Assembly (NCBI GenBank): GCA_040384725.1
Contig: JAZKIS010000009.1
Span: 14,075-78,074 of the forward strand
Origin: Patescibacteria group bacterium
GTDB lineage: Bacteria > Patescibacteriota > Minisyncoccia > Phycocordibacterales > Phycocordibacteraceae
Direction of reading: 5' to 3'
Length of the DNA stretch: 64,000 bases
Shown here: piece by piece, positions 1 to 64,000 of the stretch
Numbering within the stretch: position 1 is the stretch's first letter
How the letters are laid out: the number at the start of each line of letters is the position of its first letter
The notes under the pieces: generated by a model
Told to the model about the DNA's origin: nothing
The model's input: only the letters and a program-made list of their open reading frames with translations
Database searches by the model: none
Position numbers and translations under genes: made by a program

Positions 1-1
1 T

Positions 2-577
2 CCAAAGGGAACGGTGCCGCGCGAAGCGATCGTGAGCATGACCAAGGCGCTTCTCGCGCTCATCGGGCAAGAGGCGCTGCTCGTAACGAACGAGTTCACG
101 TTTGATAGTGACGCAGCAGAAAAGAAAGGAATGGAGCTCAGCGAGCTTTTGATAGATTCCATTCCTGTGTTCTATGCGTCTGACCGTAACAAGGTGCTCG
201 GAGAGCTCATGAAGGTCTTTTGCAACGAGACGGCGAAGATTCCCGCGTTCGCGAATGTGGTACCTGAGATGAACCATAACGAGATGCAGGGATATGGCTC
301 AGGAGAGCGAGCCAAAGATCTCGCTCGTCCGATCGTCGCGGTCTTCCTTGAAGACGCGACCGATGACGAGCGCGTGCAGCGACGCATGCGCCTTACGAAG
401 CAGCTCCTTGGGATGCAGGGAGTACGCACGGCGTCCGTGACGATTCCGAGCTTGCGAACCGAAGCCATTCTCTATAGCTGGTGGACGATCCATACCCTGT
501 GCGTCAGGCTCGCATCGCGCTACGGCATGGATCCGGATAGCACGCCCCTCATCGATTCGTTCAAGGAGATGCTATGA
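2..577 (+). CDS. Partial (5'-truncated by window edge) SIS-domain sugar isomerase, possibly bifunctional phosphoglucose/phosphomannose isomerase C-terminal region
   Basis: ORF open to the window start. The C-terminal motif ...FCNETAKIPAFANVVPEMNHNEMQG resembles the archaeal-type PGI/PMI C-terminus. It is immediately followed (ATGA overlap) by a sugar kinase. Confidence 0.4.
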   Translation, partial: PKGTVPREAIVSMTKALLALIGQEALLVTNEFTFDSDAAEKKGMELSELLIDSIPVFYASDRNKVLGELMKVFCNETAKIPAFANVVPEMNHNEMQGYGSGERAKDLARPIVAVFLEDATDDERVQRRMRLTKQLLGMQGVRTASVTIPSLRTEAILYSWWTIHTLCVRLASRYGMDPDSTPLIDSFKEML

Positions 578-1338
578 GCCGGCTCGTGTTCGATATCGGT
601 GGCACCAACATGCGCATGGCGATTGCGGAAAGCAGTTCACTGCAGGCAGTCAAAAAGGTAGCAACACCAAAGGATCCTGAGGAAGCGGTAACTATGCTCG
701 CCGAATTTGCAGCGGAGTCGATCGTGCGACCTATCGACTGTGTCGGCGGTATCGCCGGCATCATCCGTAAGGGCGTAGTCGTCGATTCTCCGAACCTTCC
801 TTCATGGAACGGATTTTCGTTCGCCGAAGAGCTCACAAAGGAGACAGGTCTTGCCGCAAGGATCTATAACGATGCGGAGATCGCCGCCTATGGCGAAGCG
901 AAGGCTGGTGCGGGACGCGGATACGAGCGAGTAGCCTATCTGACCATCGGTACGGGTGTCGGTGGTGCATATATTGAGCATGCGACGCTGCCGCCTGAAA
1001 GCCAAGAGTACGAACCGGGAAGACAACTCATAGCTGAGACAGGCAAGACGCTTGAAGATTTCGTAGGCGGTGCGGCTCTCGAGAGAGAGTTCGGTACGGC
1101 ACCCGAGCATCTCCCGCGCTCTCTGTTTACTGAGCGTACGCATACCCTCGCGCTTGGCATCCTGCATATCATTACTCTCTGGTCTCCCGACGTAATCGTG
1201 CTCAACGGTGCGCTCATGAATGAAGAGACCGCATTCAGGCTTGAGGACGTTAAAGAAGCGCTCGATGTGCACACTATTCCGGTAGTGCGCTCAGTACTCG
1301 GTGATGAGAGCGCGCTCCATGGTGCTGCACTTGCCTAG
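574..1338 (+). CDS. ROK/ASKHA-family sugar kinase (glucokinase-like)
   Basis: N-terminal LVFDIGGTNMRMA matches the DIGGT phosphate-1 motif of ROK/glucokinase ATPases. Short at 254 aa. Four-nucleotide ATGA overlap with the upstream isomerase-like ORF. Confidence 0.6.
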   Translation: MSRLVFDIGGTNMRMAIAESSSLQAVKKVATPKDPEEAVTMLAEFAAESIVRPIDCVGGIAGIIRKGVVVDSPNLPSWNGFSFAEELTKETGLAARIYNDAEIAAYGEAKAGAGRGYERVAYLTIGTGVGGAYIEHATLPPESQEYEPGRQLIAETGKTLEDFVGGAALEREFGTAPEHLPRSLFTERTHTLALGILHIITLWSPDVIVLNGALMNEETAFRLEDVKEALDVHTIPVVRSVLGDESALHGAALA

Positions 1339-2081
1339 AATTCGCGCTCTCCATAGGAGACCTCGACGATGAGAGGGAGGTGGTCAGAGAATCGAGCGCC
1401 GTCAGGCACCGATGCCTGCACGAGTGAGAAGTGATGAGAAAGGAATAATACCTGGAGCGCATGCCGCGGCTTCCACGAGGGGTAGCCTGCGACGGATACG
1501 GCGGTAAGCCCCACTCTCTTGAGGAACCTGAATGATCGGTGATCCCGCTCGTTAAAATCTCCGCCGAGCACGAGTGGGCCGTCAATATCTTTTACGTACT
1601 CTGCGATTTCAGCTAACTGAACCTCACGCGGTTTAGAGCCGAGGGCCAAGTGCGCCACAAGTGCGGTCATGGAAGTTCCGTCAGGGAGCATGAGCGTCGT
1701 CTCTCCGAGCGTTCTCGGGTTCATGCGGCTCAGGAGCGGATACGAACGGTCGGCGCTTATGGGAAAGCGCGAGAGAATAACATTCCCTTCATTGATCGAT
1801 GTGCCCATGATGCGTGTGGGGAAGAACCGGGCATGAGGAAGTCCCGAACCTTTGGCCATGCTGTCCATCTGCGAAGCGTTTCTTGACCTGCGGGATCCTG
1901 CATCCACCTCGGTGAGGAGCGCGATATCGGCGTCTTCAGCCTTGAGGAAGGTTCCGGCATCCATGGCGCCCCTGCTGTCGTGAGGGAAGAGGTAGCGCCA
2001 GCCGCTCGTGACGTACTGGCGGTATCCCTTGGTTACCCCGATGCCGGACTGGATATTCGCGACAATAATACGGATGCGCAT
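1335..2081 (-). CDS. Endonuclease/exonuclease/phosphatase (EEP) family protein
   Basis: The TEVD...GGDFN...SDHLPL motifs are typical of the EEP (DNase I-like) fold. Convergent with the kinase gene. Confidence 0.7.
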   Translation of the reverse strand: MRIRIIVANIQSGIGVTKGYRQYVTSGWRYLFPHDSRGAMDAGTFLKAEDADIALLTEVDAGSRRSRNASQMDSMAKGSGLPHARFFPTRIMGTSINEGNVILSRFPISADRSYPLLSRMNPRTLGETTLMLPDGTSMTALVAHLALGSKPREVQLAEIAEYVKDIDGPLVLGGDFNERDHRSFRFLKRVGLTAVSVAGYPSWKPRHALQVLFLSHHFSLVQASVPDGARFSDHLPLIVEVSYGEREF

Positions 2082-2188
2082 AGTACGAGTATCCTACAGG
2101 TAGAGGGGGGAACGGTTCATGAAGAAGGCTGGGATTGAAAACCTCGGAGAAATGCCGTACTCTGCAAAAGTCCGCCTCGTGCGGATTT

Positions 2189-2260
2189 GCCGATGTAGCT
2201 CAGGGGTAGAGCAACTCCATGGTAAGGAGTAGGTCGGCAGTTCAATTCTGCCCATCGGCT
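2189..2260 (+). tRNA. tRNA-Thr (anticodon GGT)
   Basis: Manual cloverleaf. Acceptor GCCGATG/CATCGGC, D-arm GCTC/GAGC, anticodon loop AT-GGT-AA with U33, T-arm GGCAG-TTCAATT-CTGCC, discriminator T. Confidence 0.9.
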
Positions 2261-2266
2261 CAGAGA

Positions 2267-2305
2267 AAGACAGAGACGCGGCTTGCTCCGCGTCTTTGTC
2301 TTTAT
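2267..2305 (+). terminator. Rho-independent terminator-like hairpin after tRNA-Thr
   Basis: Arms aagacagagacgcgg / ccgcgtctttgtctt (one mismatch), loop cttgct, followed by a T-rich tract. Confidence 0.5.
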
Positions 2306-2334
2306 GAAGTCTTCATAGGGGTTTCTGCTATGGT

Positions 2335-2961
2335 GTGCGTATGACCACCTCCATACTCCGCACCATAAAGGAGAACTTCTCCCTATCACGTCTCCTTATA
2401 CTCGGGTTCACGGTCGCGTATACCGTTGCAGCTGGCTTCTACTTCGCCTCGATAGGGAACAGCGAGTTCCTCGGGTATATCGCCGTTATTATCTTCCTTC
2501 TCGTGCTCGGAGGCTGCGTGCTCACGCACCAATGCGTGCCGAGCTGGCTCCTCATGATGCTCTCGCTCGTTGGGCTTTTCCATCTCTTGGGTGCTGCGGT
2601 CCCTGTTAACGGAGACATTCTCTACAACTACGTGCCGTTCCCCGTAGAGAATCCGAGCGGCCTCACGTTCATTAAGTTCGATCAGATCGTACATACCTAC
2701 GGCACGATGGTCTCCGCGCTTCTGATGTATTACTTCCTCAGGCGAGATACCTCATTCCATTGGCTCGGCATCATGGTGTTCTCTATCCTCGGCGCGTCGG
2801 GCATAGGTGCCCTGAACGAAATCATCGAGTTCGTTGCAAAGATGACCGTACCGAATACGGATGTGGGCGGATACTACAACACCGCGGTCGATCTTTGCGT
2901 GAACCTGTTCGGAGCTATCCTCGGGACGCTCGCAGGATTCATGTTTTGGAAACGAGCCTGA
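2335..2961 (+). CDS. Hypothetical integral membrane protein (multi-TM)
   Basis: 208 aa with several hydrophobic helices. No recognisable catalytic motif. Confidence 0.5.
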   Translation: MRMTTSILRTIKENFSLSRLLILGFTVAYTVAAGFYFASIGNSEFLGYIAVIIFLLVLGGCVLTHQCVPSWLLMMLSLVGLFHLLGAAVPVNGDILYNYVPFPVENPSGLTFIKFDQIVHTYGTMVSALLMYYFLRRDTSFHWLGIMVFSILGASGIGALNEIIEFVAKMTVPNTDVGGYYNTAVDLCVNLFGAILGTLAGFMFWKRA

Positions 2962-3001
2962 GCTTGATAGGGAGACGCTTTCCGGCTATTGTAGCGGAAC
3001 C

Positions 3002-3074
3002 GCCACCGTAGCTCAGTTGGTAGAGCATTTCACTCGTAACGAAAAGGTCGCCAGTTCAATCCTGGCCGGTGGCT
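3002..3074 (+). tRNA. tRNA-Thr (anticodon CGT)
   Basis: Manual cloverleaf. Acceptor GCCACCG/CGGTGGC, D-arm GCTC-AGTTGGTA-GAGC, anticodon loop CT-CGT-AA, T-arm GCCAG-TTCAATC-CTGGC, discriminator T. There is an A31:C39 mismatch. Confidence 0.85.
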
Positions 3075-3088
3075 CAGATAAATGGAAC

Positions 3089-3125
3089 GTCCGCGAAGCA
3101 TACTAGCTTCGCGGACGGTTTCGTT
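3089..3125. terminator. Bidirectional terminator hairpin between tRNA-Thr(CGT) and a minus-strand ORF
   Basis: gtccgcgaagc-atacta-gcttcgcggac perfect 11-bp stem followed by ggtttcgtt. Confidence 0.5.
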
Positions 3126-3562
3126 CAGGCAAGTGCTGCCCAGTTGTCTCGAAACGGCTCGTGTTTCGAATTCTGAAGTGGCGGATGCGAGATCTTGAGT
3201 ACAGGAGCCGAGCCATTTTCGGCACGAGCGCTCTGACCCTGTTCCCGCAAAAGCGTCTTCCAGTCTCGAGGCGGGATGATGTAGTAGATCGCGCACTCTC
3301 CCGGCGGGGCGACGATGAGGATGATCGCCTTGATGGCCGAGTCAGAGATGTATCCGGGGTCTCCGGCGATAAACCGTACATAGCCGAATGCATTCCCCGG
3401 AGGCTTGGCGACATGTGTGGCTATTCGAGCCACGCACCGCTTCCCGTTTACGCGAACATGAATCATGTTCCGGATCGCCCGTTCGCCTGGAATCGGCGTA
3501 ACTTCGAATCCCGCAGCCTGCGCGCCCTGCGAGAGAGGAGCAAGAATATCTTGTAGTGCCAT
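3125..3562 (-). CDS. Hypothetical protein (145 aa)
   Basis: ORF with host-like GC wedged between tRNA-Thr and prfB. No family recognised. Confidence 0.4.
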   Translation of the reverse strand: MALQDILAPLSQGAQAAGFEVTPIPGERAIRNMIHVRVNGKRCVARIATHVAKPPGNAFGYVRFIAGDPGYISDSAIKAIILIVAPPGECAIYYIIPPRDWKTLLREQGQSARAENGSAPVLKISHPPLQNSKHEPFRDNWAALA

Positions 3563-3658
3563 AATGGCCTCCTGAATTGAATGAGAGAACTAGTTCCTCC
3601 ACACCCTACAACATAAGGAGCATAAGGCAAATCTTTTCGTATCGTTTACACTCTTCCT

Positions 3659-4525
3659 ATGAATGAGGAGCGCATACAGGAACTCGAGGCTCTCATGGCC
3701 TCTCCTGAGTTCTGGAAGGACCCTGCGGAAGCGCAGAGAAGGATCGCGGAGTATCAGAGCCTTAAGGACGGCGGAACGGGAGACGGGCATGACACGGGCC
3801 CTGCAACGCTCGCAATCCTTGCGGGAGCCGGCGGAGACGATGCCGAGGATTTCGTGCGTATGCTGAGGCGCATGTACGAGGGGTATGCCGGGAAGAGGGG
3901 ATGGAATGTCTGGGAGCTCCATGCGAACGAGAACGATCAGGGAGGATACCGGAACGTGCTGCTTGATATACAGGGGAAAGGAGCCTATGGACGCCTTAAG
4001 AACGAGGCGGGCGTGCACCGCCTGGTGCGTATCTCGCCCTTCAATTCGAACGCTAAGCGCCAGACCTCGTTCGCGCTCGTTGAGGTGCTGCCGAAGCTCG
4101 CGGGGAACGAGGAGATCGTGCTTTCTCCGGACGATCTCGATATCCAGTTCGCGCGCTCAGGAGGCGCAGGCGGACAGAACGTGAACAAGCGGGAGACGGC
4201 AGTGCGTATCGTGCATACTCCTTCGGGGGTATCCGCGCACGTCTCGAGCGAGCGAAGCCAGCTCGCGAACCGCGAGAAGGCCATGGAGCTCGTAAAAGCG
4301 AAGCTATTCCGCATACAGGAGGATGCGCGGCTCGCTGAGGCAAAAGGCCGCTCTATTGCGACTACAACCGCTAACGAATGGGGCAGCCAGATGCGTTCCT
4401 ACGTGCTCCATCCCTATAAATTAGTGAAAGATCACGTAACGGGGGCAGAATCACATGATCCAGACAGTGTCCTCGAAGGAGACCTGGATAGCTTCATAGA
4501 CGCTACCGCTTCGCCTGAGGTATAA
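3659..4525 (+). CDS. prfB: Peptide chain release factor 2 (RF2-type), short form without programmed frameshift
   Basis: GGQ motif (SGGAGGQNVNK) and the SPF tripeptide (ISPFNSN) are present. RHTSF is replaced by RQTSF. Length is 288 aa, with domain 1 reduced to about 40 residues. No CTT TGA C frameshift site lies upstream. Confidence 0.85.
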   Translation: MNEERIQELEALMASPEFWKDPAEAQRRIAEYQSLKDGGTGDGHDTGPATLAILAGAGGDDAEDFVRMLRRMYEGYAGKRGWNVWELHANENDQGGYRNVLLDIQGKGAYGRLKNEAGVHRLVRISPFNSNAKRQTSFALVEVLPKLAGNEEIVLSPDDLDIQFARSGGAGGQNVNKRETAVRIVHTPSGVSAHVSSERSQLANREKAMELVKAKLFRIQEDARLAEAKGRSIATTTANEWGSQMRSYVLHPYKLVKDHVTGAESHDPDSVLEGDLDSFIDATASPEV

Positions 4526-4538
4526 TGGGCTTCGTTAT

Positions 4539-5219
4539 ATGATCTATTTCGACAAGGTAACGAAGATCCATCGCGACGGCACTCCCGGCCTCGAGGATGT
4601 AACCATCGCTATCGCGCCGAAAGAGTTCGTCTCCATCGTCGGACACTCAGGTGCCGGCAAGACCACGCTCTTGAAGATGCTTCTCGTAGAGGACCGTCCT
4701 ACCGAAGGAACGGTCTTCTTTGAGTCCACCGACGTGCATGCGCTTCCGAAGAGCCAGCTCCATCACTACCGAAGGAAGATCGGCATGGTGTTTCAGGACT
4801 TCCGTCTCATCCCGAACAAGACTGCCTACGAGAATATCGCGTTCGCTATGGAAGCGGCGGGACGCGCGCAGGACGAGATCGAGTCTGACGTGCCGCATAT
4901 CCTCGACCTCGTCGATCTCGGGAGCAAGGCGCACCATTTCCCGAGCCAGCTCTCCGGCGGCGAGCAGCAGCGCGTCGCGATCGGCCGCGCCATCATCAAC
5001 CAGCCGGACGTTATCGTTGCGGACGAGCCGACCGGAAACCTTGATCCGGTGAATACCTACGAGATCATGGACATCCTGAAGAAGATCAATGAGCTCGGCA
5101 CGACGGTGCTCATCACGACGCATAACAAGGGCGTGGTGGATGCGATGAGTCGCCGCGTTATCACGATGGATCGCGGACGCGTTATTCGTGACGACATGCA
5201 GGGCCAGTACATTCTCTAA
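4539..5219 (+). CDS. ftsE: Cell division ATP-binding protein FtsE
   Basis: Walker [13 protein letters not shown] signature LSGGEQQRV, Walker [13 protein letters not shown]. Position upstream of ftsX. Confidence 0.9.
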
Positions 5220-5233
5220 TCAATTTTCTTACT

Positions 5234-6157
5234 ATGTGGACGACGATCAAACGAGTGGTTACGGGAGGAGCGAAGAATTTCTTCCGTAGCGGTGCGGTCT
5301 CGTTCGCGACCGTCCTCATCATGACCGTGACGCTCGTGATCGTCGGGTCACTCATATTCCTCTCTGCGATCCTCTCGAACACCCTCGCGTCGCTCCAGGA
5401 CAAGGTGGACGTGAACGTGTACTTCGTTACCGACGCCGATGAGCGCGATATCATCGCGATCCAGGACCGCCTTGAGACTCTTCCTGAGGTATCGAGCGTG
5501 GCCTACACCTCACGCGAGGAACGCCTTGAGGAGTTCCGTACGCGCTACGAGAACGACCAGCTCACGCTCCAGGCGCTCGATGAGCTCGGGAACAACCCGC
5601 TCGGTGCCGCTCTTTCCATAAAGGCGAAGGATCCGTCCCAGTACGCAGGTATCGTCGAGTTCCTTTCGGACGATCCAAGCATCTCTCCCGAGGGCGGCCC
5701 CATCATCGACAGCATCAACTACTTCCAGAATAAGGCGGTTATCGATCGCCTGACGTCAGCCATCAACGCCACCGAGAAGGCAGGGCTCGCGATCGTTATA
5801 TTGTTCGCAGTCGCGTCGACCATCATCGCGCTCGCAACGGTGCGTCTCGCTATCTACACCGCACGTGACGAGATCGCGGTAATGCGTCTCGTGGGAGCCA
5901 ATAACGCGTACATCCGCGGCCCGTTCATCGTCGCCGGTATCATCTCAGGACTTGTCGCGGCAGTTATCGCGCTCGTGCTCTTCTATCCGGCTACCTGGTA
6001 TGCAGGGAATGCGCTTCAGAACTGGCTTGGAGGGTTCAATCTCTTCAGCTACTATCTTTCGAACTTCGCCATGATATTCGGCATCCTTGCCGGAACCGGC
6101 GTTCTCGTGGGCGCGCTCGCGTCGTGGTTAGCAGTACGTCGCTATCTCAGGGTCTAG
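5234..6157 (+). CDS. ftsX: Cell division permease-like protein FtsX
   Basis: Four-TM architecture with a large extracytoplasmic loop. Lies downstream of ftsE. Confidence 0.85.
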   Translation: MWTTIKRVVTGGAKNFFRSGAVSFATVLIMTVTLVIVGSLIFLSAILSNTLASLQDKVDVNVYFVTDADERDIIAIQDRLETLPEVSSVAYTSREERLEEFRTRYENDQLTLQALDELGNNPLGAALSIKAKDPSQYAGIVEFLSDDPSISPEGGPIIDSINYFQNKAVIDRLTSAINATEKAGLAIVILFAVASTIIALATVRLAIYTARDEIAVMRLVGANNAYIRGPFIVAGIISGLVAAVIALVLFYPATWYAGNALQNWLGGFNLFSYYLSNFAMIFGILAGTGVLVGALASWLAVRRYLRV

Positions 6158-6163
6158 GGCGGT

Positions 6164-7813
6164 ATGGCACTTGACGGACACAAATACATATTCGTCCTCG
6201 GCGGGGTTATGTCGGGCGTCGGGAAGGGTATCGCCTCGTCCTCGATGGGCCTTATCCTCCAGCAGCGCGGGTACGGCGTGAATCTCGTGAAGGTCGATCC
6301 GTACCTGAATGTGGACGCAGGTACCATGAACCCGACTGAGCACGGGGAGGTCTTCGTGCTGAACTCGGGCCTTGAGACCGACCAGGATATGGGCAACTAC
6401 GAGCGCTTCCTCAATCGCGATCTCGGTCCGGAAGACTATATGACAAGCGGGATGGTATATCAGTCGGTTATCAACCGCGAGCGTGCGCTTGAGTACGGCG
6501 GGAAGTGCGTCGAAGCGGTACCGCACGTGCGCGACGAGATTCTAACGCGCATCGAAGCCGCTGCGGCGCATAACGGCAGCAAGATTTCCGTTATCGAGAT
6601 CGGGGGTACCATCGGCGATTTCCAGAACGCACTCTTCATCGATGCGGCACGCGTCATGAAGATAAAGCATCCTGACGATGTCATCTTCGTCATGGTCTCG
6701 TACCTGCCGGTTCCAGGGACCCTGGGCGAGATGAAGACGAGGCCCACTCAGCATGCGATCCGCGAGCTCTCCTCGTACGGGATCCAGGCTGATTTCATAA
6801 TCGCGCGCTCGCAGCAGATCATGGATGAGAAGCGCAAGGAGAAGCTCGCTATCTCCTGCAACGTGCGACCGGAGCATATCATCTCGGCGCCTGACCTTGA
6901 GAGCATCTATGACGTGCCGCTGAACCTCGAGAAGGATTCGATCAGCGACGCGCTCCTCGACGCGCTCAAGCTTCCGAAAGATACCCCGGGAGATCTTTCT
7001 GAATGGGAAGAGTTCGTAAGCCGGATCAAGAACTCGACGAAGGTCGTCAGGATCGGCATCGTAGGGAAGTACTTCGATACCGGCGATTTCGTACTTTCTG
7101 ACGCCTACCTCTCCGTTATCGAGGCCCTCAAGTTCTCAGCGGCCGAGGTCGGCGTGAAGGCAGAGATCGAATGGCTGAACGCGAAGCACTTCGAGAACGG
7201 AGGCGATGCGAGCGTGCTTGAGAAGTACGACGGCATTCTCGTTCCTGGAGGTTTCGGCCAGACGGGTATCGAGGGAAAGATCGAAGCGATCAAGTTCGCT
7301 AGAGTGAACAAGATCCCTTATTTCGGGCTCTGCTACGGCATGCAGCTTATGGTTGTGGAATACGCACGGAACGTCCTTGGCCTTAAGGGCGCGAATACCG
7401 CGGAGATCGACCCGAACGCGGAGCATCTCGTCGTCGACGTCATGCTCGAACAGAAGGCGCTTATCGCGGCGGGGAAGTACGGAGGCTCTATGCGCCTCGG
7501 TACGTATGAGGAGATCCTCAAGGAAGGGACTATCGCACGCGAGGCGTATGGGGCAGAGAGGGTTGAGGAACGGCATCGGCATCGCTATGAGATCAATCCG
7601 GCGTATGTAGAAAGGATTGAAGCAGCAGGACTCGTGTTCTCCGGAAAGTCCCCGGACGGCGTCCTCATGGAAGTCGCGGAGCTTCCAAAGAAAAACCATC
7701 CTTTCTTCCTCGGTACCCAGGCGCATCCTGAACTGAAGGCGCGTCCGCTCTCTCCGCACCCGCTCTTCACCGCGTTCCTTAAGGCTGCGAGCATACAGAG
7801 CGACACGCGGTAG
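6164..7813 (+). CDS. pyrG: CTP synthase
   Basis: N-terminal KYIFVLGGVMSGVGKG synthetase motif and a C-terminal glutamine amidotransferase domain (GLCYGMQ, HRHRYE). 549 aa. Confidence 0.95.
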   Translation: MALDGHKYIFVLGGVMSGVGKGIASSSMGLILQQRGYGVNLVKVDPYLNVDAGTMNPTEHGEVFVLNSGLETDQDMGNYERFLNRDLGPEDYMTSGMVYQSVINRERALEYGGKCVEAVPHVRDEILTRIEAAAAHNGSKISVIEIGGTIGDFQNALFIDAARVMKIKHPDDVIFVMVSYLPVPGTLGEMKTRPTQHAIRELSSYGIQADFIIARSQQIMDEKRKEKLAISCNVRPEHIISAPDLESIYDVPLNLEKDSISDALLDALKLPKDTPGDLSEWEEFVSRIKNSTKVVRIGIVGKYFDTGDFVLSDAYLSVIEALKFSAAEVGVKAEIEWLNAKHFENGGDASVLEKYDGILVPGGFGQTGIEGKIEAIKFARVNKIPYFGLCYGMQLMVVEYARNVLGLKGANTAEIDPNAEHLVVDVMLEQKALIAAGKYGGSMRLGTYEEILKEGTIAREAYGAERVEERHRHRYEINPAYVERIEAAGLVFSGKSPDGVLMEVAELPKKNHPFFLGTQAHPELKARPLSPHPLFTAFLKAASIQSDTR

Positions 7814-7815
7814 AG

Positions 7816-7843
7816 TTGTATTTGGTACGTATAGTGTTATAAT
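7816..7843 (+). promoter_or_regulatory. Sigma70-like promoter (TTGTAT-16-TGtTATAAT) upstream of the XRE regulator gene
   Basis: AT-rich island in a GC-rich genome. Extended -10 TGnTATAAT at 7835..7843. Confidence 0.35.
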
Positions 7844-7897
7844 ATATTCAGACGTGCAATTCCTGCGCGACTCTAGTAACGCATAAAGGGGCTATCC

Positions 7898-8278
7898 ATG
7901 CCGACTGATATCGACTCCCACCTCGGCAAACGACTTCGCCGCCTACGCCGTCTTCTCGGCCTCACGCAGCAGCAGCTCGGCACGAAGGTGGGCATTCGCT
8001 TCCAGCAGATTCAGAAATACGAATGCGGCGCGAACCGCATCTCGGCCGCGCGCCTGTGGCAGCTTGCCGAGGCGCTCGAGTCGTCGGTGACCTACTTCTA
8101 CGACGGCCTGAGAGAGGCTCTCGAGGGGAGGGAGGTTGAGGGAGATGGTGAGGAGCACTCCCGCAGGGAGACCCTCGACATGATCGAGGCATACTACCAG
8201 CTCGATGAGGTGCCGCGACGGCGTCTGGTCGAGCTTGCCAGGGCTATGCGTACGGAGCATGGTAAGAAAGCGGCGTAA
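7898..8278 (+). CDS. XRE-family helix-turn-helix transcriptional regulator
   Basis: LRRLRRLLGLTQQQLGTKVGIRFQQIQKYECGANRISAARLWQLAEAL matches the Cro/C1 HTH pattern. Confidence 0.7.
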   Translation: MPTDIDSHLGKRLRRLRRLLGLTQQQLGTKVGIRFQQIQKYECGANRISAARLWQLAEALESSVTYFYDGLREALEGREVEGDGEEHSRRETLDMIEAYYQLDEVPRRRLVELARAMRTEHGKKAA

Positions 8279-8290
8279 GCCGAACACAAG

Positions 8291-8321
8291 AAAGGGCCGA
8301 CGAGCAATCGTCGGCCCTTTG
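8291..8321. terminator. Bidirectional terminator between convergent XRE gene and metK
   Basis: agggccgacg-agcaat-cgtcggccct stem-loop with flanking A/T runs. Confidence 0.5.
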
Positions 8322-8335
8322 ATCATGTATGCCTA

Positions 8336-9394
8336 TTACAGGCTCACGACCTCTTCCCAGGACCTGCCGGCAACGCCGAAGTGCCCGTAGGCAGCGGTCT
8401 CCTGGAAGATGGGGCGCGTGAGGCCGAGACGCTCGCGAATGGCGAGCGGCCGGAAGTCGAAGTTTTTCTGTACGAGCTCTGACAGGTCCTTCCCGTCCTC
8501 GCTGAACGCCTCGACCATGACCGGCTCTACGCGCCCGATGGCATAGGCGACCGAGACGAGCGCTTTCTTTGCGTGTCCGTTCGCGACAAGATTCTTCGCT
8601 ACGAAGCGGCACATGTAGGCGGCAGAGCGATCTACCTTCGTTGCGTCCTTTCCGGAGAACGCGCCGCCGCCGTGCGGCACGAGGCCGCCATACGTGTCTA
8701 CCATGATCTTGCGGCCCGTGAGGCCGGCATCAGCCTCGAAGCCGCCCTGCACGAAGCGCCCGGTCGGATTAACCAGGAGATCAATGCCGTCGAGGTTCCC
8801 GAGCACTGGCAGGAAGAGATGCTCGGTTAGGTCGAGACGTATGGTCTCGAGATCGGCTTCTTCCGCGTGTTGGGTAGAAGTTAGTGCAGTGAGCACGTTC
8901 CCGTTCTTGAGGGTTACCTGGGTCTTCCCGTCCGGGCGCAGGTAGGGGAGCGTACCGTCGCGTCGGAGCGCCTCGAGTCTGCGAGCGAGCGCGTGTGCGA
9001 GCACCACGCCTTTCGGGAGGTATTCCTCGGTCTCGTCCGTCGCGTACCCGTACATGATGCCTTGGTCTCCTGCACCACCGGTATCGACGCCCATAGCGAT
9101 GTCTCCTGACTGTGTAACGACACGCTCGAATACCTCGAGCGGTTCGGTATAGCCGATATCAGCGTATACCTTCCGTGCGATCGCTTCGTAATCGACGTTG
9201 GTCTTGGTTGTAACCTCGCCGCCGATCATGAGCGTGCCGTGGCTGCCGAAGGTCTCTACCGCAACCCGGGAGTTCGGGTCTCCCGCAAGGCAGGCGTCGA
9301 GTATGGCGTCAGAGATCTGGTCGCATACCTTATCCGGATGTCCTGCGGTTACGCTCTCGGTCGTGTAATGGGAAAGAAGATGCAGCATGTACAA
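8336..9394 (-). CDS. metK: S-adenosylmethionine synthetase
   Basis: TTESVTAGHPDKVCDQISDAILDA at the N-terminus, GGGAFSGKD and other MetK signatures. Preceded on the same strand by a SAM-I riboswitch. Confidence 0.95.
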   Translation of the reverse strand: MYMLHLLSHYTTESVTAGHPDKVCDQISDAILDACLAGDPNSRVAVETFGSHGTLMIGGEVTTKTNVDYEAIARKVYADIGYTEPLEVFERVVTQSGDIAMGVDTGGAGDQGIMYGYATDETEEYLPKGVVLAHALARRLEALRRDGTLPYLRPDGKTQVTLKNGNVLTALTSTQHAEEADLETIRLDLTEHLFLPVLGNLDGIDLLVNPTGRFVQGGFEADAGLTGRKIMVDTYGGLVPHGGGAFSGKDATKVDRSAAYMCRFVAKNLVANGHAKKALVSVAYAIGRVEPVMVEAFSEDGKDLSELVQKNFDFRPLAIRERLGLTRPIFQETAAYGHFGVAGRSWEEVVSL

Positions 9395-9410
9395 ATAGTT
9401 ATGGATGAGA

Positions 9411-9560
9411 CGTACGAAACGAAAGCATCTCCCAATAAAGGGAGATGGATCGTGTCCGGCATCGTCCCCTTACGGGTCTGGGAGCACCGTTTCCTGTTAG
9501 GGATGGTTGCTGGCGGGTCGTAGGCCCAGGTGCCTCTCCGCGCTCTTGATACTGCGTATT
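9411..9560 (-). promoter_or_regulatory. SAM-I (S-box) riboswitch with intrinsic terminator in the metK leader
   Basis: The minus strand reads UAUCAAGAGCGCGGAGAGGCACCUGGGCCUACGACCCGCCAGCAACC...GGUGCUCCCAGACC...GAUGCC. This matches the SAM-I core (UAUCAAGAG..GGAGGGA..GGCCC..GCAACC..GGUGC). It is followed by the hairpin CAUCUCCC-UUUAUU-GGGAGAUG and a U-rich tract. Confidence 0.7.
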
Positions 9561-9636
9561 CGGTTGTACTCGCTTAGGATAGCACGGGACTGTGTGGGGG
9601 ATATACTTGGTGCATACCCGTCATATACCTTCAATC

Positions 9637-10065
9637 ATGGAAGTAGAGATCAATTACTTAGCGGTGCTCCTCTCGACGCTTGCGTCGGTTATCTTAGGGT
9701 CGCTTTGGTTCGGCCCATTGTTCGGCAAGCAGTGGATGCGCCTCGCCGGCATCCAGATGCCCGGAGAGATAACTCGCGCCATGAAGAGGAGCATGATGCG
9801 TTCGTACGCGCTCGTTGCGCTCACCAGCTTCGTTATGGCAGCGGTGCTCGCGCACATCCTCTTCTACGTTACCGAGTTCTCGGACGTGTTTGGCGTCGAT
9901 ACCGCCATAACAACCGCGCTCTGGTGCTGGCTCGGGTTCGTGGTACCGGCGACCCTCGGCTCCGTGCTCTGGGAAGACCGTCCCTGGAAGTACTGGTTCA
10001 TAACGGCCGGCTTCTGGCTCGTTGCCCTCGTTGTTACGGCCGCGATATTAGCCGTCTGGCGCTAG
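9637..10065 (+). CDS. DUF1761-like small membrane protein
   Basis: Four hydrophobic helices. Start placed at MEVEINYL; the ORF is open from 9592. Confidence 0.5.
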   Translation: MEVEINYLAVLLSTLASVILGSLWFGPLFGKQWMRLAGIQMPGEITRAMKRSMMRSYALVALTSFVMAAVLAHILFYVTEFSDVFGVDTAITTALWCWLGFVVPATLGSVLWEDRPWKYWFITAGFWLVALVVTAAILAVWR

Positions 10066-10108
10066 GATTGAAATAGGGGAGTGTTTTAGGTATTGTACGT
10101 AGACCGGG

Positions 10109-10128
10109 AGCGGGTTCGCCCGCTTTTG
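10109..10128 (+). terminator. Short GC hairpin plus T-tract after the DUF1761 gene
   Basis: agcggg-ttcg-cccgc followed by tttt. Confidence 0.4.
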
Positions 10129-10132
10129 GTAT

Positions 10133-10203
10133 TGCGGGATCGTCTAATGGTAGGACAGCGCTCTCTGGAGGCGTTTATCTAGGTTCGAGTCCTAGTCCCG
10201 CAG
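10133..10203 (+). tRNA. tRNA-Gln (anticodon CTG)
   Basis: Manual cloverleaf. U1:A72 acceptor TGCGGGA/TCCCGCA, as in bacterial tRNA-Gln. D-loop AATGGTA, anticodon loop CT-CTG-GA, T-arm CTAGG-TTCGAGT-CCTAG, discriminator G. Confidence 0.85.
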
Positions 10204-10295
10204 CAATCAAGGAGGTGGTTTCGTGCGTCCTAAGAGCGTGGCTTGTGTTCTGTCAGGCAGGTGTGGAATTCCGCTGGAAAAGGTAGAATTTCAAT

Positions 10296-11357
10296 ATGAC
10301 TGGCCGCGAACTTCCCAAACCAAATACTCAATTCTTGAGTTGGTTTTATGGAGAGCATAAGAAAGGTACTTTGGTACTGAATCCTAAATATCAGCGAAAC
10401 CCGATCTGGTCTATAGGACAGAAATGTTTCTTGATAGATAGTCTTATTTCAGGCTCTCCAATACCTCAGGTATTTATAAACATACAGACTACCGGAAAGG
10501 GTGCGAGCAGGGCTACCCAATATGAGATTGTTGATGGTCAGCAGAGGTTGAGAGCTGTACTAGAATTTATGGACGACGAGTACGCCTTAATTCGCACGAC
10601 TGCGAAATCTTATCCTGTCTCTGACATATACGAACCGCAGATCGGGAAGAAGTATTCCGAACTTCCAGACAGTCTGCAAAGTGCAATATGGAACTATTCC
10701 TTAGCTGTGCAGGAATTGCGCGAATGGAACGATGTCGAAATTCGAGCTCTATTCCGTCGTTTAAATTATGTGGTTGAAAAGTTGTCTAACCAGGAGCTCA
10801 GGCACTCTCAATATTTCGGTGAATTTGTAGGAGCAGTTGAAGGACTCTCATCAGCAAAATTCTGGGATGATTTAAATTTCTTCACTCGAAGAGATTCACA
10901 GCGGATGAAAGACGTTGAATACGTCAGTGAGTTATTTGCGATATTGATTGATGGTATTCAGGACCAGCAAAAAACACTTGATCGTTTTTATGCGGACTAT
11001 GACGTTGTATTTCCACATAAAAGTAGGTATATCTCGACCTTCGGCCGAACACTCGAGTCGTTCAGGACAATTCAAGAGTATCTAGAGGAAAGTCGATTCA
11101 AGAATAAGGCGGATTTCTATACTTTGTTTGCTGCAGTCTCTGAGATAAACACTCGTACTAAAGTTGCAACTGACTTGAGTGAGGCAGAATCAGCATTAAG
11201 GCGATTTGAACAGGAGCTGGCAGCTCCTGTTGAACAGTTAAGAGGAAAGGCAAGTCGTTATTACCAGACGGTTATAGAAGGCCCAAATAAGAAAGCTAAG
11301 CGCGAAGAACGTACAGCTATATTTCGGGAAATCTTATCAAGAGCCCTGAAAACTTAA
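10296..11357 (+). CDS. DUF262 (ParB/sulfiredoxin-like) domain protein
   Basis: N-terminal YQRNPIW...LIDSLISGSPIPQVF...YEIVDGQQRLRAV carries the DGQQR signature of DUF262, the N-terminal module of GmrSD-type enzymes. No DUF1524/HNH is found within the same ORF. Confidence 0.75.
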   Translation: MTGRELPKPNTQFLSWFYGEHKKGTLVLNPKYQRNPIWSIGQKCFLIDSLISGSPIPQVFINIQTTGKGASRATQYEIVDGQQRLRAVLEFMDDEYALIRTTAKSYPVSDIYEPQIGKKYSELPDSLQSAIWNYSLAVQELREWNDVEIRALFRRLNYVVEKLSNQELRHSQYFGEFVGAVEGLSSAKFWDDLNFFTRRDSQRMKDVEYVSELFAILIDGIQDQQKTLDRFYADYDVVFPHKSRYISTFGRTLESFRTIQEYLEESRFKNKADFYTLFAAVSEINTRTKVATDLSEAESALRRFEQELAAPVEQLRGKASRYYQTVIEGPNKKAKREERTAIFREILSRALKT

Positions 11358-11363
11358 GCGCAT

Positions 11364-12044
11364 ATGAGTTTGGCTAGCGAAGAGGTACGCAAATTCATCG
11401 ACAGGGTGCAGGTGGCTGGAAACTACCACCGCGAGCTACTATCCGCGGTTCATTTAAAGACCCATCAGGCTTCGCTTGAAACGATGCTCTCGGAACAGTT
11501 TGTATTTAACATGGTGGTGTATTGGGAAGTTTTTGTGAGTGATCTCCTCCTTTCCTATCTTGTCATGTCCCCAGCACAATACCGCAAAACCCTGCGCGAA
11601 AAGATTCAAGCCTCAATAAAAGATCGTTATGGCAGCGCTGCAAGTAGAACTATTAGTTTCAGAAACGAAACGAGACTTTCGTTAGCTCAAGCAGCAGCCC
11701 TAGTTGACCCAAAAGATTTTAATATATCAGTAATTTCAGCTGATAATTTGGCAAAACGAGCAAACGAGATTCTTGCTGCAAAATATGCGAAGTCCTTTAC
11801 TCTTGACCCGGATGACAGACAGTTTGTAGATTTTCTAATTTCTATTAGAAACTATCTTGCGCACAGAAGTCAGGGATCACGAACTGCCTTGAGAAGCGCG
11901 GTTACATCTCTCCGGGGAATTAACTCTGACCTTAGTGGGAACATTACGAATGTGGGGACCTACCTTAAGGCAAAGAATGCTGCTGACGAGACTCGAGCAC
12001 TTGTCATAGCTCGCCGCCTAGAAGAGTTGGCTCTTAAACTCTAA
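11364..12044 (+). CDS. Putative HEPN-domain protein (Rx4-6H motif)
   Basis: 226 aa, mostly helical, with FLISIRNYLAHRS giving R-x4-H near the C-terminal third. It lies 7 bp downstream of the DUF262 gene on the same strand. Confidence 0.5.
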   Translation: MSLASEEVRKFIDRVQVAGNYHRELLSAVHLKTHQASLETMLSEQFVFNMVVYWEVFVSDLLLSYLVMSPAQYRKTLREKIQASIKDRYGSAASRTISFRNETRLSLAQAAALVDPKDFNISVISADNLAKRANEILAAKYAKSFTLDPDDRQFVDFLISIRNYLAHRSQGSRTALRSAVTSLRGINSDLSGNITNVGTYLKAKNAADETRALVIARRLEELALKL

Positions 12045-12071
12045 AGGATAATGTTCTAGACATAGTAATAA

Positions 12072-12893
12072 GTGCGTGGTTTTATAATAGACATGGATAT
12101 TTCTAAGCTTCCTGCACCGGATAGCGAAGAGCTCAGAGCTCTTGTTGAGAATGGGGTGACAAGAGATATATACGCTGCACTCTACGCGAATATGGATAAG
12201 TCGTTATCCATATCGGAAATCCGTTCCCTTCTAGGACTTGTTTCGGGAGAACAAGAGCATCTAAATCGTCGACTCCGTGATCTTTATGGTGCTTTTGAGA
12301 TTGAACGCACAAGACGCGGCAGGGATACGCTTTATAGATTGGTGTCTCGTGCAGAAAATCCTCATCAGACCGCTGGGCGAATTTCAGCAAAAGTCAGAGC
12401 ATGGATTCTCCGAGATCAACGCTGTAAGCAATGCGGGCGCACCCCTTCAGAAGACAAGATAAAGCTGCACGTCGATCATATTATTCCTCAGGAGTGGGGA
12501 GGCACTGATGCGGAAGAGAATCTACAGGCCCTATGTTCAGAGTGTAATGAAGGGAAGAAGAATTTCTATTCAAGTTTTAATGAGTTTGCGGAGAGCATCA
12601 AACAAGCCATAAGTTACGATGAACCCCACAAGCGTATTGGCGAGTTACTGAAAGCTTTTAATGGAAAACCTGTTCCATCTGACTTGCTAGAAGTGGTAGC
12701 AAAAGCAAAGCAATACCAGGACGATTGGCAGAAAAGAATGCGCGAGTTACGCGAACTTGGTTGGGATTATTCGTTTGAAAAGCGCAGGGAAGGATCTAGA
12801 GTAAGAACCTACTACGTCTTGCTGCACTCAGAGTCGTGGCCTGAGGGAAGTATTCGCGCTGAGATTAGGCGACGAGAACTCGAGAAGAAGTAG
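12072..12893 (+). CDS. HNH endonuclease
   Basis: CKQCG...KLHVDHIIPQEWGG...ENLQALCSECN is the canonical HNH/His-Me finger with a Cys4 zinc site. It has a roughly 120-aa N-terminal extension and a 100-aa C-terminal extension. Confidence 0.8.
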   Translation: MRGFIIDMDISKLPAPDSEELRALVENGVTRDIYAALYANMDKSLSISEIRSLLGLVSGEQEHLNRRLRDLYGAFEIERTRRGRDTLYRLVSRAENPHQTAGRISAKVRAWILRDQRCKQCGRTPSEDKIKLHVDHIIPQEWGGTDAEENLQALCSECNEGKKNFYSSFNEFAESIKQAISYDEPHKRIGELLKAFNGKPVPSDLLEVVAKAKQYQDDWQKRMRELRELGWDYSFEKRREGSRVRTYYVLLHSESWPEGSIRAEIRRRELEKK

Positions 12894-13896
12894 CCTTTGG
12901 TTTCTTCGGGGCGGTTGGTTTTCGGTCACCCTGCTCGATTGCCTTTCTGATTGCCTTTCTGATTGCTTTGCCAACAGCTTCAGCGACGGGAGGAGGAAAG
13001 GCATTACCAACCTGGCGATAAGCTGCGGTTTTTTTCCCTGAGAATTTCCACTCCTTTGGGAAGCCTTGAATGATTGCGGCCATCTGAACAGTCAGGCGGG
13101 GGTCACCATCAAAATCTGCTTGGGGAGCAAACTCAACTAAGCCCTTCCCGTCTACTCCAAGCGCGAGCCACGCTTTTTTCGCTCGTGTGGGTCCCAAATC
13201 AGCACCCCCGTGCTTTTTAGATCCTCCAACTAGTGTTGGTCCAACCTTAGAAGCTTTTTTCCGCCATGCATCAACTTTCTTCCAGCCGGCACTTGCCATC
13301 AGTTCATATAAAGCATCACCAACAGTCACAATCTTTTCCGTATTTCCTATGGGCCATTCGAAATGCTCGGCATACGGTTTCTGTAAGGCAACCATAAGTG
13401 TGCGCGGCCGAAGTTGAGGCACTCCAAAATGTGCTGCATGGAATAGCTTCCACGAGACAACATACCCCATGCGCTCCAACTTCTTTGTAATGACATCCCT
13501 ATAATCTTTGAACTTCGGATCTAAGAGACCTCTTACATTTTCAATCAATACTGCCTTGGGCTGAGTTTCTTTAACGAGCTTAAGCATGGCAGGAAAGAGA
13601 TCACGCTCATCAAGTTCTCCAAGTTGCTTTCCAGCTTTTGAGAATGGGGGGCAGGGAACACCTCCCGCAACAAGATCAACACCTTTGTACTGAGTTCCCT
13701 TAAATTTATTTAAATCTGCTTGAATGACATTCCATTTGGGACGATTAAGTCGGAGTGTATTGCAAAATTGCTCTTCAATTTCTACCAGGGCTGCATGCTC
13801 AAACCCAGCGCGCTCGAGACCTATGGCCTGGCCACCTGCGCCTGCGCAGACTTCCAAAGAGGTTAATTTTTTACTTGATGCCTTAGCCATAAACAT
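12865..13896 (-). CDS. DNA (cytosine-5)-methyltransferase
   Basis: Motif I LEVCAGAGG, motif IV GGVPCPPFSKAG (PCP variant of PCQ), motif VI ENVRGLL, motif X QVGNAFPPP. It is convergent with the HNH gene and overlaps it by 29 bp at the 3' ends. Confidence 0.9.
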   Translation of the reverse strand: MFMAKASSKKLTSLEVCAGAGGQAIGLERAGFEHAALVEIEEQFCNTLRLNRPKWNVIQADLNKFKGTQYKGVDLVAGGVPCPPFSKAGKQLGELDERDLFPAMLKLVKETQPKAVLIENVRGLLDPKFKDYRDVITKKLERMGYVVSWKLFHAAHFGVPQLRPRTLMVALQKPYAEHFEWPIGNTEKIVTVGDALYELMASAGWKKVDAWRKKASKVGPTLVGGSKKHGGADLGPTRAKKAWLALGVDGKGLVEFAPQADFDGDPRLTVQMAAIIQGFPKEWKFSGKKTAAYRQVGNAFPPPVAEAVGKAIRKAIRKAIEQGDRKPTAPKKPKATSSRVLVA

Positions 13897-13914
13897 AATT
13901 CTACCAAAATTGAC

Positions 13915-14943
13915 CTAACTACGCTGTACGGGCAAAGCGCCTAGGAAAATCCTTTTTTCTTTCAAAATAAGTTGATTTTTCAAACACGACAAAAGTTCAC
14001 GCTTCTCCAGGAGCGTCCCTTCCCGCAGGACATATTTCGCATAATAACGAATATCAATATCTTCTGTATCAATTTCGTCAGAATTCCCGGAGACGACATT
14101 TTGAAAACGTCTGAATCTTCTCACCTCGTCCATGAGTTTATGTTTGACCCTTATTTCATCAATGTCTGTTTGATCTAGAAGCGCCTCGAATTGAGCAATC
14201 AGCTCTTCTTCTCGTAGGTATCCGCCACAGCAGTCTCGGTCTTTTGACCTACTACATCCGTAGTAAACGTATCTCGCTGTGAGACCTGTCTTTTTAATGT
14301 GCTTGAATTTTTCTTCAGCAGATACCCCTGAACCGCATAGTCCACAAGTAAGTAGTCGAGTGAAGGCGAATTCCTTCGTCTCACTCCGGACTATGCGGTC
14401 CCGCTTGAGTTGAGCTTGTGTCAGATCGAAGAGCTCTCGCGTGATGATTGGCTCATGCAGTCCGTTGTACCAATTGCCGCTCTTGGCTGGGTATTCGAAC
14501 TGTCCGTAGTAGAAGGGCATACCCAGGATCTTGTGGACGTTGCTGAGACTAAGATGTTTATTGCCACGGGGCGTCCTCAAGTTCAAATCAAACCTTAGCC
14601 AGTGGTATACCTTCCGCCCAGTCCATTTCTCGTACGCGACCTTCTCGAACATTTGCTTAATGATATGAGCTCGTTCCGGATCAGTTATGACATGTCCGCG
14701 ACGATCTGCTCGATTCTGACTTAGGTATCCTGTTGGTGCGGGAGAAGGCCATAGCCCCATCTCGCACCGCATGCGTAGACCTCGCTTCACGTTCACGCTC
14801 TTGTTGTCGTTATCGAGCTTCGCCTGAGAACAGAGAATCATGAGGAGGAATTTCTCGCTCGGCGAGTTGCTGAAGCGCTGCCCGTACGTCCGTATCTCAA
14901 CGAGTGCTTTCTGGTCCATAAGATCGACCAGAGTGCCGAGGTC
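13915..14943 (-). pseudogene. Large serine recombinase lacking the N-terminal catalytic (Ser) region
   Basis: The recombinase domain is retained, with a zinc ribbon (CGLCGSGV...YYGCSRSK..C) and a coiled coil. Homology to the resolvase domain starts only at ...DLGTLVDLMDQKALVEIRTYGQ.. (the late E-helix region). Upstream codons are not recombinase-like and hit a stop at 15049..15051. Confidence 0.7.
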
Positions 14944-14944
14944 T

Positions 14945-15250
14945 CCAGCGTTGCTGGATGCGTTGAAGGAATGCCGGGGTTGGGAAGAGGAGTTACAAGG
15001 AAAGACCGTTGCAGGTACGTCAGCCGGTGTCTGCTTCCTGTCTCGGTACTACTATAGCCTCAGCAATCTAGAGGTTCGAGAAGGTCTCGGACTCTTGCCC
15101 GTTAAGGCACTCGTACATTATCGCTCTGATTATAATGCCCCTAATATTGACTGGGACGTGGCATACCAAACGCTTGATGAGTATGGAGAGAATCTCCCGA
15201 TCCTCGCGCTTCCAGAAGGAGGATTCGAGATCATTGAAAAGACGTTCTAG
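14945..15250 (+). pseudogene. C-terminal fragment of a peptidase S51 (dipeptidase E/cyanophycinase-like) gene
   Basis: GKTVAGTSAGV...GLGLLP... matches the S51 nucleophile region (GxSAG) and the downstream part. There is no N-terminal half. Upstream DNA is the antisense of the recombinase. Confidence 0.5.
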
Positions 15251-15276
15251 CGGTCACTCGTCCGTCAGTTCAGTAT

Positions 15277-15311
15277 AAGGAAAGCCGCCCGTATACAGGG
15301 CGGCTTTCCTT
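15277..15311. terminator. Bidirectional terminator hairpin
   Basis: aaggaaagccgccc-gtatacag-gggcggctttcctt, near-perfect 14-bp stem. Confidence 0.5.
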
Positions 15312-15323
15312 GTCGAGAACAAA

Positions 15324-15581
15324 TTAGATAGCTTCGTCCGCTGTTATCTCTGCAGAATTTGTCCACTGCTGAACACGGCCCTTGAACTGGTCCCAGTCTG
15401 CAGCGACCCAATCTTTCGCTGCATCTACCTCGCCACTGAAGTTATCCAGCATGCTGGTACGCTCCAAACGTTCCTCAGCATCCATCTTCTCTATCTTTGC
15501 CGATTCCTCCTTCTTTACGCCCTCCCACCATTGGCGGTAGTCATTGCCTGCATCGTTAAGGTTTGGAGTGTCGTTATCCAT
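15324..15581 (-). CDS. Hypothetical small acidic protein (85 aa)
   Basis: ORF with a downstream terminator. No family recognised. Confidence 0.4.
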   Translation of the reverse strand: MDNDTPNLNDAGNDYRQWWEGVKKEESAKIEKMDAEERLERTSMLDNFSGEVDAAKDWVAADWDQFKGRVQQWTNSAEITADEAI

Positions 15582-15672
15582 ACGTATTGTTGGTTTAAGG
15601 TCTGCTAGATATAACTCGCGCTATGTGAGCTATCCTACGTTCCTCTGTATGAATGCTGGGTGAATCAGAAAT

Positions 15673-15996
15673 CTACCTGGATTTCTTCTTCTCAAGTATT
15701 CCCTGAACTGAAGGACTTATCGGTTTATCCTTGCGGTGGATACACCCGATCCAGCAGCAGGGGCGGCGCACACCTTCCTTGAGTTCGCTGATAAGTCTCT
15801 TTACGTGCTCCTCCCGGGTCTCTGCTTTCTTTACCGATGTAACCCAACAGATCCATTCGTTACGTGCGAGCGGCGTACGCTGTTCCCATGCAAAAAGTGC
15901 CTTCTTGTCTGAGGTAAGAGCCTTTCGTATGTCAGACGGCATTCTGTGCACCGTACCGCCAGGGAGTGCTTTCTCAGTCATACGTAAACTGTACAC
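15673..15996 (-). CDS. YdeI/OmpD-associated (DUF1801-like) family protein
   Basis: ...ETREEHVKRLISELKEGVRRP... resembles the YdeI/OmdA C-terminal signature. An alternative start at MTEKALP (15981) is possible. Confidence 0.45.
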   Translation of the reverse strand: MYSLRMTEKALPGGTVHRMPSDIRKALTSDKKALFAWEQRTPLARNEWICWVTSVKKAETREEHVKRLISELKEGVRRPCCWIGCIHRKDKPISPSVQGILEKKKSR

Positions 15997-16072
15997 CAGT
16001 TATGCAATGGGTGTGCAAAAGAGGCACAGATCTCTGAGACAATAGAGACATTAGCTAATCTTACGCATTTGT

Positions 16073-16456
16073 ATGGATATCACAGTCTTTCTCGCACAGA
16101 TCTGGGGACCGATTATGCTCGCTATCGGACTCGGTATCTTCGTTAGTCGCAGCTACTACCTAAAGCTCTATCGTGATCTGGAAAAGGAGATGCTCGCGGT
16201 CCTTATCTTCGGTATGGCCGGCACTGCGCTCGGTATCATGCAGATAAGCGTGCATAACGCGTGGAATACGCTCCCTCAGATAATCGTGAGCGTGCTCGGT
16301 TGGGGACTCCTGCTAAAGGGAGTCGTATTCATAATCGCGCCACGGTTCGTGGATCGTGGAGGAGATTGGGAAGCTAAGTCCGGATTGCTGCCGCTAGTAG
16401 CGACGGTACTACTCATACTGGGCGCGTACTTGGTCTGGGTCGGATACGCATCCTAG
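16073..16456 (+). CDS. Hypothetical 4-TM membrane protein
   Basis: 127 aa, hydrophobic. Confidence 0.5.
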   Translation: MDITVFLAQIWGPIMLAIGLGIFVSRSYYLKLYRDLEKEMLAVLIFGMAGTALGIMQISVHNAWNTLPQIIVSVLGWGLLLKGVVFIIAPRFVDRGGDWEAKSGLLPLVATVLLILGAYLVWVGYAS

Positions 16457-16520
16457 GTTCATGAAAACGTCACCTACTATCTCTTAGTATGCCGAGCGTA
16501 CAAGCCTAATAATTCCTTAC

Positions 16521-16772
16521 ATGGGTATCATCCTTTGGATTGTGTTCGGTGCGATTGTCGGTTGGCTCGCGTCTCTTATCATGAAGACTAACGGCCAGCA
16601 GAACCTGCTTCTTGATATCATCGTGGGTATTGTCGGTGCGGTGCTCGGCGGCTGGATCATGACTATGCTCGGCCAGGGAGGAGTAGAAGGCTTCAACCTC
16701 TACAGCTTCGTCGTCGCGCTTATCGGCGCAGTCGTGCTGCTCGCTATCGTAAAGATGGTTCGCAGGGGATAG
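16521..16772 (+). CDS. GlsB/YeaQ/YmgE-family stress-response membrane protein
   Basis: MGIILWIVFGAIVGWLASLIM...IIVGIVGAVLGGWI is the typical transglycosylase-associated protein pattern. 83 aa. Confidence 0.8.
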   Translation: MGIILWIVFGAIVGWLASLIMKTNGQQNLLLDIIVGIVGAVLGGWIMTMLGQGGVEGFNLYSFVVALIGAVVLLAIVKMVRRG

Positions 16773-16786
16773 GAAGCCTTACGCAT

Positions 16787-16822
16787 AAGAAGAGCCCGGT
16801 CTTTCTGGACCGGGCTCTTCTT
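16787..16822. terminator. Bidirectional terminator between convergent genes
   Basis: aagaagagcccggtc-tttctg-gaccgggctcttctt, perfect 15-bp stem. Confidence 0.6.
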
Positions 16823-17462
16823 ATTTCCTGCGGGCCTTCTTGTACTGTGTGTAGAAGAGGAATCCCAGAGCTCCCACGACCCCGAGAACGATCGCTACCT
16901 GGAGGAACGACTCTACGGTCGAGAAGTAGGCGAGCATCTCGTCAGCGGCCTCGATTCCCGCATACCCGAGGTAGAGGAAGAAACAGTCACGGAGGATAGA
17001 GCCGATGATCGTGGTGATGATGAACAGGCGGAGCGGGACCTTGAGCGCGCCTGCGCCGAACGACACAACGACGCTCGGAACGAAGGGGAGCGTTCTCAGA
17101 AGCGTAAGGAGGAGATAGTCCTTCCACCCATTCCCGAGACGCGCACCGAAGGATTCAATCTGCGCATGGGTTACCCCGAAGAATTTCGCGAACCTGCCTG
17201 AAAGCAGATCCTCTGCCTTATCGGCAACGACATAGACCACCAGTGCTCCAACGAGCTTGCCTGCTGTTGCTGCGAGGGAGAGCCCGAACAGCATCCAAAG
17301 CGAGTATCCCTGTATCTGCGCCAGGCTTCCCATAACGAGCATAACGGGACCCGAGGGAATAGGAGCGATAACTTCCTCTATTGCCGAAGAGACCGCGGCA
17401 AAAACCGGAAGCGGCATGGCGGTCGCAAGCGAGAGCATGAGCTCCTCCAGGTGATGAAACAT
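16821..17462 (-). CDS. DedA/VTT (SNARE-associated) family membrane protein
   Basis: Multi-TM protein with a conserved DedA-like core (..FGARLG..W..L...LPFVP). Confidence 0.65.
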   Translation of the reverse strand: MFHHLEELMLSLATAMPLPVFAAVSSAIEEVIAPIPSGPVMLVMGSLAQIQGYSLWMLFGLSLAATAGKLVGALVVYVVADKAEDLLSGRFAKFFGVTHAQIESFGARLGNGWKDYLLLTLLRTLPFVPSVVVSFGAGALKVPLRLFIITTIIGSILRDCFFLYLGYAGIEAADEMLAYFSTVESFLQVAIVLGVVGALGFLFYTQYKKARRK

Positions 17463-17591
17463 GCCTAAGGTATACCATGCTCGGTACAGCGTTTTCTTCC
17501 CCTACTATGCCTTCATGAGGCCTTAATGCGCAGCATGTAATTGTACGGGGATGCGGCCGGGCCGCTTATTCCCTTTATACTCCAGAACATT

Positions 17592-18362
17592 ATGATGAAA
17601 TTATTCAGTCTCGCGCTTCTTTTTAGTCTTGTCGTAGTTGCTGGCAGCGCACAGGCCCAAATACTCAATACCAACGGCAGCGCGAGCGTAAACGGCAGTG
17701 CATCAACCGGAAACGATGATACGAGCGTATCAGCGGATGCCGATACAACAGTTGACGCAAACGTCGACGCTGACACAACGAATGATTCCGATAGCACCAC
17801 TGCCACTGAAGGAGATGCTTCAGTATCCGGAAACGCAATGAGTGATTCCGGCATTGGATTCAACATCCTCCGCAGCGAGATGGATGAGAATACCGACTAT
17901 GCGGTAACGAAGGCAGACTCTGTACGCACGTCCGCAAGCCTCGAGTCCTATGCGGCTGCAACGGTCCGCGCTGATGAGCGTCTTGATTCGGTCGAGATGA
18001 ATAGCGGGCAGATGGACATGGAGTATCGCAAGCCCGCGAAGTTCCTTTGGATCTTTCCGGCAAGCCTCAAGGCGCACGTGACGGTTGATCAGGAGGGGGA
18101 GGTTACGGCGCGCTACCCATGGTACTCGTTCCTGTTCTCAACCGATGAGACGCGCTCGGCGCTTGAAGCTGAGATCCGTGACGAGGTCGAAGCCATCGAT
18201 GATTCTGCACAGGTGACAGCGAGCGCAGAGGTCTCAGGAACCGCCTCGACGGGCGTACAGGGAGATCCTGTGATTCGTCGCTGGGCACGTATTATCGAAG
18301 CGGCCTATATTGCAGTCTCCGGTGATGCACGCGTTGATGCGAGTGCACAGGCATCGTCATAA
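17592..18362 (+). CDS. Secreted hypothetical protein with low-complexity Asp/Thr/Ser-rich region
   Basis: Signal peptide MMKLFSLALLFSLVVVAGSAQA. The ORF is open from 17541. Confidence 0.5.
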   Translation: MMKLFSLALLFSLVVVAGSAQAQILNTNGSASVNGSASTGNDDTSVSADADTTVDANVDADTTNDSDSTTATEGDASVSGNAMSDSGIGFNILRSEMDENTDYAVTKADSVRTSASLESYAAATVRADERLDSVEMNSGQMDMEYRKPAKFLWIFPASLKAHVTVDQEGEVTARYPWYSFLFSTDETRSALEAEIRDEVEAIDDSAQVTASAEVSGTASTGVQGDPVIRRWARIIEAAYIAVSGDARVDASAQASS

Positions 18363-18378
18363 GACAGCTATAAGAAAA

Positions 18379-18407
18379 AGGCCCGCAACCATGCGGGCCT
18401 TTTTCTT
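18379..18407. terminator. Bidirectional terminator between convergent secreted-protein gene and RND permease gene
   Basis: aggcccgca-acca-tgcgggcct followed by ttttt. Confidence 0.6.
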
Positions 18408-21400
18408 ATATACGTTCGTACCGCTCCTTCACGGCCTTGCCTGGCCAACGATGGTAGAGAACGGGCACGAGAACGAGCGTGAGGATCATGGACCACGCGA
18501 GTCCGAACATGATAGAGAACGCGAGAGGCCCCCACATGCCGGCGGCTAAGGAAAGCGGCACCATACCGACGACGGTCGTAATGGTCGTAAGTACGATCGG
18601 ACGGAAGCGCGACGAGGATGCCTCGACCACGACGTCGGTGAGGCTCTTGTCGCCATGCTCCTTGCCGATACGCGCGATGGAATCCATGAGGATGATCGCA
18701 TGGTTTATGATCACGCCGGCTAGCGCGATAACGCCGAGCATCGAAGGGAAGGAAAGCGGCGAACCGGTGAGCATGAGCCCGAAGAACACGCCTACTAACG
18801 AAAGCGGGATGATTGAAAGCAGGTAGAGCGAGTGGCGGAACGAGTTGAACTCGAGCACGAGGATCGCGAGCATGAGCGCTGCGCCTGCGAGAAGCGCGAT
18901 ACCCATCTCGGCGAACGACTGGTTCACGTCCTCGCTCTCGCCACCGATCTGTAGCGTGACGCCTGGAGGCAGCGTGACGTCTTCCATGCGCTTCTCGAAG
19001 TCAGAGGCTATCTGGATTGGGTTGCCGCCCTTGGCCGCATCCGCCGTGAGGGTCGCTATACGCGTGCCGTCTTCATGGTGGATAGAGGCGTTTGCGGGCT
19101 CGTACGTAATGGTCGCGATCGTCGAGAGCGGCACCGGTCCGTTCCGGCCCTGTACCGAGAGGCCTCGCACGGCGTCAATGGTGGCATTCGCGGTCTCCGA
19201 GGGGTCGCGATAGCTCGGATTAAGGTCGAGCTTCGTACGCACTTCAATATCGGTGGCGCCCTCGCGGATATCGGTCGCTTTCACGCCGAAGAGTGCGCTG
19301 CGGAGCGTATCGGCAACCGCGAGCGGCGATACGCCGAGCTCGGCAGCGCGTGCTGAGTCGAGACGAACGACGAACTCAGCGCCATCGTCCTTCATGGAGG
19401 TTTCGATGTTCGTGGTGCCAGAGACTTCTGAGAGTACGCGTGCGCCCTGATCGACGGCAGTGCCAAGATCTGCAAGATCATCCCCGACGAAGGTGGCGGA
19501 GATAGCGGCTCCGGTCGGCGGGCCTCCTGCAGGCTCCGAAACGGTAATGCGCGCTGATGCGATGTCGGCGAGTTCCTTGCGAAGGCTCGTGACTATCTCA
19601 GCGCTCGATTCCTCACGGCCTTCCGCGAGATTCACGGTTATGTTGCCGATGTTGCTGCCAGAGGCGCCGGTGCCGCTGAATGCGCTACCAACCCCTACGT
19701 CAGAGACGAACGACTCGATACGGTCGTCGCCATAGAGCATCTCCTCGACCTCGCGCACGGCAAGGTCGGTATCGGTGAGCGCCGAGCCGAGCGGCTTCTC
19801 GATCTCTACATAGATGAAATCCATATCCTCGGCAGGGAAGAACACTACCTTCACGAGTCCGGTGATAGGAAGGAGGAGCGAGAGCACGAAGAGGCCGATC
19901 ATGGTCCACAGGAAGCGATTCTCCTTCTTCCGGTCTCCGAGGATCCGGCGAAGGTACCCCTCGTACCATGCTTTCGCGCGCTCGTTGTACTCTTCCTGGA
20001 TCTTCTCGATGCGCGACGGCTCTTTGCGGATGATGAATATCGCTAAGAGGGGAACGAGGCCGAGGGCGACGAAGATCGACGCGAGGAGCACGAAGATAAC
20101 CGTGAACGGGATCGATGCGATGAACTTGCCGACGATGCCTGAGAGGAAGAAGAGCGGGATGAATACCGCGACGGTAGTGAGCGTTCCGGCGATGAGCGGC
20201 CACGCGTATTCCTTGATCGCGAGGATAGCGGCCTCGCGCTTTCCAGCTGTCTTTGCGAGACGGGTATGGATCGCCTCGACCACCACGATGCCTGAGTCGA
20301 CGAGGATACCGATCGCGAGGATGAGAGAGAAGAGCGATATGAAATTGATGGTGTTCCCGGACGCAGCGAGGCCGATGAAGGCGATCAGGAACGAGAGAGG
20401 GATCGACGCGGCAGCGATAAGGGATTCGCGCCATCCGAGGGTGAGGAGCAGAAGAATCATAACGAGCACGATCGTCTCGAGGCCGACGCGCGAGAGCTCG
20501 ACGAGGTCATGCTCGATGTCCTCCGCAGCGTCGTACGTGATGACGGTCTTAGTGCCTGAGAGCGATCCTGCCTCGAGTTCCTTGAGCGTCTCTTTCACGT
20601 CGCTTCCGGTCTCGAGAATGTTGCCGCCGCGGCTTTTGAATATTGAAAGGGTAAGCGCGGGGGTGGATGGCTCGCTTTCGACAGAAACGCGCGAGAACGT
20701 CGACGCGTCTGCTAACCCGTCCACGACGTCCGCGACGTCACCGATACGTATCGAGCTGCCGCCAGGGCCTGCAAGGGCGATGGCCCGTACCTGATCGGTC
20801 TCCGTGAGGCCTGCCTCAAGGCGAACCGCGTAGCGGATGCCGTCTACCGTGATGCTGCCGGCAGGAGACGCGACGCCCGACGCGCGGAGCGCGTTCGTAA
20901 CGTCGCTCATGGAAAGCCCGTACTGACGGAGCTTCGCCTGCTCGACGATTACCTGCACCTGACGCTCACGGACACCAGAAAGGGACACGGAGGAAACGCC
21001 GCGAACGCGCTCGAGCTCATCCTTCACCTCTTCGCCGAGTGCCGTGAGTTCTGCGGGAGCTAGCTCGCCCGCGATTGAGAGGATAAGGATCGGCTGATCC
21101 GCGAAGTTGATATCGCTCACGATCGGATCGTTCGCTTCCTCAGGAAGCTCAGGACGGACGGTATCTACCTCGTCCTTAAGAAGCTGTATCGACTTGTCGA
21201 GGTCGGCATTCGCCGTGAACTCGACGGTGACGGACGAGACGCCGTCCCCTGAGCTCGAGGTAACCTTCGAGACGTTCTCGATGCCAATAACGCGGTCCTC
21301 GATCTTGTCCGTGATGAGCGACTCGACGTCTTCAGCGGAAGCGCCCGGAAGCACGGTAGTAACGATACCCATCGGGATCTGGACCTCAGGAGCCGATTCC

Positions 21401-21504
21401 TTCGGGATAACCATAACGGCGTAGAAGCCGCCAAGAATAAGCACGATCGAAAGAAGGATCGTGAAATGATGCTTGTCGATGAAGAACGTCCAGAATTTCG
21501 CCAT
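18406..21504 (-). CDS. RND-family efflux transporter permease (AcrB/AcrD/AcrF-like)
   Basis: 1032 aa with 12-TM architecture and two large periplasmic loops. N-terminus MAKFWTFFIDKHHFTILLSIVLILGG. Confidence 0.95.
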   Translation of the reverse strand: MAKFWTFFIDKHHFTILLSIVLILGGFYAVMVIPKESAPEVQIPMGIVTTVLPGASAEDVESLITDKIEDRVIGIENVSKVTSSSGDGVSSVTVEFTANADLDKSIQLLKDEVDTVRPELPEEANDPIVSDINFADQPILILSIAGELAPAELTALGEEVKDELERVRGVSSVSLSGVRERQVQVIVEQAKLRQYGLSMSDVTNALRASGVASPAGSITVDGIRYAVRLEAGLTETDQVRAIALAGPGGSSIRIGDVADVVDGLADASTFSRVSVESEPSTPALTLSIFKSRGGNILETGSDVKETLKELEAGSLSGTKTVITYDAAEDIEHDLVELSRVGLETIVLVMILLLLTLGWRESLIAAASIPLSFLIAFIGLAASGNTINFISLFSLILAIGILVDSGIVVVEAIHTRLAKTAGKREAAILAIKEYAWPLIAGTLTTVAVFIPLFFLSGIVGKFIASIPFTVIFVLLASIFVALGLVPLLAIFIIRKEPSRIEKIQEEYNERAKAWYEGYLRRILGDRKKENRFLWTMIGLFVLSLLLPITGLVKVVFFPAEDMDFIYVEIEKPLGSALTDTDLAVREVEEMLYGDDRIESFVSDVGVGSAFSGTGASGSNIGNITVNLAEGREESSAEIVTSLRKELADIASARITVSEPAGGPPTGAAISATFVGDDLADLGTAVDQGARVLSEVSGTTNIETSMKDDGAEFVVRLDSARAAELGVSPLAVADTLRSALFGVKATDIREGATDIEVRTKLDLNPSYRDPSETANATIDAVRGLSVQGRNGPVPLSTIATITYEPANASIHHEDGTRIATLTADAAKGGNPIQIASDFEKRMEDVTLPPGVTLQIGGESEDVNQSFAEMGIALLAGAALMLAILVLEFNSFRHSLYLLSIIPLSLVGVFFGLMLTGSPLSFPSMLGVIALAGVIINHAIILMDSIARIGKEHGDKSLTDVVVEASSSRFRPIVLTTITTVVGMVPLSLAAGMWGPLAFSIMFGLAWSMILTLVLVPVLYHRWPGKAVKERYERI

Positions 21505-21510
21505 ACTGGG

Positions 21511-23064
21511 TTATCGAGCGTCAGCGGCAGATGCCACTTGTACCTGCTCGCCTTCGGAAAGCCCGCGGGCATCCGCCACGATGCGAAGTTCTTTCGGAAG
21601 CATGGTCTTTATCTCGATGCGATCGCCACGGACCTCGCCGACCTCGACGGCGTTCGCCACGAGACGATTATCCTCGCCGACCGAGAAGACGATACGATCT
21701 CCGGCGCGGAGCTTCACGCTCGCGAGCGGGAGAAGGATCGGACCCTCAACCACAACCGTCTCCTCGCGGGGTGCGAGGTCTGGAAGCGCGATATGCACGG
21801 ACTGGCCGTTCACGAGTTCGCTCGTGCCGGTAACCGCCACGTGCACCTCAATCTGCTTTGTCGTGGGATCGAGTGCGGGCGCGACGGAAGTGATGATGCC
21901 TTCATATTTCGTATCAACGATCACGCGGCCACCTGCGACGAGAAGGTCGCGGTTATCTTCAGAGACGTATGCCACGATCTCGAGCGCGCCGTTCTGCGCG
22001 ACGGTGGCTACGTGCTGGAGACCGGTCACGTAATCGCCAACGCGGATCGGCAGGAAGTTAACCTGGCCGCCGATCGGTGCGCGAACGAAGGTCTTCTCGA
22101 GTGCCGCCTGTGCTCCGCGGAGGCTTCCGAGCGCCTGCTTGATCGACGCGTCGGCGCCTGCGGTCACGGATACGGTGCTCGTGCGCAGCGTTGCGCGCGC
22201 GGAAGCGATTGAGGAAAGGATTCCGTTGACATCGGTACGTGCCGAAGCGAGCGCCGCGGTCTGTGCTGCCGTTACGCGCGAGTCACGCATGTTGGCTGCG
22301 TTCGCGAGCTGGTTCACGAAGGTCTGCACCTGCCGTGTCACGGATTCCGCTTCGTCTAGAAGCGCCTGCGGGCTTCGAGAGTTCGCCATCGCGAGATTCG
22401 CCTCGAAACCTGCCATGAGCGTATTGATACGCGTCCGTTCTCGAGACAATCGGTTCGCCTCCTCGTATCCAGGATAAATAAGAAGCTTAGGGCCGGTTGC
22501 CGTCGGTTCGCCGAAGAACGTGTCGACGTCGTTCTCGAGCGTGGTGTCGAGCGTGGTGAAGGCGGTGCGGTACGCGTCACGCGCCGATTCCTGGGTGTCC
22601 GGAAGAGACTGCGCGCTGCGCGCTGCAACCGCGGCGTCATACGCGCCTTCCGCCTGCAGGACAACCGCGCGTTCCGCAGCATTCTCGAGCTCGGCGAGTA
22701 TGAACCCTGCCGGTACGTTCGCGCCAAGACGGGTGCGTACGCTCCGCACGGTCCCGCCGTTCTGCGCGAGGATGTTCGCTTCGGTAACGGAGCGAACGGT
22801 ACCGATGAGGTCAACGCTGCCGCCGGTACCGGAGAGCTCCCCGACGGATGCAAGTGTGACGATGCGGCCGCTTGCCGCTTCCTCCTCATCTGCGCCACCG
22901 TTCAGAAGCATGAAGCCTCCTATAAGGAGCGCGAGAAGCACGAGTGCACCGACAATCTGCTGCCAGCGGGGAAGAGCACGGTACCGCTTCCAGATAGCGC
23001 GACTGCGCGTTGGAAGAGAGCTTATAAAGGGACGCACGCGGGAGAGTAACGAAGTGAAAGACAT
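21511..23064 (-). CDS. RND efflux periplasmic adaptor (membrane fusion protein, HlyD-like)
   Basis: N-terminal TM, a long coiled-coil/alpha-hairpin, and beta-barrel and MP domains (..ATVAQNGALEIVAYVSE..). Lies immediately upstream of the RND permease. Confidence 0.85.
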   Translation of the reverse strand: MSFTSLLSRVRPFISSLPTRSRAIWKRYRALPRWQQIVGALVLLALLIGGFMLLNGGADEEEAASGRIVTLASVGELSGTGGSVDLIGTVRSVTEANILAQNGGTVRSVRTRLGANVPAGFILAELENAAERAVVLQAEGAYDAAVAARSAQSLPDTQESARDAYRTAFTTLDTTLENDVDTFFGEPTATGPKLLIYPGYEEANRLSRERTRINTLMAGFEANLAMANSRSPQALLDEAESVTRQVQTFVNQLANAANMRDSRVTAAQTAALASARTDVNGILSSIASARATLRTSTVSVTAGADASIKQALGSLRGAQAALEKTFVRAPIGGQVNFLPIRVGDYVTGLQHVATVAQNGALEIVAYVSEDNRDLLVAGGRVIVDTKYEGIITSVAPALDPTTKQIEVHVAVTGTSELVNGQSVHIALPDLAPREETVVVEGPILLPLASVKLRAGDRIVFSVGEDNRLVANAVEVGEVRGDRIEIKTMLPKELRIVADARGLSEGEQVQVASAADAR

Positions 23065-23142
23065 ACGATTATATTATAACATAGATGAAGCCCTGTCAAT
23101 TAAGGATGTGGCGTAGTTATTAATCAGAATCACGTCTCGGAG

Positions 23143-23997
23143 GTGCGCAGGGAGAAATGGTATCCTAGTCCTATGAAGATCCACGACCACGTCTCATCCC
23201 ATCACTCGTTCATGTATCTCTGGATCGTCGGTGCGGTCTTTGTTCTCGGCGGTCTCGTCTATTCCTATATGGGTTCGCATCCAGCGGGCATCATCGATGG
23301 CTCGCATGAGGGAGATGTGCGCACGACGGTCGCGCAATTTGGCAACCAGCTGAATTCTGTGTCGCTCCTGTCTCCGACAGCCGCAGAGGAGATCAGAAGC
23401 TCATATGGCCCGTACGTCGCTCCGGACCTTCTTGCGATGTGGATACAGGACCCCTCTACCGCGCCAGGCCGTGCAACCTCAAGTCCGTGGCCAGACCATA
23501 TAGAGGTAGATACCGTGGTGAAGAATGAGAGCGACTCCTATGACGTTATGGGACGCATCATCCTTAAGACGAGTACCGAGGACGCAGGGATCGTTCCAGT
23601 ATCGCTTACGGTTTCAAACGTAGACGGCAGCTACCTCATCACGCGCTACGAAGAGAATCCGCGCGCTGAAGAAGAAGTGGCGACGTCAACGACGGTGACG
23701 GCGGCACTCAACGAGTCCGTATCTGCGTTCGGCGTCACGATAACCCCGTTCTCGATCGAAGAGGATAGCCGCTGCCCAATGGACGTGACATGCATCCAGG
23801 CCGGACAGGTTCGCCTTATGGTTATGACCGTCGACGGTATAGGTACGAGCACTATGCCGATTACGCTCGGAGCAGAGAAGCCGATCACAACCGAGGTCGC
23901 GTCCGTATGGCTCACGGACGTCCTTCCTATAAAGGTGTCGACAACGTCTACTGAAGACGCAGAGTATCGATTTACTTTCCGGGTCGATCGCCGCTAG
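23143..23997 (+). CDS. Hypothetical membrane-anchored extracytoplasmic protein
   Basis: N-terminal TM helix. An alternative start at 23173 is possible. No family recognised. Confidence 0.45.
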   Translation: MRREKWYPSPMKIHDHVSSHHSFMYLWIVGAVFVLGGLVYSYMGSHPAGIIDGSHEGDVRTTVAQFGNQLNSVSLLSPTAAEEIRSSYGPYVAPDLLAMWIQDPSTAPGRATSSPWPDHIEVDTVVKNESDSYDVMGRIILKTSTEDAGIVPVSLTVSNVDGSYLITRYEENPRAEEEVATSTTVTAALNESVSAFGVTITPFSIEEDSRCPMDVTCIQAGQVRLMVMTVDGIGTSTMPITLGAEKPITTEVASVWLTDVLPIKVSTTSTEDAEYRFTFRVDRR

Positions 23998-24761
23998 TGA
24001 TGAAGGTCGTCTCACTCAATACGTGGGGAGGTAAGGCAGGTACTGAAGGTATTCTTACGTTCCTCAAGAAGTATGGAGATGTGGATGTCTTCTGCCTCCA
24101 GGAGATCTTTAATGGGGGAGAAGAATTCCGCGGCATGCCGGCGGCGCGATTCGCGCTCGATACATTCGATCCCCGACTACTCGAGCGCATTGCCGAGGCG
24201 CTTCCCAATCATATCTACCACTTCAAACCGCATTTTGAAGAAGTTTTTGGACTCGCTCTATTCGTGCGGAAGGATCATGCAATTGAAACTGAGGGTGAAG
24301 TGAGTATCTATCGACACAAAGGATATTACTCTGCAGATAACATCGGTGATCAGCATAGAATCATGCAGTATGCCTCACTTGCTGACCCAGCTTGTACCGT
24401 TATGAATGTGCACGGTCTCTGGAATGGTCAGGGAAAACGAGATTCCGATCATCGACTTGCACAGTCAGACAATATACTCGCGTATACGAATGCACTTACG
24501 CAACCTTACGTATTGCTCGGAGATTTTAACTTGCGTCCTGAGACAGAAAGTATACGCAAGCTCGAAGCTGCGGGCATGAGAAATCTCGTTACTGAATACG
24601 GTATCGTATCGACACGGACCAGCCTGTACGATTCGCTAGCGGAAGAGCCCCATGCCGATTACGCGTTTGTGAGCGAAGGCATAGACGTCAAGGATTTTAA
24701 AGTGCTCCCTGACGAGATATCGGATCACGCGGCGCTCTATCTTGAATTTGATCTCCCATGA
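23997..24761 (+). CDS. Endonuclease/exonuclease/phosphatase (EEP) family protein
   Basis: VVSLNTWGG...LGDFN...ISDHAALY motifs. Four-nt overlap with the downstream helicase gene. Confidence 0.7.
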   Translation: MMKVVSLNTWGGKAGTEGILTFLKKYGDVDVFCLQEIFNGGEEFRGMPAARFALDTFDPRLLERIAEALPNHIYHFKPHFEEVFGLALFVRKDHAIETEGEVSIYRHKGYYSADNIGDQHRIMQYASLADPACTVMNVHGLWNGQGKRDSDHRLAQSDNILAYTNALTQPYVLLGDFNLRPETESIRKLEAAGMRNLVTEYGIVSTRTSLYDSLAEEPHADYAFVSEGIDVKDFKVLPDEISDHAALYLEFDLP

Positions 24762-26425
24762 CTCAATCCGAAGCACTTTCAATATTACGCACAGGAGCGA
24801 ACGTCTTCCTTACCGGAGAGCCCGGAAGCGGGAAGACGCATACCGTTAACGCGTATATCGCGTGGCTGCGCTCGCATGGCATCGAGCCATCCATAACCGC
24901 ATCGACCGGCATCGCTGCGACGCACGTCGGCGGTATGACGCTGCATGCGTGGAGCGGCATCGGCATTGCGGACCGCATGACGCCGGAACTCCTTGATACG
25001 ATCGCGAACAAGGAACATGTGGCGAAGCGTCTACAGAAAGCGAAAGTACTCATCATCGACGAGGTATCGATGCTTTCGGCGAACGTGCTCTCTATGGTGG
25101 ATGAGGTGGTGCGCGAAGTGCGGCATGAGCCTGATCTCGCATTCGGCGGGCTGCAGGTGGTGCTTGTCGGTGACTTCTTCCAGCTGCCGCCCGTATCGCG
25201 TTCAAAAGTAGAGTTCGCATTCGAGTCGCCAGTCTGGGGAAAACTTAATCCTCTCGTCTGCTATCTAACCGAGCAGCATCGCCAGGATGACGGGCAGTTC
25301 CTTTCCGTTCTCGGTGCCATTCGCGCGGGTGACTGGGATCATACGCACGTGTCGCTCATAACCGCACGTGAAGCCGAGTACGACAGTATCGAAGAAGGTG
25401 TGCCGCAGCTGTTTACACATAACGCAGACGTCGATCGCATAAACAGCGAGCAGCTCGGGAAGCTTCCAGGAAGCTCAAAGACCTTCGCCATGTCAGCTTC
25501 TGGCTCGGCAGCGCTCGCCGAGGCCTTGAAGCGCGGCTGCCTTTCACCGGAGACTCTGTTGCTTAAAGAAGGGGCGGTCGTTATGGCAACCAAGAACAAT
25601 CCTGTTGCAGGCTATGCGAACGGCACGCTCGGTATTGTTATCGGCTTCGAACGCGGAACGAACAATCCGATCGTCGAGACGCGCGACGGCAGGGAACTAA
25701 CCATCGCCCCTGCAGAGTGGGCGGTTGAAGAGGCTGGAAAGGTTAAGGCGAAATTAACGCAGATACCGCTCAAGCTCGCCTGGGCCATCACGATCCATAA
25801 GAGCCAGGGACAGAGCCTCGATGCGGCCGCAATGGACCTTTCGCGATCCTTTGAATACGGACAGGGATACGTTGCGCTCTCGCGCGTACGAAGCCTTGCG
25901 GGCGTGCATCTTCTCGGCTGGAGCGAGAACGCGCTTATGGTGCACCCGCAGGTAGCGGCGCTCGATAAGGAACTCCGAGCGTCTTCTGAGGCTGCGGCGC
26001 GCGCCTTCGAGGCGCTCGACCAGACGAATGAGCGCGAAGTGCTCGAACAGAATTTCATAAAGGCCTGCGGCGGTTCCCTGGAAGCGGCAGCGCCCGGCGA
26101 GCGCCCGGAGAAGCGCACGACCTTTGACGAGACGTTCGTTCTCCTTGAAGAAGGGAAATCGCTTGCGGATATCGCGAAGGCGCGGAAGCTTACGCTCGGC
26201 ACTATCGCGGACCATGTAACGAAGCTCGTGTCCGGAGGACGCATAACAAGAGAGCTCGTCGAGGCTCGTATCCCTCAGCGACTCAAAGGAGCGCTCCCGT
26301 CTATCTACAAGGCGTTCGACGCAAACGGTACCGAGAAGCTTACGCCGGTCCACGCGTTCCTTAAGGCACGCTATTCCTTCGACGAGCTGAAGCTCGCGCG
26401 TATTCTTTACACAGACGACGCGTAG
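24758..26425 (+). CDS. Pif1/RecD-like ATP-dependent DNA helicase with C-terminal HTH region
   Basis: Walker A GEPGSGKT, Walker B LIIDEVSM, and helicase motifs (..QLPPV.., ..TIHKSQG..). Confidence 0.8.
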   Translation: MTQSEALSILRTGANVFLTGEPGSGKTHTVNAYIAWLRSHGIEPSITASTGIAATHVGGMTLHAWSGIGIADRMTPELLDTIANKEHVAKRLQKAKVLIIDEVSMLSANVLSMVDEVVREVRHEPDLAFGGLQVVLVGDFFQLPPVSRSKVEFAFESPVWGKLNPLVCYLTEQHRQDDGQFLSVLGAIRAGDWDHTHVSLITAREAEYDSIEEGVPQLFTHNADVDRINSEQLGKLPGSSKTFAMSASGSAALAEALKRGCLSPETLLLKEGAVVMATKNNPVAGYANGTLGIVIGFERGTNNPIVETRDGRELTIAPAEWAVEEAGKVKAKLTQIPLKLAWAITIHKSQGQSLDAAAMDLSRSFEYGQGYVALSRVRSLAGVHLLGWSENALMVHPQVAALDKELRASSEAAARAFEALDQTNEREVLEQNFIKACGGSLEAAAPGERPEKRTTFDETFVLLEEGKSLADIAKARKLTLGTIADHVTKLVSGGRITRELVEARIPQRLKGALPSIYKAFDANGTEKLTPVHAFLKARYSFDELKLARILYTDDA

Positions 26426-26449
26426 AGGGGTAAGGTACAATAATCCTCC

Positions 26450-27466
26450 ATGCAGTCATCGTTCCTTGAGACCTTACGTGCGCGTCGTCCCTCGAGACGT
26501 CACCTCATCGCAATCGGTATCTCAGGACTCGTTTTTCTCTTTTGTTTTGTACTGCTCTATGCGCGGTATTTCGGGCCGGTGACTCCGGCAACGGTACCCG
26601 CGACTGAGTTCATCGTTGCGCCTGACAGCGAGTTCGAAACGATTGCTCAGGAACTCAAGGCAGGTGGCTATATAAAGAGTATGACGGCCTTCCGTGTCGC
26701 GTACGGGACGCGAGGCGGCGTGCGTGAGATCCGCGAAGGCGGATATATGATTTCTCCGTCCATGGACGCATGGACGGTTGGTGAGCTCCTGAGTAGGCCG
26801 CCGTATCTCGCGTGGATCACGTTCCCCCCAGGCTGGCGCAAGGAACAGATCGCAGAACATCTAGCCAAAAAGCTTAATTGGAGCGACGAGCAGAAGACGC
26901 AATTCATTACGGTAGATACCGCACCGACCTTCGAACAGATCGAAGGCGTGTACTTCGGCGACACGTACCTCATCCCGTCGGACCAGGCACCTGCGCAGGT
27001 TGCCGCACGCCTGCGCGATCGCTTCGAGGAAGCGTTCGCGCCGTACGCCGAGCAGACCGTCGAGAAGAACGTAACGTGGACCGAGACCCTTATCATGGCG
27101 TCCCTGATCGAACGCGAAGCGGCGAAGAACGACAAGCACCTCGTCGCGGGAATCCTCTGGAACCGCATCAATGACGGCATGCGCCTGCAGGTGGATGCGA
27201 CGCTTCAGTACATTCGCGGGCAAGAGGGGAACTGGTGGCCGCAGCCCCGTCCCGAGGATAAGGACCTTGAGTCGCCCTTTAATACGTACAGGAATACCGG
27301 TCTCCCGCCGCATCCGATTGCGAATCCTTCTCTCGATTCGATTGAGGCGGCGCTTAATCCTGAAGACACGAATTGTCTCTACTATCTGCATGACGGAGAC
27401 GGACAGATACATTGTTCGGCAAGTTACGCGGGACACCGGGCGAATGTCGATCGGTATCTGCGGTAA
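26450..27466 (+). CDS. mltG: Endolytic murein transglycosylase MltG (YceG-like)
   Basis: N-terminal TM, YceG core (..LIMASLIEREA..., ..NTYRNTGLPP.PIANP..). Confidence 0.85.
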   Translation: MQSSFLETLRARRPSRRHLIAIGISGLVFLFCFVLLYARYFGPVTPATVPATEFIVAPDSEFETIAQELKAGGYIKSMTAFRVAYGTRGGVREIREGGYMISPSMDAWTVGELLSRPPYLAWITFPPGWRKEQIAEHLAKKLNWSDEQKTQFITVDTAPTFEQIEGVYFGDTYLIPSDQAPAQVAARLRDRFEEAFAPYAEQTVEKNVTWTETLIMASLIEREAAKNDKHLVAGILWNRINDGMRLQVDATLQYIRGQEGNWWPQPRPEDKDLESPFNTYRNTGLPPHPIANPSLDSIEAALNPEDTNCLYYLHDGDGQIHCSASYAGHRANVDRYLR

Positions 27467-27532
27467 CGTCCTTTACACGTGCCAGGGTGAGGTATATGGT
27501 CTCCAAGGATACTGTTCGAAAGGGAGGAAATT

Positions 27533-27964
27533 GTGGACCCTATCCATGCCTTATGCGAAGCCGCGGTCGCATCGATCGCCGGTGACGTGAACGAAGGTCT
27601 GATCGGCACCAGGAACGTCGGGCTCCATGTGGTGATCATGCTCGCTGACGAGAACAGAATCGTCTACGAGCAGGGCTTCGGTTCGCATGTCTCGCGCACC
27701 GGCCGTGATTACCGGAGCATCGCCCATGAGAAAGCCGAACTGGCTTTCGAATACCGTCGGTCCTTCAATGAGCTCATGGCCGATGACACGATCCCTGGCC
27801 TGAGCCGTGATCTGCACAACGGCTTCTTCTTCGAAAGCGGCCTCATCGTCGCGATCGCTGGAGCCGGTCACCTCGGCAATGTCGCCTATGGTCGCCGTGT
27901 GCTCAGGATACTTCTCGAAAGCCCGTTGATGCTGCGTGTGCCTGAACAGGCCACTGCTGCATGA
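27533..27964 (+). CDS. Hypothetical protein, possibly GlcG/DUF336-like
   Basis: GTG start preceded by AGGGAGG. Weak resemblance to the heme-binding GlcG family (..IAGAGHLGNV..). Confidence 0.35.
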   Translation: MDPIHALCEAAVASIAGDVNEGLIGTRNVGLHVVIMLADENRIVYEQGFGSHVSRTGRDYRSIAHEKAELAFEYRRSFNELMADDTIPGLSRDLHNGFFFESGLIVAIAGAGHLGNVAYGRRVLRILLESPLMLRVPEQATAA

Positions 27965-27969
27965 ACGAC

Positions 27970-28050
27970 CAGGTCCGTCAGCAACACATGTTGCTGACGG
28001 ACCTGTCTGCTAGACACAGAGAAAGGGGCTTGCCTGGTGGCAAGCCCCTT
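27970..28050. terminator. Two tandem hairpins between convergent genes
   Basis: caggtccgtcagcaac-acat-gttgctgacggacctg (perfect 16 bp) and ggggcttgcc-tggt-ggcaagcccc (perfect 10 bp) followed by tt. Confidence 0.4.
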
Positions 28051-28053
28051 CGC

Positions 28054-28734
28054 TTATGCTGCGACGCATAGATTATTGCGCGCGAGCCAGGCAGGAAGTT
28101 CAGCAAAGGACGATATGTGATTCGCGGCGGGGATATCAGGTTGGTCTTCTGATAGTGGTCCCGTGCGGACGATCACCGTACGCATGCCGAAGTTCTGGCC
28201 GGCACGGAAATCATCATAGGTATCACCGATGAGCAGGCATTCGTCAGGATCGATTCCTTTCTCAGCCAAGAGGCGCATCGTGCAGTCGAAGACGCGACGG
28301 TCCGGTTTCCGGTGCTCAACCGTATCTTCTGCCGCGATATGGCAGAAATGGTGATCAAGCTTCTCGCCCTTCAAGAGGCCATCGAGCGACTCGCTGTCGC
28401 GCGACGTAATGATAGTGAATATGATCCCGAGGGATGCAAGGAACTCGAGAGTCGCGTGCACTCCCTCGATGGCGGTAGGCGCCGCCTCGCGGTCGAGCCG
28501 CGAAAAGATACCCATCATCGAGCTGATCACGGATTCGGAAGCGTCTGGGAAGCACTGATGCAAGATGCTCTTCAGTGGCGACCCCCAGATGCTGACCGCC
28601 AGCCTCTCCATATCGTCCGTGTACGCGTAGCCATGCTGTTCGGCAGAGATGCTCAGTTTTTGGAGCCCGTAACGGAATGAGTCGATGATCGTACCGTCCA
28701 CATCACAGAGGACGGCCTTTATGTGCCTGGACAT
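28054..28734 (-). CDS. HAD-superfamily hydrolase (subfamily IA-like)
   Basis: Motif I VLCDVDGTIIDS and motif IV LIGDTYDD. Start chosen at MSRHIK; the ORF is open to 28785. Confidence 0.75.
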   Translation of the reverse strand: MSRHIKAVLCDVDGTIIDSFRYGLQKLSISAEQHGYAYTDDMERLAVSIWGSPLKSILHQCFPDASESVISSMMGIFSRLDREAAPTAIEGVHATLEFLASLGIIFTIITSRDSESLDGLLKGEKLDHHFCHIAAEDTVEHRKPDRRVFDCTMRLLAEKGIDPDECLLIGDTYDDFRAGQNFGMRTVIVRTGPLSEDQPDIPAANHISSFAELPAWLARNNLCVAA

Positions 28735-28854
28735 GCTGAAACCCCTTTTGTCTGATCCGTTGCCTTTATAGCATGCCCGCATCATTGACGCATACCTTAT
28801 ATAAAGGTACTTTAAGACTATCTAAGCCCTGGGGGCATTTTTATTTTATCGACT

Positions 28855-30642
28855 ATGGAAATCAGGAATATCGCCATCATCGCGCACGTGGACCACGGCA
28901 AGACCACGCTGACCGACGCCATCATGAAGCAGACCGGAGCCGCCGCTGAAGGCGTCTCCATGGACTCCAACGCGCTCGAGCACGAGCGTGGCATCACTAT
29001 TTACTCGAAGAACACCTCTATCGAGTACAAGGGAACGAAGATCAACATCGTTGACACCCCGGGCCACTCCGACTTCGGCTCTGAGGTTGAGCGCGTGCTC
29101 CGTTCCATCGACTCCGTGCTCCTTATCGTTGACGCGCAGGAAGGTCCGATGCCGCAGACCCGTTTCGTACTTAAGAAGTCCCTCGAGCTCGGCCTGAAGC
29201 CTATCGTAGTGCTCAACAAGATCGACAAGCCGGCAGCAGACCCTAGCCGCGCAGAGGACCAGGTGCTCGAGCTCTTCCTCGAGCTCGGAGCCTCAGACGA
29301 GCAGTCTGACTTCACGACCGTCTACGCGATCGGTCGCGAGGGCGTCGCTATGAAGAAGCTCGACGACGAGCGCAAGGACCTCACGCCGCTCCTCGACGTT
29401 ATCCTCGAGCATGTAGAGCCAACCTCGAGCGATGTTGAGTCTGCGAAGCCCCTTAAGCTTCAGACCTTCAATCTCGCCTACGACAACTTCCTCGGACGCC
29501 TCGCTATCGCGCGCGTCTACGAAGGCGTTGTGAAGGCAGGACAGACCGTTATCGTGAAGAAGCCGGACGGTACCCCGCGCAACGCGAAGATCACGAAACT
29601 CTTCACCTTCAAAGGTCTTGACCGCGTCGACGTTCCTGAGGCGGTTGCCGGAGACATCGTTATCGTTGCAGGTATCGACGACGCCTACATCGGCGAGACC
29701 ATCACCACTGATGCGTCTATCGAGGCAATGCCTGCGATCGCGATCGATGAGCCAACCATTACGGTTAACTTCCTCGTCAACAACTCCCCGTTCGCCGGAC
29801 GCGAAGGGAAGTATGTTACGAGCCGCCAGCTCCGCGAGTATCTTGAGCGCGAGCTCGAAGTGAACGTAGGACTTAAGGTGGATTTTGTCTCTCCTGATGC
29901 CTTCAAGGTTTCGGGACGTGGCGAGCTACACATCGCTATCCTTCTTGAGAACATGCGCCGTGCAGGATACGAGATGCAGGTCTCTCAGCCGCAGGTAATC
30001 ATCCGCGAGGAGGAAGGCCAGAAGCTCGAGCCGTACGAGGAGGTCACTATCGACACTCCGACCGAGTTCCAGGGCTCCATCATCGAACGCCTCGGTACGC
30101 GCGCGTTCGTGCTCCAAAATCTCATCCAGCATGGCGATACGGTCCGCCTTACGCTCGAAGGGCCGACGCGCGGTCTTCTCGGATATCGCAACCAGTTCGT
30201 CGTAGACACCAAGGGAGAGGGAATCCTCTCGACCCGCGTTATCGGCTTCAAGCCGTACGCTGGCGAGATCAAGAAGCGCCAGGTGGGCTCCATGATCTCC
30301 ATGGCGTCAGGCAAGGCGCTCGGCTATGCGCTCTGGAGCATGCAGGAGCGCGGTGTACTCTACATCATCCCGGCTACGGAAGTGTATGAGGGTATGGTGG
30401 TGGGCAATACCTCGAAGGGCGAAGAGATGGTGGTTAATCCGACCAAGGGAAAGAATCAGTCCAACGTCCGTTCCTCGGGTATGGATGAGGCTATCAATCT
30501 CGTACCCGCGTTCACCCTCACCATCGAGCGCGGTCTCGAAGTCATGTCGGACGACGAGTATCTCGAGATCACACCGCTCTCGGTGCGCCTTCGAAAGCAA
30601 GGACTCACTGAGTCTGATCGCGCGAGGAGCAAGCGTTCATAA
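28855..30642 (+). CDS. typA: Translational GTPase TypA/BipA
   Basis: [31 protein letters not shown]. 595 aa with the BipA-specific C-terminal domain. Confidence 0.95.
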
Positions 30643-30661
30643 ATAGCACGCACGTGCTTTG

Positions 30662-30706
30662 ACAAGTCGCTCGGATAGTTTTACTATCCGAGCGACTTGT
30701 TATTTC
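30662..30706 (+). terminator. typA terminator
   Basis: acaagtcgctcggatagt-ttt-actatccgagcgacttgt, perfect 18-bp stem followed by tatttcc. Confidence 0.6.
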
Positions 30707-30732
30707 CAACGCAACCTTGAAAGGAGGTTTCC

Positions 30733-31071
30733 GTGGCCTACAGAGACAATGTCCAGGCAGTGGCTGATCGCCTCCGCATCCCGAACCCGCTTCAGGAAAA
30801 TGATATCAAGATCCTGAGCCTGACGTTCGATACCGTCGACGGCGGCGAGATCGTCATTGAAGCGACCAACATGAACCTGGCTGGCAGGCTGTTCTTCCAG
30901 GATGCCTTCTCAGGCCCGGGTTTCAGGGCCTGCGAAGTGGAATTCTTCGAGCCGTTCTTCAAGCGAGCTGAGGAATATTTCGCCGAGCTCTGGCATGATC
31001 GGGCGAACCGAGCGCTCCTGAGCGCGTTCTCGGTAGCGAGCTATGTCGTCATCGACTGGAAAAAGATGTAA
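30733..31071 (+). CDS. Hypothetical protein (112 aa), GTG start
   Basis: Strong SD AAGGAGG sits 5 nt upstream of GTG. Confidence 0.5.
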   Translation: MAYRDNVQAVADRLRIPNPLQENDIKILSLTFDTVDGGEIVIEATNMNLAGRLFFQDAFSGPGFRACEVEFFEPFFKRAEEYFAELWHDRANRALLSAFSVASYVVIDWKKM

Positions 31072-31181
31072 TGCGCGTGCGTTCAGAGGGTCGTGTCAGC
31101 AATCGCTGGCACGGCCCTTCTTCATGCATCCTCTAGATGCAGTTATGTACGCTGAATGCTTACCTGATTCAATCCCTGCCC

Positions 31182-31334
31182 ATGCTGTACACCATCGCTG
31201 CCATACTTCTTATCCTCTGGCTTCTCGGCCTCGTTACGTCCTACACGCTCGGCGGCTTCGTACACCTGCTCCTCGTTATCGCTATAATCGTCGTGCTCGT
31301 CAGGCTTATACAAGGGAAGAAACCGATTCCGTAA
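31182..31334 (+). CDS. lmo0937-family small membrane protein
   Basis: MLYTIAAILLILWLLGLVTSYTLGGFVHLLLVIAIIVVLVRLI matches this roughly 50-aa family. Confidence 0.6.
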   Translation: MLYTIAAILLILWLLGLVTSYTLGGFVHLLLVIAIIVVLVRLIQGKKPIP

Positions 31335-31347
31335 CAGAAGGTATAAG

Positions 31348-31385
31348 AAAGCAAACAGCCGAGTGCTTACTCGGCTGTTTGCTTT
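31348..31385. terminator. Bidirectional terminator hairpin
   Basis: aaagcaaacagccgagt-gctt-actcggctgtttgcttt, perfect 17-bp stem. Confidence 0.55.
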
Positions 31386-32104
31386 CGACGCAGGAGAATC
31401 TCCCTCGTGTACGGCCTATCAGCTACTTCCCAATGCTCGAGATACTTTTTGAACATGGCCGCAAAGAGACGGGACCGTGCTGATGCTCGACTCCGTTCGT
31501 TTGGATGCTCTCCATGGAAGTATTCCCCGTATAGCTGATTATAGGTTTCAAAGATTCGAGCACCTTCGTACTTCGCGGACAAAGATTCAAGCTCTTCGCG
31601 GGTAGTGGAAGCGTTTGGGTGGGCAAGTATGCGTTCAATACAAGTTTTAACGTCTTCGACAGAGTACGACGTGCCTGCGGGGCTGCTCTCGATACTCTCA
31701 ATAGGAACCTTCGTATAGCTGGTAAAGCTTTCTATAAATGCTGCACGCGTCTTGAAAAGCTCGGCGCTCTCCTCAGGATCGAGGTTCATGGTTGCGAACC
31801 CAAACCCCTCGGTTTCAGACTGCAGGGTATAGTCTTTGGATTCATTGGAATACCGTTGATCTAGTCTGAGAATATACGGGTGACCTCCAATGGCTTTTCG
31901 TGTGATGAATCGATGGCGTTTCTCTAGAGGACGCATCCAGTCAGAACAGACGAAGTGCACTATCGTCCCGTCTTGAAACGGAGGATACTCATCGATTGAG
32001 TATTCATGCTCGTCATCCACGATAGGGAATGATAGGAGTCTCTCCTGACCCTTTTCAGGTACCGTAGAAGCCTTAGGCACATCGTGTCCAAACCCTTCAC
32101 TCAT
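31367..32104 (-). CDS. Hypothetical protein (245 aa)
   Basis: GC is lower than the surroundings. The stop codon is embedded in the terminator stem. No family recognised. Confidence 0.5.
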   Translation of the reverse strand: MSEGFGHDVPKASTVPEKGQERLLSFPIVDDEHEYSIDEYPPFQDGTIVHFVCSDWMRPLEKRHRFITRKAIGGHPYILRLDQRYSNESKDYTLQSETEGFGFATMNLDPEESAELFKTRAAFIESFTSYTKVPIESIESSPAGTSYSVEDVKTCIERILAHPNASTTREELESLSAKYEGARIFETYNQLYGEYFHGEHPNERSRASARSRLFAAMFKKYLEHWEVADRPYTREILLRRKQTAE

Positions 32105-32326
32105 GAGCCAACTGTACCATGATGCCCTTCAAGGGACTTGCCAAAAATCACAGTTCTGCTATACTACTCTCACAACGGTTACTCCACGGTTTGGCGTCTT
32201 GAAGAGTCATTCAAGACCAGGCACCGCGCGAAAGCGCACGGCTTGAAACTCTCGAGAACGGTTGAGTCAGAATCCTGACTACTTACACAAACCGCACGCT
32301 CACCCGTGCACTAGCATTTCAGACAT

Positions 32327-33766
32327 ATGAATTCAAAGAATGACACGCGTTCAAGCGGGCCTCGCCGCTCCTCGAACGCTCCTCGCGGACGCTCCGGCGG
32401 CCGTGCACCAGCCATGAGCTCTGCATACGAAGCAGGCATGAAGTTCGCGCTCGATAACGGCTTCAAGCGCCCAGCAACCGCAGCCGTAGAGTTCAAGCGT
32501 TCCCGCTCCGGCGGATCGTCTTCTCGCGGCCCGCGTCGCGACACGAACGGACCTTCTCGCGGCGGCCCTGGCTCCCGTGGTGGTTTCTCACGCCCATCGT
32601 CGGGCGGATCTCGCGGCGGTGGCGCACGCTCAGGCGGACGCAACTTCCAGGAGATGAACGTTGACCTCTCGAAGCTCGTTAACAAGGCAACCGCTCCTGC
32701 GGAGATCGAGGTCTACACCCCGACCCATACGTTCGCGGACTTTGCCGTTGATGAGCGTTTGAAGACCAACATCGCGAACAAGGGCTACATCACGCCAACG
32801 CCTATCCAGGACCAGTCCATCATTCCGATGCTCGCAGGGAAGGACGTCGTGGGTATCGCGAACACGGGTACCGGCAAGACTGCCGCGTTCCTCATCCCTC
32901 TTATCGACAAGGTGCTCAAGTTCCGCGCACTCGGCGTTGACGAGCGCGTTCTCGTTATGGTTCCTACGCGCGAGCTCGCTATCCAAATCGAGGACGAGTT
33001 CTTCGGCTTCTCGAAGGGTCTCGGCGTTAATTCCGTTACCTGCGTCGGAGGCGCGAACATCGTTCCGCAGATCCGCGTCCTTAAGCGCAACCCGGCATTC
33101 GTGATCGGTACGCCAGGACGCCTGAAGGACCTCATGGAGCGTCGCGAGCTCGATCTCTCGAAGTTCAGCACCGTCGTGCTCGACGAGGCGGATCGCATGC
33201 TCGACATGGGATTCATCGATGACATGCGTTTCATCATGTCGAAGATGCGTGCCGAGCGTCACACGCTCTTCTTCTCGGCTACGATGTCCCGCGATATCCA
33301 GGCACTTATCGGTGCCTTCTTGAAGGACCCGGTGCATGTGTCGGTTAAGACGCGCGAGACCTCGCATACGATCGATCAGGACGTGATCAAGGTCCATCAT
33401 TCGCAGAAGTTCGACAAGCTCGTCGAGCTCCTCAAGGAGGAGAGCTTCGACAAGGTGCTCGTCTTCGGACGCACCAAGCACGGCGTCGAGCGTCTCGCGA
33501 AGGATCTCCGTTCGACCGGCATCCGTGCTGATTCCATCCACGGAAACAAGACGCACTCGGCGCGCCAGAAGGCACTCATCGCCTTCAAGCGCGGCGACGC
33601 GCGCGTGCTCACGGCAACCGACGTCGCGGCGCGCGGTCTCGATATCTCGGGCGTCTCGCACGTGATCAACTACGACCTTCCGTCGACCTACGAGGATTAC
33701 ACGCACCGTATCGGCCGTACCGGCCGCGCGGGCAAGGCGGGCATGGCCCTCACCTTCATCCCGTAA
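32327..33766 (+). CDS. DEAD-box ATP-dependent RNA helicase with N-terminal Arg/Gly/Ser-rich extension
   Basis: Q-motif region, Walker A GTGKTAAF, DEAD box VLDEADRM, SAT, HRIGRTGRAG. The first 120 aa are RG/RS-rich and low-complexity. Confidence 0.9.
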   Translation: MNSKNDTRSSGPRRSSNAPRGRSGGRAPAMSSAYEAGMKFALDNGFKRPATAAVEFKRSRSGGSSSRGPRRDTNGPSRGGPGSRGGFSRPSSGGSRGGGARSGGRNFQEMNVDLSKLVNKATAPAEIEVYTPTHTFADFAVDERLKTNIANKGYITPTPIQDQSIIPMLAGKDVVGIANTGTGKTAAFLIPLIDKVLKFRALGVDERVLVMVPTRELAIQIEDEFFGFSKGLGVNSVTCVGGANIVPQIRVLKRNPAFVIGTPGRLKDLMERRELDLSKFSTVVLDEADRMLDMGFIDDMRFIMSKMRAERHTLFFSATMSRDIQALIGAFLKDPVHVSVKTRETSHTIDQDVIKVHHSQKFDKLVELLKEESFDKVLVFGRTKHGVERLAKDLRSTGIRADSIHGNKTHSARQKALIAFKRGDARVLTATDVAARGLDISGVSHVINYDLPSTYEDYTHRIGRTGRAGKAGMALTFIP

Positions 33767-33779
33767 GGGACATACAAGG

Positions 33780-33818
33780 CAAATCCCCCAGGATCCTCGG
33801 GTCCTGGGGGATTTGCTA
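33780..33818 (+). terminator. Helicase gene terminator
   Basis: caaatcccccagga..tcctgggggatttg, 14-bp stem. Confidence 0.6.
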
Positions 33819-33855
33819 TACTAGGCGCATAGCATTTAAGGGCATATATATTCGT

Positions 33856-34542
33856 ATGGATACCAAAGCACAGGAAGCAGGAAGCTTCTTCGAGAAATAC
33901 GGTACCGCGCTTGCGGTCCTCGTGGGTGCGCTTATTATAGGCGGCGCATTCGCGTTCGGCCAGGGAGGCGATCGCGCGGAGGTGGCACCAGAGCCTGTTG
34001 CGGTTGATATCAAGGACGTGAAGCTCGATACGGGGCCGTCCGTAGGACCGAAGGGTGCACCGGTTACCATCGCCGTCTGGTTCGACTACCAGTGCAGCTT
34101 CTGCAAGCAGTTCGAGACCACGACGCTTCAGGAAGTGGTATCAAGCTACGGAGACAAGGTCCGTATCGTCTACAAGGACTTCCAGTTCCTGGGAGCTGCC
34201 TCGAACGACTCAGCGCTCTACTCTCGTGCGGTATGGGACGCTTATCCTGACCGCTGGCACGAGTGGTTCGACGGCATGTTCGCAGGTGGCGAGGAGTCAA
34301 CACTCAACCCCGCAGCTATGGACGCGCTCTCGAGCCGCCTCGGCCTCGATGCAGAGCGAATCAACAAGCTTCTTAACGACAAGCGCGCTGACTATCAGGC
34401 AGCGATCGACGCGGATCGTGCTGAGGGCCAGGCATTCGGCATCAACGGAACGCCAGGCACCGTCATCGGCACCACGCTCGTCTCAGGCGCGCAGCCGTTC
34501 GCGAACGTGAAGACGCTCATCGACGCAGAGCTCGCGAACTAA
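33856..34542 (+). CDS. DsbA-family thiol:disulfide oxidoreductase (secreted or membrane-anchored)
   Basis: N-terminal TM/signal anchor and a thioredoxin fold with CSFC (CxxC) active site. Confidence 0.8.
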   Translation: MDTKAQEAGSFFEKYGTALAVLVGALIIGGAFAFGQGGDRAEVAPEPVAVDIKDVKLDTGPSVGPKGAPVTIAVWFDYQCSFCKQFETTTLQEVVSSYGDKVRIVYKDFQFLGAASNDSALYSRAVWDAYPDRWHEWFDGMFAGGEESTLNPAAMDALSSRLGLDAERINKLLNDKRADYQAAIDADRAEGQAFGINGTPGTVIGTTLVSGAQPFANVKTLIDAELAN

Positions 34543-34554
34543 TCTTCGCAAAAA

Positions 34555-34585
34555 GCAAAAGCCGCTCCTCGGGGGCGGCTTTTGC
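34555..34585 (+). terminator. Hairpin after the dsbA-like gene
   Basis: gcaaaagccgc-tcctcgggg-gcggcttttgc. Confidence 0.45.
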
Positions 34586-34597
34586 TATGATACAGGC

Positions 34598-35107
34598 ATG
34601 ATGCCCGAAGAGGTCGTAGTAAACGATCGTATGCAGAAGAACTATCGCTATCTGCGTACTGAGCCTATGGGCAAGAACTTCGATCCCGTGTTCACACCCG
34701 ACCTTACCCCACAGCAAATGCTGGCGCTCGGCGTGTTCGGCGGGAAGTATATGACGGACTCACGAGAGGAGTTTCCAGAGGACTGGTTCACAGACGCGAA
34801 GCTCTCGCCTCTAAAGCACGACAAGTCGCTTAATTATTTCGGTTTAGATGCGTCACAATCCCTATCAATCTGGAAAGAGAAGGGCTGGATCAACAAGGAT
34901 GATCCCCGCGGCTGGTTCCAGTGGTACTGCCGCTATTACATGGGGCGCAGGCTTCCGGACGAAGATGCTCGCCAGATCAAGCGATGGAAGCAGATGGTGC
35001 GCCATGTGGCACAGGTAAAGTATGCCTGCAGAGCTGGGGACGCTACCTGCCACACGAGGCAGCGCCAAGCGCTCCTTCATTGGGCGTATGATAGTAGGAA
35101 GCTATGA
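34598..35107 (+). CDS. Hypothetical protein (169 aa, Trp/Tyr-rich)
   Basis: No family recognised. ATGA overlap with the downstream zincin-like gene. Confidence 0.5.
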   Translation: MMPEEVVVNDRMQKNYRYLRTEPMGKNFDPVFTPDLTPQQMLALGVFGGKYMTDSREEFPEDWFTDAKLSPLKHDKSLNYFGLDASQSLSIWKEKGWINKDDPRGWFQWYCRYYMGRRLPDEDARQIKRWKQMVRHVAQVKYACRAGDATCHTRQRQALLHWAYDSRKL

Positions 35108-35514
35108 ACGAACAGGAATTCGAACAGATCGCGAATGCGGAATGGGAACGCATGCCCGACAGGTTCAAGCTGAAGATCACGAACCTGGCGCTCCTTATAG
35201 AAGACGACGTAAGCGAGGACGTACGGAAAGAGGAAGGACTTGAGGAAGGTGAATCCTTGCTCGGTCTCTATCATGGCATTCCTTTAACGGAGCGAGGAAG
35301 CGAGTACGGGGTAGGAGGTACATTGCCCGACACTATAACCCTGTACCGACTTCCGATTCTTGAAGAGGCGAGCGAGATGGATCGAGCGTTCCGTGATGCG
35401 GTGCGCATCGTAATACGAGAGACCCTTTGGCACGAAGTGGGGCATTACTTTGGGTTGCCTGAGCACGGGGTTAATGAACGGGAAGAGGAGGGGACGAATC
35501 GTTTCGATTCTTAG
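35104..35514 (+). CDS. Small zincin-like metallopeptidase family protein (DUF1025/Zincin_1-like)
   Basis: ..LLGLYHGIPLTERGSEYG..LPDTITLYRLPI.. and the HEVGHYFG (HExxH) motif. Confidence 0.65.
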   Translation: MNEQEFEQIANAEWERMPDRFKLKITNLALLIEDDVSEDVRKEEGLEEGESLLGLYHGIPLTERGSEYGVGGTLPDTITLYRLPILEEASEMDRAFRDAVRIVIRETLWHEVGHYFGLPEHGVNEREEEGTNRFDS

Positions 35515-35549
35515 TCTCCCAGCAAACTTCACGCGTTATAATCTCAGCA

Positions 35550-36206
35550 ATGGATCTCATCGACACTTTAGCGATAAAGCTCTGGAACTACCACCACGTA
35601 GGGCATGCCCTGGAGAAGGCTGACGTCATCTTTGCACTTGGTAGTCACGATCTAAGCGTTGCGCGTTTTGCTGCACATCTCTTCCAAGAAGGATGGGCTC
35701 CTCTCCTAGCATTTTCAGGCGGCATTGCGCATCAGGGTGATTCGCTGCGAACTGGCTGGGATAAGTCGGAGGCGGAAATGTTTGCTGAGGTGGCGATGGG
35801 TATGGGAATACGGAAGGAAGAAATCCTTATCGAAGATAGGGCAACCAACACGGGAGAGAATTTCGCTTTTATGGAACGGGTGTTCAAGGAGCAAGGCTTA
35901 AATCCTAAGAAAATAATTCTTGTGCAGAAGCCTTATATGGAGCGAAGAGCCCTAGCAACGGCCTTGGTACATTGGCCAGAAAGGGAATTCATCTCGACTT
36001 CCATGCCTGTATCGTATGAGGAGTATACGAGTGGCGACATACCGAAGGAACGAATCATTAATATTATGGTTGGCGACCTTCAAAGAATTAAACTGTATGG
36101 GGAGAAAGGATTTCAGATCCCACAAGATATACCTGCTGACGTGTGGGCTGCTTATATGGAGCTAGTGCAACTAGGTTATACGTCTCATCTGATTTCTGAA
36201 GACTAG
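35550..36206 (+). CDS. YdcF/DUF218 family protein
   Basis: ..IEDRATNTGENFAF.. core motif of DUF218. Confidence 0.7.
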   Translation: MDLIDTLAIKLWNYHHVGHALEKADVIFALGSHDLSVARFAAHLFQEGWAPLLAFSGGIAHQGDSLRTGWDKSEAEMFAEVAMGMGIRKEEILIEDRATNTGENFAFMERVFKEQGLNPKKIILVQKPYMERRALATALVHWPEREFISTSMPVSYEEYTSGDIPKERIINIMVGDLQRIKLYGEKGFQIPQDIPADVWAAYMELVQLGYTSHLISED

Positions 36207-36629
36207 GATTCTAACATCGTCCCAGACCCTCAGCATAAAATACAAAACCGGACCCCAGGGAGTCCGGTTCGTGCATACGGCTAGCGTGATAGAGGGCGTG
36301 TCTCTGGGACACGAGGGAGGGCAAACGGTTCGTTGTTGAATCGTACATGCCCGGCACTCGCAGCAAGGTCGGTAGCGACACCTGCAGAGACTTGCGCACC
36401 CTGAAGGAACGCGATGGCCGTATGTTCTATCTCGGAAAGGACCCCGGGAAGCAGTATCTTGAGGACGACAATAGCAATCCCGAGTCCAATGGCTTTTGTG
36501 AATGCCATACGATAGACGTAAATGGATAAAGGGAATGTAGAGGCGCTCTGGAGCGTCTCGTACTGTCGTCTTTCAAAGTTCTGGTTCCCTCTATCCTCTA
36601 GAACATCGAGAGTGGCCAAAAGGTTTCAA

Positions 36630-36670
36630 CATACGAAAGGACCTGCTCGAAGCAGGTCCTTTCGTATGTT
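36630..36670. terminator. Bidirectional terminator hairpin
   Basis: catacgaaaggacctgct-cgaa-agcaggtcctttcgtatg, perfect long stem. Confidence 0.55.
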
Positions 36671-36878
36671 GACGACCGATTAGTCGTGCGTCTCTTCTTC
36701 GCGTGTCTGTGCTTCCCGTTGTTCGTCAGCCTGGCGTCGAAGCATCTCTTCTGATTCCGCATGCGTCTCCGCGCGATCATGCTCCTGGTCTGCCTGATTC
36801 TCGAGGTCATCTGGTTCGATCATAGGTACGAGTTATTTACGCTAACTCAAGCACTATGCCGGAAGGAACCTGGAGGGT

Positions 36879-37283
36879 TCATGAAGGATTCTTGTCCCGC
36901 TTCTCGAAATCAAGGGCGATAGAGTTTATACAGTATCGTTTGCCACCAGCGTCAACAGGCCCGTCATCAAACAGATGGCCCAGATGGCTGCCGCAACTCT
37001 TGCAGAACACTTCCTTGCGTTCCATGCCGAGGCTCTCGTCAATTCTCGTCCCAACATTCTCTGCAACGAGAGGGTCAGTGAATGAAGGCCATCCGCTGCC
37101 GGAATCGAACTTCGTATCAGAACCAAAGAGGATTGCGTGACAGGCACGGCACCGGTACGTCCCGTCCGTGTGGTTCTCGACATACTTGCCCTTGAAAGGA
37201 GCTTCGGTCCCTGCCTCGCGCAGTACCTGGTATTCCTCAGGGCTGAGCATCTCTCGCCACTCTTCCTCGGTGCGTTGTTCCAT
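36879..37283 (-). CDS. msrB: Peptide-methionine (R)-S-oxide reductase MsrB
   Basis: Two CxxC zinc motifs (CRAC..., CKSC) and the catalytic RYCINS motif. Confidence 0.9.
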   Translation of the reverse strand: MEQRTEEEWREMLSPEEYQVLREAGTEAPFKGKYVENHTDGTYRCRACHAILFGSDTKFDSGSGWPSFTDPLVAENVGTRIDESLGMERKEVFCKSCGSHLGHLFDDGPVDAGGKRYCINSIALDFEKRDKNPS

Positions 37284-37349
37284 GCGGCAATTGTACTACC
37301 AGAAACATGAAGGTTGCTGGTGTATGGGGGGCGGGGTAGGATTGTAACC

Positions 37350-37802
37350 ATGAACCGCAGCCTCCTCATCGTGCTCATCCTCGTCCTCTCGTTCCTCGGC
37401 ATTGCGGACTCTTGGTATCTCTATCAGAGCGCCATGACGGACACGGCGCTTTCGTGCGATCTCGGGAGCGGGCTCGATGGCTGCAATATCGTCGCTCAGA
37501 GCGCGTACTCGCGTCTCTTCGGTGTCCCGCTCGCGCTCTACGGCGTCGGATTCTTCGCGCTCACGTTCGTTCTTGCGGCGTCGCTCAGCATCGTATCCTC
37601 TCGCAGGCTCTCCCACGTGCTCCTTGCCGTAACGCTCTTCGGCGTAGCCGCCTCAGCGGTCTTCGTGTTCATCCAGTTCGCGCTCATCAAGGCTCTCTGC
37701 ATCTACTGCATCGCTTCGGCAGGAATCGCGGTGCTCATATGCGCCCTTAGCTTTACGCTCTGGAAGCGCTTCCTGCTCGTAAAATTCGTTACGGTGCTCT
37801 AA
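37350..37802 (+). CDS. Vitamin K epoxide reductase (VKOR) family protein
   Basis: Four or five TM helices, loop cysteines (CDLGSGLDGC) and the CIYC active-site CxxC in the last helix. Confidence 0.8.
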   Translation: MNRSLLIVLILVLSFLGIADSWYLYQSAMTDTALSCDLGSGLDGCNIVAQSAYSRLFGVPLALYGVGFFALTFVLAASLSIVSSRRLSHVLLAVTLFGVAASAVFVFIQFALIKALCIYCIASAGIAVLICALSFTLWKRFLLVKFVTVL

Positions 37803-37840
37803 TCTTGACGGGGAAGGGATTGTGCTATGATGGCGGCATC

Positions 37841-39001
37841 ATGGCCTGCTTTCGCATCCTCGCGGTCATTCTCTTGGCGGCTTCTGCGCTTCCCGCAAGC
37901 CTTTCTGCGGCTACCTATGTGAGCGCGAGAACGCTCGTCGTCTCAGAGTCGCCGCTCGATAACGCGTACCTCGCCGGTACCGACGTTACGGTAGCGGCGC
38001 CTTTGCCGGCTGACGTACTCGCTGCTGGCGGCACGATCTCCATTGCCGCGCCCATAGCGGGTGACGCTACGGTTGCGGGCGGAACGGTTTCCGTAACCCG
38101 CCCCGTAGAAGGAGATCTGCGTGCAGTTGGTGCGCAGGTTATCGTGAGCGCCCCAGTTGCAGGCGACCTCGCGCTCGCGGGAGGTACAGTTACGGCGTCT
38201 TCAACGGCGACCGATACACGCATCATCGGCGGAACGGTACGAGTTACTGGAAGTGGCGGGAAGGTGGTCGTCTATGGTGCCGAGGTATACCTGTCCGGTA
38301 CGATCGAAGGCGACGTAGAGGTCACGGCCTCTGACCGCCTTACACTCCTCGAAGGGACCGTCATCAACGGCTCGCTTCGGTATGACGCGCCGCAGGAAGC
38401 AGCCATCCCCGCATCGGCTTCCGTGCTCGATGGGGTGACGTATACCGGCGCATCCTCCTATCTGCCAACGGTAGAGCAGGCACAGACCTTCGCGGTCGCC
38501 GGCGCGAGCGTGTTCCTGCTCGTCCGCATCCTTGCGGTCATTATCGCGGCAGCGCTCCTCGCCGGCCTCTTCCCGGTCTTTGCGCAGGCGGTAGCGGATC
38601 GTGCGCTCTCTCGCTCGCCGGGCAGGTTCGCGCTACTCGTGCTGCTAGGGTTCGCGGTCGTGTTCGCGACGCCTGTATTCATTTTCATACTGCTCATATC
38701 CTTCGTTGGTATGGGGGTTGCATTCCTCCTCCTTGCGCTCTATATGCTCTTACTGATGCTCGGCTACCTCTACGCCGGCGTGCTTGCGGGTGCCGCGCTC
38801 GGGCGCGGACTCATGAAGCGCGAGATCGTTACATGGAAGCTCGCGATCCTCGGCATGCTCGTCCTCTACCTGATAAGCATTGTACCGATCATCGGCGGCA
38901 TCCTTACGTTCATTCTTTTCCTTGCTGCAACCGGAACCATCGTTATGCTCGCACATCGTTTCGCGTTCGGGAGAATCCAGGAAGATCCGCTCATCGACTA
39001 G
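37841..39001 (+). CDS. Hypothetical exported/membrane protein with bactofilin-like repeats and C-terminal TM bundle
   Basis: Signal peptide, repeated GD..V.AG.V..S motifs, and four C-terminal TM helices. Confidence 0.45.
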   Translation: MACFRILAVILLAASALPASLSAATYVSARTLVVSESPLDNAYLAGTDVTVAAPLPADVLAAGGTISIAAPIAGDATVAGGTVSVTRPVEGDLRAVGAQVIVSAPVAGDLALAGGTVTASSTATDTRIIGGTVRVTGSGGKVVVYGAEVYLSGTIEGDVEVTASDRLTLLEGTVINGSLRYDAPQEAAIPASASVLDGVTYTGASSYLPTVEQAQTFAVAGASVFLLVRILAVIIAAALLAGLFPVFAQAVADRALSRSPGRFALLVLLGFAVVFATPVFIFILLISFVGMGVAFLLLALYMLLLMLGYLYAGVLAGAALGRGLMKREIVTWKLAILGMLVLYLISIVPIIGGILTFILFLAATGTIVMLAHRFAFGRIQEDPLID

Positions 39002-39004
39002 CCT

Positions 39005-39475
39005 ATGATCCCCGCGACCGGAACCCTTGCCCCTGATTTCACCCTTCTCGACCAGGACGGCGTCCCGCATACGCTCTCACAGCATCGAGGAAGTCGGGTG
39101 CTCCTCTATTTCTATCCGAAGGATGATACGCCAGGCTGCACGAAACAGGCGTGCATGCTTCGCGATGCATTGCCCGACTTCGCGGCGCTCGACGCGATTG
39201 TCTACGGCATCTCGGCAGATTCCGTAAAGAGCCATAAGAAGTTCGCGGATAAGTACGGGCTGTCATTTACCTTGCTCGCTGACGAGCACAAGGAAGTCGT
39301 GAATGCATACGGCGTATGGGGAAAGAAGAAGATGATGGGAAGGGAATACGACGGCATCTTCCGTACCTCGTTCTTGATCGCTCCAGACGGCACTATCGAG
39401 AAGGTGTATGAGAACGTGAAGCCAGAGCTCCATGCGGCACAGGTACTCGCAGATCTTAACGAAGCGAATGGATAG
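39005..39475 (+). CDS. bcp: Thiol peroxidase Bcp (peroxiredoxin)
   Basis: FYPKDDTPGCTKQAC peroxidatic motif. Confidence 0.9.
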   Translation: MIPATGTLAPDFTLLDQDGVPHTLSQHRGSRVLLYFYPKDDTPGCTKQACMLRDALPDFAALDAIVYGISADSVKSHKKFADKYGLSFTLLADEHKEVVNAYGVWGKKKMMGREYDGIFRTSFLIAPDGTIEKVYENVKPELHAAQVLADLNEANG

Positions 39476-40700
39476 GTACGACGTAATCGTTATCGGAGCT
39501 GGCGTCGCAGGTCTTGCTGCTGCCCAAGAGCTTACAAAAGCAGGGGAAAGCGTCGTGGTGCTTGAAGCGCAGGACTATATCGGCGGGAGGATTAAGACGT
39601 TGCGCGAGCGGGGCGTTGTTGAAGCTGGAGCTGAGTTCGTTCATGGCGAGTATGCTCGCACATGGGAAACGATTCGCGATGCAGGAATAACGACATCTGA
39701 ATGGAAAGTCTCGGATGCATCGATCCCGCACCGCAGCTATGGCGACGAAGGATCGTTACGGCCAATCCCACCAGCACTCGTCAAGGAAGCAGACGCATTG
39801 AGGGCCTGTGTGTATGCCTATGAGGGGCCAGAGATATCGCTCGCTGATTATCTGCTTACGCAAACAGTATCTGAAGAGGCACGAGTGATGGTTGACGATG
39901 CTTTATCGAGGCTCGAAGCAACGGATGCCGACAAGCTGAGCGTGCTCGGTATGGCTCGTGCAAGCAAGCAAGCATCGAACGGGCACCAGAATTTCTTCCT
40001 GCCTGACGGCTACGATCGCATTCCAGAGAAACTTGCCGAAGGACTCGATATTAGGCTGGCGCATGCCGTGTCAGGGATCGTGTGGAAGAAAGGAGATGTA
40101 CACATTACCTGTTCCAATAGCTCTACTTTCTCTGCGTCCTCGATCATAATTACGGTCCCGCTCGGCGTGCTACAGCAGGCAAGGATATCGTTCTCGCCTG
40201 AATTGCCAGTATCTTTTACTGAGGCGCTCGGGAAAATAGGTTTCGGACAGACAACGAAATCCACCTTCTGGATTCGAGGTTGGGTCCCCTCATTCCGCAT
40301 GCTTCTTACGCGGTACTCGTTGAGTTTCTGGCAGCGCACCTTTGGCGAGGAAACAGTGGTCGTTGGCTATTGCGGAGGTTCACTCGCGGAGAGACTCGCG
40401 GTGTTGTCTGAAAAAGAGGCTCTCGAGTACTCATTGTCAGCTCTTGCGGATGCTCTAGGTCCAGATATCCGAGAGCAAGTTGTTCACGCTCGACATTTCA
40501 CTTGGTCTGACAATCCCTACATACAGGGTGCTTACAGCTACCCCAAGCTCCACATGGGAAATGCTCGCGAGATTATTCGTACCCCAATCGAACATACGAT
40601 TTTCTATGCAGGGGAGGCGACGCATACGAGTGGCCACGCAGCGACGGTGCATGGTGCAATCGAAGAAGGAATCGATGCAGCGCGGCGACTACTTGGCTAA
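39468..40700 (+). CDS. Flavin-containing amine oxidoreductase family protein
   Basis: Dinucleotide-binding VIVIGAGVAGLAAA and a C-terminal ..FYAGEATH.. amine-oxidase motif. The ORF is open from 39432. Confidence 0.75.
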   Translation: MDRYDVIVIGAGVAGLAAAQELTKAGESVVVLEAQDYIGGRIKTLRERGVVEAGAEFVHGEYARTWETIRDAGITTSEWKVSDASIPHRSYGDEGSLRPIPPALVKEADALRACVYAYEGPEISLADYLLTQTVSEEARVMVDDALSRLEATDADKLSVLGMARASKQASNGHQNFFLPDGYDRIPEKLAEGLDIRLAHAVSGIVWKKGDVHITCSNSSTFSASSIIITVPLGVLQQARISFSPELPVSFTEALGKIGFGQTTKSTFWIRGWVPSFRMLLTRYSLSFWQRTFGEETVVVGYCGGSLAERLAVLSEKEALEYSLSALADALGPDIREQVVHARHFTWSDNPYIQGAYSYPKLHMGNAREIIRTPIEHTIFYAGEATHTSGHAATVHGAIEEGIDAARRLLG

Positions 40701-40711
40701 GTATAGCGATT

Positions 40712-41386
40712 ATGCATACCACCCACTCTACCGTTGAAGAGCGTACGGCTCGTGCAAAAAAGATCGTCGCCTACCTGAAGAAAGCGTATCCGGTTCCTGA
40801 GACCGAGCTCACCTTCAAGACCCCCATACAGCTCGTGGTGGCGGTCATGCTCTCTGCGCAATCAACCGACAAGCGAGTGAATCTAGTAACGAAGGAACTA
40901 TATAAGCGGTATAAGACCGTGAACGATTTCGCTGATGCGGACCTCGTTGCGTTCACGGACGAGATATCCTCCATAACGTTCTACAAGAACAAGGCACGGC
41001 ACATCAAGGCAACCGCTACGATGATCCGCGACGAGTTCAAGGGGAAGGTACCGAAGACCGAAGCAGAGCTCGTACGGCTTCCGGGCGTCGCATATAAGAC
41101 GGCCCACGTCATCCTCGGAGAGCTGCATGATATATGGGAGGGGATTCCAACCGATACGCACGTGCGCCGGTTCGCCCTTCGCTTCGACCTCACGGCAAAC
41201 ACGGAACTAACGAAGATATCGAAGGATCTCGAAGCACTCATACCGAAGAAGGATTGGAAGTACGTGAACAACGGGTTCGTGCTGTATGGCCGCTATCTCT
41301 GCAACGCGCTCCCGCATCCGTGCGAGAATCATCCGTTAACGAAGATATGGCCGCCAGCTGCGGGGCGGTGGCCGAAGGCGAAATAG
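40712..41386 (+). CDS. nth: Endonuclease III-like HhH-GPD DNA glycosylase (no complete 4Fe-4S cysteine set)
   Basis: HhH (LPGVAYKTAHVIL) and a catalytic Asp region. Only 2 Cys (C-x6-C) at the C-terminus instead of C-x6-C-x2-C-x5-C. Confidence 0.7.
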   Translation: MHTTHSTVEERTARAKKIVAYLKKAYPVPETELTFKTPIQLVVAVMLSAQSTDKRVNLVTKELYKRYKTVNDFADADLVAFTDEISSITFYKNKARHIKATATMIRDEFKGKVPKTEAELVRLPGVAYKTAHVILGELHDIWEGIPTDTHVRRFALRFDLTANTELTKISKDLEALIPKKDWKYVNNGFVLYGRYLCNALPHPCENHPLTKIWPPAAGRWPKAK

Positions 41387-41440
41387 TATGCGAAAAGACC
41401 GCCCGTCACCCGAAGGTGAAAGGCGGCTTCGAAATCAGTA

Positions 41441-41896
41441 CTACTTGCGTCGTTGCCCTCGTTGTCGTTCGAGGAAGTCAGCGAACCTGGCGAGCTTCGC
41501 ATAGTATCGCTGTTCGATGGTACGGCCGAGGTCGGGCGTGTCGCAGAAGAGTTCGCGCGGCAGAAGCGCAAGCGTTCCTGCGCCGTCGAACGAAAGCTCG
41601 AAATCGAACTCGATTTTCCGATCGATGCGGTCACGGTCACGGATGAGCAGACGAGTGTCTCGTGCCTGATCGTCCAGATCGTCGCTCTCATCATAGTACT
41701 TGAGAACGAGACCGGTCAGACGTCCCTGGCTTTTGGCTCCGGAGAACCGAAAGACAGGTATGCGGGGCGAGTCGTCGCCATCAGCGAAATTCGCTTCAAT
41801 CGCGGTCGCATCGAAGCCGAGCCCTGTGAGCGCTCGAATGAGTCGAGTGATGGAACCGGCGTCGTTCGCCGCTTCAACCTGTACTGCTTGAGCCAT
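41441..41896 (-). CDS. Hypothetical protein
   Basis: The ORF is open to 41938. No family recognised. Confidence 0.4.
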   Translation of the reverse strand: MAQAVQVEAANDAGSITRLIRALTGLGFDATAIEANFADGDDSPRIPVFRFSGAKSQGRLTGLVLKYYDESDDLDDQARDTRLLIRDRDRIDRKIEFDFELSFDGAGTLALLPRELFCDTPDLGRTIEQRYYAKLARFADFLERQRGQRRK

Positions 41897-42000
41897 TGTG
41901 TTCTTCCCTCCCAGGAACAATTTCCTATAATAAATCATACTCTTATTCCATTCTTTGTCAAAGAATCCTCATTCTAAACGCGTCTTGGTATACTCTTGGT

Positions 42001-42228
42001 ATGGAAAAGAAACTCACCAGAAGCAGGGAGCACCGCGTACTCGCCGGCGTCATGGGCGGACTCGGAGAATTCTTCGGCGTAGACCCGGTCCTGCTCCGTC
42101 TCGGCTACCTCATCCTTACGGTCTTCACGGGATTCATTCCGGGCATCGTCGGGTACGCGCTCGCTATCGTTATCGTGCCAGAAGCGCCTCTCGCGGCGGT
42201 GAAGAGCGATGACACCGACCCGCTTTAG
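42001..42228 (+). CDS. PspC-domain protein
   Basis: LTRSREHRVLAGVMGGLGEFFGVDPVLLRLGYLIL matches the PspC N-terminal domain. The ORF is open from 41896. Confidence 0.65.
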   Translation: MEKKLTRSREHRVLAGVMGGLGEFFGVDPVLLRLGYLILTVFTGFIPGIVGYALAIVIVPEAPLAAVKSDDTDPL

Positions 42229-43018
42229 GAATCTCGTTCTCGCGCACTATAAGAAGCAGGGAAGGCACGATCTTCCTTGGAGAAAGACACGAGATCCGTA
42301 CCGTATTCTCGTGTCTGAAGTTATGCTGCAACAGACGCAGGTAGAACGCGTGATCCCGTTCTACGATGCGTTCCTGAAAGAGTTCCCGAACGTTGCGGCA
42401 CTCGCACATGCACCGCTGTCGCGCGTGCTCATTCGGTGGCAAGGGCTCGGCTATAACCGCCGTGCAAAGATGCTCTATGAGGCGGCAAAAGTAGTAACGA
42501 AGGAGTATGCAGGAAAGATGCCAAATAGGGTCGAAGCGCTCGAAAGGCTTCCTGGCGTCGGACATTACACCGCACGCGCCATAGCAGCGTTCGCCTACAA
42601 CACGGACGTTATTTTCATAGAGACGAATCTGCGTACCGCCGTTACGCATCACTTCTTTCCGAATGAGGAGAACGTAAACGATAAGGAGATACTCTTGATA
42701 CTCGAGAAGGCCTTCAGCAAAGGAACGAGCAGGGAGTGGTATTCCGCGCTCATGGACTACGGAGCGTTCCTCAAGCGCTCAGGCATTCGTATAAACGCGA
42801 AGAGCAAGACATACACGAAGCAATCGAAGTTCGCAGGCTCTAGTAGGGAAATGCGAGGCACCATTCTCAGAGCCTTAACGAAAGGACAAAAGACCGAAGC
42901 ATCCCTTCTTATCATTCTCGGACCTGAACGATCCGAACAGGTCCGCACACAGCTCAAAAAGCTCCTCGACGAAGGCTTTATAGAAAAGAAGCGAACGACG
43001 TATCGGCTCGCATCCTAG
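42209..43018 (+). CDS. MutY-like HhH-GPD adenine DNA glycosylase lacking Fe-S cluster motif, with C-terminal wHTH-like domain
   Basis: WRKTRDPYRILVSEVMLQQTQVERVIPFY.F matches the MutY N-terminus, with HhH LPGVGHYTARAI. There is no Cys cluster. Confidence 0.65.
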   Translation: MTPTRFRNLVLAHYKKQGRHDLPWRKTRDPYRILVSEVMLQQTQVERVIPFYDAFLKEFPNVAALAHAPLSRVLIRWQGLGYNRRAKMLYEAAKVVTKEYAGKMPNRVEALERLPGVGHYTARAIAAFAYNTDVIFIETNLRTAVTHHFFPNEENVNDKEILLILEKAFSKGTSREWYSALMDYGAFLKRSGIRINAKSKTYTKQSKFAGSSREMRGTILRALTKGQKTEASLLIILGPERSEQVRTQLKKLLDEGFIEKKRTTYRLAS

Positions 43019-44169
43019 CGCACGTCGCGAAGAGGAATCGATACAATAATGCCGAGCGCAACGATGAGCGCTCCTGAAACCATAAAGAAGACGAGATAGT
43101 TTCCCGTAATAAGCAGCACGCTCGCGAAGAGCGGGGCAATGAGTGCCCCTACAGGGCGCATCATACGGAAGACGCTGATAGTGTTGGCATCGCGCTCAGA
43201 GACTCTCCGGAAGAAATGACTCTCAACCATTGCCTCAGACAAGGCGCCGCCGATTCTCGACACAAAGAGGATCGCCGCTATGACGATGAGTGGCGTCGTG
43301 GCGATTATGAATCCGACGGCCGCGAACGCGGTTCCCATGATAATGAAGCCTGCGATGAGGAGCTCCTTGTCCCCGAGCCAACGATCTGCGATCCAGCCCG
43401 CCGGGTATTCGATGAATACGAACGGAAGGAGCATGATCGCGAACACCCAGCCGAGGTCGCTCCATGGGAAGCCGAGCACGGTATGGAGATAGAGCGGGAT
43501 GTAGAGGGGTGCTAAATGGAAGAAGAACTGCAAGACGCCGTTGCCGAGCGCCGCGGCACGCAGATCAGGATCGGACCAGAGACAGAAGCAGGTCGAGCGC
43601 ACGGCAGCCAGGTGCGGCGGCTCTCCTTCAGGGAGCTTCTCGAACAATAGAAGTGCTATGAACGGCGTGAGTGAGAGCGAAGCGGCGAGGAAGACGCGCC
43701 AGTAGGCTTCCGTTCCGTCCAGAAGGAATCCGATGAGGAGCGGCGCGATGATAAGGGCGAGGCTTCCTGCTGTTATGAAAAGGGTGCGCGTGCGGCCCGT
43801 ATTGGTCTCTGCCGACGTCGCCGCTTCGAGCAAGAGATCGAGCTGGTAGGCGATGAGGGGTGAGGCTGCGCAGACGAGAGCGACGCAGAGGATCGCGAAC
43901 ACCATGCTCGGAGAGAGAGCGAGCACGGACACCGTTACGGCCTGCACAAAGGCCAGTCCTATAGCCATGCGCTTGGCGCCGAACGCGCGGACCATACGCG
44001 GCATGAAAGGGAATACCGAGAGTGTAATGAGTGCACCCAAGGAAACGACGAGCCCGGTCTGCGCTTCCGGCATGAACAGCGCCAGATACGGCGCGACGAT
44101 GTATATCACTAAGAAAAAGTGCGCGGCACCGAAGAAGTTTCCGATGGAAAGGACAAGACGCGAGTGCAT
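43015..44169 (-). CDS. MFS transporter
   Basis: 12 predicted TM helices, 384 aa. Confidence 0.85.
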   Translation of the reverse strand: MHSRLVLSIGNFFGAAHFFLVIYIVAPYLALFMPEAQTGLVVSLGALITLSVFPFMPRMVRAFGAKRMAIGLAFVQAVTVSVLALSPSMVFAILCVALVCAASPLIAYQLDLLLEAATSAETNTGRTRTLFITAGSLALIIAPLLIGFLLDGTEAYWRVFLAASLSLTPFIALLLFEKLPEGEPPHLAAVRSTCFCLWSDPDLRAAALGNGVLQFFFHLAPLYIPLYLHTVLGFPWSDLGWVFAIMLLPFVFIEYPAGWIADRWLGDKELLIAGFIIMGTAFAAVGFIIATTPLIVIAAILFVSRIGGALSEAMVESHFFRRVSERDANTISVFRMMRPVGALIAPLFASVLLITGNYLVFFMVSGALIVALGIIVSIPLRDVR

Positions 44170-44289
44170 TAGGTGCTATTTTAGCACCCGTTCGCAATGT
44201 CTCTGCTGCATGCAGGTACCAACGGGGCGTAGGAACCGTATGTCTGGAACCCTTTTGTAATACATGGTAGGTTCTGTCTAGACTGAGCA

Positions 44290-44622
44290 ATGGGGTTTAT
44301 CATGAGTGAGAAAGAGAGCTACGAGCTGGTGCTCGTAAATCATACGGCCGGCATAACAAGCGGCTGCGCAAAGTGTCGAGCGGTTCTCCGTTCCGGCACA
44401 TGGGTGGTTGGACTGAAGATCGGCGCCATCAACTACGTAGTCGGCGCCAACCCTCCCGTCACGTGCTGCGGAGAGGAGAAGCAAGTACTCGAGGCATTCG
44501 ATTCTGAAGAAGAAGCCCGTGTCCTTTCCCGAGAAGTGCAGATGATACTGAACGAACAGGGCAGTACCGAGAACTTGATCCTGTACCAAGCCGTTCGAAT
44601 GATTTCCGAGGCAACACACTGA
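44290..44622 (+). CDS. Hypothetical protein
   Basis: 110 aa. No family recognised. Confidence 0.4.
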   Translation: MGFIMSEKESYELVLVNHTAGITSGCAKCRAVLRSGTWVVGLKIGAINYVVGANPPVTCCGEEKQVLEAFDSEEEARVLSREVQMILNEQGSTENLILYQAVRMISEATH

Positions 44623-44699
44623 AACAAGGCCGAAAGCAGTAATGCGAGTAGGCTTTTTCCTTTGCTAGTAGTCTAGGACGATGCTGGAATTTTTACGTT

Positions 44700-44729
44700 A
44701 AGCGGCCCCGGGCATACCCGGGGCCGCTT
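44700..44729. terminator. Terminator hairpin
   Basis: aagcggccccggg-cata-cccggggccgctt, perfect 13-bp stem. Confidence 0.6.
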
Positions 44730-44732
44730 GGG

Positions 44733-44894
44733 CTATAGGCCCAGTTTCTTGAGAGATTTCTTGGGACCGAGCCTGGTCAACTCATCGATGACTTTTGCCC
44801 AGTCTGCATCGTCCTCAAGCTTTTGCTTGCTGAAAAAACGATACAGCGCAGATCGGACCTTGTCAGAGACTCCGCCCATCTTGTTGTCGCTCAT
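44733..44894 (-). CDS. Hypothetical small protein
   Basis: The ORF is open to 44954. Downstream terminator present. Confidence 0.35.
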   Translation of the reverse strand: MSDNKMGGVSDKVRSALYRFFSKQKLEDDADWAKVIDELTRLGPKKSLKKLGL

Positions 44895-44984
44895 CTTCCA
44901 CCCTTTCGATTGAACAGCTAATTGGAAACTACCGCTTGGATGGTAACAAGTCAAATTGCTGGCAAACTAGGAATCGCACCAAAA

Positions 44985-45022
44985 CGAAAGCCGCCCGACA
45001 AATGTCGGGCGGCTTTCGTTCG
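44985..45022 (-). terminator. RNase J gene terminator
   Basis: cgaaagccgcccgaca-aat-gtcgggcggctttcg. On the minus strand it is followed by a U-rich tract. Confidence 0.55.
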
Positions 45023-45028
45023 TCGTCG

Positions 45029-46963
45029 TTAGACGCCGATCAATACCGGAATAACCATCGGTGCCTTGTTCGTTCGGGTGAACAGGTAACCGGCCATGGT
45101 GTCCGAGAGCGCGTTCTTCACAAAGTCGAGATCAACCGGATTCATGCCCTCGGTCGAGTCCTCAACGGTCTTCTTGATGAGGAGACGTGCCTGGTTGAGC
45201 ATGTCCTGGTTCTCGCGTAGGTACACGAAGCCGCGCGAGATGATGTCCGGAGACTTGCGGAGCTTTCCGGTCTTCAGGTTAACCGTCGCGATGATAACGA
45301 ACATGCCGTCCTTCGCGAGCATCTGGCGGTCGCGGATAACCACCTCCTGGAGGTCGCTGATCGAGAAGCCGTCAACCACGAGCGGAGAGGACGGAACCTT
45401 CTGCTTGTGGATGTTCAAGGTCTCGCCGCCGTTCTCGATGTCGATAACGGTGCCGTTGTCGGCAACGATGATCGACTCGCGCGGACGTCCTGCCTGCTCG
45501 ACCGCCTTCGCATGCGAAGCCGTCATCGAGTAGTAGCCGTAGGCCGGCATGAAGTACTTGGCGTTGACCTGCTGGTTGATCCAGATGAGCTCGCCGGTGT
45601 TTCCGTGTCCGGTCGAGTGCACGTCCGAGGAACGATAGTGGATAAGCGAAGCGCCGCTGCGGTACAGGTGATCCTTCAGGCGCTGCACGGAGATCTCGTT
45701 TCCTGGAATAACCGAGGATGAGAGGACAACGGTGTCGCGGCTCGTAAGGGTGATCGACTTGTGCTGCTTGGTCGCGATACGCATCAAGGCCGCGAATTCC
45801 TCGCCCTGGGCTCCGGTCGAGAGGACAACGATCTTGTCCGGAGGATAGTCGCCGATCTCTGCGGACGTGATGATCGTCTCCTTCTTAACCTTGAGGAGGC
45901 CGGTCTTCTGCGCGATTTCGAGGTTGGTCTTGATCGAGCGTCCTTCGGTGACGACCTTCTTGCCGAGCGATTCCGCGATCTCGATGATGCGGACCATGCG
46001 CTCGAACTGCGAGGCGAAGGTGCCGATGATGAGGCGGCCCTTCACGGTCTTGATGATCTCCTCGAGGGTCTCGTGGACCTTGCGCTCAGGGACGGAGAAT
46101 CCGTCACGCTCAGCGTTGGTTGAGTCCGCGATGAAGAAGAGGTTCTTCTGTGCGGCTAGGATGCCCCACTTTTTCTGCTCAGCGGGAGTAGGAATGCCGT
46201 TCTCGTGGTCGAGCTTGAGGTCTCCGGTCGCAATGACGTTGCCGTACGGCGTCTCCACCGCGATGCCCATAGAGTCCGGGATCGAGTGGGTAACCGGGAA
46301 GAACTGGACCTTGGTCGAGCCGATGGTCATGGTGCTCCCAGGCTCAACGGTAACGATATTGAGCTCGGCCTGATCAGGATATTCCTCCTGACGCTTCTTG
46401 ATCATTACGGCAGAGAGATTCTGCGTGTAGATCGGGGGATTGCCCATGCGCTCCATAAGGAACGGGATGCCGCCGATGTGGTCGAGGTGGCCGTGCGTAA
46501 TGAAGATGCCGCGGATGCGGTCCTTGTTAACCTCGAGGTACTTGGTGTTCGGGAGGACATAGTCGACGCCCGGCTGCGTATCCTCGGATACGAACTGGAA
46601 GCCGACATCGAAGACGAAGATGTCGCCGTTCGTTTCAACGGTGAACATGTTGCGTCCCACTTCCTCGACGCCTCCAAGAGGGACGATGCGGACAACGTCC
46701 TTGCCTGGGGCTGCCGGGAGGTACTCGGGCGCTTTCTTCTCGGCTCGTTCGCCGCCCTGAGACGGGCTGCCGGGACGGCCGAGCGAGCGGCGGATGTTGT
46801 CGCTCGCGGTGCCGGGACGTCCGCCGGTGCGCGTACGGGTACCGCGTCCACGTCCTCCGCGAGGAGGACGAGGGGGTGCTCCTTCAGCTCTCGGAGCGCG
46901 AGGCTCTGAGCTTTGGTTTGAGCGAGGGCTTGGCGCCGGAGCCGGCGCGGGTGCTGCTGACAT
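45029..46963 (-). CDS. rnj: Ribonuclease J with N-terminal Pro/Arg/Gly-rich extension
   Basis: Metallo-beta-lactamase HGHLDHIG, beta-CASP and a C-terminal domain. The roughly 90-aa N-terminal PAPAPAP/RGGRGRG tract is an extension. Confidence 0.9.
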   Translation of the reverse strand: MSAAPAPAPAPSPRSNQSSEPRAPRAEGAPPRPPRGGRGRGTRTRTGGRPGTASDNIRRSLGRPGSPSQGGERAEKKAPEYLPAAPGKDVVRIVPLGGVEEVGRNMFTVETNGDIFVFDVGFQFVSEDTQPGVDYVLPNTKYLEVNKDRIRGIFITHGHLDHIGGIPFLMERMGNPPIYTQNLSAVMIKKRQEEYPDQAELNIVTVEPGSTMTIGSTKVQFFPVTHSIPDSMGIAVETPYGNVIATGDLKLDHENGIPTPAEQKKWGILAAQKNLFFIADSTNAERDGFSVPERKVHETLEEIIKTVKGRLIIGTFASQFERMVRIIEIAESLGKKVVTEGRSIKTNLEIAQKTGLLKVKKETIITSAEIGDYPPDKIVVLSTGAQGEEFAALMRIATKQHKSITLTSRDTVVLSSSVIPGNEISVQRLKDHLYRSGASLIHYRSSDVHSTGHGNTGELIWINQQVNAKYFMPAYGYYSMTASHAKAVEQAGRPRESIIVADNGTVIDIENGGETLNIHKQKVPSSPLVVDGFSISDLQEVVIRDRQMLAKDGMFVIIATVNLKTGKLRKSPDIISRGFVYLRENQDMLNQARLLIKKTVEDSTEGMNPVDLDFVKNALSDTMAGYLFTRTNKAPMVIPVLIGV

Positions 46964-47082
46964 AATAAGTAGTTAGTTGTTAGAAAAATAATTTAGGTGC
47001 ACACCAGATATCGTGTTGTAACGATCGGTTTCAGTGCGCAGTTGGCAGCCAAGAGGGAAGCACGTTCCAGGCTATCAACTGA

Positions 47083-48768
47083 TCACTCTCCCGCGAATAT
47101 AGGCCAGACCTCTTCGGTATTCCGATACCAGGTGGCTACGGTCGCGAACCGGTCCGACGGCGATGCTATCTGGGGAAGGCGTACCCCGTGGACGCTGTTA
47201 GGGATAGCATACAGGAAGTCCGGTGCATGCGTAAAGGCGGCAGGATAATCGCTCGCGATAAGATTGGAAACCTCCGCAAGGTCTTCGCGTGCCACTTCAG
47301 GATCCTGCTCCTCGCGGATGCGCTCGAGAAGTAGGTCAACCGCACGGTTCGCGTACGCCGCGATGTTAAGTCCTGGGTCGCTGCGCTCTCCTGAGTCCCA
47401 GAAAGCGAAAAGATCGCGGTCGCGGCCGATAACCATGCCGAAGAGGAGCGCCTCGTACGCGCGCGGACGGATCACAGTTGCCGCGAGGTCTCCTGGCTCG
47501 TAGAGCGCAACCTCGGTCGGTACGCCGAGACGCTCCCAATCCGTCTCGATAGACGCCGCGATAGCCTTGAGCTCCGGCACGTTCGAGGTCTTCAGGGTTA
47601 TCTGGGGAAGCGCGAGGTTCTCGTCCTCGTTCTCCCAGCCGCCGGTCTCCTCGTTCCTTGTCCAGCCTTCCTCTGAAAGGAGTTCGGTTGCGAGCGCGAC
47701 ACCGTCCCCTTCAGGGAGCTCATACGCCTCGACGCCGCTGCCGGGCGGCACGGGGCCCGTGAGCGGTGTGGCGTATCCGCCGAGCACATCGTTCACGATC
47801 CGGGTACGGTCAACAGCGAGCGACAATGCTTCGCGCACCTCGAGGCGGGCGAAGACCGGGTTCTCGTCGCTGTTGAAGAACACGCCGAACACGCGTGAGT
47901 ACGGAGACCGAAGCGCGCCCGTAACCGGAATGCCATACGCGCTCTCGATGCTTCGGCGCTCATACGCGTCCGCGAGTTTCGTTACGTCGTCATAGAATTT
48001 CACGTAGATTGCATCAAGGTACGGCCGGCCGGGGGCGTAGTTATCGGACGCCCGCAGCTCATACCCAGTTACGCTGCCGTCCTTGTCACGCGTTACGCGG
48101 GTAACCTTGAAAGGTCCTGCACCGATCGGGTTGGTCATCAAGGGCGAGAACGAGAACTCGTCTACGGGAATGTTGCGCCACTTGTCGGCGGGCAAGATGC
48201 CGAGCGTGGTATCAACCAGGAACGGCGCGTACGGCTTCGGGAGCGTGAACACTACGGTCCTTGCATCGAGCGCCTCCGCACGGATATTGGCCCAGTTCGC
48301 AAGCTCGGGAGACCGGAGTGCGGGGTCTTGCGCCTTCTCGACCGTGAACACGACGTCGTCTGCCGTAACCGGGGTGCCGTCCGAGAACTTCGCATCCTCC
48401 CTGAGCGAGAACGTATACTCCTGTCCGTCCTCAGACACCCGATAGCGCTCGGCGAGTACGGGCACGAGATTGCCCTCGCCGTCGAGGCCCATGAGACCTG
48501 CGTAGGTGAGTGCCGTAAGGTCCCGGTCCGCATCCGTGAGCGCGAGAAGGGGATTCACGAATCTCGGAGACCCAACGATGCCTTCCGCAAGCGTTCCGCC
48601 CTTGGCGGGTACGGTAACAAGAAACGAGCGCTGGAGCGCGATGAGTCCCGCAAGACTGGTTCCTATAACAAGGAGCCCTAAAAGGGTCGCGATGAAGCGA
48701 TCGCCCGGAGAGAGCTTCGTGTAGAAGGGGAGTAAGCGGGTGAGTGGGAGGCCGTAATGACTGTCCAT
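47083..48768 (-). CDS. ABC transporter substrate-binding protein (family 5, peptide/nickel type)
   Basis: N-terminal anchor TM and the SBP_bac_5-like core (..LVPVLAERYRVSEDGQEYTFSLREDAKFSDGTPVTADDVVFT..). Confidence 0.75.
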   Translation of the reverse strand: MDSHYGLPLTRLLPFYTKLSPGDRFIATLLGLLVIGTSLAGLIALQRSFLVTVPAKGGTLAEGIVGSPRFVNPLLALTDADRDLTALTYAGLMGLDGEGNLVPVLAERYRVSEDGQEYTFSLREDAKFSDGTPVTADDVVFTVEKAQDPALRSPELANWANIRAEALDARTVVFTLPKPYAPFLVDTTLGILPADKWRNIPVDEFSFSPLMTNPIGAGPFKVTRVTRDKDGSVTGYELRASDNYAPGRPYLDAIYVKFYDDVTKLADAYERRSIESAYGIPVTGALRSPYSRVFGVFFNSDENPVFARLEVREALSLAVDRTRIVNDVLGGYATPLTGPVPPGSGVEAYELPEGDGVALATELLSEEGWTRNEETGGWENEDENLALPQITLKTSNVPELKAIAASIETDWERLGVPTEVALYEPGDLAATVIRPRAYEALLFGMVIGRDRDLFAFWDSGERSDPGLNIAAYANRAVDLLLERIREEQDPEVAREDLAEVSNLIASDYPAAFTHAPDFLYAIPNSVHGVRLPQIASPSDRFATVATWYRNTEEVWPIFAGE

Positions 48769-48813
48769 ACGTACGTAAATAGGAAAGGCTCAACGAGCCG
48801 TAAACCGGAAGGC

Positions 48814-49044
48814 TTAGAGGAAGAACCCAACGACGGTCGAGAGCACGAAGAGGATCGCGATAACGATCGTCGCATTGAACAGGAACTTCTCAGCGCCGCG
48901 GCGTTTGTAGAAGGTCGATGCGAAATTGTCGCCTCCGAAGGCTCCACCCAAGGATGCCCCCCGGTTCTGGAGGACGATACCTGCGATGAGGAGTAGGGAG
49001 AGGGCTATCTGAATGTAGGGCAATCCTGCCGAAAGAGTCTCCAT
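48814..49044 (-). CDS. secG: Preprotein translocase subunit SecG
   Basis: LLLIAGIVLQNRGASLGGAFGG...matches the SecG signature. 76 aa with 2 TM helices. Confidence 0.8.
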   Translation of the reverse strand: METLSAGLPYIQIALSLLLIAGIVLQNRGASLGGAFGGDNFASTFYKRRGAEKFLFNATIVIAILFVLSTVVGFFL

Positions 49045-49080
49045 CTGTGCCCTGGATTATAGCAAAAAGGGGAGGGAAAT

Positions 49081-49110
49081 GCAAAACCCCCGAGATTGCG
49101 TCTCGGGGGC
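49081..49110 (-). terminator. Terminator downstream of minus-strand membrane-protein gene
   Basis: cccccgaga-ttgcg-tctcggggg. On the minus strand it is followed by UUUUGC. Confidence 0.5.
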
Positions 49111-49130
49111 CTCTGCCTTCGGCGGCCACC

Positions 49131-49427
49131 TTAGCCGCGGTTGATGAGCCTGAAGAGTTCCGTCCGGCCCATGCCGAACGAGATCAGCAATATGACCACA
49201 TAGCACAGGCCACGCAGATCAGTCCCCAGATGACCAACCCCGTTCCATAGGCCGATCAGGCAGATGATCAGGACGCTGATGCTGTACAGGATCCAGGTCC
49301 CGGAGGGCCACGTTTCCTTCGGGGCTTCTAGGGGCAGGTTGGCGAACCTGTGCTGCGCATGCATGAACGCACGCGTGAAGAGAAGGAAAGTGGCGATCGA
49401 GAACAGAATGAAAAAGAATGCGGACAT
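49131..49427 (-). CDS. Hypothetical membrane protein
   Basis: 98 aa, 3 TM. Confidence 0.45.
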   Translation of the reverse strand: MSAFFFILFSIATFLLFTRAFMHAQHRFANLPLEAPKETWPSGTWILYSISVLIICLIGLWNGVGHLGTDLRGLCYVVILLISFGMGRTELFRLINRG

Positions 49428-49544
49428 GGCTTTTCTCCGTGAAGGCCGTCATGAGCGAATACGCTCACTCTGTATATATTATACACTTTGTGTTTTCTTT
49501 GTCAAATAACACACAGGGAAGTCCCAGGCTGTCAGCGCGTACAT

Positions 49545-49572
49545 TTGACGCTCTTGGACTCCGCTCTATACT
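49545..49572 (+). promoter_or_regulatory. Sigma70-like promoter (TTGACG-16-TATACT) upstream of groES
   Basis: Sequence match only. No CIRCE inverted repeat was found. Confidence 0.3.
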
Positions 49573-49651
49573 GTGGATAACTTCTAGGCAGGGAATTCGT
49601 GTCTAGAAAACGGGCAACCTTTAGCAACCGCACTAAGCGAACTATTTTCCT

Positions 49652-49960
49652 ATGGCTACTTCAGAGAAGAAACTTTCTATCCAGCCGCTTAACGATCGCA
49701 TCGTGGTGAAGCCGCTCGCGAAAGAGGAGAAGACCGCGATGGGCATCATCATCCCGGACTCGGCGAAACAAGAAGCGCCGAGCAAGGGCACCGTGGTCGC
49801 GATCGGTCTCGGCCGGTACGAGGACGGCGACCTCATCCCTATGACGGTCAAGGTCGGCGATCAGGTGCTCTTCTCCAAGTACGGATTCGACGAAGTGAAA
49901 GTCGATGGCGAGGACTACTACATCCTCTCCGAGTCAGGCGTACTCGCCATACTCAAATAG
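49652..49960 (+). CDS. groES: Co-chaperonin GroES
   Basis: IQPLNDRIVVKP...GIIIPDSAKQ... Confidence 0.95.
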   Translation: MATSEKKLSIQPLNDRIVVKPLAKEEKTAMGIIIPDSAKQEAPSKGTVVAIGLGRYEDGDLIPMTVKVGDQVLFSKYGFDEVKVDGEDYYILSESGVLAILK

Positions 49961-51628
<1,668 letters not shown>

Positions 51629-51647
51629 TCAAGAAGGAAAAATGAAT

Positions 51648-51683
51648 AACGCCGCGGTCCCGGAGGGGACTGCGGCGTTTTCG
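51648..51683. terminator. groEL terminator (bidirectional)
   Basis: aacgccgcggtcc-cggaggg-gactgcggcgtt followed by tttt. Confidence 0.65.
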
Positions 51684-51695
51684 TCATAGCAGGAT

Positions 51696-51929
51696 TTACT
51701 CGCTCGAGTGATAGCTGTTCGAACCGAAGATCAGTCCGCGGTAGAAATCAGCCAGATCAGCGATGCCGGCGATCACGCGCCAGAGCCAGGGGCTCAGAGC
51801 GGCGATGATGGCCAGAATGATGACGATCAGAGCGATCGAGCTCGGCGGCAAGGGGAATTCCCACGCCGGTGCGAGCTGACTCCAGAAGGCTTCTGCCTCC
51901 TGTCGCATGCGACTAACAGGATTGTTCAT
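51696..51929 (-). CDS. Possible small membrane protein
   Basis: 77-aa ORF with one TM, lying between terminators. Weak. Confidence 0.25.
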   Translation of the reverse strand: MNNPVSRMRQEAEAFWSQLAPAWEFPLPPSSIALIVIILAIIAALSPWLWRVIAGIADLADFYRGLIFGSNSYHSSE

Positions 51930-52055
51930 GGTTGTACGCCTCCCTTTCCGTCTCTGACCATACTCCCAACACGCTCTCGAGGCAATGAAGGGGAGGTGAA
52001 TTACGGGAAAAGCGCTTCCTTGCGTTTGGGTGTGGAGAACCTACAATATACGTAT

Positions 52056-52616
52056 ATGACCACCCTCTATATCGTGCTCGGCGTACTCGCCCTACTCGTG
52101 CTCTGGGTTGTGCTCAGTTACAACGGCTTCGTCTCGCTCCGCAACCGCGCGAAGGAAGCATGGTCCGATATCGAAGTGCAGATGAAGAGGCGCTATGACC
52201 TCATCCCGAACCTCATCGAGACGGTTAAGGGATACGCGGCACACGAGAGCAAGACGCTCCAGAGCGTTACCGAGGCGCGTACTGCCGCTATGGGTGCGCA
52301 GACGGTTGAGCAGCATGCGGCAGCCGAGAACATGCTCACGGGCGCGCTCAAGTCTCTCTTTGCGGTTTCAGAAAGCTACCCGGACCTCAAGGCGAACACG
52401 AACTTCCTCGAGCTCCAGCGCGAACTCTCTGACACGGAGAACAAGATCATGGCATCCCGCCGGTTCTACAACTCGACCGTCCAGAGCCTGAACACCGCCG
52501 TAGAGCAGTTCCCAGGAAATCTCATCGCGTCGCCCTTCGGCTTCAAGCAGATGGATCTGTTCGAGCTCACCGAAGCGGAGTCTGCAGCGCGCGAACCCGT
52601 CAAGGTCTCCTTCTAA
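52056..52616 (+). CDS. LemA family protein
   Basis: N-terminal TM then ..YNGFVSLRNRAKEAWSDIEVQMKRRYDLIPNLIETVKGYAAHE.. canonical LemA. Start moved to MTTLYIV; the upstream part of the ORF is not LemA-like. Confidence 0.85.
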   Translation: MTTLYIVLGVLALLVLWVVLSYNGFVSLRNRAKEAWSDIEVQMKRRYDLIPNLIETVKGYAAHESKTLQSVTEARTAAMGAQTVEQHAAAENMLTGALKSLFAVSESYPDLKANTNFLELQRELSDTENKIMASRRFYNSTVQSLNTAVEQFPGNLIASPFGFKQMDLFELTEAESAAREPVKVSF

Positions 52617-52620
52617 GCGT

Positions 52621-53124
52621 ATGGAGACGCCAACCCCGGTCCATAACGAGCTCCACCGCATCGCGACAACCGGCATCATCTGGCGCAAGGACGCGGATGC
52701 TCGCAGGTATCTCATAACGAAGCGCGCGCCGCACAAGAAGGTGTGGCCGGGCAAGTGGACGGTACCGGGCGGCGGCCTCGAGGTTACCGATTACATCAAC
52801 GCGGACGCGACGTATCAGAACTCGGAGAGTCCGCAGTGGTACAGCGTACTCGAGCTGGCGCTCGCGCGCGAGATCAAGGAGGAGGTCGGGGTTGAGGTGG
52901 GTCCCGGCACCCTGCTCCAGGACGTGGCGTTCATCCGTCCGGACGGCATCGCGGTTATCGTCTTTAGCTTCTTCTGCGAGTACAAGGGCGGGGAGGTCGC
53001 GCTCGACGAGGACGCAACCGAGCATGCATGGGTAACGGCAGAGGAAGCGCAGGGATACGACTTCATCCAAGGCATCGAGAAGGAAATAATGGCCACCGAA
53101 GAACGTCTAACCAAGGAAGTCTAA
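52621..53124 (+). CDS. NUDIX hydrolase
   Basis: Nudix box GGGLEV...LALAREIKEEVGVEV. Confidence 0.8.
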   Translation: METPTPVHNELHRIATTGIIWRKDADARRYLITKRAPHKKVWPGKWTVPGGGLEVTDYINADATYQNSESPQWYSVLELALAREIKEEVGVEVGPGTLLQDVAFIRPDGIAVIVFSFFCEYKGGEVALDEDATEHAWVTAEEAQGYDFIQGIEKEIMATEERLTKEV

Positions 53125-54023
53125 TGGCAAATCTCTACCAACAGCGATCAAGCAATGTCGTGAAGACCTGGGCCCTCATGGCTGGGTTCTTCCTGATCGT
53201 CATGGCGATCGGATGGGCGGTCTCCTGGTACTACGGCTCCCCTACTATCCTCTATGGCGCGGTTATCTTCGCGCTCCTTATGAACGTGGGGAGCTACTGG
53301 TTCTCTGACAAGATCGCCCTTTCTATGAACGGCGCGAAGCCGGCTTCGAGAGAAGAGTACTTCGACCTCTATACCGTAACGGAGAACCTTGCCATAACCG
53401 CAGGGCTCCCGATGCCGAAGCTCTATGTGATCGAGGATCCGGCACCGAACGCGTTCGCGACCGGACGCGATGAGAAGCATGCTGTGGTTGCGGCAACGAC
53501 CGGGCTTCTTCAGATCCTCGACCGCACCGAGCTCGAGGGCGTTATCGCGCACGAGCTCTCGCACATCAAGAACAAGGACATGCTCGTCATGACGGTTGCC
53601 GTGGTGCTCGCGGGATTCGTCGCGATCGTCGCGGACATCTTCCTCAGGATGTCCCTGTTCGGCGGCGGTTCGCGCGATAACGACAGCAAGGCCGGGCTCA
53701 TCTTCGCGGTGCTCGCGATCGTCGCCGTGATCCTCGCACCTATCGCGGCACAGCTCATCCAGCTCGCGATCTCGCGAAGGCGTGAGTTCCTCGCGGACTC
53801 CTCCGGCGCGCTCCTTACGCGCTACCCGGAAGGTCTCGCATCGGCGCTCCGTAAGATCGCAGGGGATGGGCGTCCTATGAAGCATGCGAACCACGCAACC
53901 GCACACCTCTTCATCGGGAACCCGTTCGGAGGGGAAGCCGGGAAATTCGTGAACAAGTTGTTCGCCACCCATCCGCCGGTTGAAGCGAGAGTGCAGGCAC
54001 TCCTCGGATCTGCGGCGAAGTAG
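53124..54023 (+). CDS. htpX: Zinc metalloprotease HtpX homologue (M48)
   Basis: HELSHIKNKD (HExxH) and TM helices. One-nt TAATG overlap with the NUDIX gene. Confidence 0.9.
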   Translation: MANLYQQRSSNVVKTWALMAGFFLIVMAIGWAVSWYYGSPTILYGAVIFALLMNVGSYWFSDKIALSMNGAKPASREEYFDLYTVTENLAITAGLPMPKLYVIEDPAPNAFATGRDEKHAVVAATTGLLQILDRTELEGVIAHELSHIKNKDMLVMTVAVVLAGFVAIVADIFLRMSLFGGGSRDNDSKAGLIFAVLAIVAVILAPIAAQLIQLAISRRREFLADSSGALLTRYPEGLASALRKIAGDGRPMKHANHATAHLFIGNPFGGEAGKFVNKLFATHPPVEARVQALLGSAAK

Positions 54024-54051
54024 GGCAATTCGTGGTATAAAAGCCACGCAC

Positions 54052-54136
54052 GGAGGCGTCGCATAGCGGTCTAGTGCACCATCTTGGAAAGGTGGCGTAC
54101 CGAAAGGTACCGAGAGTTCGAATCTCTCCGCCTCCG
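54052..54136 (+). tRNA. tRNA-Ser (anticodon GGA)
   Basis: Class II tRNA. Acceptor GGAGGCG/CGCCTCC, 3-bp D-stem, anticodon loop TT-GGA-AA, long variable arm CGTACCGAAAGGTACC, T-arm GAGAG-TTCGAAT-CTCTC, discriminator G. Confidence 0.85.
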
Positions 54137-54140
54137 CATC

Positions 54141-54575
54141 ATGAGCATCAGAACAGCCATCGTATCAATCATCCTGGCAATCGGGATACTTGGTCTCGCG
54201 TTCTTCTTATATATGCTGCGTGCTCCTATTTACGAGCCAAAGAGAACCTTCCAGTTCGAGATCGCCGACTCTGATGCAGAGCGTACGCAAGGACTTTCGG
54301 GCATCGCTGAGGTGCCGCCTGGAAGCGGGCTGCTCTTTATATTCGATCGTCCCGAGCGCTACGGATTCTGGATGAAGGATATGCTCATCGCAATCGACAT
54401 CATCTGGCTCGCAGACGACGGGACTGTACTTGAGATAGAAGAAGGAGTCTCGCCTGATACCTACCCGACGCCGTTCTATCCGCCGCAGCCAGTTCGGTAT
54501 GTGCTTGAGACCCGGGTTGGGGAAGCGAAGGCCCAGGGATGGATGGTAGGGACGCGGATACCGCTCCCGGAATAA
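54141..54575 (+). CDS. DUF192 domain protein
   Basis: N-terminal TM and the DUF192 core (..GLLFIFD....FWMKDMLIAIDIIWL..). Start set downstream of the tRNA. Confidence 0.7.
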   Translation: MSIRTAIVSIILAIGILGLAFFLYMLRAPIYEPKRTFQFEIADSDAERTQGLSGIAEVPPGSGLLFIFDRPERYGFWMKDMLIAIDIIWLADDGTVLEIEEGVSPDTYPTPFYPPQPVRYVLETRVGEAKAQGWMVGTRIPLPE

Positions 54576-54610
54576 ATGAAAGAACCCGCTTTCGCGGGTT
54601 CTTTCATTTA
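54574..54610. terminator. Bidirectional terminator
   Basis: aaatgaaagaacccgc-tttc-gcgggttctttcattt, perfect 16-bp stem. Confidence 0.65.
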
Positions 54611-54940
54611 TCTGGACCGGGTCATAAGCCGAATTCTGTCGTGGACGACCATCTATCTGGGACGTACGTTGCCGTACGCCTCGAGCGGCGCTCCCGTTTG
54701 CACGGGCACGGCCTTGCACAGAGGTAAGGATTTAGCCGTTTCAGTCTGGCATCGCTGCCAGCCCATCCTCAGAGAGGATCCCTAGTCTTTCGACATCGGG
54801 CGTTTCTGTTCGCACCTCGCGCATCACTGCGGACGGGCGTTACCCGCTACCGTGCTGCTCCGGAGAGCCTGTGTTCGGACTTTCCTCCCTGCACCCGAAG
54901 GGCAGAGCGGTCGTCAGGCCTGGTCCGTGAATATAATACA
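54610..54940 (-). ncRNA. rnpB: RNase P RNA (bacterial type A, compact)
   Basis: The minus strand contains GGGAGGAAAGUCCGAAC (P4 5' strand/CR-I), GGGUAACGCCCG, AACAGAAACGCC, GCAAGGCC, and AGAUAGAUGGUCGUCCACGACAGAAUUCGGCUUAUGACC (CR-V/P4 3' strand). Boundaries are approximate. Confidence 0.8.
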
Positions 54941-55055
54941 ACGAACCACGGGAACTGCAATAGTTCCTTCGCTCTAGTCCACAGGGTAGGTAAAAGGTTG
55001 CAGCGAAGGCGAGCTATACTAACAGTTATTAGAAGGGCCGTTTTTATCTATACCT

Positions 55056-57482
55056 ATGCAAGAGAATCACTCGGGGTCTAAGCCAGTACGCGCAAAGCGT
55101 CTGTCGTTCGATGTCGCCGCAAACTGGGCGGTTGTGTTTACGTTCGCAGCCGCGATCGTTGCGTTCATTCCGTCCGCAACCATTCCGTTTATGTACACGA
55201 AGGTTACGGTGCTCGCGCTCGGCGCGCTCGTGACACTCATCCTGTTCATCCTCGCGCGTCTTACGCGTGGGAACGCCATTATCCCGCCACTCCCGCTTCT
55301 CGGTGCTCTCTGGATCGTTCCTGCGGCGTACCTCCTCTCGTCCCTATTCTCCGGCGCCGGCATACTGCCGTCATTTTTTGGCACGGAGCTTGAGACCGAT
55401 ACGTTCGGATTCATCTTGCTGCTCGCGGTATTCGCGACGCTCACGGCGGTTGCCTTCCGACGAGCGACGAGCTACCGCATGTTCTTCGCTGCGGGCGGTA
55501 TTGTCACTGCAGCCGTTCTCGCGATCCAGGTTCTCGTGGTGATCGTCTCGCGTATCGCTCCGACGTTCATCGCTCCGACGACGAACCTCGTCGGCTCGTT
55601 CCTCGATCTCGGCATGTTCCTCGGTCTCGGCGTTGCGATCGGCCTTCTCGCACTCCGTCTCCTCATGCTCTCTTCGAGGGTCCGCACCATGGTGCTCGTT
55701 GGCGGCGGCGTCGCTCTCTTCATGCTCGCCCTCGTGAATTCGGTGCTTATATGGACGCTAGTAGCCCTTGTCGCGCTCGCACTCTTCATCGAGGCGATCA
55801 TGCGCAACCGCGCATCGGGCGACCAGGCAGATCTTGACGGCGTCGCACTTCTTCTGGCGGAGGATGCTGACGAGCCTACACAGTCTTCTCGTTCTCTCGC
55901 TGCGCCCCTCGCGACGCTCGCGATCGCACTCTTCTTCCTCATCGGCGGCAGCACCATCGGCAGCGCCCTTGCCACCGGCCTTGGCGTCGATGTTATCGAC
56001 GTTCGTCCATCGTGGCAGTCCACCTTCGACGTTGGCAGCCACACCTACGCGTCGTCCCCGCTCTTCGGCTCAGGTCCTGGAACCTTCGGTACTCAGTGGG
56101 TGCAGTTCCGCGACCGTAGCCTGAACGACACGCTCTTCTGGAACGTCGACTTCGTGTCCGGTATCGGCAGCATCCCTACCTCGTTCGTAACGACCGGTCT
56201 CGTCGGCGCGCTCGCATGGATCGCGTTCATCGGGCTCTTCCTGTTCTTCGGCGTCCGCGCGCTCTTGCTGCGCTTGCCAGAGGATCCGTTCGTTCGGTTC
56301 GTTTCGGCAGCATCCTTCACCGGTGCGCTCTACGTTCTCTTGCTCGCGGTCTTCACCGTGCCTGGCCCGATCGTCCTTCTCGCCGGCTTCCTCATGATCG
56401 GCGTATTCATCTCGAGCCTTCGCTACGGCACGAACGCTCGCGAAGTCGGTATCATCTTCGCGCGTAGCCCGAAGGTCGGCTTCGTCATCGTGTTCGTCCT
56501 CACGCTCCTCTTGCTCGCGTCGATCCTCGCCGCGTACGTGGTTATCGAGCGTTACCTCGCAGGCGTCGCGTACGCAGAGTCCGCGACAGCGCTCTCCGCA
56601 GGCGACCTCGAGAAGGCAGCAGAAGCAGCAAACCGCTCGATCCTCTTCTCGCCGAGCGACCGCGCGTACCAGCTCATTTCGGGCATCGGTATCGCACGCA
56701 TGAACCAGATTGCATCGAATACCGACCTTCCTCAGGCTGACGCACAGTCCCAGTTCCAGGCTGCGCTCTCGGGCTCCATCGAGGCAGCGCTCGCCGCAAC
56801 CCAGCTCGGTCCGAACAACTACCAGAACTGGGCAATGCTCGGAAACGTGTACCAGACCGTCGTGCCGCTTAACATCGAAGGCGCGTACGAGAATGCGAAG
56901 ACTGCGTACGACCAGGCAGCGGCGCTCAATCCAACGAGCCCGACGCTTCCGTACGTCATCGCGCAGCTCGAGATCGCCCATAAGGACCCGGCAGCCGCTA
57001 GCGCAGCCTTGATGGAAGCTATAACCCTGAAGCGTGACTACACCCAGGCTATCTTCCTCCTCTCCCAGCTCGAAGTGCAGCAGGGCAGGGCACGCGAAGC
57101 GCTCGAGGCGGCAGAAGCCGCAGCGTACTTCGCGCCGAACGATCCGACGATATTGTTCCAGGTTGGTATCCTCCGTTCCGCGAACGGAAACAATCCTGGC
57201 GCGATTCAGGCGCTCGCTCGCTCGGTTGAGATCAATCCTCAGTACGCGAACGCACGCTTCTTCCTCGGTGTCATGTACGCGATCAGCGGACAGTTCCCTG
57301 ATGCGGCACGTGAGCTCGAGCAGGTCGCGGCGCTCTCCCCAGAGAACGCTGCCGCCGTCGCTGCCGATCTGGCCGCGGTTCGCGCAGGACGCAATCCATT
57401 CCCGCCAACACGCCTCGGCGCGCTTGGTATCCCTCAAGGAGCTCTCGGCGAAGGCAGCGCAACGACCGCACCCGCTCGCTAG
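55056..57482 (+). CDS. O-antigen ligase-like (Wzy_C) polytopic membrane protein with C-terminal TPR repeats
   Basis: About 12 TM helices in the N-terminal 480 aa. C-terminal TPR-like repeats (..YQNWAMLGNVYQ.., ..ANARFFLGVMYAISGQFPDA..). Confidence 0.6.
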   Translation: MQENHSGSKPVRAKRLSFDVAANWAVVFTFAAAIVAFIPSATIPFMYTKVTVLALGALVTLILFILARLTRGNAIIPPLPLLGALWIVPAAYLLSSLFSGAGILPSFFGTELETDTFGFILLLAVFATLTAVAFRRATSYRMFFAAGGIVTAAVLAIQVLVVIVSRIAPTFIAPTTNLVGSFLDLGMFLGLGVAIGLLALRLLMLSSRVRTMVLVGGGVALFMLALVNSVLIWTLVALVALALFIEAIMRNRASGDQADLDGVALLLAEDADEPTQSSRSLAAPLATLAIALFFLIGGSTIGSALATGLGVDVIDVRPSWQSTFDVGSHTYASSPLFGSGPGTFGTQWVQFRDRSLNDTLFWNVDFVSGIGSIPTSFVTTGLVGALAWIAFIGLFLFFGVRALLLRLPEDPFVRFVSAASFTGALYVLLLAVFTVPGPIVLLAGFLMIGVFISSLRYGTNAREVGIIFARSPKVGFVIVFVLTLLLLASILAAYVVIERYLAGVAYAESATALSAGDLEKAAEAANRSILFSPSDRAYQLISGIGIARMNQIASNTDLPQADAQSQFQAALSGSIEAALAATQLGPNNYQNWAMLGNVYQTVVPLNIEGAYENAKTAYDQAAALNPTSPTLPYVIAQLEIAHKDPAAASAALMEAITLKRDYTQAIFLLSQLEVQQGRAREALEAAEAAAYFAPNDPTILFQVGILRSANGNNPGAIQALARSVEINPQYANARFFLGVMYAISGQFPDAARELEQVAALSPENAAAVAADLAAVRAGRNPFPPTRLGALGIPQGALGEGSATTAPAR

Positions 57483-57497
57483 TTCTCCTAAGGGCGC

Positions 57498-59180
57498 ATG
57501 GTACGAAAGATACTCACCTCGCTCACAGCACCTGTACGCGGCCTTCATCAGGCCGCGTACGTGCTTGCCGGGCTGACACTGGCCTCTCAGGCGCTCGCGC
57601 TCCTCAGGGACCGCATGTTCGCCTATAGCTTCGGCGCAGGTGACGTACTCGACCTCTACTACGCAGCCTTCAAGGTGCCTGACCTCGTGTTCGCGCTCGT
57701 GGCGTCCCTGGTGTCCGCGTACGTGCTCATTCCGCGCATCGCCGGAGGGTCAAGAAAAGAATCGCAGGAACTCATCTCTCAGACCGCATCCTTCCTCTTC
57801 ATCGCAGGAGGCCTGCTGTGCCTGGTGCTCGCGCTTTTTGCGCCGACCTTGCTCTTCGTGCTGTTCCCGGCAGCGATTGATTCTCCGAACGCAGAAGGGT
57901 TCGTGCTGCTTGCGCGCATCCTTCTTATTCAGCCGATACTGCTCGGGCTCTCGGGTATCGTGACGAGCGTCACGCAGGTGCGTCGCAGATTCTTCCTCTT
58001 CGCCCTCTCGCCGGTGCTCTACAATCTCGGCATCATAGCGGGTACTTTGCTCCTGTATCCGCTCTATGGCCTTCCGGGCATCGGTATCGGCGTGCTCGCG
58101 GGTGCCATGGCGCACCTCTTGATCCACATTCCCGTGCTTGTGGGAGAGAGAATGTTCCCAAGGCTCGTTATCCCGTCCCCGAAGGTTCTGTGGAGCGTTA
58201 TGAGCGATTCGGTCCCGCGCTCCTTGGCGCTCGCCATGGGATCGGTTACGGCGCTCATCCTCACAATCCTTGCTGCACGCACGGGAGAGGGAAGCATCGC
58301 GGTGTTCTCGCTCGCACAGAATCTGCAGGCGGTGCCGCTGTCCTTGATCGCGGCGTCCTACGCTACCGCGGCGTTCCCGGTCCTCGCTGAAAGCATGGAA
58401 GCGAAACGATACGATGCATTTAAGGCGACGCTGTCTGCGGCCGCGCGGCACATCGTGTTCTGGTCTGCGATCCTCTCGGTGCTCATCCTCGTGCTGCGCG
58501 CGCACATCGTGCGCATCGTGCTCGGTACCGGTGCCTTCGACTGGGACGCGACGAGACTAACGGCCGCTATCCTCGCGCTCCTCGTTATCGGCCTTATGGC
58601 GCAAGGTATCGTGCTGCTCGCGTCACGCGCGTTCTACGCGGCAAAGAAGTCCTGGAATCCGCTTTTGATCCAGATCGCAGGGCTCGTTGTGTCGGTCCTT
58701 TCCGCGCTAGGGCTCCTCGTCCTGTCCTCACGGTTCCCGGAGATCGGGTACTTCGTTGAGGCGCTGTTGCGCGTTGAGGGCGTTCCAGGAACCGATATCC
58801 TCCTCGTAGCGCTCGGTAGCATGCTCGGATCAGTAGCCACCGGCGTGTTCGCGCTCCTGACGCTCAAGGCGGTTGCGCCTGGCGTAGCGCGTTCCTTGCT
58901 CCGTCCGGTGTTCGAAGGTGCCGCGTCCGCGATCCTCGGCGGGGCAGCGGCGTATGGCGCCCTCTCGTTCCTCGGGAATCTCGCGCCAGCGACCACGCTC
59001 CTCGTTGTCTTCACTGAGGCCTTCATTGCTGGTATGGTGGGCCTTATGGTCGCGGCGGCGGTCCTTGCCCTTCTCGCGAACCGCGAGTTCAAGGATCTCG
59101 TCGACTCCCTGAAGCGCATGAAGCCATCGACCGCGCTCAAGCCTTCCGGACCGGTCCTCTCTGACCGTTCGGATGCCTAG
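57498..59180 (+). CDS. murJ: Lipid II flippase MurJ (MviN)
   Basis: 14-TM MOP-superfamily pattern. N-terminus ..LASQALALLRDRMFAYSFGAGDVLDLYYAAFKVPD.. is typical of MurJ. Confidence 0.85.
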   Translation: MVRKILTSLTAPVRGLHQAAYVLAGLTLASQALALLRDRMFAYSFGAGDVLDLYYAAFKVPDLVFALVASLVSAYVLIPRIAGGSRKESQELISQTASFLFIAGGLLCLVLALFAPTLLFVLFPAAIDSPNAEGFVLLARILLIQPILLGLSGIVTSVTQVRRRFFLFALSPVLYNLGIIAGTLLLYPLYGLPGIGIGVLAGAMAHLLIHIPVLVGERMFPRLVIPSPKVLWSVMSDSVPRSLALAMGSVTALILTILAARTGEGSIAVFSLAQNLQAVPLSLIAASYATAAFPVLAESMEAKRYDAFKATLSAAARHIVFWSAILSVLILVLRAHIVRIVLGTGAFDWDATRLTAAILALLVIGLMAQGIVLLASRAFYAAKKSWNPLLIQIAGLVVSVLSALGLLVLSSRFPEIGYFVEALLRVEGVPGTDILLVALGSMLGSVATGVFALLTLKAVAPGVARSLLRPVFEGAASAILGGAAAYGALSFLGNLAPATTLLVVFTEAFIAGMVGLMVAAAVLALLANREFKDLVDSLKRMKPSTALKPSGPVLSDRSDA

Positions 59181-59188
59181 CATTCCGA

Positions 59189-60976
59189 ATGAACATACGA
59201 AACTTCAGTATCATCGCCCACATCGATCACGGGAAGTCGACCCTCGCGGATCGGCTTCTTGAACGTACCGGCACTATCGAGGCCCGCAAGATGCGGGACC
59301 AGGTCCTCGACAAGATGGACCTCGAGCGCGAGCGCGGCATCACGATCAAGATGCAGCCGGCACGCATGAAGTACAAAGCGAAGGACGGTACGGAGTACGT
59401 CTTGAATCTCATCGATACGCCAGGGCACATCGACTTTGCATACGAAGTGTCGCGCGCGCTGTCTGCGGTTGAGGGCGTGATACTGCTTGTTGATTCGACG
59501 CAGGGAATCCAGGCACAGACCCTGACTACGCTTCAGATGGCGAAAGAGGCAGGTTGCGTGATTATCCCCGTTATCTCGAAGATCGACTCGCCTGCAGCGC
59601 GCCCTGACGATGTGTCGCTCGAGCTCGCGGAGCTCCTCTCCGTTGATCCTGATAGCGTGCTCGCGGTCTCAGGACGCACCGGAGAAGGCGTCGAGGCGCT
59701 CCTCGAAGAGGTTATCGCCAAGGTCCCGGCTCCGAGGCCGAGCGAGGGCGGACCGCGCGCGCTTATCTTCGATTTCTCGTACTCGACGCATCGCGGCATC
59801 ACGGTCTTCATGCGCGTGTTCGACGGGGTATTTAAGAAAGGGGACGTGCTTAGGTTTGCGGCGGCTGGAGAGCGCTTTACGGCGCTTGAGACGGGCATAT
59901 TCATGCCAGACGAGCTCGCTACCGAGTCTCTTTCCGCAGGAGAGATCGGCTACCTGGTTACCGGCGTGAAGCAGGCAGGCGTGGTTAACGTGGGAGATAC
60001 GGTTATAGCGAACGCGGGATCAACGACCGGTCTCGAGGGCTTCGAGCGTCCGCGTCCGGTTGTGTGGGCGTCGGTGTATCCCGAGAGCCAGGACGACCTG
60101 ACCGAGCTCAGGCAATCCCTCGAGCGTCTTCGCCTCTCTGATTCCTCGCTCGCGTTCGAGGAAGAATCGTCCGGCATGCTCGGACGCGGCTTCCGGTGCG
60201 GATTCCTCGGCATGCTCCACCTCGAGATTATTATCGAGCGCCTGAAGCGCGAGTTCGATCTCGAGCTCATCGTTACGATCCCAACGATCGCGTACGTCGT
60301 TACGGACAAGCGCGGGAAGCGGGAGACCGTCTACACGCCGTCCAAGTTCCCGGCCTTCGGCGAGACCGAGAAGATCGAGGAGCCGTGGGTGAAGGTGGTG
60401 CTCATCACACCTCCCGACTCGCTCTCGAACATGATCCAGCTCTTCCATGATCATGAGGGGAACGTGCTCGAGACTGAGACGCATCTTGACGGCCGTATCG
60501 AGCTTGCAGTTGAGATGCCGCTTCGCGAGCTCATGCGCGGATTCTTCGACAAGGTGAAGAATGCGTCTTCGGGTTATGCCTCGCTTTCATACGAGTTCCT
60601 CGACGAGCGCCCGGCAGACGTCGTTAAGCTCGAGATATTCGTCGCCGAGGAGCCGGTACCCGCATTCGCGCGCGTGGTGTCTCGCCGTCGCGTCGTCGAG
60701 GAAGGGGACCGCATGGTTGAGAAGCTTCACGAGATCCTGCCGCGCCAGATGTTCGTCTTAAAGATCCAGGCGCATGCGCTCGGACGCATCGTAGCGTCCC
60801 GCTCGATCTCCGCGCTCCGCAAGGACGTTACGGGCTACCTCTACGGCGGCGACATTACGCGCAAGATGAAACTCCTCGAGAAACAGAAGAAGGGAAAGAA
60901 GCGCCGTGGCGAGCACGCGAAGATGGATATCCCGCAGGACGTGTTCATGAAGATGGTGCAGGATTCGGAACGCTAG
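59189..60976 (+). CDS. lepA: Elongation factor 4 (LepA)
   Basis: IRNFSIIAHIDHGKSTLADRLL, DTPGHIDF, and the LepA C-terminal domain. 595 aa. Confidence 0.97.
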   Translation: MNIRNFSIIAHIDHGKSTLADRLLERTGTIEARKMRDQVLDKMDLERERGITIKMQPARMKYKAKDGTEYVLNLIDTPGHIDFAYEVSRALSAVEGVILLVDSTQGIQAQTLTTLQMAKEAGCVIIPVISKIDSPAARPDDVSLELAELLSVDPDSVLAVSGRTGEGVEALLEEVIAKVPAPRPSEGGPRALIFDFSYSTHRGITVFMRVFDGVFKKGDVLRFAAAGERFTALETGIFMPDELATESLSAGEIGYLVTGVKQAGVVNVGDTVIANAGSTTGLEGFERPRPVVWASVYPESQDDLTELRQSLERLRLSDSSLAFEEESSGMLGRGFRCGFLGMLHLEIIIERLKREFDLELIVTIPTIAYVVTDKRGKRETVYTPSKFPAFGETEKIEEPWVKVVLITPPDSLSNMIQLFHDHEGNVLETETHLDGRIELAVEMPLRELMRGFFDKVKNASSGYASLSYEFLDERPADVVKLEIFVAEEPVPAFARVVSRRRVVEEGDRMVEKLHEILPRQMFVLKIQAHALGRIVASRSISALRKDVTGYLYGGDITRKMKLLEKQKKGKKRRGEHAKMDIPQDVFMKMVQDSER

Positions 60977-60999
60977 AGAGATTGCTATACTAGAGGCTC

Positions 61000-61368
61000 A
61001 TGCCTCGCCCCTCGAAGAGACACCATGCCAAGCGTGCCGGCGAGTACCTGCTCGCAGGCGGGCTCTCGGTGCTATTTCTCGTCCTTCTGTGGGCAGTGTG
61101 GGGAATCGCGCGCAAAGAGGAGATCGCACGGAGCGCCGTTGATGATAGGAAGTCTGAATTGGCAGTTCTCCAGGAGCGAAAAGCTGTATTCGAGGATAAT
61201 CTCGCGGAACTCTCCACGGAACGCGGACAGGAGGCAACGCTTCGCCAGAATCACGGTGTGGCGCGTGCGGGAGAGGAAGTCATCATCGTAGTCCCGCCGA
61301 AAGAGGACGAGCTCGATGCCCACATGCCGTGGTATAAGCGGCTCCTCGGATGGTTCGGTATTTGGTAA
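61000..61368 (+). CDS. FtsB/DivIC-like septum formation initiator family protein
   Basis: Single TM, coiled coil, and ..ATLRQNHGVARAGEEVIIV.. C-terminal motif. Confidence 0.5.
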   Translation: MPRPSKRHHAKRAGEYLLAGGLSVLFLVLLWAVWGIARKEEIARSAVDDRKSELAVLQERKAVFEDNLAELSTERGQEATLRQNHGVARAGEEVIIVVPPKEDELDAHMPWYKRLLGWFGIW

Positions 61369-61421
61369 AGAATAAAGAGTGTCCGTATCCGGACAGCTCC
61401 ATGCTAGAGTTTCTGCATATG

Positions 61422-62474
61422 AACCGTCTATACTCCCTCGCTCATAAAGGTGCCAGTGCTCTGCTTATTGGCCTTATTGTTATTGCAGCTTCAGGTACAC
61501 CTACAATTGCAGAAGCTGCAAAATCGTCGAAGCCTACGATTAAGATTACGGCGCCAAGCGCAAAAGCTACCTTCGCAAAGGAAGGTTCAGGATTCGTGCC
61601 AGTAGCATGGTCTGCAACGAACGTTCCTGAAGATACGCTCGTTGTTGTCGAGCTCAAGCAGAAGAAGCTCGCGAAGGGCGGCGGTGTTGGCGGCGGGTCC
61701 TGGCAGGACGAGATTGTTGCCGGCAATAGCTCAGGCACTCATAAGTGGGACATCGAAGGCGAGGGGCGCGCGCAGGCAGGAACCTATAGGGTGCGTGCGT
61801 ACCTTCAGCAGTGTGTAAAAGGGGACTGCAGCCAAAATCCAAGCTTCCCTGGCGCAAAGAAGACGAAAGTCTACGCAACGTCTAAATGGGTGAATATAAA
61901 GATCGTTGACGACGCGGACGACGCGGACGACGAGGACGAACTCGTAACACCCGATGAGAATGACGGTCCCGTTGGCGTGTCGGTAACCATGGTCGGCGGT
62001 AACGGAAGTGATGAGTATCACCTAGATACGGATAGCTCGCCCATGTTCAATTACTACCCGAGCGGCGACGTTACGTCTTGCACGATTACCGCGTATTACC
62101 AGGGTGGAGAAGAGAAGCAGACCAGCGGATGGAAGAACGGTGTTCGTGCCGGCGATTACGGACGCTTCAGTTTCTCAGCGGTAGGTCCCTACCCGCTAAA
62201 CTCCTTGAAATCAGTTGAGGTTGTCTGTGGGAACGCGGTGCACAGGGCTAATGATTCCATTCGATTCACGGTTGGAGACTCGGCAGAGGCTGATTTTAAG
62301 ATACTTACAGGCAAGTCGGGATCAACTACCTATAAGAAGGGCACAGCGACGCAAGGAGAGGCAGAATCCCTTTGCAGCAAGGCGTATAACGATCCCAAGA
62401 TCCACAAGTATACTCGCGTACAGTGCTACTGGGACGGTGGGAAATTCGAGGATGTGCGCGAGTTTAAGGGGTAG
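61422..62474 (+). CDS. Secreted hypothetical protein (low GC)
   Basis: Signal peptide MNRLYSLAHKGASALLIGLIVIAASGTPTIAEA, Cys pairs, and an acidic DDADDADDEDE linker. Confidence 0.5.
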   Translation, partial: NRLYSLAHKGASALLIGLIVIAASGTPTIAEAAKSSKPTIKITAPSAKATFAKEGSGFVPVAWSATNVPEDTLVVVELKQKKLAKGGGVGGGSWQDEIVAGNSSGTHKWDIEGEGRAQAGTYRVRAYLQQCVKGDCSQNPSFPGAKKTKVYATSKWVNIKIVDDADDADDEDELVTPDENDGPVGVSVTMVGGNGSDEYHLDTDSSPMFNYYPSGDVTSCTITAYYQGGEEKQTSGWKNGVRAGDYGRFSFSAVGPYPLNSLKSVEVVCGNAVHRANDSIRFTVGDSAEADFKILTGKSGSTTYKKGTATQGEAESLCSKAYNDPKIHKYTRVQCYWDGGKFEDVREFKG

Positions 62475-62502
62475 GAGAGCAAGATAATATTAAGCATACA
62501 TA

Positions 62503-62531
62503 TTGACAGAATAGCAAGTATCTGCTATTCT
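62503..62531 (+). promoter_or_regulatory. Strong sigma70-like promoter (TTGACA-17-TATTCT) with embedded 8-bp perfect palindrome GAATAGCA-N6-TGCTATTC
   Basis: The palindrome occupies the spacer and -10 region, suggesting an operator. Confidence 0.4.
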
Positions 62532-62568
62532 ATTCTTCAGAGGCGCTTGGCCTTTGAAGGGATAACAC

Positions 62569-63246
62569 ATGCGACATATGGTTCTTCTGGTGGCTTCGGC
62601 TGCTGCGGCTCTTTCCTGCGCCGGCCAAGCGGCCGCTCAGGATCGCTGGACCGGCTGGCAACTCGACGCCTTCGTCGGGAACACCACCGAATCCAGTTCG
62701 TCGGACGACCAGTATTTCGACAACGTCGAGCCCACGGGCACCACCTACGGCATCGGCGGCAGCTACCGCACCGTCCTGTTCGATGACCTGGTCGTCGGCG
62801 TCGAAGCCTCGGCCGCCATCGGGTCCGTCGAGGACTGGTTCACCGAGACGACCTGCACGGTCAGCGTCTGCGGCTTCAACGAGGAGGTCACCTATACGGT
62901 GAAGTCCTCGTACAGCGCCCGTCTCGGCGTTTCGCTGGGCCATGAGTTCGGTCCGGTGCTCATCTCGGGCCTGGCCGGCATCGAGGTCCGCGATCGCGGC
63001 ATCCTCACGGAAGTCGAGACCAGTGACCCCGACAACGAGGACTACTTCTACGACCAGACCTGGGCCGCCTTCGGCCCGTACTACGGTCTGCGGGTCGAGT
63101 ACGCCCTGACCGATCGGATCACGATCGGCGGTCAGCTGACTCGGTCGGACGTCGTCCAGTCCATCATCGAGTTCGATGATGGGGACGTCTACGAAGACGG
63201 CGCCGAGTACACCGAGGGCCAGATCCGTCTGAGCATGCGCTTCTAA
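62569..63246 (+). CDS. Outer-membrane beta-barrel protein (OmpA/OmpW-like porin family)
   Basis: Signal peptide ending AAA-QD. Alternating amphipathic beta-strands. C-terminal ...IRLSMRF with terminal Phe, typical of BAM-dependent OMPs. Confidence 0.6.
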   Translation: MRHMVLLVASAAAALSCAGQAAAQDRWTGWQLDAFVGNTTESSSSDDQYFDNVEPTGTTYGIGGSYRTVLFDDLVVGVEASAAIGSVEDWFTETTCTVSVCGFNEEVTYTVKSSYSARLGVSLGHEFGPVLISGLAGIEVRDRGILTEVETSDPDNEDYFYDQTWAAFGPYYGLRVEYALTDRITIGGQLTRSDVVQSIIEFDDGDVYEDGAEYTEGQIRLSMRF

Positions 63247-63366
63247 GCGCGACAACAGTACACTTCAGAAGTGATGGGCCCATTCCGCTTGCGGGATGGG
63301 CCTTCTTCTTTTCCTGATTCATTTATATACGAAAATGCTATACTGGCCCCACACTAAGAAATCACC

Positions 63367-63624
63367 ATGGATCAAAAGAACGTAACCATTTACACCACGC
63401 CGACCTGTCACTTCTGCCAGATGAGCAAGGAGTTCTTCAAGGAGAACAACGTCTCATACACGGAACACAACGTGGCCAACGACATGGAGAAGCGCCAGGA
63501 GATGATCGACAAGAGCGGTCAGATGGGCGTACCGGTCGTATTCATCGGTGACGATATGATCGTCGGCTTCGACAAGCGGAAGTTCGTCGAGCTCCTCGGA
63601 CTCGAAGAGGCTCCTGCAGCGTAA
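63367..63624 (+). CDS. Glutaredoxin-like protein (NrdH/YruB type)
   Basis: CHFC (CxxC) near the N-terminus. 85 aa. ..GVPVVFIGD.. Confidence 0.8.
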   Translation: MDQKNVTIYTTPTCHFCQMSKEFFKENNVSYTEHNVANDMEKRQEMIDKSGQMGVPVVFIGDDMIVGFDKRKFVELLGLEEAPAA

Positions 63625-63640
63625 GCAAAAGAGCATACAG

Positions 63641-63668
63641 CCCGCATCCTGTATGGGTGCGGGTTTTA
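63641..63668 (+). terminator. Terminator hairpin plus T-tract
   Basis: cccgcatcc-tgtat-gggtgcggg followed by tttt. Confidence 0.5.
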
Positions 63669-63685
63669 TGCTACTCTCTCGATAC

Positions 63686-63757
63686 GCCTCCGTAGTTCAA
63701 TGGATAGAACATCTCACTCCTAACGAGACGATGTAGGTTCGATTCCTGCCGGAGGCA
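63686..63757 (+). tRNA. tRNA-Arg (anticodon CCT)
   Basis: Manual cloverleaf. Acceptor GCCTCCG/CGGAGGC, D-arm GTTC-AATGGATA-GAAC, anticodon loop CT-CCT-AA, T-arm GTAGG-TTCGATT-CCTGC, discriminator A. Confidence 0.85.
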
Positions 63758-63782
63758 TGCAAATGATATAATTCGGCTACGT

Positions 63783-64000
63783 ATGCCACCGACCATAGAC
63801 GACACGAGCGAGCTCAAGAAGCTTCTTGAGGAAGACATTGCTATCGGCAAGGACAATAACCGTCTCCTGCGCGAGATGCGCCGGAACGCTATCCTCGGTC
63901 TTGTCGCGAAGATCGTGATCTGGCTCGTGCTCCTTGGTGTGCCGCTCTTCCTCCTTAGCACCTATCTGGGGCCTATCATGAATGCCGTTGCAGGCCAGTC
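63783..64000 (+). CDS. Partial (3'-truncated by window edge) hypothetical membrane protein
   Basis: ATG at 63783 opens a frame to the window end (MPPTIDDTSELKKLLEEDIAIGKDNNRLLREMRRNAILGLVAKIVIWLVLLGVPLFLL...). Confidence 0.35.
   Translation, partial: MPPTIDDTSELKKLLEEDIAIGKDNNRLLREMRRNAILGLVAKIVIWLVLLGVPLFLLSTYLGPIMNAVAGQ

Follow-up and report, generated by a model that had tools for sequence, protein, structure and literature searches.

A low-GC defence islet with two separate predicted anti-phage modules and a truncated serine recombinase beside tRNA-Gln in a Patescibacteria genome

The window analysed here is a 64,000-nt stretch of DNA from an uncultured Patescibacteria/Parcubacteria MAG. 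It carries a tRNA-Gln(CUG) gene (10133–10204, plus strand; ARAGORN, Rfam tRNA 58 bits), which forms the left border of an island of ~4.75 kb (10,205–14,958), the left edge lying 1–3 nt past the tRNA 3′ end. The left junction is a spacer of 91 nt (10205–10295), in which no att-like repeat was detected, and leads to the first island gene, encoding a DUF262/ParB-like NTPase (10296–11357, plus strand). It is followed on the same strand by genes for a HEPN-like protein (11364–12044) and an HNH endonuclease (12093–12893), and on the minus strand by a C5-cytosine DNA methyltransferase gene (12865–13890) and the remnant of a large serine recombinase, LSR (13915–14958). Next to the right junction lies the 3′ remnant of a peptidase S51-like gene (14959–15250, plus strand).

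The GC content of 10205–14945 is 0.457 versus 0.574 ± 0.018 in 95 background windows of the same length (minimum 0.546; z = −6.6), and local GC changes from 0.55–0.62 to 0.41–0.47 across ~10.2 to 14.5 kb. The tetranucleotide distance of the segment to the background is 0.039 versus 0.0125 ± 0.002 (maximum 0.0185; z = +13.7), and GC3 is 0.39–0.42 in the DUF262, HEPN, HNH, and methyltransferase genes versus 0.74–0.77 in those for MetK, PyrG, DUF1761, and RND. The DNA of the island is foreign in composition. The sharp drop 3′ of tRNA-Gln described in the initial annotation was thus borne out by a profile that is anything but uniform, with these corrections: the host background is ~57% GC on recalculation rather than about 60%, and the island end moves from 14945 to ~14,958, where recombinase homology stops. 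Past this junction, GC is intermediate (0.48–0.53) up to ~16.5 kb. The genes of the 15251–16500 flank (an 85-aa ORF, an OmdA-family gene at 15673–15996 on the minus strand with a Pfam OmdA match of 6e-16, and a small membrane protein gene) have GC3 of 0.53–0.63, and the flank is probably accessory host DNA outside the low-GC island.

The 353-aa product of the first gene (Pfam GmrSD_N/DUF262, 8.7e-20) is NsnA-like along its full length and lacks a DUF1524 nuclease domain. Its QRxxxW (YQRNPIW), DGxQR (VDGQQR), and FxxxN (FRRLN) motifs are intact, and PADLOC matches it to NsnA (1.1e-35, 59–383/385) and PD-T4-2_A (3.2e-24). Since NsnA is composed of ParB-DUF262 and ParBDB (PMC12065111), this coverage points to the same architecture in the island protein. 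The next gene starts after a gap of 6 nt and encodes a 226-aa protein of a divergent RiboL-PSP-HEPN branch. Its earlier identification as HEPN is supported by the invariant RNxxxH (Rx4H) motif, the fold, and transitive Pfam hits; direct comparison with Pfam does not confirm it (0.014 at best, which is below threshold), and PADLOC PD-T4-2_B models recognise none of 19 family members. In all four other independent loci (L082/83, L084, L085-87, and L088), a GmrSD_N gene (~350 aa) lies 3–5 nt ahead of the HEPN homologue, the DUF262 partners being 63–71% identical to the island protein. Neither HNH nor methyltransferase genes adjoin the pair there; the neighbours are Gabija-like, SIR2-NB-ARC, toxin–antitoxin, and restriction-modification (R-M) genes, and the pair is 4–9 GC points under its surroundings in each locus. 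Judged from these sequences, it is a two-gene module of PD-T4-2-like architecture that travels separately. PD-T4-2 consists of DUF262 and a PF18735 HEPN protein (PMC10952713), its protection against T4 has been validated (PMC9519451), and RiboL-PSP-HEPN has been noted "in operon with ParB" (PMC3710099). The DUF262 protein is proposed to be a sensor and its HEPN partner an RNase effector. The NTPase, with its NsnA-like C-terminal region, would sense phage DNA, possibly modified DNA, and its NTP hydrolysis would be coupled to activation of the adjoining RiboL-PSP-type protein, which may then cleave RNA by means of its Rx4H RNase motif and cause growth arrest or abortive infection.

The third gene begins with an ATG at 12093, 48 nt past the HEPN gene. 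The HNH domain of its 266-aa product (Pfam HNH, 1.2e-11) belongs to PF01844, not DUF1524, and in the AF2 model it is flanked by two winged helices (wH-HNH-wH), an architecture for which no solved or characterised counterpart was found in this analysis. PADLOC matches the protein to REase_II (7.7e-6). The convergent fourth gene, which probably starts at 13890, overlaps it by 29 nt at the 3′ ends and encodes a 341-aa Dcm-type methyltransferase (Pfam DNA_methylase, 1.6e-68) with complete catalytic motifs (AGAGG, GVPCPPFS, ENV, QLRPR, and GNAFPPPV); those of the HNH protein are intact too. The methyltransferase matches DruM2 (4.7e-148) and MTase_II (4.7e-111) in PADLOC, and M.HaeIII and M.HhaI in the PDB. 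HNH and an orthologous m5C methyltransferase are adjacent in six of six other loci, convergently with a 3′ overlap of 29–32 nt (L091, L092, L100, and L104) or without overlap (L089), and divergently in L090; the island enzyme is 58–78% identical to its counterparts in L089, L090, L091, L100, and L104. None of the six has DUF262 or HEPN, and what lies upstream of HNH elsewhere is Vsr, a type III-like R-M system, or a methyltransferase with HATPase-Ymh. On the viral contig L093, a 40%-identical HNH stands beside a different m5C methyltransferase (24–25% identity) and Vsr, which also adjoins the pair in L089 and L090. Constant adjacency in two orientations together with this diverged pair is the pattern of co-evolving R-M partners, and the two genes are probably a type II pair with HNH as the restriction subunit. 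The methyltransferase would mark host cytosines at C5, the endonuclease would cut unmarked sites of incoming DNA, and the pair, acting as an addiction module, would also stabilise the islet.

Against this type II reading, wH-HNH fusions of similar size (224–283 aa) have been published as Dam-methylation/m6A-dependent type IV enzymes, and wH nucleases coexist with C5 methyltransferases without conflict (PMC11037411). The HNH protein might likewise be a modification-dependent (type IV, e.g., m6A) endonuclease that happens to share its locus with a Dcm-type methylase, itself an orphan or associated with Vsr. The AF2 model, a weak PADLOC match to mREase_IV (2e-5), and the presence of EcoKMcrA (6ghc) among sequence and fold matches are in line with this, as is the JGI label "McrA" of the homologues, although such names are generic COG labels. 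However, a stand-alone type IV enzyme requires no methylase, whereas an orthologous one accompanies HNH in every other locus in either orientation, and a diverged HNH is found with a diverged methylase on the viral contig; we regard the type IV reading as unlikely, if the most serious competitor for this gene. Far less credible is a single four-gene system (split GmrSD-like or of the MAE_28990 type, "ParB nuclease + HEPN + methylase"), in which DUF262 would drive a HEPN and an HNH effector alike, with self protected by the methylase. The close packing of the three plus-strand genes with the methyltransferase convergent to them, the similar GC3 of all four, and the precedent of GmrSD as DUF262 plus a His-Me nuclease speak for it, but each pair occurs without the other in its four or six other loci, and the HNH domain is not of the DUF1524 kind. 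The DUF262, HNH, and m5C-methyltransferase genes called initially are confirmed by their Pfam domains, whereas the four-gene multi-nuclease cargo turns out to be two independently travelling pairs of kinds already described and no new system. The cargo is two independent predicted anti-phage modules of known kind beside a dead recombinase stump, i.e., a real and fairly ordinary defence islet.

The LSR remnant (Pfam Recombinase and Zn_ribbon_recom, no Resolvase domain) keeps the Recombinase domain, the Zn-ribbon, and the C-terminal coiled coil and has lost its first ~103 residues, catalytic Ser included, in agreement with the initial description of a recombinase without its catalytic N-terminus. 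Its best NCBIfam matches are CcrB (118–343/542) and XisF (98–335/465), and its identity with intact LSRs is 60% for L089 (443 aa, residues 104–438) and 62% for L100. The ORF (334 aa from ATG 14919) has no internal stops, so either the deletion is recent or the stump has been kept for some function; the frame upstream of it contains stops and is not resolvase-like. GC3 of the remnant is 0.53, above that of the four cargo genes. Intact LSRs of 439–443 aa adjoin the methyltransferase in L089 and L100–L102 and lie at most 5 kb away in L091, while the rest of the window has no LSR N-terminus, Vsr, or ParB-MTase. Across the junction, the S51 remnant (Pfam S51 0.011, profile 115–193/206) keeps the GTSAG nucleophile motif and lacks ~95–100 N-terminal residues; its homologues P0142–P0149 carry PF03575, and P0146 is ~100 aa longer at the N-terminus. 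S51 and OmdA are neighbours in L105 too. This remnant is read as host-side flank, cut by the deletion that truncated the recombinase, rather than as an insertion target.

Seven relatives, six of them metagenome contigs (L094–L099) and the seventh L002 (MetK 82% aa), have an identical 46-nt 3′ portion of tRNA-Gln and some of the window's upstream genes (MetK, DUF1761, or PyrG, depending on the relative), homology ending at 10204–10207, as set by blastn of L094–L099. The DNA 3′ of the orthologous tRNA-Gln lacks the island in all seven, is mutually unrelated among them, and is low-GC (0.43–0.47) in some. Since each relative has different downstream DNA, the site next to tRNA-Gln is a hypervariable spot in the clade. 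The nearest relatives (~80%, MetK aa) lack the window's downstream genes, so the absence of the island marks a synteny breakpoint and not a clean empty site; an intact S51 gene directly after tRNA-Gln, as anticipated, was found in none of them.

Such variability, as for a recurrent integration hotspot, and an island start so near the tRNA 3′ end would suit insertion at tRNA-Gln by a tRNA-targeting mechanism (a tyrosine-integrase-type island or a process specific to the hotspot), the LSR remnant, with its higher GC3, then being passenger debris of an earlier or nested element. However, the island has no tyrosine integrase, the tRNA 3′ end is not repeated in 9900–18500 or anywhere in the whole 64 kb even with 2–3 mismatches allowed, and HNH, MTase, and LSR stay together as one block in other loci, which ties the LSR to the cargo and argues against unrelated debris; this route appears doubtful. 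Related elements with an intact LSR have no tRNA nearby either, and the originally proposed integration at tRNA-Gln, with an attR-like repeat, found no support. An ancestral core segment with composition skewed by local mutational or selective bias has in its favour only the failure to recover a clean empty site. It is effectively refuted by the extreme composition, the absence from all seven relatives, the recombinase remnant, and homologues of 50–78% identity in unrelated contexts of other MAGs, some annotated to other lineages (Saccharimonadales, Verrucomicrobiae, and Peribacteraceae).

We consider it likely that 10,205–14,958 is the surviving end of an LSR-mobilised, horizontally acquired element with two self-contained defence modules, now immobile. 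The immobilised integrative element of the initial annotation holds as to foreign composition, absence from relatives, defence-type genes, and a truncated LSR, but not as to tRNA attachment. The HNH-MTase pair would normally travel beside an intact 439–443-aa LSR, with variable defence cargo upstream of HNH. A single deletion would have taken the first ~103 LSR codons and the remaining element (ParB-MTase and other genes) together with the 5′ part of the neighbouring S51 gene, fusing the LSR stump to the S51 3′ part and thereby locking the cargo in place. In L089, L091, and L100, the LSR is flanked by related genes to the left and to the right, and no att sites could be defined.

Among known systems, PD-T4-2 (Vassallo et al. 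2022; E. coli ECOR65) likewise joins DUF262/ParB-like without DUF1524 to a RiboL-PSP-type HEPN (PF18735) and is found in defence islands, and the island DUF262 fits PD-T4-2_A along nearly its full length. The island pair differs in that its HEPN partner escapes PD-T4-2_B and reaches PF18735 only via remote members of its family, its DUF262 protein scores better on NsnA, and the pair, in a CPR host, is known from sequence. Menshen (NsnABC) provides that best PADLOC match, but the island has a HEPN partner instead of the NsnB ABC-ATPase/DUF3696 and the inPIN-nuclease NsnC. GmrSD, BrxU, and SspE (DUF262-DUF1524, type IV) share the ParB-like NTPase domain with its three motifs and, presumably, the logic of a sensor NTPase controlling a nuclease; the island has a separate HEPN (RNase-type) effector in place of a fused DUF1524 His-Me nuclease, and its HNH travels with a methylase rather than with DUF262. 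Type II R-M systems with HNH (ββα-Me) and m5C methylase (e.g., Hpy99I-type) also have HNH beside a co-inherited Dcm-type enzyme, often with Vsr, whereas the island enzyme is wH-HNH-wH and its cognate pairing putative. The m6A-dependent SruGXI/HhiV4I group (PMC11037411) resembles the HNH protein in its small size and winged-helix–HNH domains, but the island HNH has a wH domain on each side and an m5C methylase as its constant neighbour. LSR elements (SCCmec CcrAB, XisF, and phage LSR integrases) have the same Recombinase and Zn-ribbon domains beside accessory cargo; the island copy differs in the deletion of its catalytic resolvase domain, and its LSR family is set apart by linkage to a ParB-MTase gene and the HNH/m5C pair.

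Directly after tRNA-Gln(CUG) (10133-10204, +; found by ARAGORN and Rfam), the GC content falls from 0.55-0.62 to 0.41-0.47 and stays low up to ~14.5 kb, after which it runs at 0.48-0.53 to ~16.5 kb. The stretch 10205-14945 has a GC of 0.457 vs. 0.574±0.018 (minimum 0.546) in 95 equal-sized background windows (z = -6.6), and its tetranucleotide distance to the background is 0.039 vs. 0.0125±0.002 (z = +13.7). GC3 amounts to 0.39-0.42 in the four cargo genes of the island as compared with 0.74-0.77 in MetK, PyrG, DUF1761, and RND. The drop after the tRNA gene, described in the initial annotation as sharp, is thus real on recalculation and far outside chance; the genome background, put there at about 60% GC, is ~57% when measured. 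The adjoining zone 14959-16500, with its intermediate GC (0.48-0.53) and GC3 (0.53-0.63), is unlike both the island and the core in composition. It holds the remnant of a peptidase S51-like gene, an 85-aa acidic ORF (15324-15581, -), an OmdA/YdeI-family gene (15673-15996, -), and a gene for a 127-aa membrane protein.

The flanking genes include those for RF2, FtsEX, PyrG, and MetK, together with a SAM riboswitch, and MetK is most similar to its counterparts from Patescibacteria/Parcubacteria MAGs. The riboswitch (RF00162, 9456-9555, -; 45.9 bits vs. the gathering score of 44.4) directly precedes metK (8336-9394, -) and accounts for the conservation of the non-coding block ~9450-9570 among relatives. 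Between pyrG and metK, there is a 126-aa ORF (7898-8278, +) resembling an XRE-type HTH protein by sequence. An independent assembly, the Logan contig SRR26324625_638257, is 100% identical to the window over 11,181 nt (10177-21357). This contig ends inside tRNA-Gln, perhaps at a branch of the assembly graph, and population heterogeneity at the junction could be the cause.

A MetK scan of genome contigs yielded a sole syntenic relative serving as species representative (L002, MetK 82%), with unrelated genes after its tRNA-Gln. An exact 46-nt tRNA probe retrieved six more contigs from metagenomes (L094-L099), which have upstream genes in common with the window, variously MetK, PyrG, or DUF1761 (in L099 with 90% nucleotide identity over DUF1761), and each of which carries other DNA downstream. 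Similarity to the window ends at 10204-10207 in each of the six, and none of the island genes is present in the 0.2-2 kb of downstream sequence. The seven downstream sequences are not related to one another, and three of them are low in GC (0.43-0.47). Among what lies 3' of the relatives' tRNA-Gln are methyltransferase-like ORFs, a zincin-like protein, and a large PG_binding_1 surface protein. With no island genes there and DNA that differs from relative to relative, the island is strain- or lineage-specific and the 3' flank of tRNA-Gln is hypervariable, which points to a clade-wide hotspot.

This hypervariability explains the position of the island better than does integration directed by the tRNA gene, a claim of the initial annotation that finds no support here. 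The expected attR-like direct repeat is missing: the tRNA 3' end has no second copy in the 64 kb, even if 2-3 mismatches are allowed, and repeat finding over 9.9-18.5 kb was equally negative. A classical tRNA-integrated genomic island appears unlikely, as there is neither a distal direct repeat nor a tyrosine integrase. No tRNA gene was seen near the related large serine recombinase (LSR) elements within the fetched loci, and thus nothing links the LSR of the window to tRNA targets. The proposed empty site, with an intact S51 gene right after tRNA-Gln, was likewise not found in clean form in any of the seven relatives, each having different DNA there, and the search for S51 homologues revealed no junction of tRNA-Gln with S51.

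The island ends with an LSR remnant (13915-14958, -, the ORF starting from an ATG at 14919), which matches the Recombinase and Zn_ribbon_recom domains and aligns to CcrB (118-343/542) and XisF (98-335/465). The loss of its catalytic N-terminus, as originally proposed, is borne out. The resolvase domain PF00239, which bears the nucleophilic serine, gives no match; at 60-62% identity to intact LSRs, the alignment starts only at residue 104 of a 443-aa orthologue (window ~14,958), and the frame further upstream shows no relation and is interrupted by stops. About where the LSR homology ends, S51 homology begins on the opposite strand, in an ORF (14840-15250, +) whose C-terminal ~100 residues match positions 115-193/206 of the Peptidase_S51 profile (0.011) and keep GTSAG; the S51 fragment found nothing among PDB sequences. 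S51 homologues are rare (10 matches). In one MAG contig (L105, CAYWQN010000026), S51 stands beside an OmdA gene just as in the window, and for that reason the S51/OmdA stretch is suggested to be host-side DNA. In the simplest reading, a single deletion would have taken away the LSR catalytic domain, everything of the element beyond it, and the 5' portion of S51. Neither the LSR N-terminus nor a Vsr or ParB-methylase gene occurs elsewhere in the window. The remaining ~1,040 nt of the recombinase frame contain no internal stop or frameshift, and the ATG at 14919 is in frame, which points either to a recent deletion or to retention of the DNA-binding part for some function.

Next to the recombinase remnant lie an HNH endonuclease gene (12093-12893, +; Pfam HNH, 1.2e-11) and a C5 methylase gene (12865-13890, -; DNA_methylase over the full profile, 1.6e-68; DruM2, 4.7e-148; MTase_II, 4.7e-111). 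The methylase looks active, since motifs I, IV (PC), VI (ENV), VIII (QxRxR), and X (GN) can all be read in its sequence. In six of six loci, the two genes lie side by side and co-vary. They are convergent in L089, L091/L092, L100-103, and L104 (with methylases 73-78% identical to that of the window), and, apart from L089, where there is no overlap, their 3' ends overlap by 29-32 nt; the L090 genes are divergent, with a methylase that tblastn shows to be full-length. A diverged pair stands in L093. Judging by the sequences, co-inheritance in two orientations, together with co-divergence, looks like the pattern of a cognate restriction-modification (R-M) system, and a type II R-M pair is the probable, predicted assignment. 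That the HNH protein, which has a wH-HNH-wH layout, is instead a modification-dependent endonuclease like those of PMC11037411 appears unlikely beside this joint inheritance. Searches against PDB sequences matched the HNH core only, and palindrome avoidance in the window gave no signal as a guide to the R-M target.

Upstream of the HNH start, at 12055-12095, a pair resembling TAGACA...TATAAT, with a non-canonical spacing of 20 nt, ends 6 nt ahead of the ATG; TAGACA/GTGG motifs like it precede HNH in L091, L100, and L104. The pair may be the module's own promoter or regulatory site. Promoter and terminator scans performed no better than on shuffled sequences, and the regions upstream of HNH are too divergent for an alignment to place the module border.

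L089 and L100-102 carry an intact LSR (443 or 439 aa; Resolvase, Recombinase, and Zn ribbon) directly beside the methylase, arranged and oriented as in the window, and a 451-aa LSR lies within 5 kb in L091. In three loci, a gene for ~117-134 aa and a ParB_N-N6/N4-methylase gene (27-36% identity) are situated near the LSR or the methylase (L089, 9924-11623; L100, 13738-15418; L091, 8569-10946) and may belong to the same mobile element family. The surroundings in L089 look phage-like (LysM, Amidase_2, S24 repressor). Among viral contigs, the HNH query found one distant match, L093, with an HNH protein 40% identical beside another m5C methylase and Vsr, and the LSR stump found none; with so few matches, a phage origin is not demonstrated.

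The gene set before HNH differs at every one of the 5-6 loci: Vsr in L089, a methylase and HATPase-Ymh in L091, type III-like R-M with SMC/AAA_21, S49, and DUF2726 in L100, small ORFs in L104, and the DUF262-HEPN pair in the window. The pattern is suggestive of a cargo position with changing content beside a conserved HNH-methylase(-LSR) core, as a lead from 5-6 loci rather than an established result. In L091 (3207-5955), the genes upstream of HNH encode a second m5C methylase and a HATPase_c_3/Hypoth_Ymh protein, Ymh being a HEPN-type domain. These genes may represent a further HEPN module linked to a methylase, in the position that DUF262-HEPN has in the window. It is conceivable, though still rather doubtful, that wH-HNH-wH, m5C methylase, and LSR represent a not yet described family of small R-M cassettes carried by recombinases, seen in metagenomic contigs including Patescibacteria MAGs, in which other defence modules would be exchanged in a slot before HNH; the window would then show a captured module whose carrier was grounded by deletion of the LSR catalytic domain.

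The module upstream of HNH in the window begins with a DUF262/GmrSD_N gene (10296-11357, +; Pfam, 8.7e-20). Its 353-aa product has GmrSD_N as the only Pfam domain, lacks a DUF1524 match, and contains the QRxxxW, DGxQR, and FxxxN motifs; against PDB sequences, it gave only spurious matches to repeat proteins. Residues 21-341 match positions 47-355/363 of the PADLOC model PD-T4-2_A (PDLC04027; 3.2e-24), which is outscored by NsnA (profile 59-383/385; 1.1e-35). Six nucleotides further, the second gene (11364-12044, +) encodes a 226-aa protein with no significant Pfam match (HEPN_RiboL-PSP, PF18735, 0.014, under the threshold; Apea, 0.018). In its family, RNxxxH is invariant and the fold HEPN-like, so that the protein combines the all-alpha fold and the conserved Rx4-6H of the HEPN superfamily. 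PF18735 matches 21/61 distant family members (best 8e-8), and PD-T4-2_B from PADLOC matches none of the 19 close ones. A word-indexed search found 20 homologues, and a profile search with the family among 1.84 billion cluster representatives found 459 clusters, 97 of them below 1e-30; the best 150 of the 459 are mostly full-length (~225-250 aa), the shorter ones being fragments.

The same gene order with 3-5 nt gaps recurs in all four other independent loci, where the preceding DUF262 genes (~350 aa) are 63-71% identical to that of the window and the GC of the pair is 4-9 points under its neighbourhood. There, the pair has no adjacent HNH or methylase gene and is surrounded by, among others, Gabija-like, SIR2-NB-ARC, toxin-antitoxin, and other R-M genes. 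Plasmid relatives of the HEPN protein found by tblastn (26-30% identical) are found singly or with different partners next to Shedu or AAA-ATPase/helicase genes, and are uninformative on DUF262 pairing. The association of RiboL-PSP-HEPN "in operon with ParB" was already noted by Anantharaman et al. (PMC3710099). By analogy with GmrSD, SspE, BrxU, and HEPN effectors, the ParB-type NTPase would sense phage DNA and then license the HEPN RNase.

The horizontal origin and defence cargo put forward at the outset are therefore largely right: the segment is a composition outlier, is absent beside the relatives' tRNA-Gln, and carries two defence-type pairs. The novelty of the cargo was overestimated, because it consists of one pair resembling PD-T4-2 and one that is probably a type II R-M system. 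The points of note are the CPR host, the newly delimited HEPN family, and the recurrent HNH-methylase-LSR vehicle. CPR bacteria have tiny genomes and a little-studied anti-phage repertoire, and here one of them keeps two compact defence modules on foreign DNA that is no longer mobile. The DUF262-HEPN pair carries the validated PD-T4-2 type into a very distant lineage and delimits a HEPN family of ~460 clusters with invariant RNxxxH, which could aid mechanistic work, while the recurrence of the HNH-methylase-LSR block suggests that R-M and other defence genes are spread by a specific vehicle. The locus is a clean, well-delimited example that brings no new principle and does not overturn current ideas.

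Among known systems, Druantia type II shares with the window a methylase scoring strongly with DruM2, but the window lacks DruE, DruF, and DruG; the methylase neighbours are HNH and the LSR stump, no gene in the island is of DruE size, and the DruM2 score thus reflects methylase family similarity only. Menshen requires the ABC-ATPase/DUF3696 protein NsnB and the inPIN-nuclease NsnC immediately downstream of NsnA (PMC12065111). The window has the NsnA-like DUF262+ParBDB protein but neither NsnB nor NsnC: the downstream genes encode HEPN-like and HNH proteins, no island gene has an ATPase domain, and membership is rejected. The GmrSD, BrxU, and SspE systems are rejected as well, the DUF1524 His-Me nuclease being missing in both fused and paired form. 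PD-T4-2 consists of a DUF262 protein without DUF1524 and a PF18735 HEPN protein and guards E. coli against T4, its mechanism being not settled (PMC10952713, PMC9519451, PMC12065111). The window has in common with it a DUF262 protein without DUF1524 whose gene has an adjacent, co-inherited partner. The product of the partner gene is HEPN-like, but its family is missed by PD-T4-2_B and reaches PF18735 only in distant members; the pair thus resembles PD-T4-2 in architecture and has a divergent B component.

Follow-up and report, generated by a model that had tools for sequence, protein, structure and literature searches.

The window analysed here, a stretch of 64,000 nucleotides from a Patescibacteria genome, contains a region between 10 and 14 kb in which the GC content drops to 0.45-0.46, against 0.57-0.60 in the flanks. 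This low-GC island starts directly after a tRNA-Gln(CTG) gene (positions 10133-10204, forward strand, predicted by ARAGORN), which forms its left border and was considered as context, outside the system described below. In the open reading frame scan, two genes were located behind this border on the forward strand. Gene A (ORF1, 10296-11357) codes for a protein of 353 amino acids composed of a DUF262 domain of the ParB/Srx fold and a C-terminal helical ParBDB-like domain. Gene B (ORF2, 11364-12044) codes for an all-helical protein of 226 amino acids, putatively of HEPN type and placed at the periphery of the RiboL-PSP-HEPN family. The TAA codon of gene A ends at position 11357 and the ATG of gene B lies at 11364, which leaves 6 nt between the two genes of this tight operon.

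Further downstream and on the same strand, an HNH endonuclease gene (ORF3, 12072-12893; the start retained by NCBI is 12093 and gives 266 amino acids) was found where it had been expected, with an E-value of 1.2e-11 against PF01844. On the reverse strand, a C5 cytosine DNA methyltransferase gene (ORF4, 12865-13896; PF00145, E 1.6e-68) is followed by a 5'-truncated large serine recombinase gene (ORF 13915-14919, homology up to 14958) carrying the Recombinase and Zn_ribbon_recom domains. Direct repeats of the tRNA 3' end were searched for at the island borders and none were found, and the promoter and terminator scans of the locus performed no better than on shuffled sequence.

When compared with Pfam, gene A matched one family only, GmrSD_N/DUF262 (PF03235, E 8.7e-20), over residues 20-174 (10353-10817, forward strand). 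Its translation contains KYQRNPIWS and IVDGQQRLRAV, the latter including the DGQQR nucleotide-phosphate-binding motif at residues 80-84 (10533-10547, forward strand). No Pfam match to a DUF1524 or HNH domain was obtained for gene A, and the first-pass annotation of ORF1 as a DUF262 protein with a DGQQR motif and without fused DUF1524/HNH was thus confirmed. Among the PADLOC models, the best match was that of NsnA from the Menshen system (E 1.1e-35, 121.7 bits, model positions 59-383 of 385); PD-T4-2_A (PDLC04027) was matched near full length (E 3.2e-24, 83.7 bits, model positions 47-355 of 363), and so was phrog_2598 (E 1.5e-40).

The best 120 homologues of gene A, which belong to many phyla, all shared 61-72% identity with it. 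In an alignment of 22 homologues, D80, G81, Q83 and R84, the YQR motif and long helical stretches of the C-terminal part were invariant, and no nuclease motif was detectable in the C-terminal half. This half corresponds to the ParBDB domain of the Menshen analysis (PMC12065111), a DNA-binding domain common to NsnA, DndB, GmrSD and SspE. By analogy, gene A is predicted to be an NTP-dependent DNA sensor or regulator. DUF262 proteins resembling ORF1 were also observed on plasmids, where they are either paired with a protein kinase or alone.

In the translation of gene B, the sequence SIRNYLAHRS includes an R-x4-H motif, RNYLAH (11847-11864, forward strand), whose residues R162 and H167 form the predicted catalytic site; the motif lies exactly where it had first been noticed. 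From amino-acid frequencies, an R-x4-H pattern alone is expected by chance in about one quarter of the proteins of this size. In gene B the motif stands above chance because R162, H167 and S169 do not vary among 42 members of the family, whose identity goes down to 19%; E55, N120 and L201 are invariant in the same sample. Among 19 close homologues (39-78% identity), RN.L.HRS was invariant. An exhaustive profile search with the gene B family returned 459 clusters at 50% identity for E<=1e-3 and 97 for E<=1e-30; among the matches listed, nearly all were stand-alone proteins of about 225-250 amino acids, truncated fragments aside.

The assignment of gene B to a known family relies on weak scores. 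Its match to PF18735 (RiboL-PSP-HEPN) had an E-value of 0.014 and 15.7 bits, under the gathering cut-off of 28.4, and HEPN_Apea (E 0.018), Swt1-HEPN (E 0.14) and the PADLOC Cas13-ApeA model (E ~1e-3) were matched weakly as well. PF18735 is the best Pfam family for the lineage: it was matched by 17 of the 42 relatives (best E 8.1e-08), with HEPN_Apea matched by 6, Swt1-HEPN by 4 and Abi_2 by 1. Ten relatives inspected singly scored 18-21 bits against PF18735, all under the gathering score. The AF2 model of gene B is all-helical (pLDDT 85, pTM 0.79), and a Foldseek search of this model against the PDB returned nothing (best E 0.5). Similarly, a profile search of the gene A and gene B families against PDB sequences gave no HEPN or DUF262 match; a marginal match of the gene B family to E. 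coli topoisomerase I in this search was judged to be due to chance. The PADLOC PD-T4-2_B model was matched neither by gene B (E<=1) nor by its 19 close relatives (E<=0.1) or the 42 diverse ones (E<=0.01). Gene B is very probably a HEPN protein, and by analogy it is predicted to act as an RNase effector.

The association of the two genes was followed in 13 non-redundant loci, the window included, which were gathered from ORF2 homologues and, independently, from ORF1 homologues. These are the loci examined that contain a close homologue of gene A or B, and their flanks are all different. In 13 of the 13, a gene of the B family comes immediately after a gene A homologue (phmmer E 1e-118 to 1e-170), the distance between the stop codon of A and the start codon of B being 3-16 nt; the pairing noticed in the window is thus not random and is found in other genomes. 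The loci were drawn from Patescibacteria, Acidobacteriota, Alphaproteobacteria, Verrucomicrobia and Chloroflexi. On average, two A proteins from these loci share 64% identity and two B proteins 41%, and the two identity matrices are correlated (Mantel r 0.74, p ~2e-4), which reveals that A and B were inherited together.

At some of these loci the neighbouring genes are related to defence (SIR2-NB-ARC, Mrr-helicase, RES and HepT toxins), and another neighbour is a Gabija-like pair made of an OLD-type ABC ATPase/TOPRIM gene and a UvrD-family helicase. Other loci are flanked by housekeeping genes and not by defence islands. It was concluded that A and B constitute a conserved, self-contained two-gene cassette. 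More distant relatives of B (25-29% identity) were found downstream of an ABC ATPase (AAA_21/AAA_15), a PLD-SNF2 helicase or a CBS-domain protein, and one further relative in the same identity range lies downstream of a 151-amino-acid protein without family assignment. Such an exchange of partners, seen for the A and B families, would fit with a small HEPN protein acting as the effector and a larger upstream protein acting as the sensor or regulator.

Two E. coli phages carry a comparable arrangement. In vB_EcoM-689R6, a DUF262 gene located beside an integrase is followed by a gene for a 216-amino-acid protein containing LARNACAHKN; in the P2-like phage P2_4B2, it is followed by a gene for a 239-amino-acid protein containing ARNDLAHGS. 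When the ORF2 family alignments were compared with the small protein of vB_EcoM-689R6 by hhalign, the result was not significant and the RN...AH motif alone aligned. For the small protein of P2_4B2, the match with the ORF2 family was likewise limited to the motif, without significant sequence similarity.

The relationship of the HNH gene with the A/B pair was decided by comparison of gene neighbourhoods. The first-pass annotation had proposed either a three-component DUF262-HEPN-HNH system or a split GmrSD-like nuclease, in which ORF1 and ORF3 would together form a modification-dependent enzyme. Two observations speak for such readings: in the window the three genes share a strand and are separated by short gaps, and the HNH protein weakly matches both type II and type IV restriction endonuclease models of PADLOC. 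However, no HNH or Dcm homologue was found in any of the 12 other A/B loci (flanks of 3.5-6 kb on each side, less at contig ends). Furthermore, the HNH domain belongs to PF01844/HNH_5 and not to DUF1524, and PF07510 is matched in none of ORF1, ORF2 and ORF3. The HNH gene also has a partner of its own: in the window, the 3' end of the convergent methylase gene overlaps it by 29 bp, and in all three independent contexts in which HNH homologues were examined (L017, L020 and L022) they converge on a C5 methylase gene orthologous to that of the window (E 1e-155 to 1e-172) and overlap it by 29-35 bp, no gene A or B being present nearby. As it is conserved with a C5 methylase and absent from the other A/B loci, the HNH gene lies outside the A/B system. 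Both readings are refuted by this comparison, and we give them practically no credence.

An endonuclease gene conserved by the side of its cognate methyltransferase gene is a feature of type II restriction-modification, and it was observed in the window as well as in L017, L020 and L022. The HNH and C5-methylase genes are predicted to form a separate type II-like restriction-modification cassette, of which HNH would be the restriction endonuclease. In L017, an intact serine recombinase of 457 amino acids adjoins the methylase, and the HNH-Dcm block of the window is syntenic with this recombinase cassette: at the DNA level the two share 67-69% identity in two segments, one covering the greater part of the HNH and methylase genes, the other lying within the recombinase gene. 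When the L017 recombinase was compared with the window by tblastn, residues 104-444 aligned from position 14958 down to 13942. About 103 residues are thus missing at the start of the window recombinase; in the L017 protein this stretch contains the N-terminal portion of the resolvase domain. No Resolvase domain was matched in the window recombinase by Pfam. As the alignment starts at residue 104 of the L017 protein, the catalytic N-terminus has been lost. The A/B pair therefore stands as variable cargo beside the restriction-modification cassette, and both are carried by a decayed serine-recombinase island next to tRNA-Gln in this Patescibacteria genome.

The arrangement of the pair was then set against the described systems. 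At first it had not been recognised as any of these, a view that does not withstand comparison with the literature. In the computational survey of Anantharaman et al. 2013 (PMC3710099), RiboL-PSP-HEPN is listed as 'operon with ParB' in restriction-modification and defence contexts, and operons of MAE_28990-HEPN with ParB are also reported, with a DNA methylase among the partners. The likeness with the window pair resides in the association of a ParB-like protein with a stand-alone HEPN gene. The MAE_28990 operon differs in that it includes a DNA methylase, whereas the methylase of the window is not conserved with the pair; in addition, gene B remains under the Pfam gathering score.

The closest validated counterpart is PD-T4-2 from E. 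coli ECOR65, annotated as 'DUF262, HEPN', which blocks phage T4 (Vassallo et al. 2022, PMC9519451). By HHpred, its A subunit was assigned to PF03235 (99.7%) and its B subunit to PF18735 (97.8%) and PF18737 (96.9%), and T4 plaquing returned upon deletion of the system in native ECOR65 (PMC9519451). Reviews group PD-T4-2, Menshen and Dazbog as DUF262 systems without DUF1524 and count them as uncharacterised; no mechanistic paper on PD-T4-2 was found in the literature searched. PD-T4-2 and the window pair have in common two adjacent genes on the same strand, the first coding for a DUF262 protein without DUF1524 and the second for a small HEPN protein (in PD-T4-2, of the RiboL-PSP/MAE_28990 type). 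Gene A matches the PD-T4-2_A model but scores higher on NsnA. The PD-T4-2 open reading frames span about 1.54 kb versus 1.75 kb for the window pair. The host is E. coli in one case; in the other it is a Patescibacteria metagenome-assembled genome, as judged by the source names of proteins with 100% identity. Because gene B, like its 42 relatives, fails the PD-T4-2_B profile, the pair is not PD-T4-2 proper.

Menshen corresponds to NsnABC, in which NsnB is an ABC-ATPase/DUF3696 protein and NsnC an inPIN effector (Millman et al. 2022; PMC12065111). Gene A has the architecture of NsnA, a ParB-DUF262 domain joined to the helical ParBDB domain, but NsnB and NsnC are absent from the window and from the 12 other loci, where a HEPN protein of about 228 amino acids is always downstream; the pair is consequently not Menshen. 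It is not GmrSD either, as gene A has no fused DUF1524 His-Me nuclease; here, in contrast to GmrSD, BrxU and SspE, the predicted effector is a separate HEPN protein of RNase type and not a DNase. Thus, the window pair falls into the known DUF262 + HEPN kind as a divergent member; this architecture was already described and has been validated experimentally elsewhere. The possibility that the pair belongs to a known family, which the first-pass annotation had itself raised, is largely borne out for the architecture and not for the sequence family of ORF2. The pair has the architecture of PD-T4-2 and, by analogy, would have its mode of action as well.

On these grounds, we consider it probable that A and B make up a self-contained anti-phage module of two genes, with PD-T4-2 architecture, in which A would be the sensor and B the HEPN RNase effector. 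The role in defence is suggested by the activity of PD-T4-2 and by the defence-island neighbours of the pair; the respective functions of A and B, as well as RNA as the target, are proposed by analogy with the DUF262 proteins SspE, GmrSD and BrxU (PMC10952713, PMC12065111) and with HEPN RNases in general. In the proposed mechanism, A would bind DNA via its ParB-DUF262 domain and a helical domain like that of NsnA, SspE and BrxU, and its DGQQR motif would bind or hydrolyse NTP. In this manner, A could sense invading, possibly modified, DNA and couple this sensing to nucleotide binding or hydrolysis. It would either keep B inactive or activate B upon recognition of phage DNA. A dimer of B would then form a composite R162/H167 RNase site and cut host and/or phage RNA (tRNA, mRNA or rRNA), which would stop translation and result in abortive infection or growth arrest. 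The NTP-regulated HEPN effector suggested at the outset is retained to this extent: the operon is conserved and most plausibly encodes an NTP/DNA-sensing regulator with a HEPN RNase effector, ORF2 being very probably HEPN.

Several observations count against this model. Conservation is higher in A, the presumed sensor, than in B, the presumed effector (64% versus 41% mean identity), whereas in usual sensor/effector pairs the sensor is the less conserved of the two. The HEPN matches of gene B are sub-threshold, PD-T4-2_B is not matched, the Foldseek search was blank, and at some loci the flanks are made of housekeeping genes.

Two other functions of the pair were weighed. The operon could work as a toxin-antitoxin-like addiction module, with B as a HEPN RNase whose toxicity is constitutive and A simply as its protein antitoxin; DNA would not be sensed, and the pair would mainly stabilise the mobile island that carries it. 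We regard this as improbable. All nucleotide-binding residues of DUF262 are kept invariantly in A across phyla, and A possesses the helical DNA-binding domain of SspE and BrxU; such an invariant nucleotide site together with a DNA-binding domain goes far beyond the needs of a simple antitoxin. Moreover, proteins related to A are paired with non-toxin partners, a kinase for example, and PD-T4-2 confers phage defence (PMC9519451).

In the other alternative, to which we attach a still lower likelihood, B would be a non-catalytic HEPN-like adaptor or regulator and A the active component, working like some ParB-like nucleases as a DNA clamp or nickase that depends on NTP. Nuclease activity has been reported for some proteins of the ParB fold, and Pfam includes PadC and 'ParB-like nuclease' entries; the HEPN assignment itself comes from weak profile matches and an ambiguous fold search. 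Against it, R162, H167 and S169 remain invariant down to 19% identity, which is typical of a catalytic and not of a degenerate HEPN protein, and unrelated sensor-like proteins have B-family members as their small partners.

Beyond the two-gene module with A as sensor and B as effector, which we continue to prefer, a more specific proposal may be put forward tentatively. The pair could represent a distinct DUF262-HEPN subfamily without existing model, spread horizontally over at least five phyla including CPR, in which a strongly conserved A protein (57-73% identity across phyla) would control a faster-evolving HEPN RNase, B (33-53%).

Nothing established is overturned by these results; in practical terms, they mainly show that the three-component proposal fails and that this architecture had been described before. 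The pair adds a widespread and environmentally common lineage, amounting to hundreds of 50%-identity clusters from Patescibacteria, Acidobacteriota, Verrucomicrobia, Chloroflexi and Proteobacteria, to the DUF262 + HEPN class, which is known to be anti-phage through PD-T4-2. The PADLOC models used would not call the pair, because its B subunit is missed; the defence content of CPR and of soil metagenomes is therefore under-counted. In addition, a highly conserved sensor and a variable small RNase that are cleanly separate would make a convenient minimal system, which might serve to study how ParB-fold NTPases pass a DNA-sensing signal to an effector acting in trans. If the pair does represent a distinct subfamily, the way in which DUF262, bound to nucleotide and DNA, turns on a separate RNase would be a form of coupling between sensor and effector that has so far been reported for no DUF262 system.

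The low-GC island that carries the DUF262 gene (A) and the small HEPN-type gene (B) has a GC content of 0.45 (window 10000-15000), whereas the values in the genome are 0.57-0.60. A tRNA-Gln(CTG) gene (10133-10204) lies directly to its left, and when a direct repeat of the 3' end of this tRNA was sought on the right side of the island, none was found. At 12072-14958, the window contains a mobile restriction-modification cassette, composed of an HNH endonuclease gene, a convergent and overlapping C5 methylase gene and a large serine recombinase gene. An intact counterpart of this cassette was present in another locus (L017), with 67-69% nucleotide identity. As the recombinase of the window is devoid of approximately its first 103 amino acids, the island is probably immobilised. 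The truncation point is abutted by an ORF of 136 amino acids on the forward strand (14840-15250), for which a weak and partial match to peptidase S51 was obtained (profile positions 115-193 of 206, E 0.011). This ORF looks like a gene fragment that remained when the island was terminated by a deletion or rearrangement.

In another locus with the HNH/Dcm cassette (L020, 1207-5792), the cassette is preceded by a second Dcm gene and by a gene encoding a 549-aa protein with HATPase_c_3 and Hypoth_Ymh domains, Ymh being a HEPN family in the HEPN classification. The presence of these genes suggests that the position upstream of the HNH gene is a site of exchangeable defence cargo.

At its positions 65-138 (window about 11556-11777), the profile built from 42 sequences of the B family marginally matched residues 317-390 of E. 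coli topoisomerase I (E 0.0035, 20 bits), which is the region around the active-site tyrosine, Y319. Since the E. coli TopA entries were the only type IA topoisomerases matched by the profile, this similarity is probably due to chance.

DUF262 genes were also found with other partners. In an E. coli phage record (L007, ON470584.1, 35567-37278), where the locus has an integrase gene on one side and icd, which encodes isocitrate dehydrogenase, on the other, and in a P2-like phage (L032, LR595873.1, 30104-31979), the DUF262 gene is followed by a gene for a small protein of 216-239 aa that contains an RN..AH motif. For neither of these proteins was a significant match to any PADLOC or Pfam model, or to the B family, obtained. 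On an Asticcacaulis conjugative plasmid (L008, NC_014819.1, 112098-114240), adjacent to a Tn3 transposase and a resolvase, the gene of a 432-aa DUF262 protein resembling A overlaps the Ser/Thr protein kinase gene that lies downstream of it; the two could form another DUF262-effector pairing.

Conversely, distant relatives of B (25-29% identity; L014, L015, L016 and L029) are preceded by genes for an ABC ATPase, a PLD-SNF2 helicase, a 151-aa uncharacterised protein or a CBS-domain protein, the latter also having an RN...H motif in its own C-terminus. These pairs may represent additional uncharacterised two-gene HEPN systems.

Across phyla, the 13 A/B loci showed identities of 57-73% for A versus 33-53% for B. 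The presumed sensor is thus much more conserved than the presumed effector; in defence systems, the reverse is usually observed.

Follow-up and report, generated by a model that had tools for sequence, protein, structure and literature searches.

Adjacent genes for an HNH endonuclease and a NaeI-type C5-cytosine methyltransferase (MTase) in the 64,000-nucleotide stretch of patescibacterial DNA analyzed here (the window) probably constitute a self-contained Type II restriction-modification (R-M) cassette carried on a decayed integrative island. Both genes are intact, and all catalytic residues are present. A first-pass annotation of the sequence had described the two open reading frames as convergent with a 29-bp overlap, which was confirmed for both genes (Table 1), and had proposed them as a candidate Type II R-M system. 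That proposal is now well supported by the conserved pairing of the two genes, observed at 56 of 56 scorable loci and in three gene orders.

Table 1. Features of the HNH/MTase cassette and its surroundings, in window coordinates
Feature	Position	Strand	Evidence or detail
tRNA-Gln(CTG)	10133..10204	+	ARAGORN; left edge of low-GC island
DUF262/GmrSD_N gene	10296-11357	+	PF03235, E 8.7e-20
HEPN-like gene, 226 aa	11364-12044	+	Directly after DUF262 gene
HNH nuclease ORF	12093..12893 (alternative GTG start 12072)	+	ORF list
Modeled N-terminal winged-helix domain of nuclease, aa 20-86	12150..12350	+	Model secondary structure
HNH (beta-beta-alpha-Me) core and Cys4 zinc site	12387..12572	+	Pfam, invariant alignment columns
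Modeled C-terminal winged-helix domain of nuclease, aa 178-245	12624..12827	+	Alignment, model, profile comparison
Overlap of HNH and MTase convergent 3' ends, 29 bp	12865..12893		From coordinates
C5-cytosine MTase ORF	12865-13896	-	343 aa
12-bp perfect tandem repeat in MTase	12937..12966	-	Tandem Repeats Finder: period 12, 2.5 copies, 100% match
MTase target-recognition block GPTLVGGSKKHGGADLGPTRAKKAW, aa 219-243	13168..13242	-	Nearly every residue invariant
MTase motif IV PCPPFS, catalytic Cys82	13639..13656	-	P81 C82 P83 P84 F85 S86 invariant, 10 sequences
Large serine recombinase, N-terminally truncated	13915..14958	-	Pfam: Recombinase and Zn_ribbon_recom only

Linkage of the nuclease and methyltransferase genes

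The surroundings of HNH homologs were scanned at 66 loci. At every one of the 56 loci that could be scored, the HNH homolog adjoined an ortholog of the window MTase (46-76% identical), with the two genes in convergent (47), tandem (6) or divergent (3) order. These pairs were found in Patescibacteria, Actinomycetota, Acidobacteriota, Alphaproteobacteria, Verrucomicrobiota and other groups. Since the order of the genes varies over three arrangements, their linkage is functional and does not reflect a frozen gene order. Order-independent linkage of nuclease to methylase, one property expected of a Type II R-M system, was thus found for this pair.

The overlap between the two genes ranged from 4 to 90 bp among relatives and was exactly 29 bp at two loci (L001 and L169). 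The same convergent, overlapping pair was present in three further metagenomic contigs, and in Bacteroidota a shorter winged helix-HNH homolog came after, and overlapped, a 65%-identical MTase. A search of a plasmid collection returned a single partial match (47% coverage), and the cassette is therefore not typical of plasmids.

Distant HNH homologs were found beside different Dcm-type MTases (L034, L037, L044, L068 and L070), as expected of a diversifying restriction endonuclease (REase) family. One intact distant homolog from Lachnospiraceae (L067, 38% identity) was surrounded by housekeeping genes and had no MTase close by. At another locus (L022), a pseudogenized HNH gene beside an IS element lacked an MTase over the remaining 3 kb of the contig, a single case that fits toxicity of the nuclease without its methylase. 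Database matches to the MTase family (>8000) far outnumbered those to the HNH family (779), an asymmetry typical of R-M systems. The best 120 of the >8000 MTase matches carried generic names only.

The mismatch-repair gene Vsr (PF03852) was the next most common neighbor of the pair, at 32 of the 66 loci. The frequency of this companion argues that the MTase really produces 5-methylcytosine (m5C). The HNH protein was also considered as a stand-in for Vsr, a role that was rejected given the co-occurrence of the two at these 32 loci. No controller protein was present with the HNH/MTase pair, and a search of the rest of the window detected neither a Vsr nor a NaeI gene.

Domain organization of the two proteins

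The HNH reading frame encodes 273 residues from a GTG at 12072 or 266 residues from an ATG at 12093. The ATG is the likely start, since the deposited protein and all homologs begin there. Pfam identified an HNH domain (PF01844, E 1.2e-11, aa 118-164) as well as HNH_5 (PF14279), and the 779 homologs of the family are conserved over their full length. In a 20-sequence family alignment, the D-H general base (D128-H129), two Asn residues (N143 and N152) and the CxxC...CxxC zinc site (C111, C114, C148 and C151; 266-aa numbering) were invariant. The His base, metal-binding Asn/His and Cys4 zinc site of the HNH/beta-beta-alpha-Me superfamily were therefore all found, and the Pfam match and invariant residues bear out the earlier description of a full His-Me finger with a Cys4 site.

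The N- and C-terminal extensions of this core, for which a winged-helix fold had been raised as a possibility, are conserved throughout the family and were modeled as winged-helix domains in an AlphaFold2 model of the protein (mean pLDDT 87). In the N-terminal domain, a conserved helix (HLNRRLRDLY) precedes a beta-hairpin, and the Foldseek matches of this domain were ArsR/SmtB winged-helix proteins. The C-terminal domain carries the invariant motif QYQDDWQKR[LM]RELR..GW, and in the short HNH partners from Bacteroidota the N-terminal domain has a related helix motif, EWGRRVRELR. Profiles of the two winged helices gave a weak in-register match (hhalign E 0.002). As modeled, the architecture of the nuclease would be winged helix-HNH/Cys4-winged helix.

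Sequence matches of the nuclease in the PDB were limited to the HNH domains of Cas9, IscB and EcoKMcrA, and the PADLOC REase_II models matched the HNH core only. No full-length match was found among solved structures, named families or characterized restriction enzymes, and no description of this nuclease family was found in literature on HNH with vsr/cytosine methyltransferase, GCCGGC or FseI. The nuclease belongs to a widespread, uncharacterized HNH family.

The MTase matched PF00145 (E 1.6e-68) over aa 12-313. Motifs I (CAGAGGQ), IV (PCPPFS), VI (ENV), VIII (QLRPR), IX and X (GNAFPPP) were intact and in canonical order, and all catalytic motif residues were invariant in an alignment of 10 sequences. 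Motifs I, IV, VI and X, which the first-pass annotation had listed, have accordingly held up in the alignment. The "PCP" form of motif IV is characteristic of the family rather than a lesion, since it is invariant across orthologs, and the disabling mutations that had been named as grounds for doubt did not appear on closer alignment, all family-invariant residues being retained. The target-recognition block was near-invariant across HNH-only, HNH+Vsr, NaeI+HNH and Bacteroidota cassettes in a 10-sequence alignment. The MTase had also been credited with a Lys-rich tail encoded by the 12-bp repeat. The repeat is real, but it encodes only KAIRKAIRKA, in the helix that follows motif X, where it forms a 4-residue insertion relative to nine aligned orthologs (a 4-column gap); the end of the tail that is rich in Lys and Pro is encoded 3' of the repeat, by sequence that extends into the stretch shared with the HNH gene.

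NaeI-linked methyltransferases and predicted specificity

NaeI is a Type IIE enzyme of the PD-(D/E)XK fold that cuts GCC|GGC (PDB 1EV7 and 1IAW). A survey of NaeI covered 80 independent metagenomic loci encoding NaeI-family endonucleases ~50% identical to crystallized R.NaeI (PDB 1EV7). The window-type MTase family was present at 65 of these 80 loci, at 49-68% identity to the window MTase, and 14 of the 80 also encoded an HNH homolog, in several layouts. At 7 of the 66 HNH loci, all actinobacterial, a NaeI-family protein (PF09126, E 4e-108) was translationally coupled upstream of HNH. The sharing of one MTase family by NaeI and HNH indicates that both nucleases tolerate the same methylase. Further, the block APTLVGGSKKHGGADLGPTRAK..W..LGVDG was invariant in the MTases of NaeI-linked and HNH-only cassettes. 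By locus association and this shared recognition block, the window MTase is assigned to the NaeI-cognate orthogroup.

Since the MTase family is resident at NaeI loci and its recognition block is invariant across cassette types, the predicted specificity of the MTase is GCCGGC. A methylase family that is very large and spans phyla would thereby gain a likely specificity. In a low-power test, the window showed no depletion of GCCGGC (36 observed versus 29 expected). Window 4-, 5- and 6-mers showed no specific GCCGGC depletion, and 6-mer palindromes pooled over the 66 HNH and 80 NaeI loci showed no specific GCCGGC signal, in tests of similarly low power. Even around true NaeI genes GCCGGC is only mildly depleted, and such a test is hence of little power.

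The exact site, cleavage geometry, oligomeric state and methylation sensitivity that we infer for the R-M pair are as follows. The MTase would be an active C5-cytosine methyltransferase, most likely methylating a cytosine in GCCGGC of the host DNA. The nuclease, with a one-metal, Cys4-stabilized HNH site between two related winged-helix domains, would most likely recognize that site in its unmethylated form, or a site that includes it, and would probably do so as a dimer that contacts DNA via the conserved "RRxRELR" helices. Cleavage of both strands would follow, and 5-methylcytosine would block recognition. Relative expression of the two genes might, speculatively, depend on their convergent and overlapping transcription or on the DNA-binding domains of the nuclease itself.

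The HNH family, with several hundred members, is likely an alternative restriction partner of the NaeI-type MTase family. Should this be confirmed, the nuclease would represent an iso- or neoschizomer of NaeI built on a new domain layout. It would then hold some interest for enzyme discovery and would illustrate the swapping of unrelated nucleases onto one methylase. A more far-reaching reading, which is conceivable if unlikely, holds that winged helix-HNH-winged helix proteins are a structurally new REase class that has repeatedly taken over the NaeI-type MTase. Such enzymes would either cut GCCGGC with a geometry unlike that of NaeI or NgoMIV or read a longer, rare site that contains GCCGGC, perhaps an 8-bp FseI-like one, and the NaeI-coupled cassettes would be two-nuclease systems without refractory sites.

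Where NaeI is also present, the HNH protein is not needed as "the" nuclease and so could have an accessory role. It would then be tied to the MTase in a nonclassical way, as a DNA-binding regulator or as an accessory nuclease with a tuning or backup function, which might consist in nicking or in cleavage of sites refractory to Type IIE enzymes such as NaeI. NaeI needs a second site and does leave refractory sites (PMC4081073). HNH forms one operon with a bona fide NaeI at the seven actinobacterial loci and co-occurs with NaeI at the 14 surveyed loci, and two winged-helix domains of the ArsR/SmtB type are typical of regulators. We nevertheless consider this role rather improbable. Most cassettes, in Patescibacteria, Acidobacteriota and Bacteroidota, hold no other nuclease except Vsr, so that an accessory HNH would have nothing to assist; the HNH catalytic residues are invariant family-wide; and a repair role is already taken by Vsr where the two co-occur.

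The island, its upstream genes and related systems

The proposed Type II cassette lies in a region (~10-16 kb) with a GC content of 0.44-0.50, versus 0.57-0.62 outside. The order of elements, namely tRNA-Gln, the DUF262 and HEPN-like genes, the convergent HNH and MTase genes and a 5'-truncated serine recombinase, suggests a decayed integrative island; its flanks consist of housekeeping genes or recombinase. In a tblastn comparison with a full-length homolog (L002), the alignment of the window recombinase started at residue 104. The missing first ~103 residues correspond to the Resolvase-domain portion of the full-length relative, and at a related locus (L170) a full-length recombinase with a Resolvase domain adjoins the same HNH/MTase pair. 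The truncated serine recombinase is the remnant integrase of the island, and because the island has decayed, current activity of the pair is not guaranteed. The first-pass annotation had mentioned neither this tRNA-Gln-flanked island with its truncated recombinase, nor the NaeI type of the MTase, nor Vsr as a frequent third member.

The pair might be an inactive relic, with intact-looking genes that are no longer expressed or functional on an immobilized island. The truncation of the recombinase, the absence of Vsr from the window and the lack of GCCGGC avoidance in host sequence would fit this reading. A promoter scan of the island also gave no clear excess, but the scan relied on a sigma-70 consensus, which may not be valid for this phylum. 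Given that both reading frames are full length and keep every family-invariant residue, we judge a relic to be quite improbable.

It is very improbable that the HNH protein is a modification-dependent (Type IV, McrA-like) or homing-type nuclease that merely travels with the MTase on mobile elements. Many HNH homologs are labeled "McrA" by JGI, EcoKMcrA was the best whole-chain Foldseek match, PADLOC gave a weak mREase_IV match (2e-05), and the cassette travels with serine recombinases. However, an m5C-directed nuclease would be suicidal beside a constantly associated m5C methylase, the two genes stay linked across phyla whichever of the three gene orders they take, no homing site is conserved in their flanks, and the single HNH pseudogene without an MTase fits toxicity in the absence of the methylase. 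With its similarity to McrA limited to the HNH core and its gene almost always beside an m5C methylase, the nuclease was not placed in the Type IV McrA-like class.

Upstream of the Type II cassette, the DUF262 gene matched NsnA (1e-35) and PD-T4-2_A (3e-24) in PADLOC, and the DUF262, HEPN-like and HNH genes are co-directional with gaps of 6 and 27-48 bp. A DUF262 gene lay within a few kb of the HNH/MTase cassette at 7 of the 66 loci, where its position, strand and partner (HEPN_RiboL-PSP or RelA/SpoT) differed, and none was found near the closest HNH relatives (L001-L008 and L169-L171). Homologs of the 226-aa HEPN-like protein always came directly after a GmrSD_N gene and had neither an HNH nor a Dcm gene nearby. 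Since the pair occurs elsewhere without HNH or methylase, the DUF262 and HEPN-like genes are a separate two-gene module. The earlier suggestion that HNH supplies the missing nuclease of a split GmrSD-like system (DUF262 plus DUF1524), which would be modification-dependent and have the MTase as an unrelated neighbor, is favored by the short co-directional gaps and the recurrence of DUF262, but it is largely refuted and retains hardly any probability, because the Pfam scan of the HNH protein returned HNH and HNH_5 with no match to DUF1524, and its conserved partner is the MTase. An m5C methylase beside a GmrSD-like module is thus no oddity, as two independent defense modules would share one small island.

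Two further assignments were rejected. Menshen consists of NsnA followed by the NsnB ATPase and the NsnC effector (PMC12065111); here no NsnB ATPase is present, and the gene after the DUF262 gene encodes the HEPN-like protein. Druantia type II was considered because its DruM2 was the best PADLOC match of the MTase (E 4.7e-148, full length). Only DruM2 matches, the island has no room for DruF/G/E, and no DruE-sized helicase was found near the MTase in the 6-20 kb ORF list, whose one large ORF (18406-21504) fell outside the scan. The DruM2 match therefore indicates a shared MTase orthogroup and not a Druantia system, and caution is warranted where the PADLOC DruM2 model strongly matches this MTase family in a locus without other Druantia genes.

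Among known systems, PD-T4-2, GmrSD and Menshen resemble the window in the upstream gene, which matches GmrSD_N, NsnA and PD-T4-2_A, but the upstream module is separate from the HNH/MTase pair and is without a DUF1524 nuclease. EcoKMcrA (Type IV, PDB 6GHC), the best Foldseek/PDB domain-level match, likewise combines an N-terminal DNA-binding domain with a C-terminal-type HNH. This match, however, spans the HNH part only (TM ~0.2), and McrA, which attacks methylated DNA, stands alone, whereas the window nuclease family is almost always found beside a methylase. Known HNH restriction enzymes (PMC4081073) share with the window nuclease a single-metal HNH, a CxxC...CxxC zinc site, small size and a partner methylase, but no similarity was detectable beyond the HNH core. 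No solved structure shares the modeled winged helix-HNH-winged helix layout. The NaeI system differs in its nuclease, as the window has no NaeI gene and the HNH fold is unrelated to PD-(D/E)XK, but the two share the same MTase family with its invariant recognition block, and Vsr often accompanies cassettes of either kind.

The gene pair and its products

In agreement with the first-pass annotation, which had described an HNH endonuclease gene convergent with and overlapping a C5-cytosine methyltransferase (MTase) gene, the ORF list and Pfam recovered two intact genes with the expected domains. The HNH ORF matched PF01844 (E 1.2e-11, aa 118-164) and the MTase ORF matched PF00145 (DNA_methylase; E 1.6e-68, aa 12-313). 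The described extent of the HNH ORF stood except at its 5' end: the likelier start is the ATG at 12093 (266 aa), the position shared by the deposited protein and every homolog.

Features of the HNH/MTase locus, in window coordinates
Feature	Position	Strand	Description
tRNA-Gln	10133-10204		Left edge of low-GC stretch
DUF262/GmrSD_N gene and 226-aa HEPN-like gene	10296-12044		Compact module resembling PD-T4-2
HNH ORF	12072-12893	+	273 aa (ORF list); Pfam HNH
MTase ORF	12865-13896	-	343 aa (ORF list); Pfam DNA_methylase
Overlap of HNH and MTase ORFs	12865-12893		29 bp (ORF coordinates)
12-bp tandem repeat in MTase tail	12937-12966		2.5 copies, perfect (Tandem Repeats Finder)
Large serine recombinase	13915-14958		Immediately right of MTase gene; Recombinase and zinc-ribbon domains only (Pfam)

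A database search returned 779 homologs of the nuclease, the best 120 of which were mostly ~266 aa long, 55-75% identical and conserved end to end. Alignment of 20 sequences revealed invariant Cys111/Cys114/Cys148/Cys151, Asp128-His129, Asn143 and Asn152, residues predicted to make up the HNH core with its structural zinc site. In the same alignment, the C-terminal part carried an invariant block, QYQDDWQKR[LM]RELR..GW, and a helix related to it, HLNRRMRELY, lay toward the N terminus. An AlphaFold2 model (mean pLDDT 87) placed winged helices at aa 20-86 and 178-245 on either side of the HNH domain (aa 99-160). The two winged helices aligned in register, though weakly (profile-profile, E 0.002), which suggests an internal duplication. 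Foldseek and PDB sequence searches found no full-length match among solved structures; the PDB matches were to HNH domains only (EcoKMcrA, Cas9, IscB) or to ArsR/SmtB-type winged helices, and PADLOC and NCBIfam models matched only the HNH core. The nuclease is a member of a winged helix-HNH-winged helix family that is uncharacterised and of which literature searches turned up no account.

The MTase contained all catalytic motifs. Its motif IV, PCPPFS, is unusual, yet it was invariant among orthologs and thus represents no defect, so the PCP variant noted in the first pass is not a disabling lesion. The 12-bp repeat reported in the MTase tail was also found; it encodes KAIRKAIRKA directly past motif X and coincides with a 4-column gap in nine aligned orthologs, which identifies it as a one-turn insertion in the window lineage. 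Database names were generic among the best 120 of more than 8000 MTase matches. Orthologs from Streptomyces and Amycolatopsis (L020, 8318-9592; L026, L029 and L035) carried a C-terminal extension of ~100 aa resembling a winged-helix domain in sequence, and L020 and L029 contained a second, paralogous Dcm gene ~1 kb away.

Linkage of the nuclease and methylase genes

In a scan limited to a single genome per species, 79 loci encoded nuclease relatives; they came from Patescibacteria, Actinomycetota, Acidobacteriota, Alphaproteobacteria, Verrucomicrobiota and others. When MTase neighbours were scored by tblastn with the window proteins, an MTase 46-76% identical to that of the window directly adjoined the HNH gene in each of the 56 loci scorable for both genes, in convergent (47), tandem (6) or divergent (3) orientation. 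Many convergent pairs overlapped by 4-90 bp (exactly 29 bp in genome locus L001), and most loci without a visible MTase were cut by the contig end. Three metagenomic contigs, retrieved independently, had this convergent pair too, with overlaps of 29-35 bp, and one of them carried a full-length serine recombinase where the window has a truncated copy. In Bacteroidota, a 65%-identical MTase was followed, with overlap, by a winged helix-HNH protein of 198-203 aa that shares 32% identity with the window nuclease, and more distant HNH homologs adjoined other Dcm-type methylases. The cassette was essentially absent from the plasmid collection. Survival of the linkage through changes of gene order and across phyla indicates that HNH and MTase form a functional pair, and adjacency in every scorable locus and in three gene orders upholds the earlier reading of a Type II restriction-modification (R-M) pair.

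Several individual loci differed in content. In Paraoerskovia marina (L022, 6060-10077), an intact NaeI-family gene was followed by an HNH pseudogene, which bore a premature stop and a Tyr in place of a zinc-site Cys, and then by IS transposases, with no MTase before the contig end. A Lachnospiraceae locus (L067, 6920-7597) lacked a nearby MTase; its intact homolog of 225 aa (38% identity), likewise winged helix-HNH-winged helix, was flanked by housekeeping genes, one for GMP synthase and one for a dehydrogenase, and could be a solitary member with another role. In a Myxococcaceae locus (L012, 1-4833), the HNH homolog was followed convergently by genes for a 637-aa MrfA zinc-binding/DUF1998 protein and for a DEAD-box helicase of 723 aa, which together make a DISARM- or Druantia-like pair, and the MTase side was cut by the contig end. 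In a close Patescibacteria relative (metagenomic contig L169, 791-9946), the pair lay within a larger defence cluster. Besides a full-length serine recombinase, this cluster contained two N6/N4 methylases and a second Dcm next to a HATPase_c_3 plus Hypoth_Ymh protein.

Recurrent neighbours and the NaeI family

Clustering of neighbouring ORFs recovered HNH in 66 loci and MTase in 60, followed by the mismatch-repair endonuclease Vsr (32 loci), a 305-aa protein (7 actinobacterial loci) and DUF262 (7 loci). Vsr (PF03852) was usually encoded between the HNH and MTase genes, which argues that the MTase really produces 5-methylcytosine. The HNH protein as a replacement for Vsr was ruled out, since Vsr co-occurs with it. 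The window contained no Vsr gene, so that this repair route would be closed to deaminated 5-methylcytosine.

The 305-aa protein was a full-length NaeI-family endonuclease (PF09126, E 4e-108) that shared ~50% identity with crystallised R.NaeI (1EV7, E 9e-81), and its stop codon overlapped the HNH start by 4 bp. Among 80 metagenomic NaeI loci, 65 had an MTase 49-68% identical to that of the window, the remainder being mostly short contigs; Vsr was found in 28 and HNH, of the long or short type and in varied layouts, in 14. In C5-cytosine methylases, target specificity is set by the segment from motif VIII to motif IX. This segment was almost invariant across HNH-only, HNH+Vsr, NaeI+HNH and Bacteroidota cassettes; with the linkage seen in the NaeI loci, this places the window MTase in the NaeI-cognate orthogroup. 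NaeI recognises GCCGGC, the specificity predicted by association for the MTase. NaeI shows Type IIE behaviour with refractory sites (PMC4081073, where the site is misprinted as GCC|CCG). Because NaeI and HNH repeatedly share one MTase, its methylation probably covers the HNH target as well. The first-pass annotation had suggested looking for under-representation of a short palindromic motif; the window contained 36 GCCGGC sites against 29 expected and so showed no under-representation, and pooled HNH loci gave no depletion signal. Even around true NaeI genes depletion was only mild, and the test thus has little power.

The order NaeI, HNH and convergent MTase, with the 4-bp overlap, was seen in the Actinomycetota loci L015, L016, L023, L025 (6060-8805), L027 and L033, where two unrelated nucleases accompany one MTase, as also in loci L085-L112. 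NaeI and HNH came together in other layouts as well (e.g., L107); in L099, L113, L126 and L136, the HNH was of the short type.

Island setting and relation to known systems

Between ~10 and 16 kb of the window, GC content fell from 0.57-0.62 to 0.44-0.50. From the tRNA-Gln gene just left of this stretch, the order was DUF262, HEPN-like, HNH and convergent MTase genes and a truncated recombinase gene. The recombinase aligned to a full-length homolog only from residue 104 on; it has thus lost ~103 N-terminal residues, and the element looks immobilised. A full-length relative on metagenomic contig L170 had a Resolvase domain besides the Recombinase and zinc-ribbon domains (Pfam). No direct repeats flanking the island as candidate att sites were identified. 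Where the recombinase gene is truncated, its 5' end was overlapped by a 136-aa ORF without a Pfam match (14840-15250, +), which may be a real gene or a remnant at the right junction of the island. The locus is a small, immobilised genomic island with defence genes.

Defence genes often co-locate, and the first-pass annotation had alternatively cast the HNH protein as the missing nuclease of a split GmrSD. The upstream DUF262 gene did match GmrSD_N, NsnA and PD-T4-2_A. However, the closest HNH relatives had no DUF262 neighbour, and in the seven DUF262-bearing loci positions, strands and partners (HEPN_RiboL-PSP or RelA/SpoT) differed. The 226-aa protein had no match in the Pfam scan, weak matches to ApeA-type HEPN proteins and an Rx4H motif (RNYLAH) read from the sequence. 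It had 20 homologs in a database of 5.8 billion clusters; on four contigs, the homolog lay 3-6 bp after a ~350-aa GmrSD_N gene, with no HNH or Dcm nearby. Thus, the split-GmrSD reading is not supported, and the DUF262/HEPN-like module and the HNH/MTase pair are independent and merely co-located. Menshen, which requires the NsnB ATPase (PMC12065111), was rejected because the locus has no NsnB.

The HNH and MTase genes are probably a Type II R-M pair on a decayed integrative island. The MTase, which is of NaeI type, would mark host DNA at GCCGGC. The nuclease would act, probably as a dimer, by reading the unmethylated site through its winged helices and cutting with a one-metal HNH site, and methylation would block it. 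No controller gene is present, and the conserved overlap of convergent 3' ends could, speculatively, couple expression of both genes. The pair would gain interest should the nuclease prove to cleave in a new pattern, to read a longer site or to cooperate with NaeI where the two are coupled.

In PADLOC, the window MTase matched best to DruM2, the methylase model for Druantia type II (E 4.7e-148). That system was rejected, since by the ORF list the island has no room for another Druantia gene. Such a match to a NaeI-type MTase without partners suggests that DruM2 matches may not be specific to Druantia.

Follow-up and report, generated by a model that had tools for sequence, protein, structure and literature searches.

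A large serine recombinase gene and a Peptidase_S51 gene, both truncated at their 5' ends, are joined head to head at 14952/14953 (+/- 2 nt) of the window, the whole 64-kb stretch of Patescibacteria DNA that we analysed. We consider it likely, at roughly 80%, that one recent deletion immobilised a small integrative element at this place and thereby fossilised it. The deletion would have been a single event, and its size is judged by analogy with relatives. From the tRNA gene that adjoins the remnant to the far side of the junction, the window contains the following features.

10133..10204, plus strand: tRNA-Gln(CTG), called by ARAGORN and matching the Rfam tRNA model at 58 bits
10205..10239, plus strand: conserved 35-nt trailer after the tRNA-Gln, ending in a proximal att-like core, GTCCTAAGAGCGT (10227-10239)
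10296..11357, plus strand: DUF262/GmrSD_N cargo gene, NsnA-like, 353 aa (PF03235, E 8.7e-20; PADLOC NsnA, E 1.1e-35)
11364..12044, plus strand: 226-aa cargo gene with no Pfam or PADLOC match
12072..12893, plus strand: HNH endonuclease cargo gene, 273 aa (PF01844, E 1.2e-11)
12865..13896, minus strand: C-5 cytosine DNA methyltransferase cargo gene (Dcm-type), 343 aa (PF00145, E 1.6e-68; PADLOC DruM/MTase_II, E 4.7e-148)
13915..14952, minus strand: 5'-truncated large serine recombinase gene, equivalent to residues 102-440 of intact homologues
14953..15250, plus strand: 5'-truncated Peptidase_S51 gene, equivalent to residues ~96-194 of 194-aa homologues
15268..15320, no strand: GC-rich hairpin of ~14 bp, an inverted repeat that separates the S51 remnant from the 85-aa gene
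15324-15581, minus strand: 85-aa gene, convergent with the S51 remnant

The region between 10.2 and 14.95 kb has the marks of a genomic island, with an adjoining tRNA gene, a deviant composition and an integrase remnant on board. Its GC content is 45.7%, against 56-60% elsewhere in the window, and its tetranucleotide correlation with the flanks is only 0.02-0.27; comparison of the two flanks with one another (left, 1-10.1 kb; right, 18.4-64 kb) gives 0.86-0.94. Of the two att repeats that flank the element in relatives, the window has one core copy. To the left of the island lie a DUF1761 gene, metK with a SAM riboswitch, a gene for an HTH protein, and homologues of pyrG, ftsX, ftsE and prfB. 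The cargo set (the DUF262/NsnA-like protein, the 226-aa protein, the HNH endonuclease and the Dcm methylase) resembles a putative restriction-modification or defence system; the PADLOC matches of the HNH endonuclease were weak ones, to REase_II and type IV REase HNH models.

The longest ATG-initiated ORF of the recombinase remnant spans 13915-14919 (334 aa; NCBI MES2931619.1) and is also recorded from a Logan assembly. Pfam places the Recombinase domain (PF07508, E 5.9e-13) and the zinc ribbon (Zn_ribbon_recom, PF13408, E 2.7e-07) in the remnant, both above their cut-offs, and gives no match there to Resolvase (PF00239). Among the thousands of serine recombinases retrieved as homologues, we examined the best 120. 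These show 62-85% identity, come mostly from Patescibacteria MAGs and in most cases have 425-465 aa; nearly all contain the three domains. Aligned with full-length family members, the fragment is 74-85% identical. The Resolvase domain of homologue P0091 covers residues 23-167, and the identity of the window protein begins at N-A-G-D-L-G, which is residue 102 of P0092, just past the conserved H-P-D-R-L-S-R motif. The alignment thus leaves the remnant without Ser28 of the YARKS motif and without the DRLSR motif, and with ~65 residues of the catalytic domain, the alpha-E helix included; recombinase domain, zinc ribbon and C-terminal region are all kept. A reading made earlier from the sequence alone (the sequence-only reading) had described a recombinase lacking its catalytic domain. 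This is correct for residues 1-101 and for all of the catalytic residues, but residues 102-167, from alpha-D to alpha-E, are kept.

The recombinase family matches the PHROG integrase phrog_95 (E 4e-65) and has a weak sequence match to the structure of the A118 integrase C-terminal domain (E 1e-3). Its intact members have the order of Resolvase, Recombinase and zinc ribbon domains known from large serine integrases of the A118, phiC31, Bxb1, SpoIVCA and CcrAB type; unlike these, the window copy has lost residues 1-101 including the nucleophile. Judged by its sequence, attP x attB recombination by this copy is implausible. A tblastn search of the 64-kb window with full-length proteins gave no second recombinase match. 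One weak match to recombinase residues 80-124, at 15586-15720 on the plus strand, has 36% identity and two in-frame stops and was set aside as chance.

The S51 remnant is contained in a chimeric ORF of 136 aa (14840-15250, plus strand; NCBI MES2931620.1), the first 42 codons of which are an antisense reading of the recombinase gene. This ORF has 90 homologues, nearly all of ~194 aa with PF03575, the best of them 62-63% identical. Both tblastn and alignment restrict the match to homologue residues ~89/96-194, so that the remnant amounts to the C-terminal 99 of ~194 residues and falls short of the complete fold of ~190-230 residues. The proposal that peptidase homology runs from the GTSAG nucleophile onwards was right in assigning only the C-terminal half of the protein, but the homology starts ~20 residues before GTSAG. 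The fragment agrees with Peptidase family S51 (PepE / class I glutamine-amidotransferase-like fold) in that S65, H97 and E130 of the window frame sit in invariant alignment columns (the Ser of GTSAG, a His and a Glu), which we take to be the catalytic triad, as in PepE. It departs from the family in having lost residues 1-95 and in reaching only 17.0 bits on PF03575 by itself, under the cut-off of 23.9 bits; the 140-aa frame likewise has no Pfam match. We nevertheless assign the fragment to S51 because homologue P0002, which is 62% identical to it, passes PF03575 at 33.6 bits. A comparison of the fragment with PDB sequences gave noise only (E about 1). Residues 1-95 were found neither in the gene nor anywhere in the 64-kb window when it was searched by tblastn with full-length proteins. 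The hairpin at 15268..15320 probably marks the original 3' end of S51; as it lacks a T run, a simple terminator scan passed over it.

Alignment of protein and DNA to full-length homologues places both truncations at one single point, as had been proposed. The homologues are ~440 aa and 194 aa long and both fragments are partial, which removes the possibility that the two proteins are full length, for example as members of a short resolvase family. The edges given earlier, ~14943 for the recombinase and ~14945 for the peptidase, are real, but their positions needed correction. Recombinase DNA homology ends at 14952 against four intact genes (L001, L003, L008 and L011; relatives are given by locus number) and at 14954 against the closest sister, L175, and S51 homology begins at 14953, a shift of the breakpoint by ~8 nt, under 10. 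Translation and alignment also agree with the earlier description of the sequence on either side. The codons upstream of the recombinase homology are unrelated to recombinases, in a frame that stays open to the stop at 15049-15051, and the plus-strand sequence upstream of the S51 homology is recombinase antisense, its 42 codons being 95-100% identical to the antisense of intact relatives. The two sides of the join have 2-3 nt in common at most, and neither a repeat search nor alignment to the intact relatives revealed a repeat shared there.

Sister genomes do hold the intact versions for which the sequence-only reading had suggested looking. Five relatives have an intact recombinase gene, in an element bounded by two repeats. 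In four of these (L001, L008, L011 and L175) the full-length gene occupies the same chromosomal place as the remnant, in the order prfB-ftsE-ftsX-pyrG...tRNA-Gln, then one to three variable genes, then the recombinase, whose 3' end faces the 3' end of the tRNA. The fifth, the short contig L094, has tRNA-Gln, cargo and recombinase in the same order. In all five, 1.3-2 kb separate the 3' end of the intact recombinase gene from the tRNA-Gln. L175, a 405-kb contig from JGI, is collinear with the window over 2109-10232 at 81-83% nucleotide identity, and its homology resumes within the recombinase gene (window 14954-14198). We found no close relative above 85% identity that has the same cargo and an intact distal half, so the deleted segment was reconstructed by analogy.

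The recombinase is better conserved across hosts than the housekeeping genes around it. Between the window and L008, identity is 78% for the recombinase, 61% for pyrG and 42% for ftsX, which would fit a horizontally moving element that targets one site. We located a tRNA gene at 48 of 94 recombinase loci, and at 45 of these 48 the nearest tRNA is downstream, on the opposite strand and 0.1-8 kb away. About half of these tRNAs are tRNA-Gln; the others are Ser, Trp, Asp and Asn. A scan of IMG/VR with the recombinase gave one match, 57% identical, on a 7.9-kb contig.

The trailer after the tRNA-Gln is conserved in five genomes. In the relatives a direct repeat, GTCCTAAGAGCGT(C), bounds an element of 6.5-8 kb, with one copy ~22 nt past the tRNA-Gln and a second lying 5' of the recombinase gene. 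L001, L008, L011 and L094 each have the core pattern GTCYTRARAGCNT twice on one strand, with 6.5-8.0 kb between the copies, and the window has it once (10227-10239); by our own estimate about 0.04 chance matches to it are expected per locus. In L175 the proximal copy, GTCCTAGACGCGT, departs from the pattern at two positions, and the collinearity of L175 with the window stops at 10232, within the proximal core. Five independent genomes share an invariant distal 15-mer, TGTCCTAAGAGCGTC. A conserved block, AGTTCTGGCTCGGASTGTCCAGCA, follows ~55 nt beyond the distal copy; it is exact in four genomes and diverges at several positions in L175. We read the two repeat copies as the putative attL and attR of a site-specific element. 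Neither the distal core nor the distal block is present anywhere in the 64-kb window, and the stretch from recombinase codon 101 to the distal core measures 3.7-5.1 kb in the relatives. As a candidate for the far boundary in the window we also considered a direct repeat of the tRNA-Gln 3' end, but there is none of at least 13 nt, and a 14-nt pair at 10198/15058 with 86% identity is at chance level. Around the L082 element, which lies next to a tRNA-Ser, we found no convincing direct repeats.

Intact elements also encode an HTH protein of 145-175 aa, with matches to two small-terminase families of PHROG (E 7e-10 and 1e-8) and a weak one to Pfam HTH_8. A profile search found it at 47 of the 94 recombinase loci, always on the 5' side of the recombinase gene and 69-7350 nt away from it, whereas it is absent from ~80 S51 loci without a recombinase. 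The same profile search found no HTH/TerS-like gene in the 64-kb window. Pairing of the recombinase with a TerS-like HTH protein would suggest a phage-satellite lifestyle. An AlphaFold model of the HTH protein was unusable (mean pLDDT 48, pTM 0.24, from an alignment of three sequences).

A probable history of the island can be proposed from the above. The region at 10.2-14.95 kb would be the 4.7-kb proximal remainder of a small site-specific integrative element. The intact order in the family is an att core ~22 nt downstream of the tRNA-Gln, one to four cargo genes, the large serine recombinase, more cargo including the HTH/TerS-like gene, and a second att core, within 6.5-8 kb. The deletion would have taken recombinase codons 1-101, the promoter region and, on the distal side, all of the cargo, the HTH gene and the second att core. 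It would then have reached on through chromosomal or older-island DNA to codon ~95 of a divergent Peptidase_S51 gene, and the two 5'-truncated genes would thereby have been joined head to head. As the recombinase remnant lacks the nucleophilic serine and only one att site is left, the element could not excise, and its cargo would now be a fixed chromosomal island. A deletion or illegitimate recombination event that fossilised the element had been put forward by the sequence-only reading; the intact element at the same locus in relatives, and a window without the distal repeat, the block and the HTH gene, support that proposal. The earlier reading did not extend to the tRNA-Gln anchor, the att repeat or the element family.

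The deletion appears to be recent, because neither fragment has gained a stop or a frameshift. The recombinase remnant reads through 346 codons without either, and the S51 remnant is undecayed as well. A dN/dS of 0.08 for the recombinase remnant against L003, with no surplus of dN on the branch leading to the window, agrees with a recent event. We consider both fragments to be pseudogenes, presumably without function, although NCBI lists MES2931619.1 and MES2931620.1 as ordinary proteins, which is an issue of annotation.

The intact reading frame could also mean that the deletion is real and that the dead recombinase is kept as a DNA-binding protein, either as an occupier of att sites that blocks related elements or as a regulator. 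The 334-aa ORF starts at an ATG at 14919, NCBI calls it a normal protein, and its dN/dS against L003 is 0.08. That low ratio, however, is largely a legacy of the time before the deletion, and the window branch shows neither an excess of dN nor any other signal of its own. A sequence scan found no sigma-70-like promoter upstream of either remnant, including the S51 antisense DNA that now lies upstream of the recombinase remnant. Nor does any of the 120 relatives have an N-terminally truncated homologue with the same start; the other short ones begin at different codons. We think a retained function of this kind unlikely.

The undecayed state of both fragments is at the same time suspicious, as it would also be expected had a metagenome assembler joined unrelated fragments at 14952/14953. 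The genome is a MAG, the junction ORF falls in a cluster with a single member, the 30-mer across the junction is absent from JGI metagenome contigs, and the join is known from one sequencing run, both available assemblies probably deriving from the same reads. Against such a chimera, the Logan contig L174 (run SRR26324625, 18,975 bp), built with a different assembler, is 100% identical to window 10177-24919, that is over 14,743 nt spanning the join. The 2-3 nt shared at the join offer no repeat that a de Bruijn graph could collapse. The two flanks have one tetranucleotide signature (r 0.86-0.94), and their order and orientation agree with those in L175. An assembly chimera, which the sequence-only reading had left as its alternative, is on these grounds quite unlikely.

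A real rearrangement other than a deletion might give the same picture. An inversion between two co-oriented genes produces exactly such a head-to-head pair of 3' halves, and the missing halves would then survive, through this inversion or a translocation, at another place in the genome, joined tail to tail as the reciprocal junction. Our search for them covered 64 kb of the genome, and the source contig measures 88.7 kb. Within the 15 kb to the left and the 49 kb to the right, tblastn detected no reciprocal junction. The left flank, the recombinase and a DUF218 gene (window 35565-36200, 51% amino acid identity to L175) follow one another in the window as they do in L175, with unchanged relative orientation; this DUF218 gene is the probable next gene shared with L175 and the probable anchor.

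The arrangement of the two genes in other genomes bears on the same question. In L082 a full recombinase gene and a full S51 gene are arranged divergently, separated by ~1 kb that contains a DUF5677 gene, and in L060 a 37-aa C-terminal remnant of the recombinase lies 2.3 kb upstream of a divergent S51 gene. The orientation at the junction fits a plain deletion because recombinase and S51 are already divergent where they are neighbours. The absence of a reciprocal junction, together with this evidence on orientation, speaks against inversion or translocation, to which we give little credence. A GDSL lipase gene lies directly before S51 in L004 and L005 and just upstream of S51 in L060, and one is found in the distal flank of L175, divergent from the recombinase; the window has none. 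The synteny of intact S51 genes in L004-L006 was too distant to inform.

Large serine integrases often integrate into protein-coding genes, and the junction is clean. Even so, a site-specific event, be it integration into S51 through an att site inside the recombinase gene or action of the recombinase on pseudo-sites, is hardly credible: integrated relatives have a whole recombinase gene and carry their repeats elsewhere, which together with the varied starts of the other truncated homologues led us to reject an attP inside the gene, the junction and the 14-nt core have by inspection just the 5-nt AGCGT in common, the window does not contain the reciprocal junction that such an event predicts, and none of the relatives examined is an independent genome split at recombinase codon 101 and S51 codon 95.

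The deletion reading places the window close to a known kind of genomic island. Tycheposons of Prochlorococcus are tRNA-seeded islands in which fragmented integrases and partial tRNAs are remnants of older integrations, and in 474 of 501 the enzyme is a tRNA-associated tyrosine recombinase whose site of recombination is inside the tRNA gene; the PICI-like ones carry terS (bioRxiv 10.1101/2020.12.28.424599). The island described here resembles them in lying directly by a full-length tRNA gene in a streamlined genome, in its variable and often defensive cargo, and in the partial tRNA-Gln 3' fragments that we found beyond the element in L008. Where PICI-like tycheposons have terS, the intact relatives have an HTH gene that is TerS-like, and the window copy lacks it. 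In contrast to tycheposons, the recombinase is a large serine recombinase, the repeat is ~22 nt downstream of the tRNA gene and not inside it, the elements that we examined (the L001, L008, L011 and L175 loci) showed no replication module, neither primase nor helicase, and the hosts are Patescibacteria. By analogy, the window fits the general model described for tycheposons, in which tRNA-seeded islands collect degenerate elements and broken integrases.

The crossover identity typical of serine integrases is 2 bp, whereas the repeat described here has 13-15 nt. Set against large serine integrases in general, this family of Patescibacteria recombinases also stands out in that it consistently adjoins tRNA genes.

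More tentatively, at somewhat less than even odds, we suggest that the remnant is a dead member of an undescribed and widespread family of Patescibacteria integrative elements of ~7 kb. Members of this family would have a conserved large serine recombinase inserting just downstream of tRNA genes, most often tRNA-Gln (core GTCCTAAGAGCGTC) and in other clades tRNA-Ser, Trp, Asp or Asn. The recombinase would always be accompanied by the TerS-like HTH protein and would be conserved above housekeeping genes across hosts, and variable defence and metabolic cargo would lie on both sides of it. In the literature, which we covered incompletely, we found no description of serine-recombinase elements at tRNA flanks in Patescibacteria, so novelty is unproven. 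Neither integrases nor tRNAs come up in a study of genomic islands in Patescibacteria (PMC12455944).

The junction itself is ordinary genome decay, a routine case of a mobile island locked into the chromosome, and the element family is of more interest than the junction. In the proposed deletion, one event would have killed the integrase and removed one att site, so that restriction-modification-type cargo would have become permanent; if the family is as we suggest, the window would illustrate the conversion of such an element into a fixed defence island. The wider value would lie in a family of serine-recombinase elements tied to tRNA flanks in the ultra-small genomes of Patescibacteria, for which routes of gene exchange are poorly known, and in its defined att core, which is open to experimental testing.

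The two truncated genes that meet head to head at the junction have been entered publicly as ordinary proteins, and neither record carries a pseudogene flag. Both lie within window 13915-15250:

MES2931619.1, the recombinase fragment, 334 aa, annotated as 'recombinase family protein'
MES2931620.1, 136 aa, one third of which is antisense recombinase sequence, annotated as 'hypothetical protein'

In relatives, a GDSL lipase gene stands immediately ahead of the peptidase S51 gene with a 4-nt overlap in the loci L004 (9453-10585) and L005 (1820-2952), and just upstream of it in L060 (4774-6283). The two may form a conserved gene pair.

To the right of the junction, window 14953-18400 is of intermediate composition, with a GC content of 53% and a tetranucleotide correlation with the core genome of 0.7-0.8. 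It carries small accessory genes encoding an 85-aa ORF, OmdA, a 127-aa ORF, Transgly_assoc, a VTT/DedA-type protein and a 273-aa Asp/Ser/Thr-rich protein. This stretch may be older island material. The distance from tRNA-Gln to the DUF218 gene is 25 kb in the window versus about 12.5 kb in L175, the closest sister genome. Elsewhere in the window, the following RNA features and an associated gene were found:

8336-9394, minus strand, metK
9456-9555, minus strand, SAM riboswitch upstream of metK (RF00162, 45.9 bits, marginally over threshold)
54052-54137, tRNA-Ser(GGA), adjoining the RNase P RNA
54610-54926, minus strand, bacterial RNase P RNA class A (RF00010, 123 bits), adjoining tRNA-Ser(GGA)

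The relatives with an intact large serine recombinase (L001, L008, L011, L094 and L175) hold an element family of 6.5-8 kb with the direct repeat GTCCTAAGAGCGT(C) at both ends. One of the two copies is found some 22 nt past tRNA-Gln, as is the copy in the window (within 10205-10239). The recombinase is central, with variable cargo on either side: R-M, KAP NTPase, GmrSD, MutH/Dcm, HATPase_c_3 and SDR/methyltransferase genes. L008 carries three fragments of the tRNA-Gln 3' end immediately past its distal repeat, at 5353-5547; two are direct and one is inverted, and they resemble scars left by earlier integrations. Tandem pairs of the family's recombinase genes, about 1.7 kb apart, occur in two further loci (L137 10001-14191 and L162 8705-12895) and may represent stacked elements.

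We located 94 recombinase loci among L001-L176. Of these, 48 contain a tRNA; at 45 of them the tRNA nearest to the recombinase lies on its downstream side and is encoded on the other strand. The identity of the tRNA differs among loci (Gln, Ser, Trp, Asp or Asn). According to the Islander paper, tRNA genes are not known as targets of serine-family integrases.

A conserved HTH protein of 145-175 aa, whose structure prediction was too poor to use (pLDDT 48), matches PHROG small-terminase families, as in these two genes:

L175 6775-7209, minus strand, HTH protein with a PHROG small-terminase match
L008 5721-6245, minus strand, HTH protein with a PHROG small-terminase match

Including these and 45 others, the protein is present at 47 of the 94 recombinase loci, always 5' of the recombinase, with no occurrence in about 80 S51 loci lacking the recombinase. 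The small-terminase match together with the tie to the recombinase suggests a satellite-like lifestyle of the element family.
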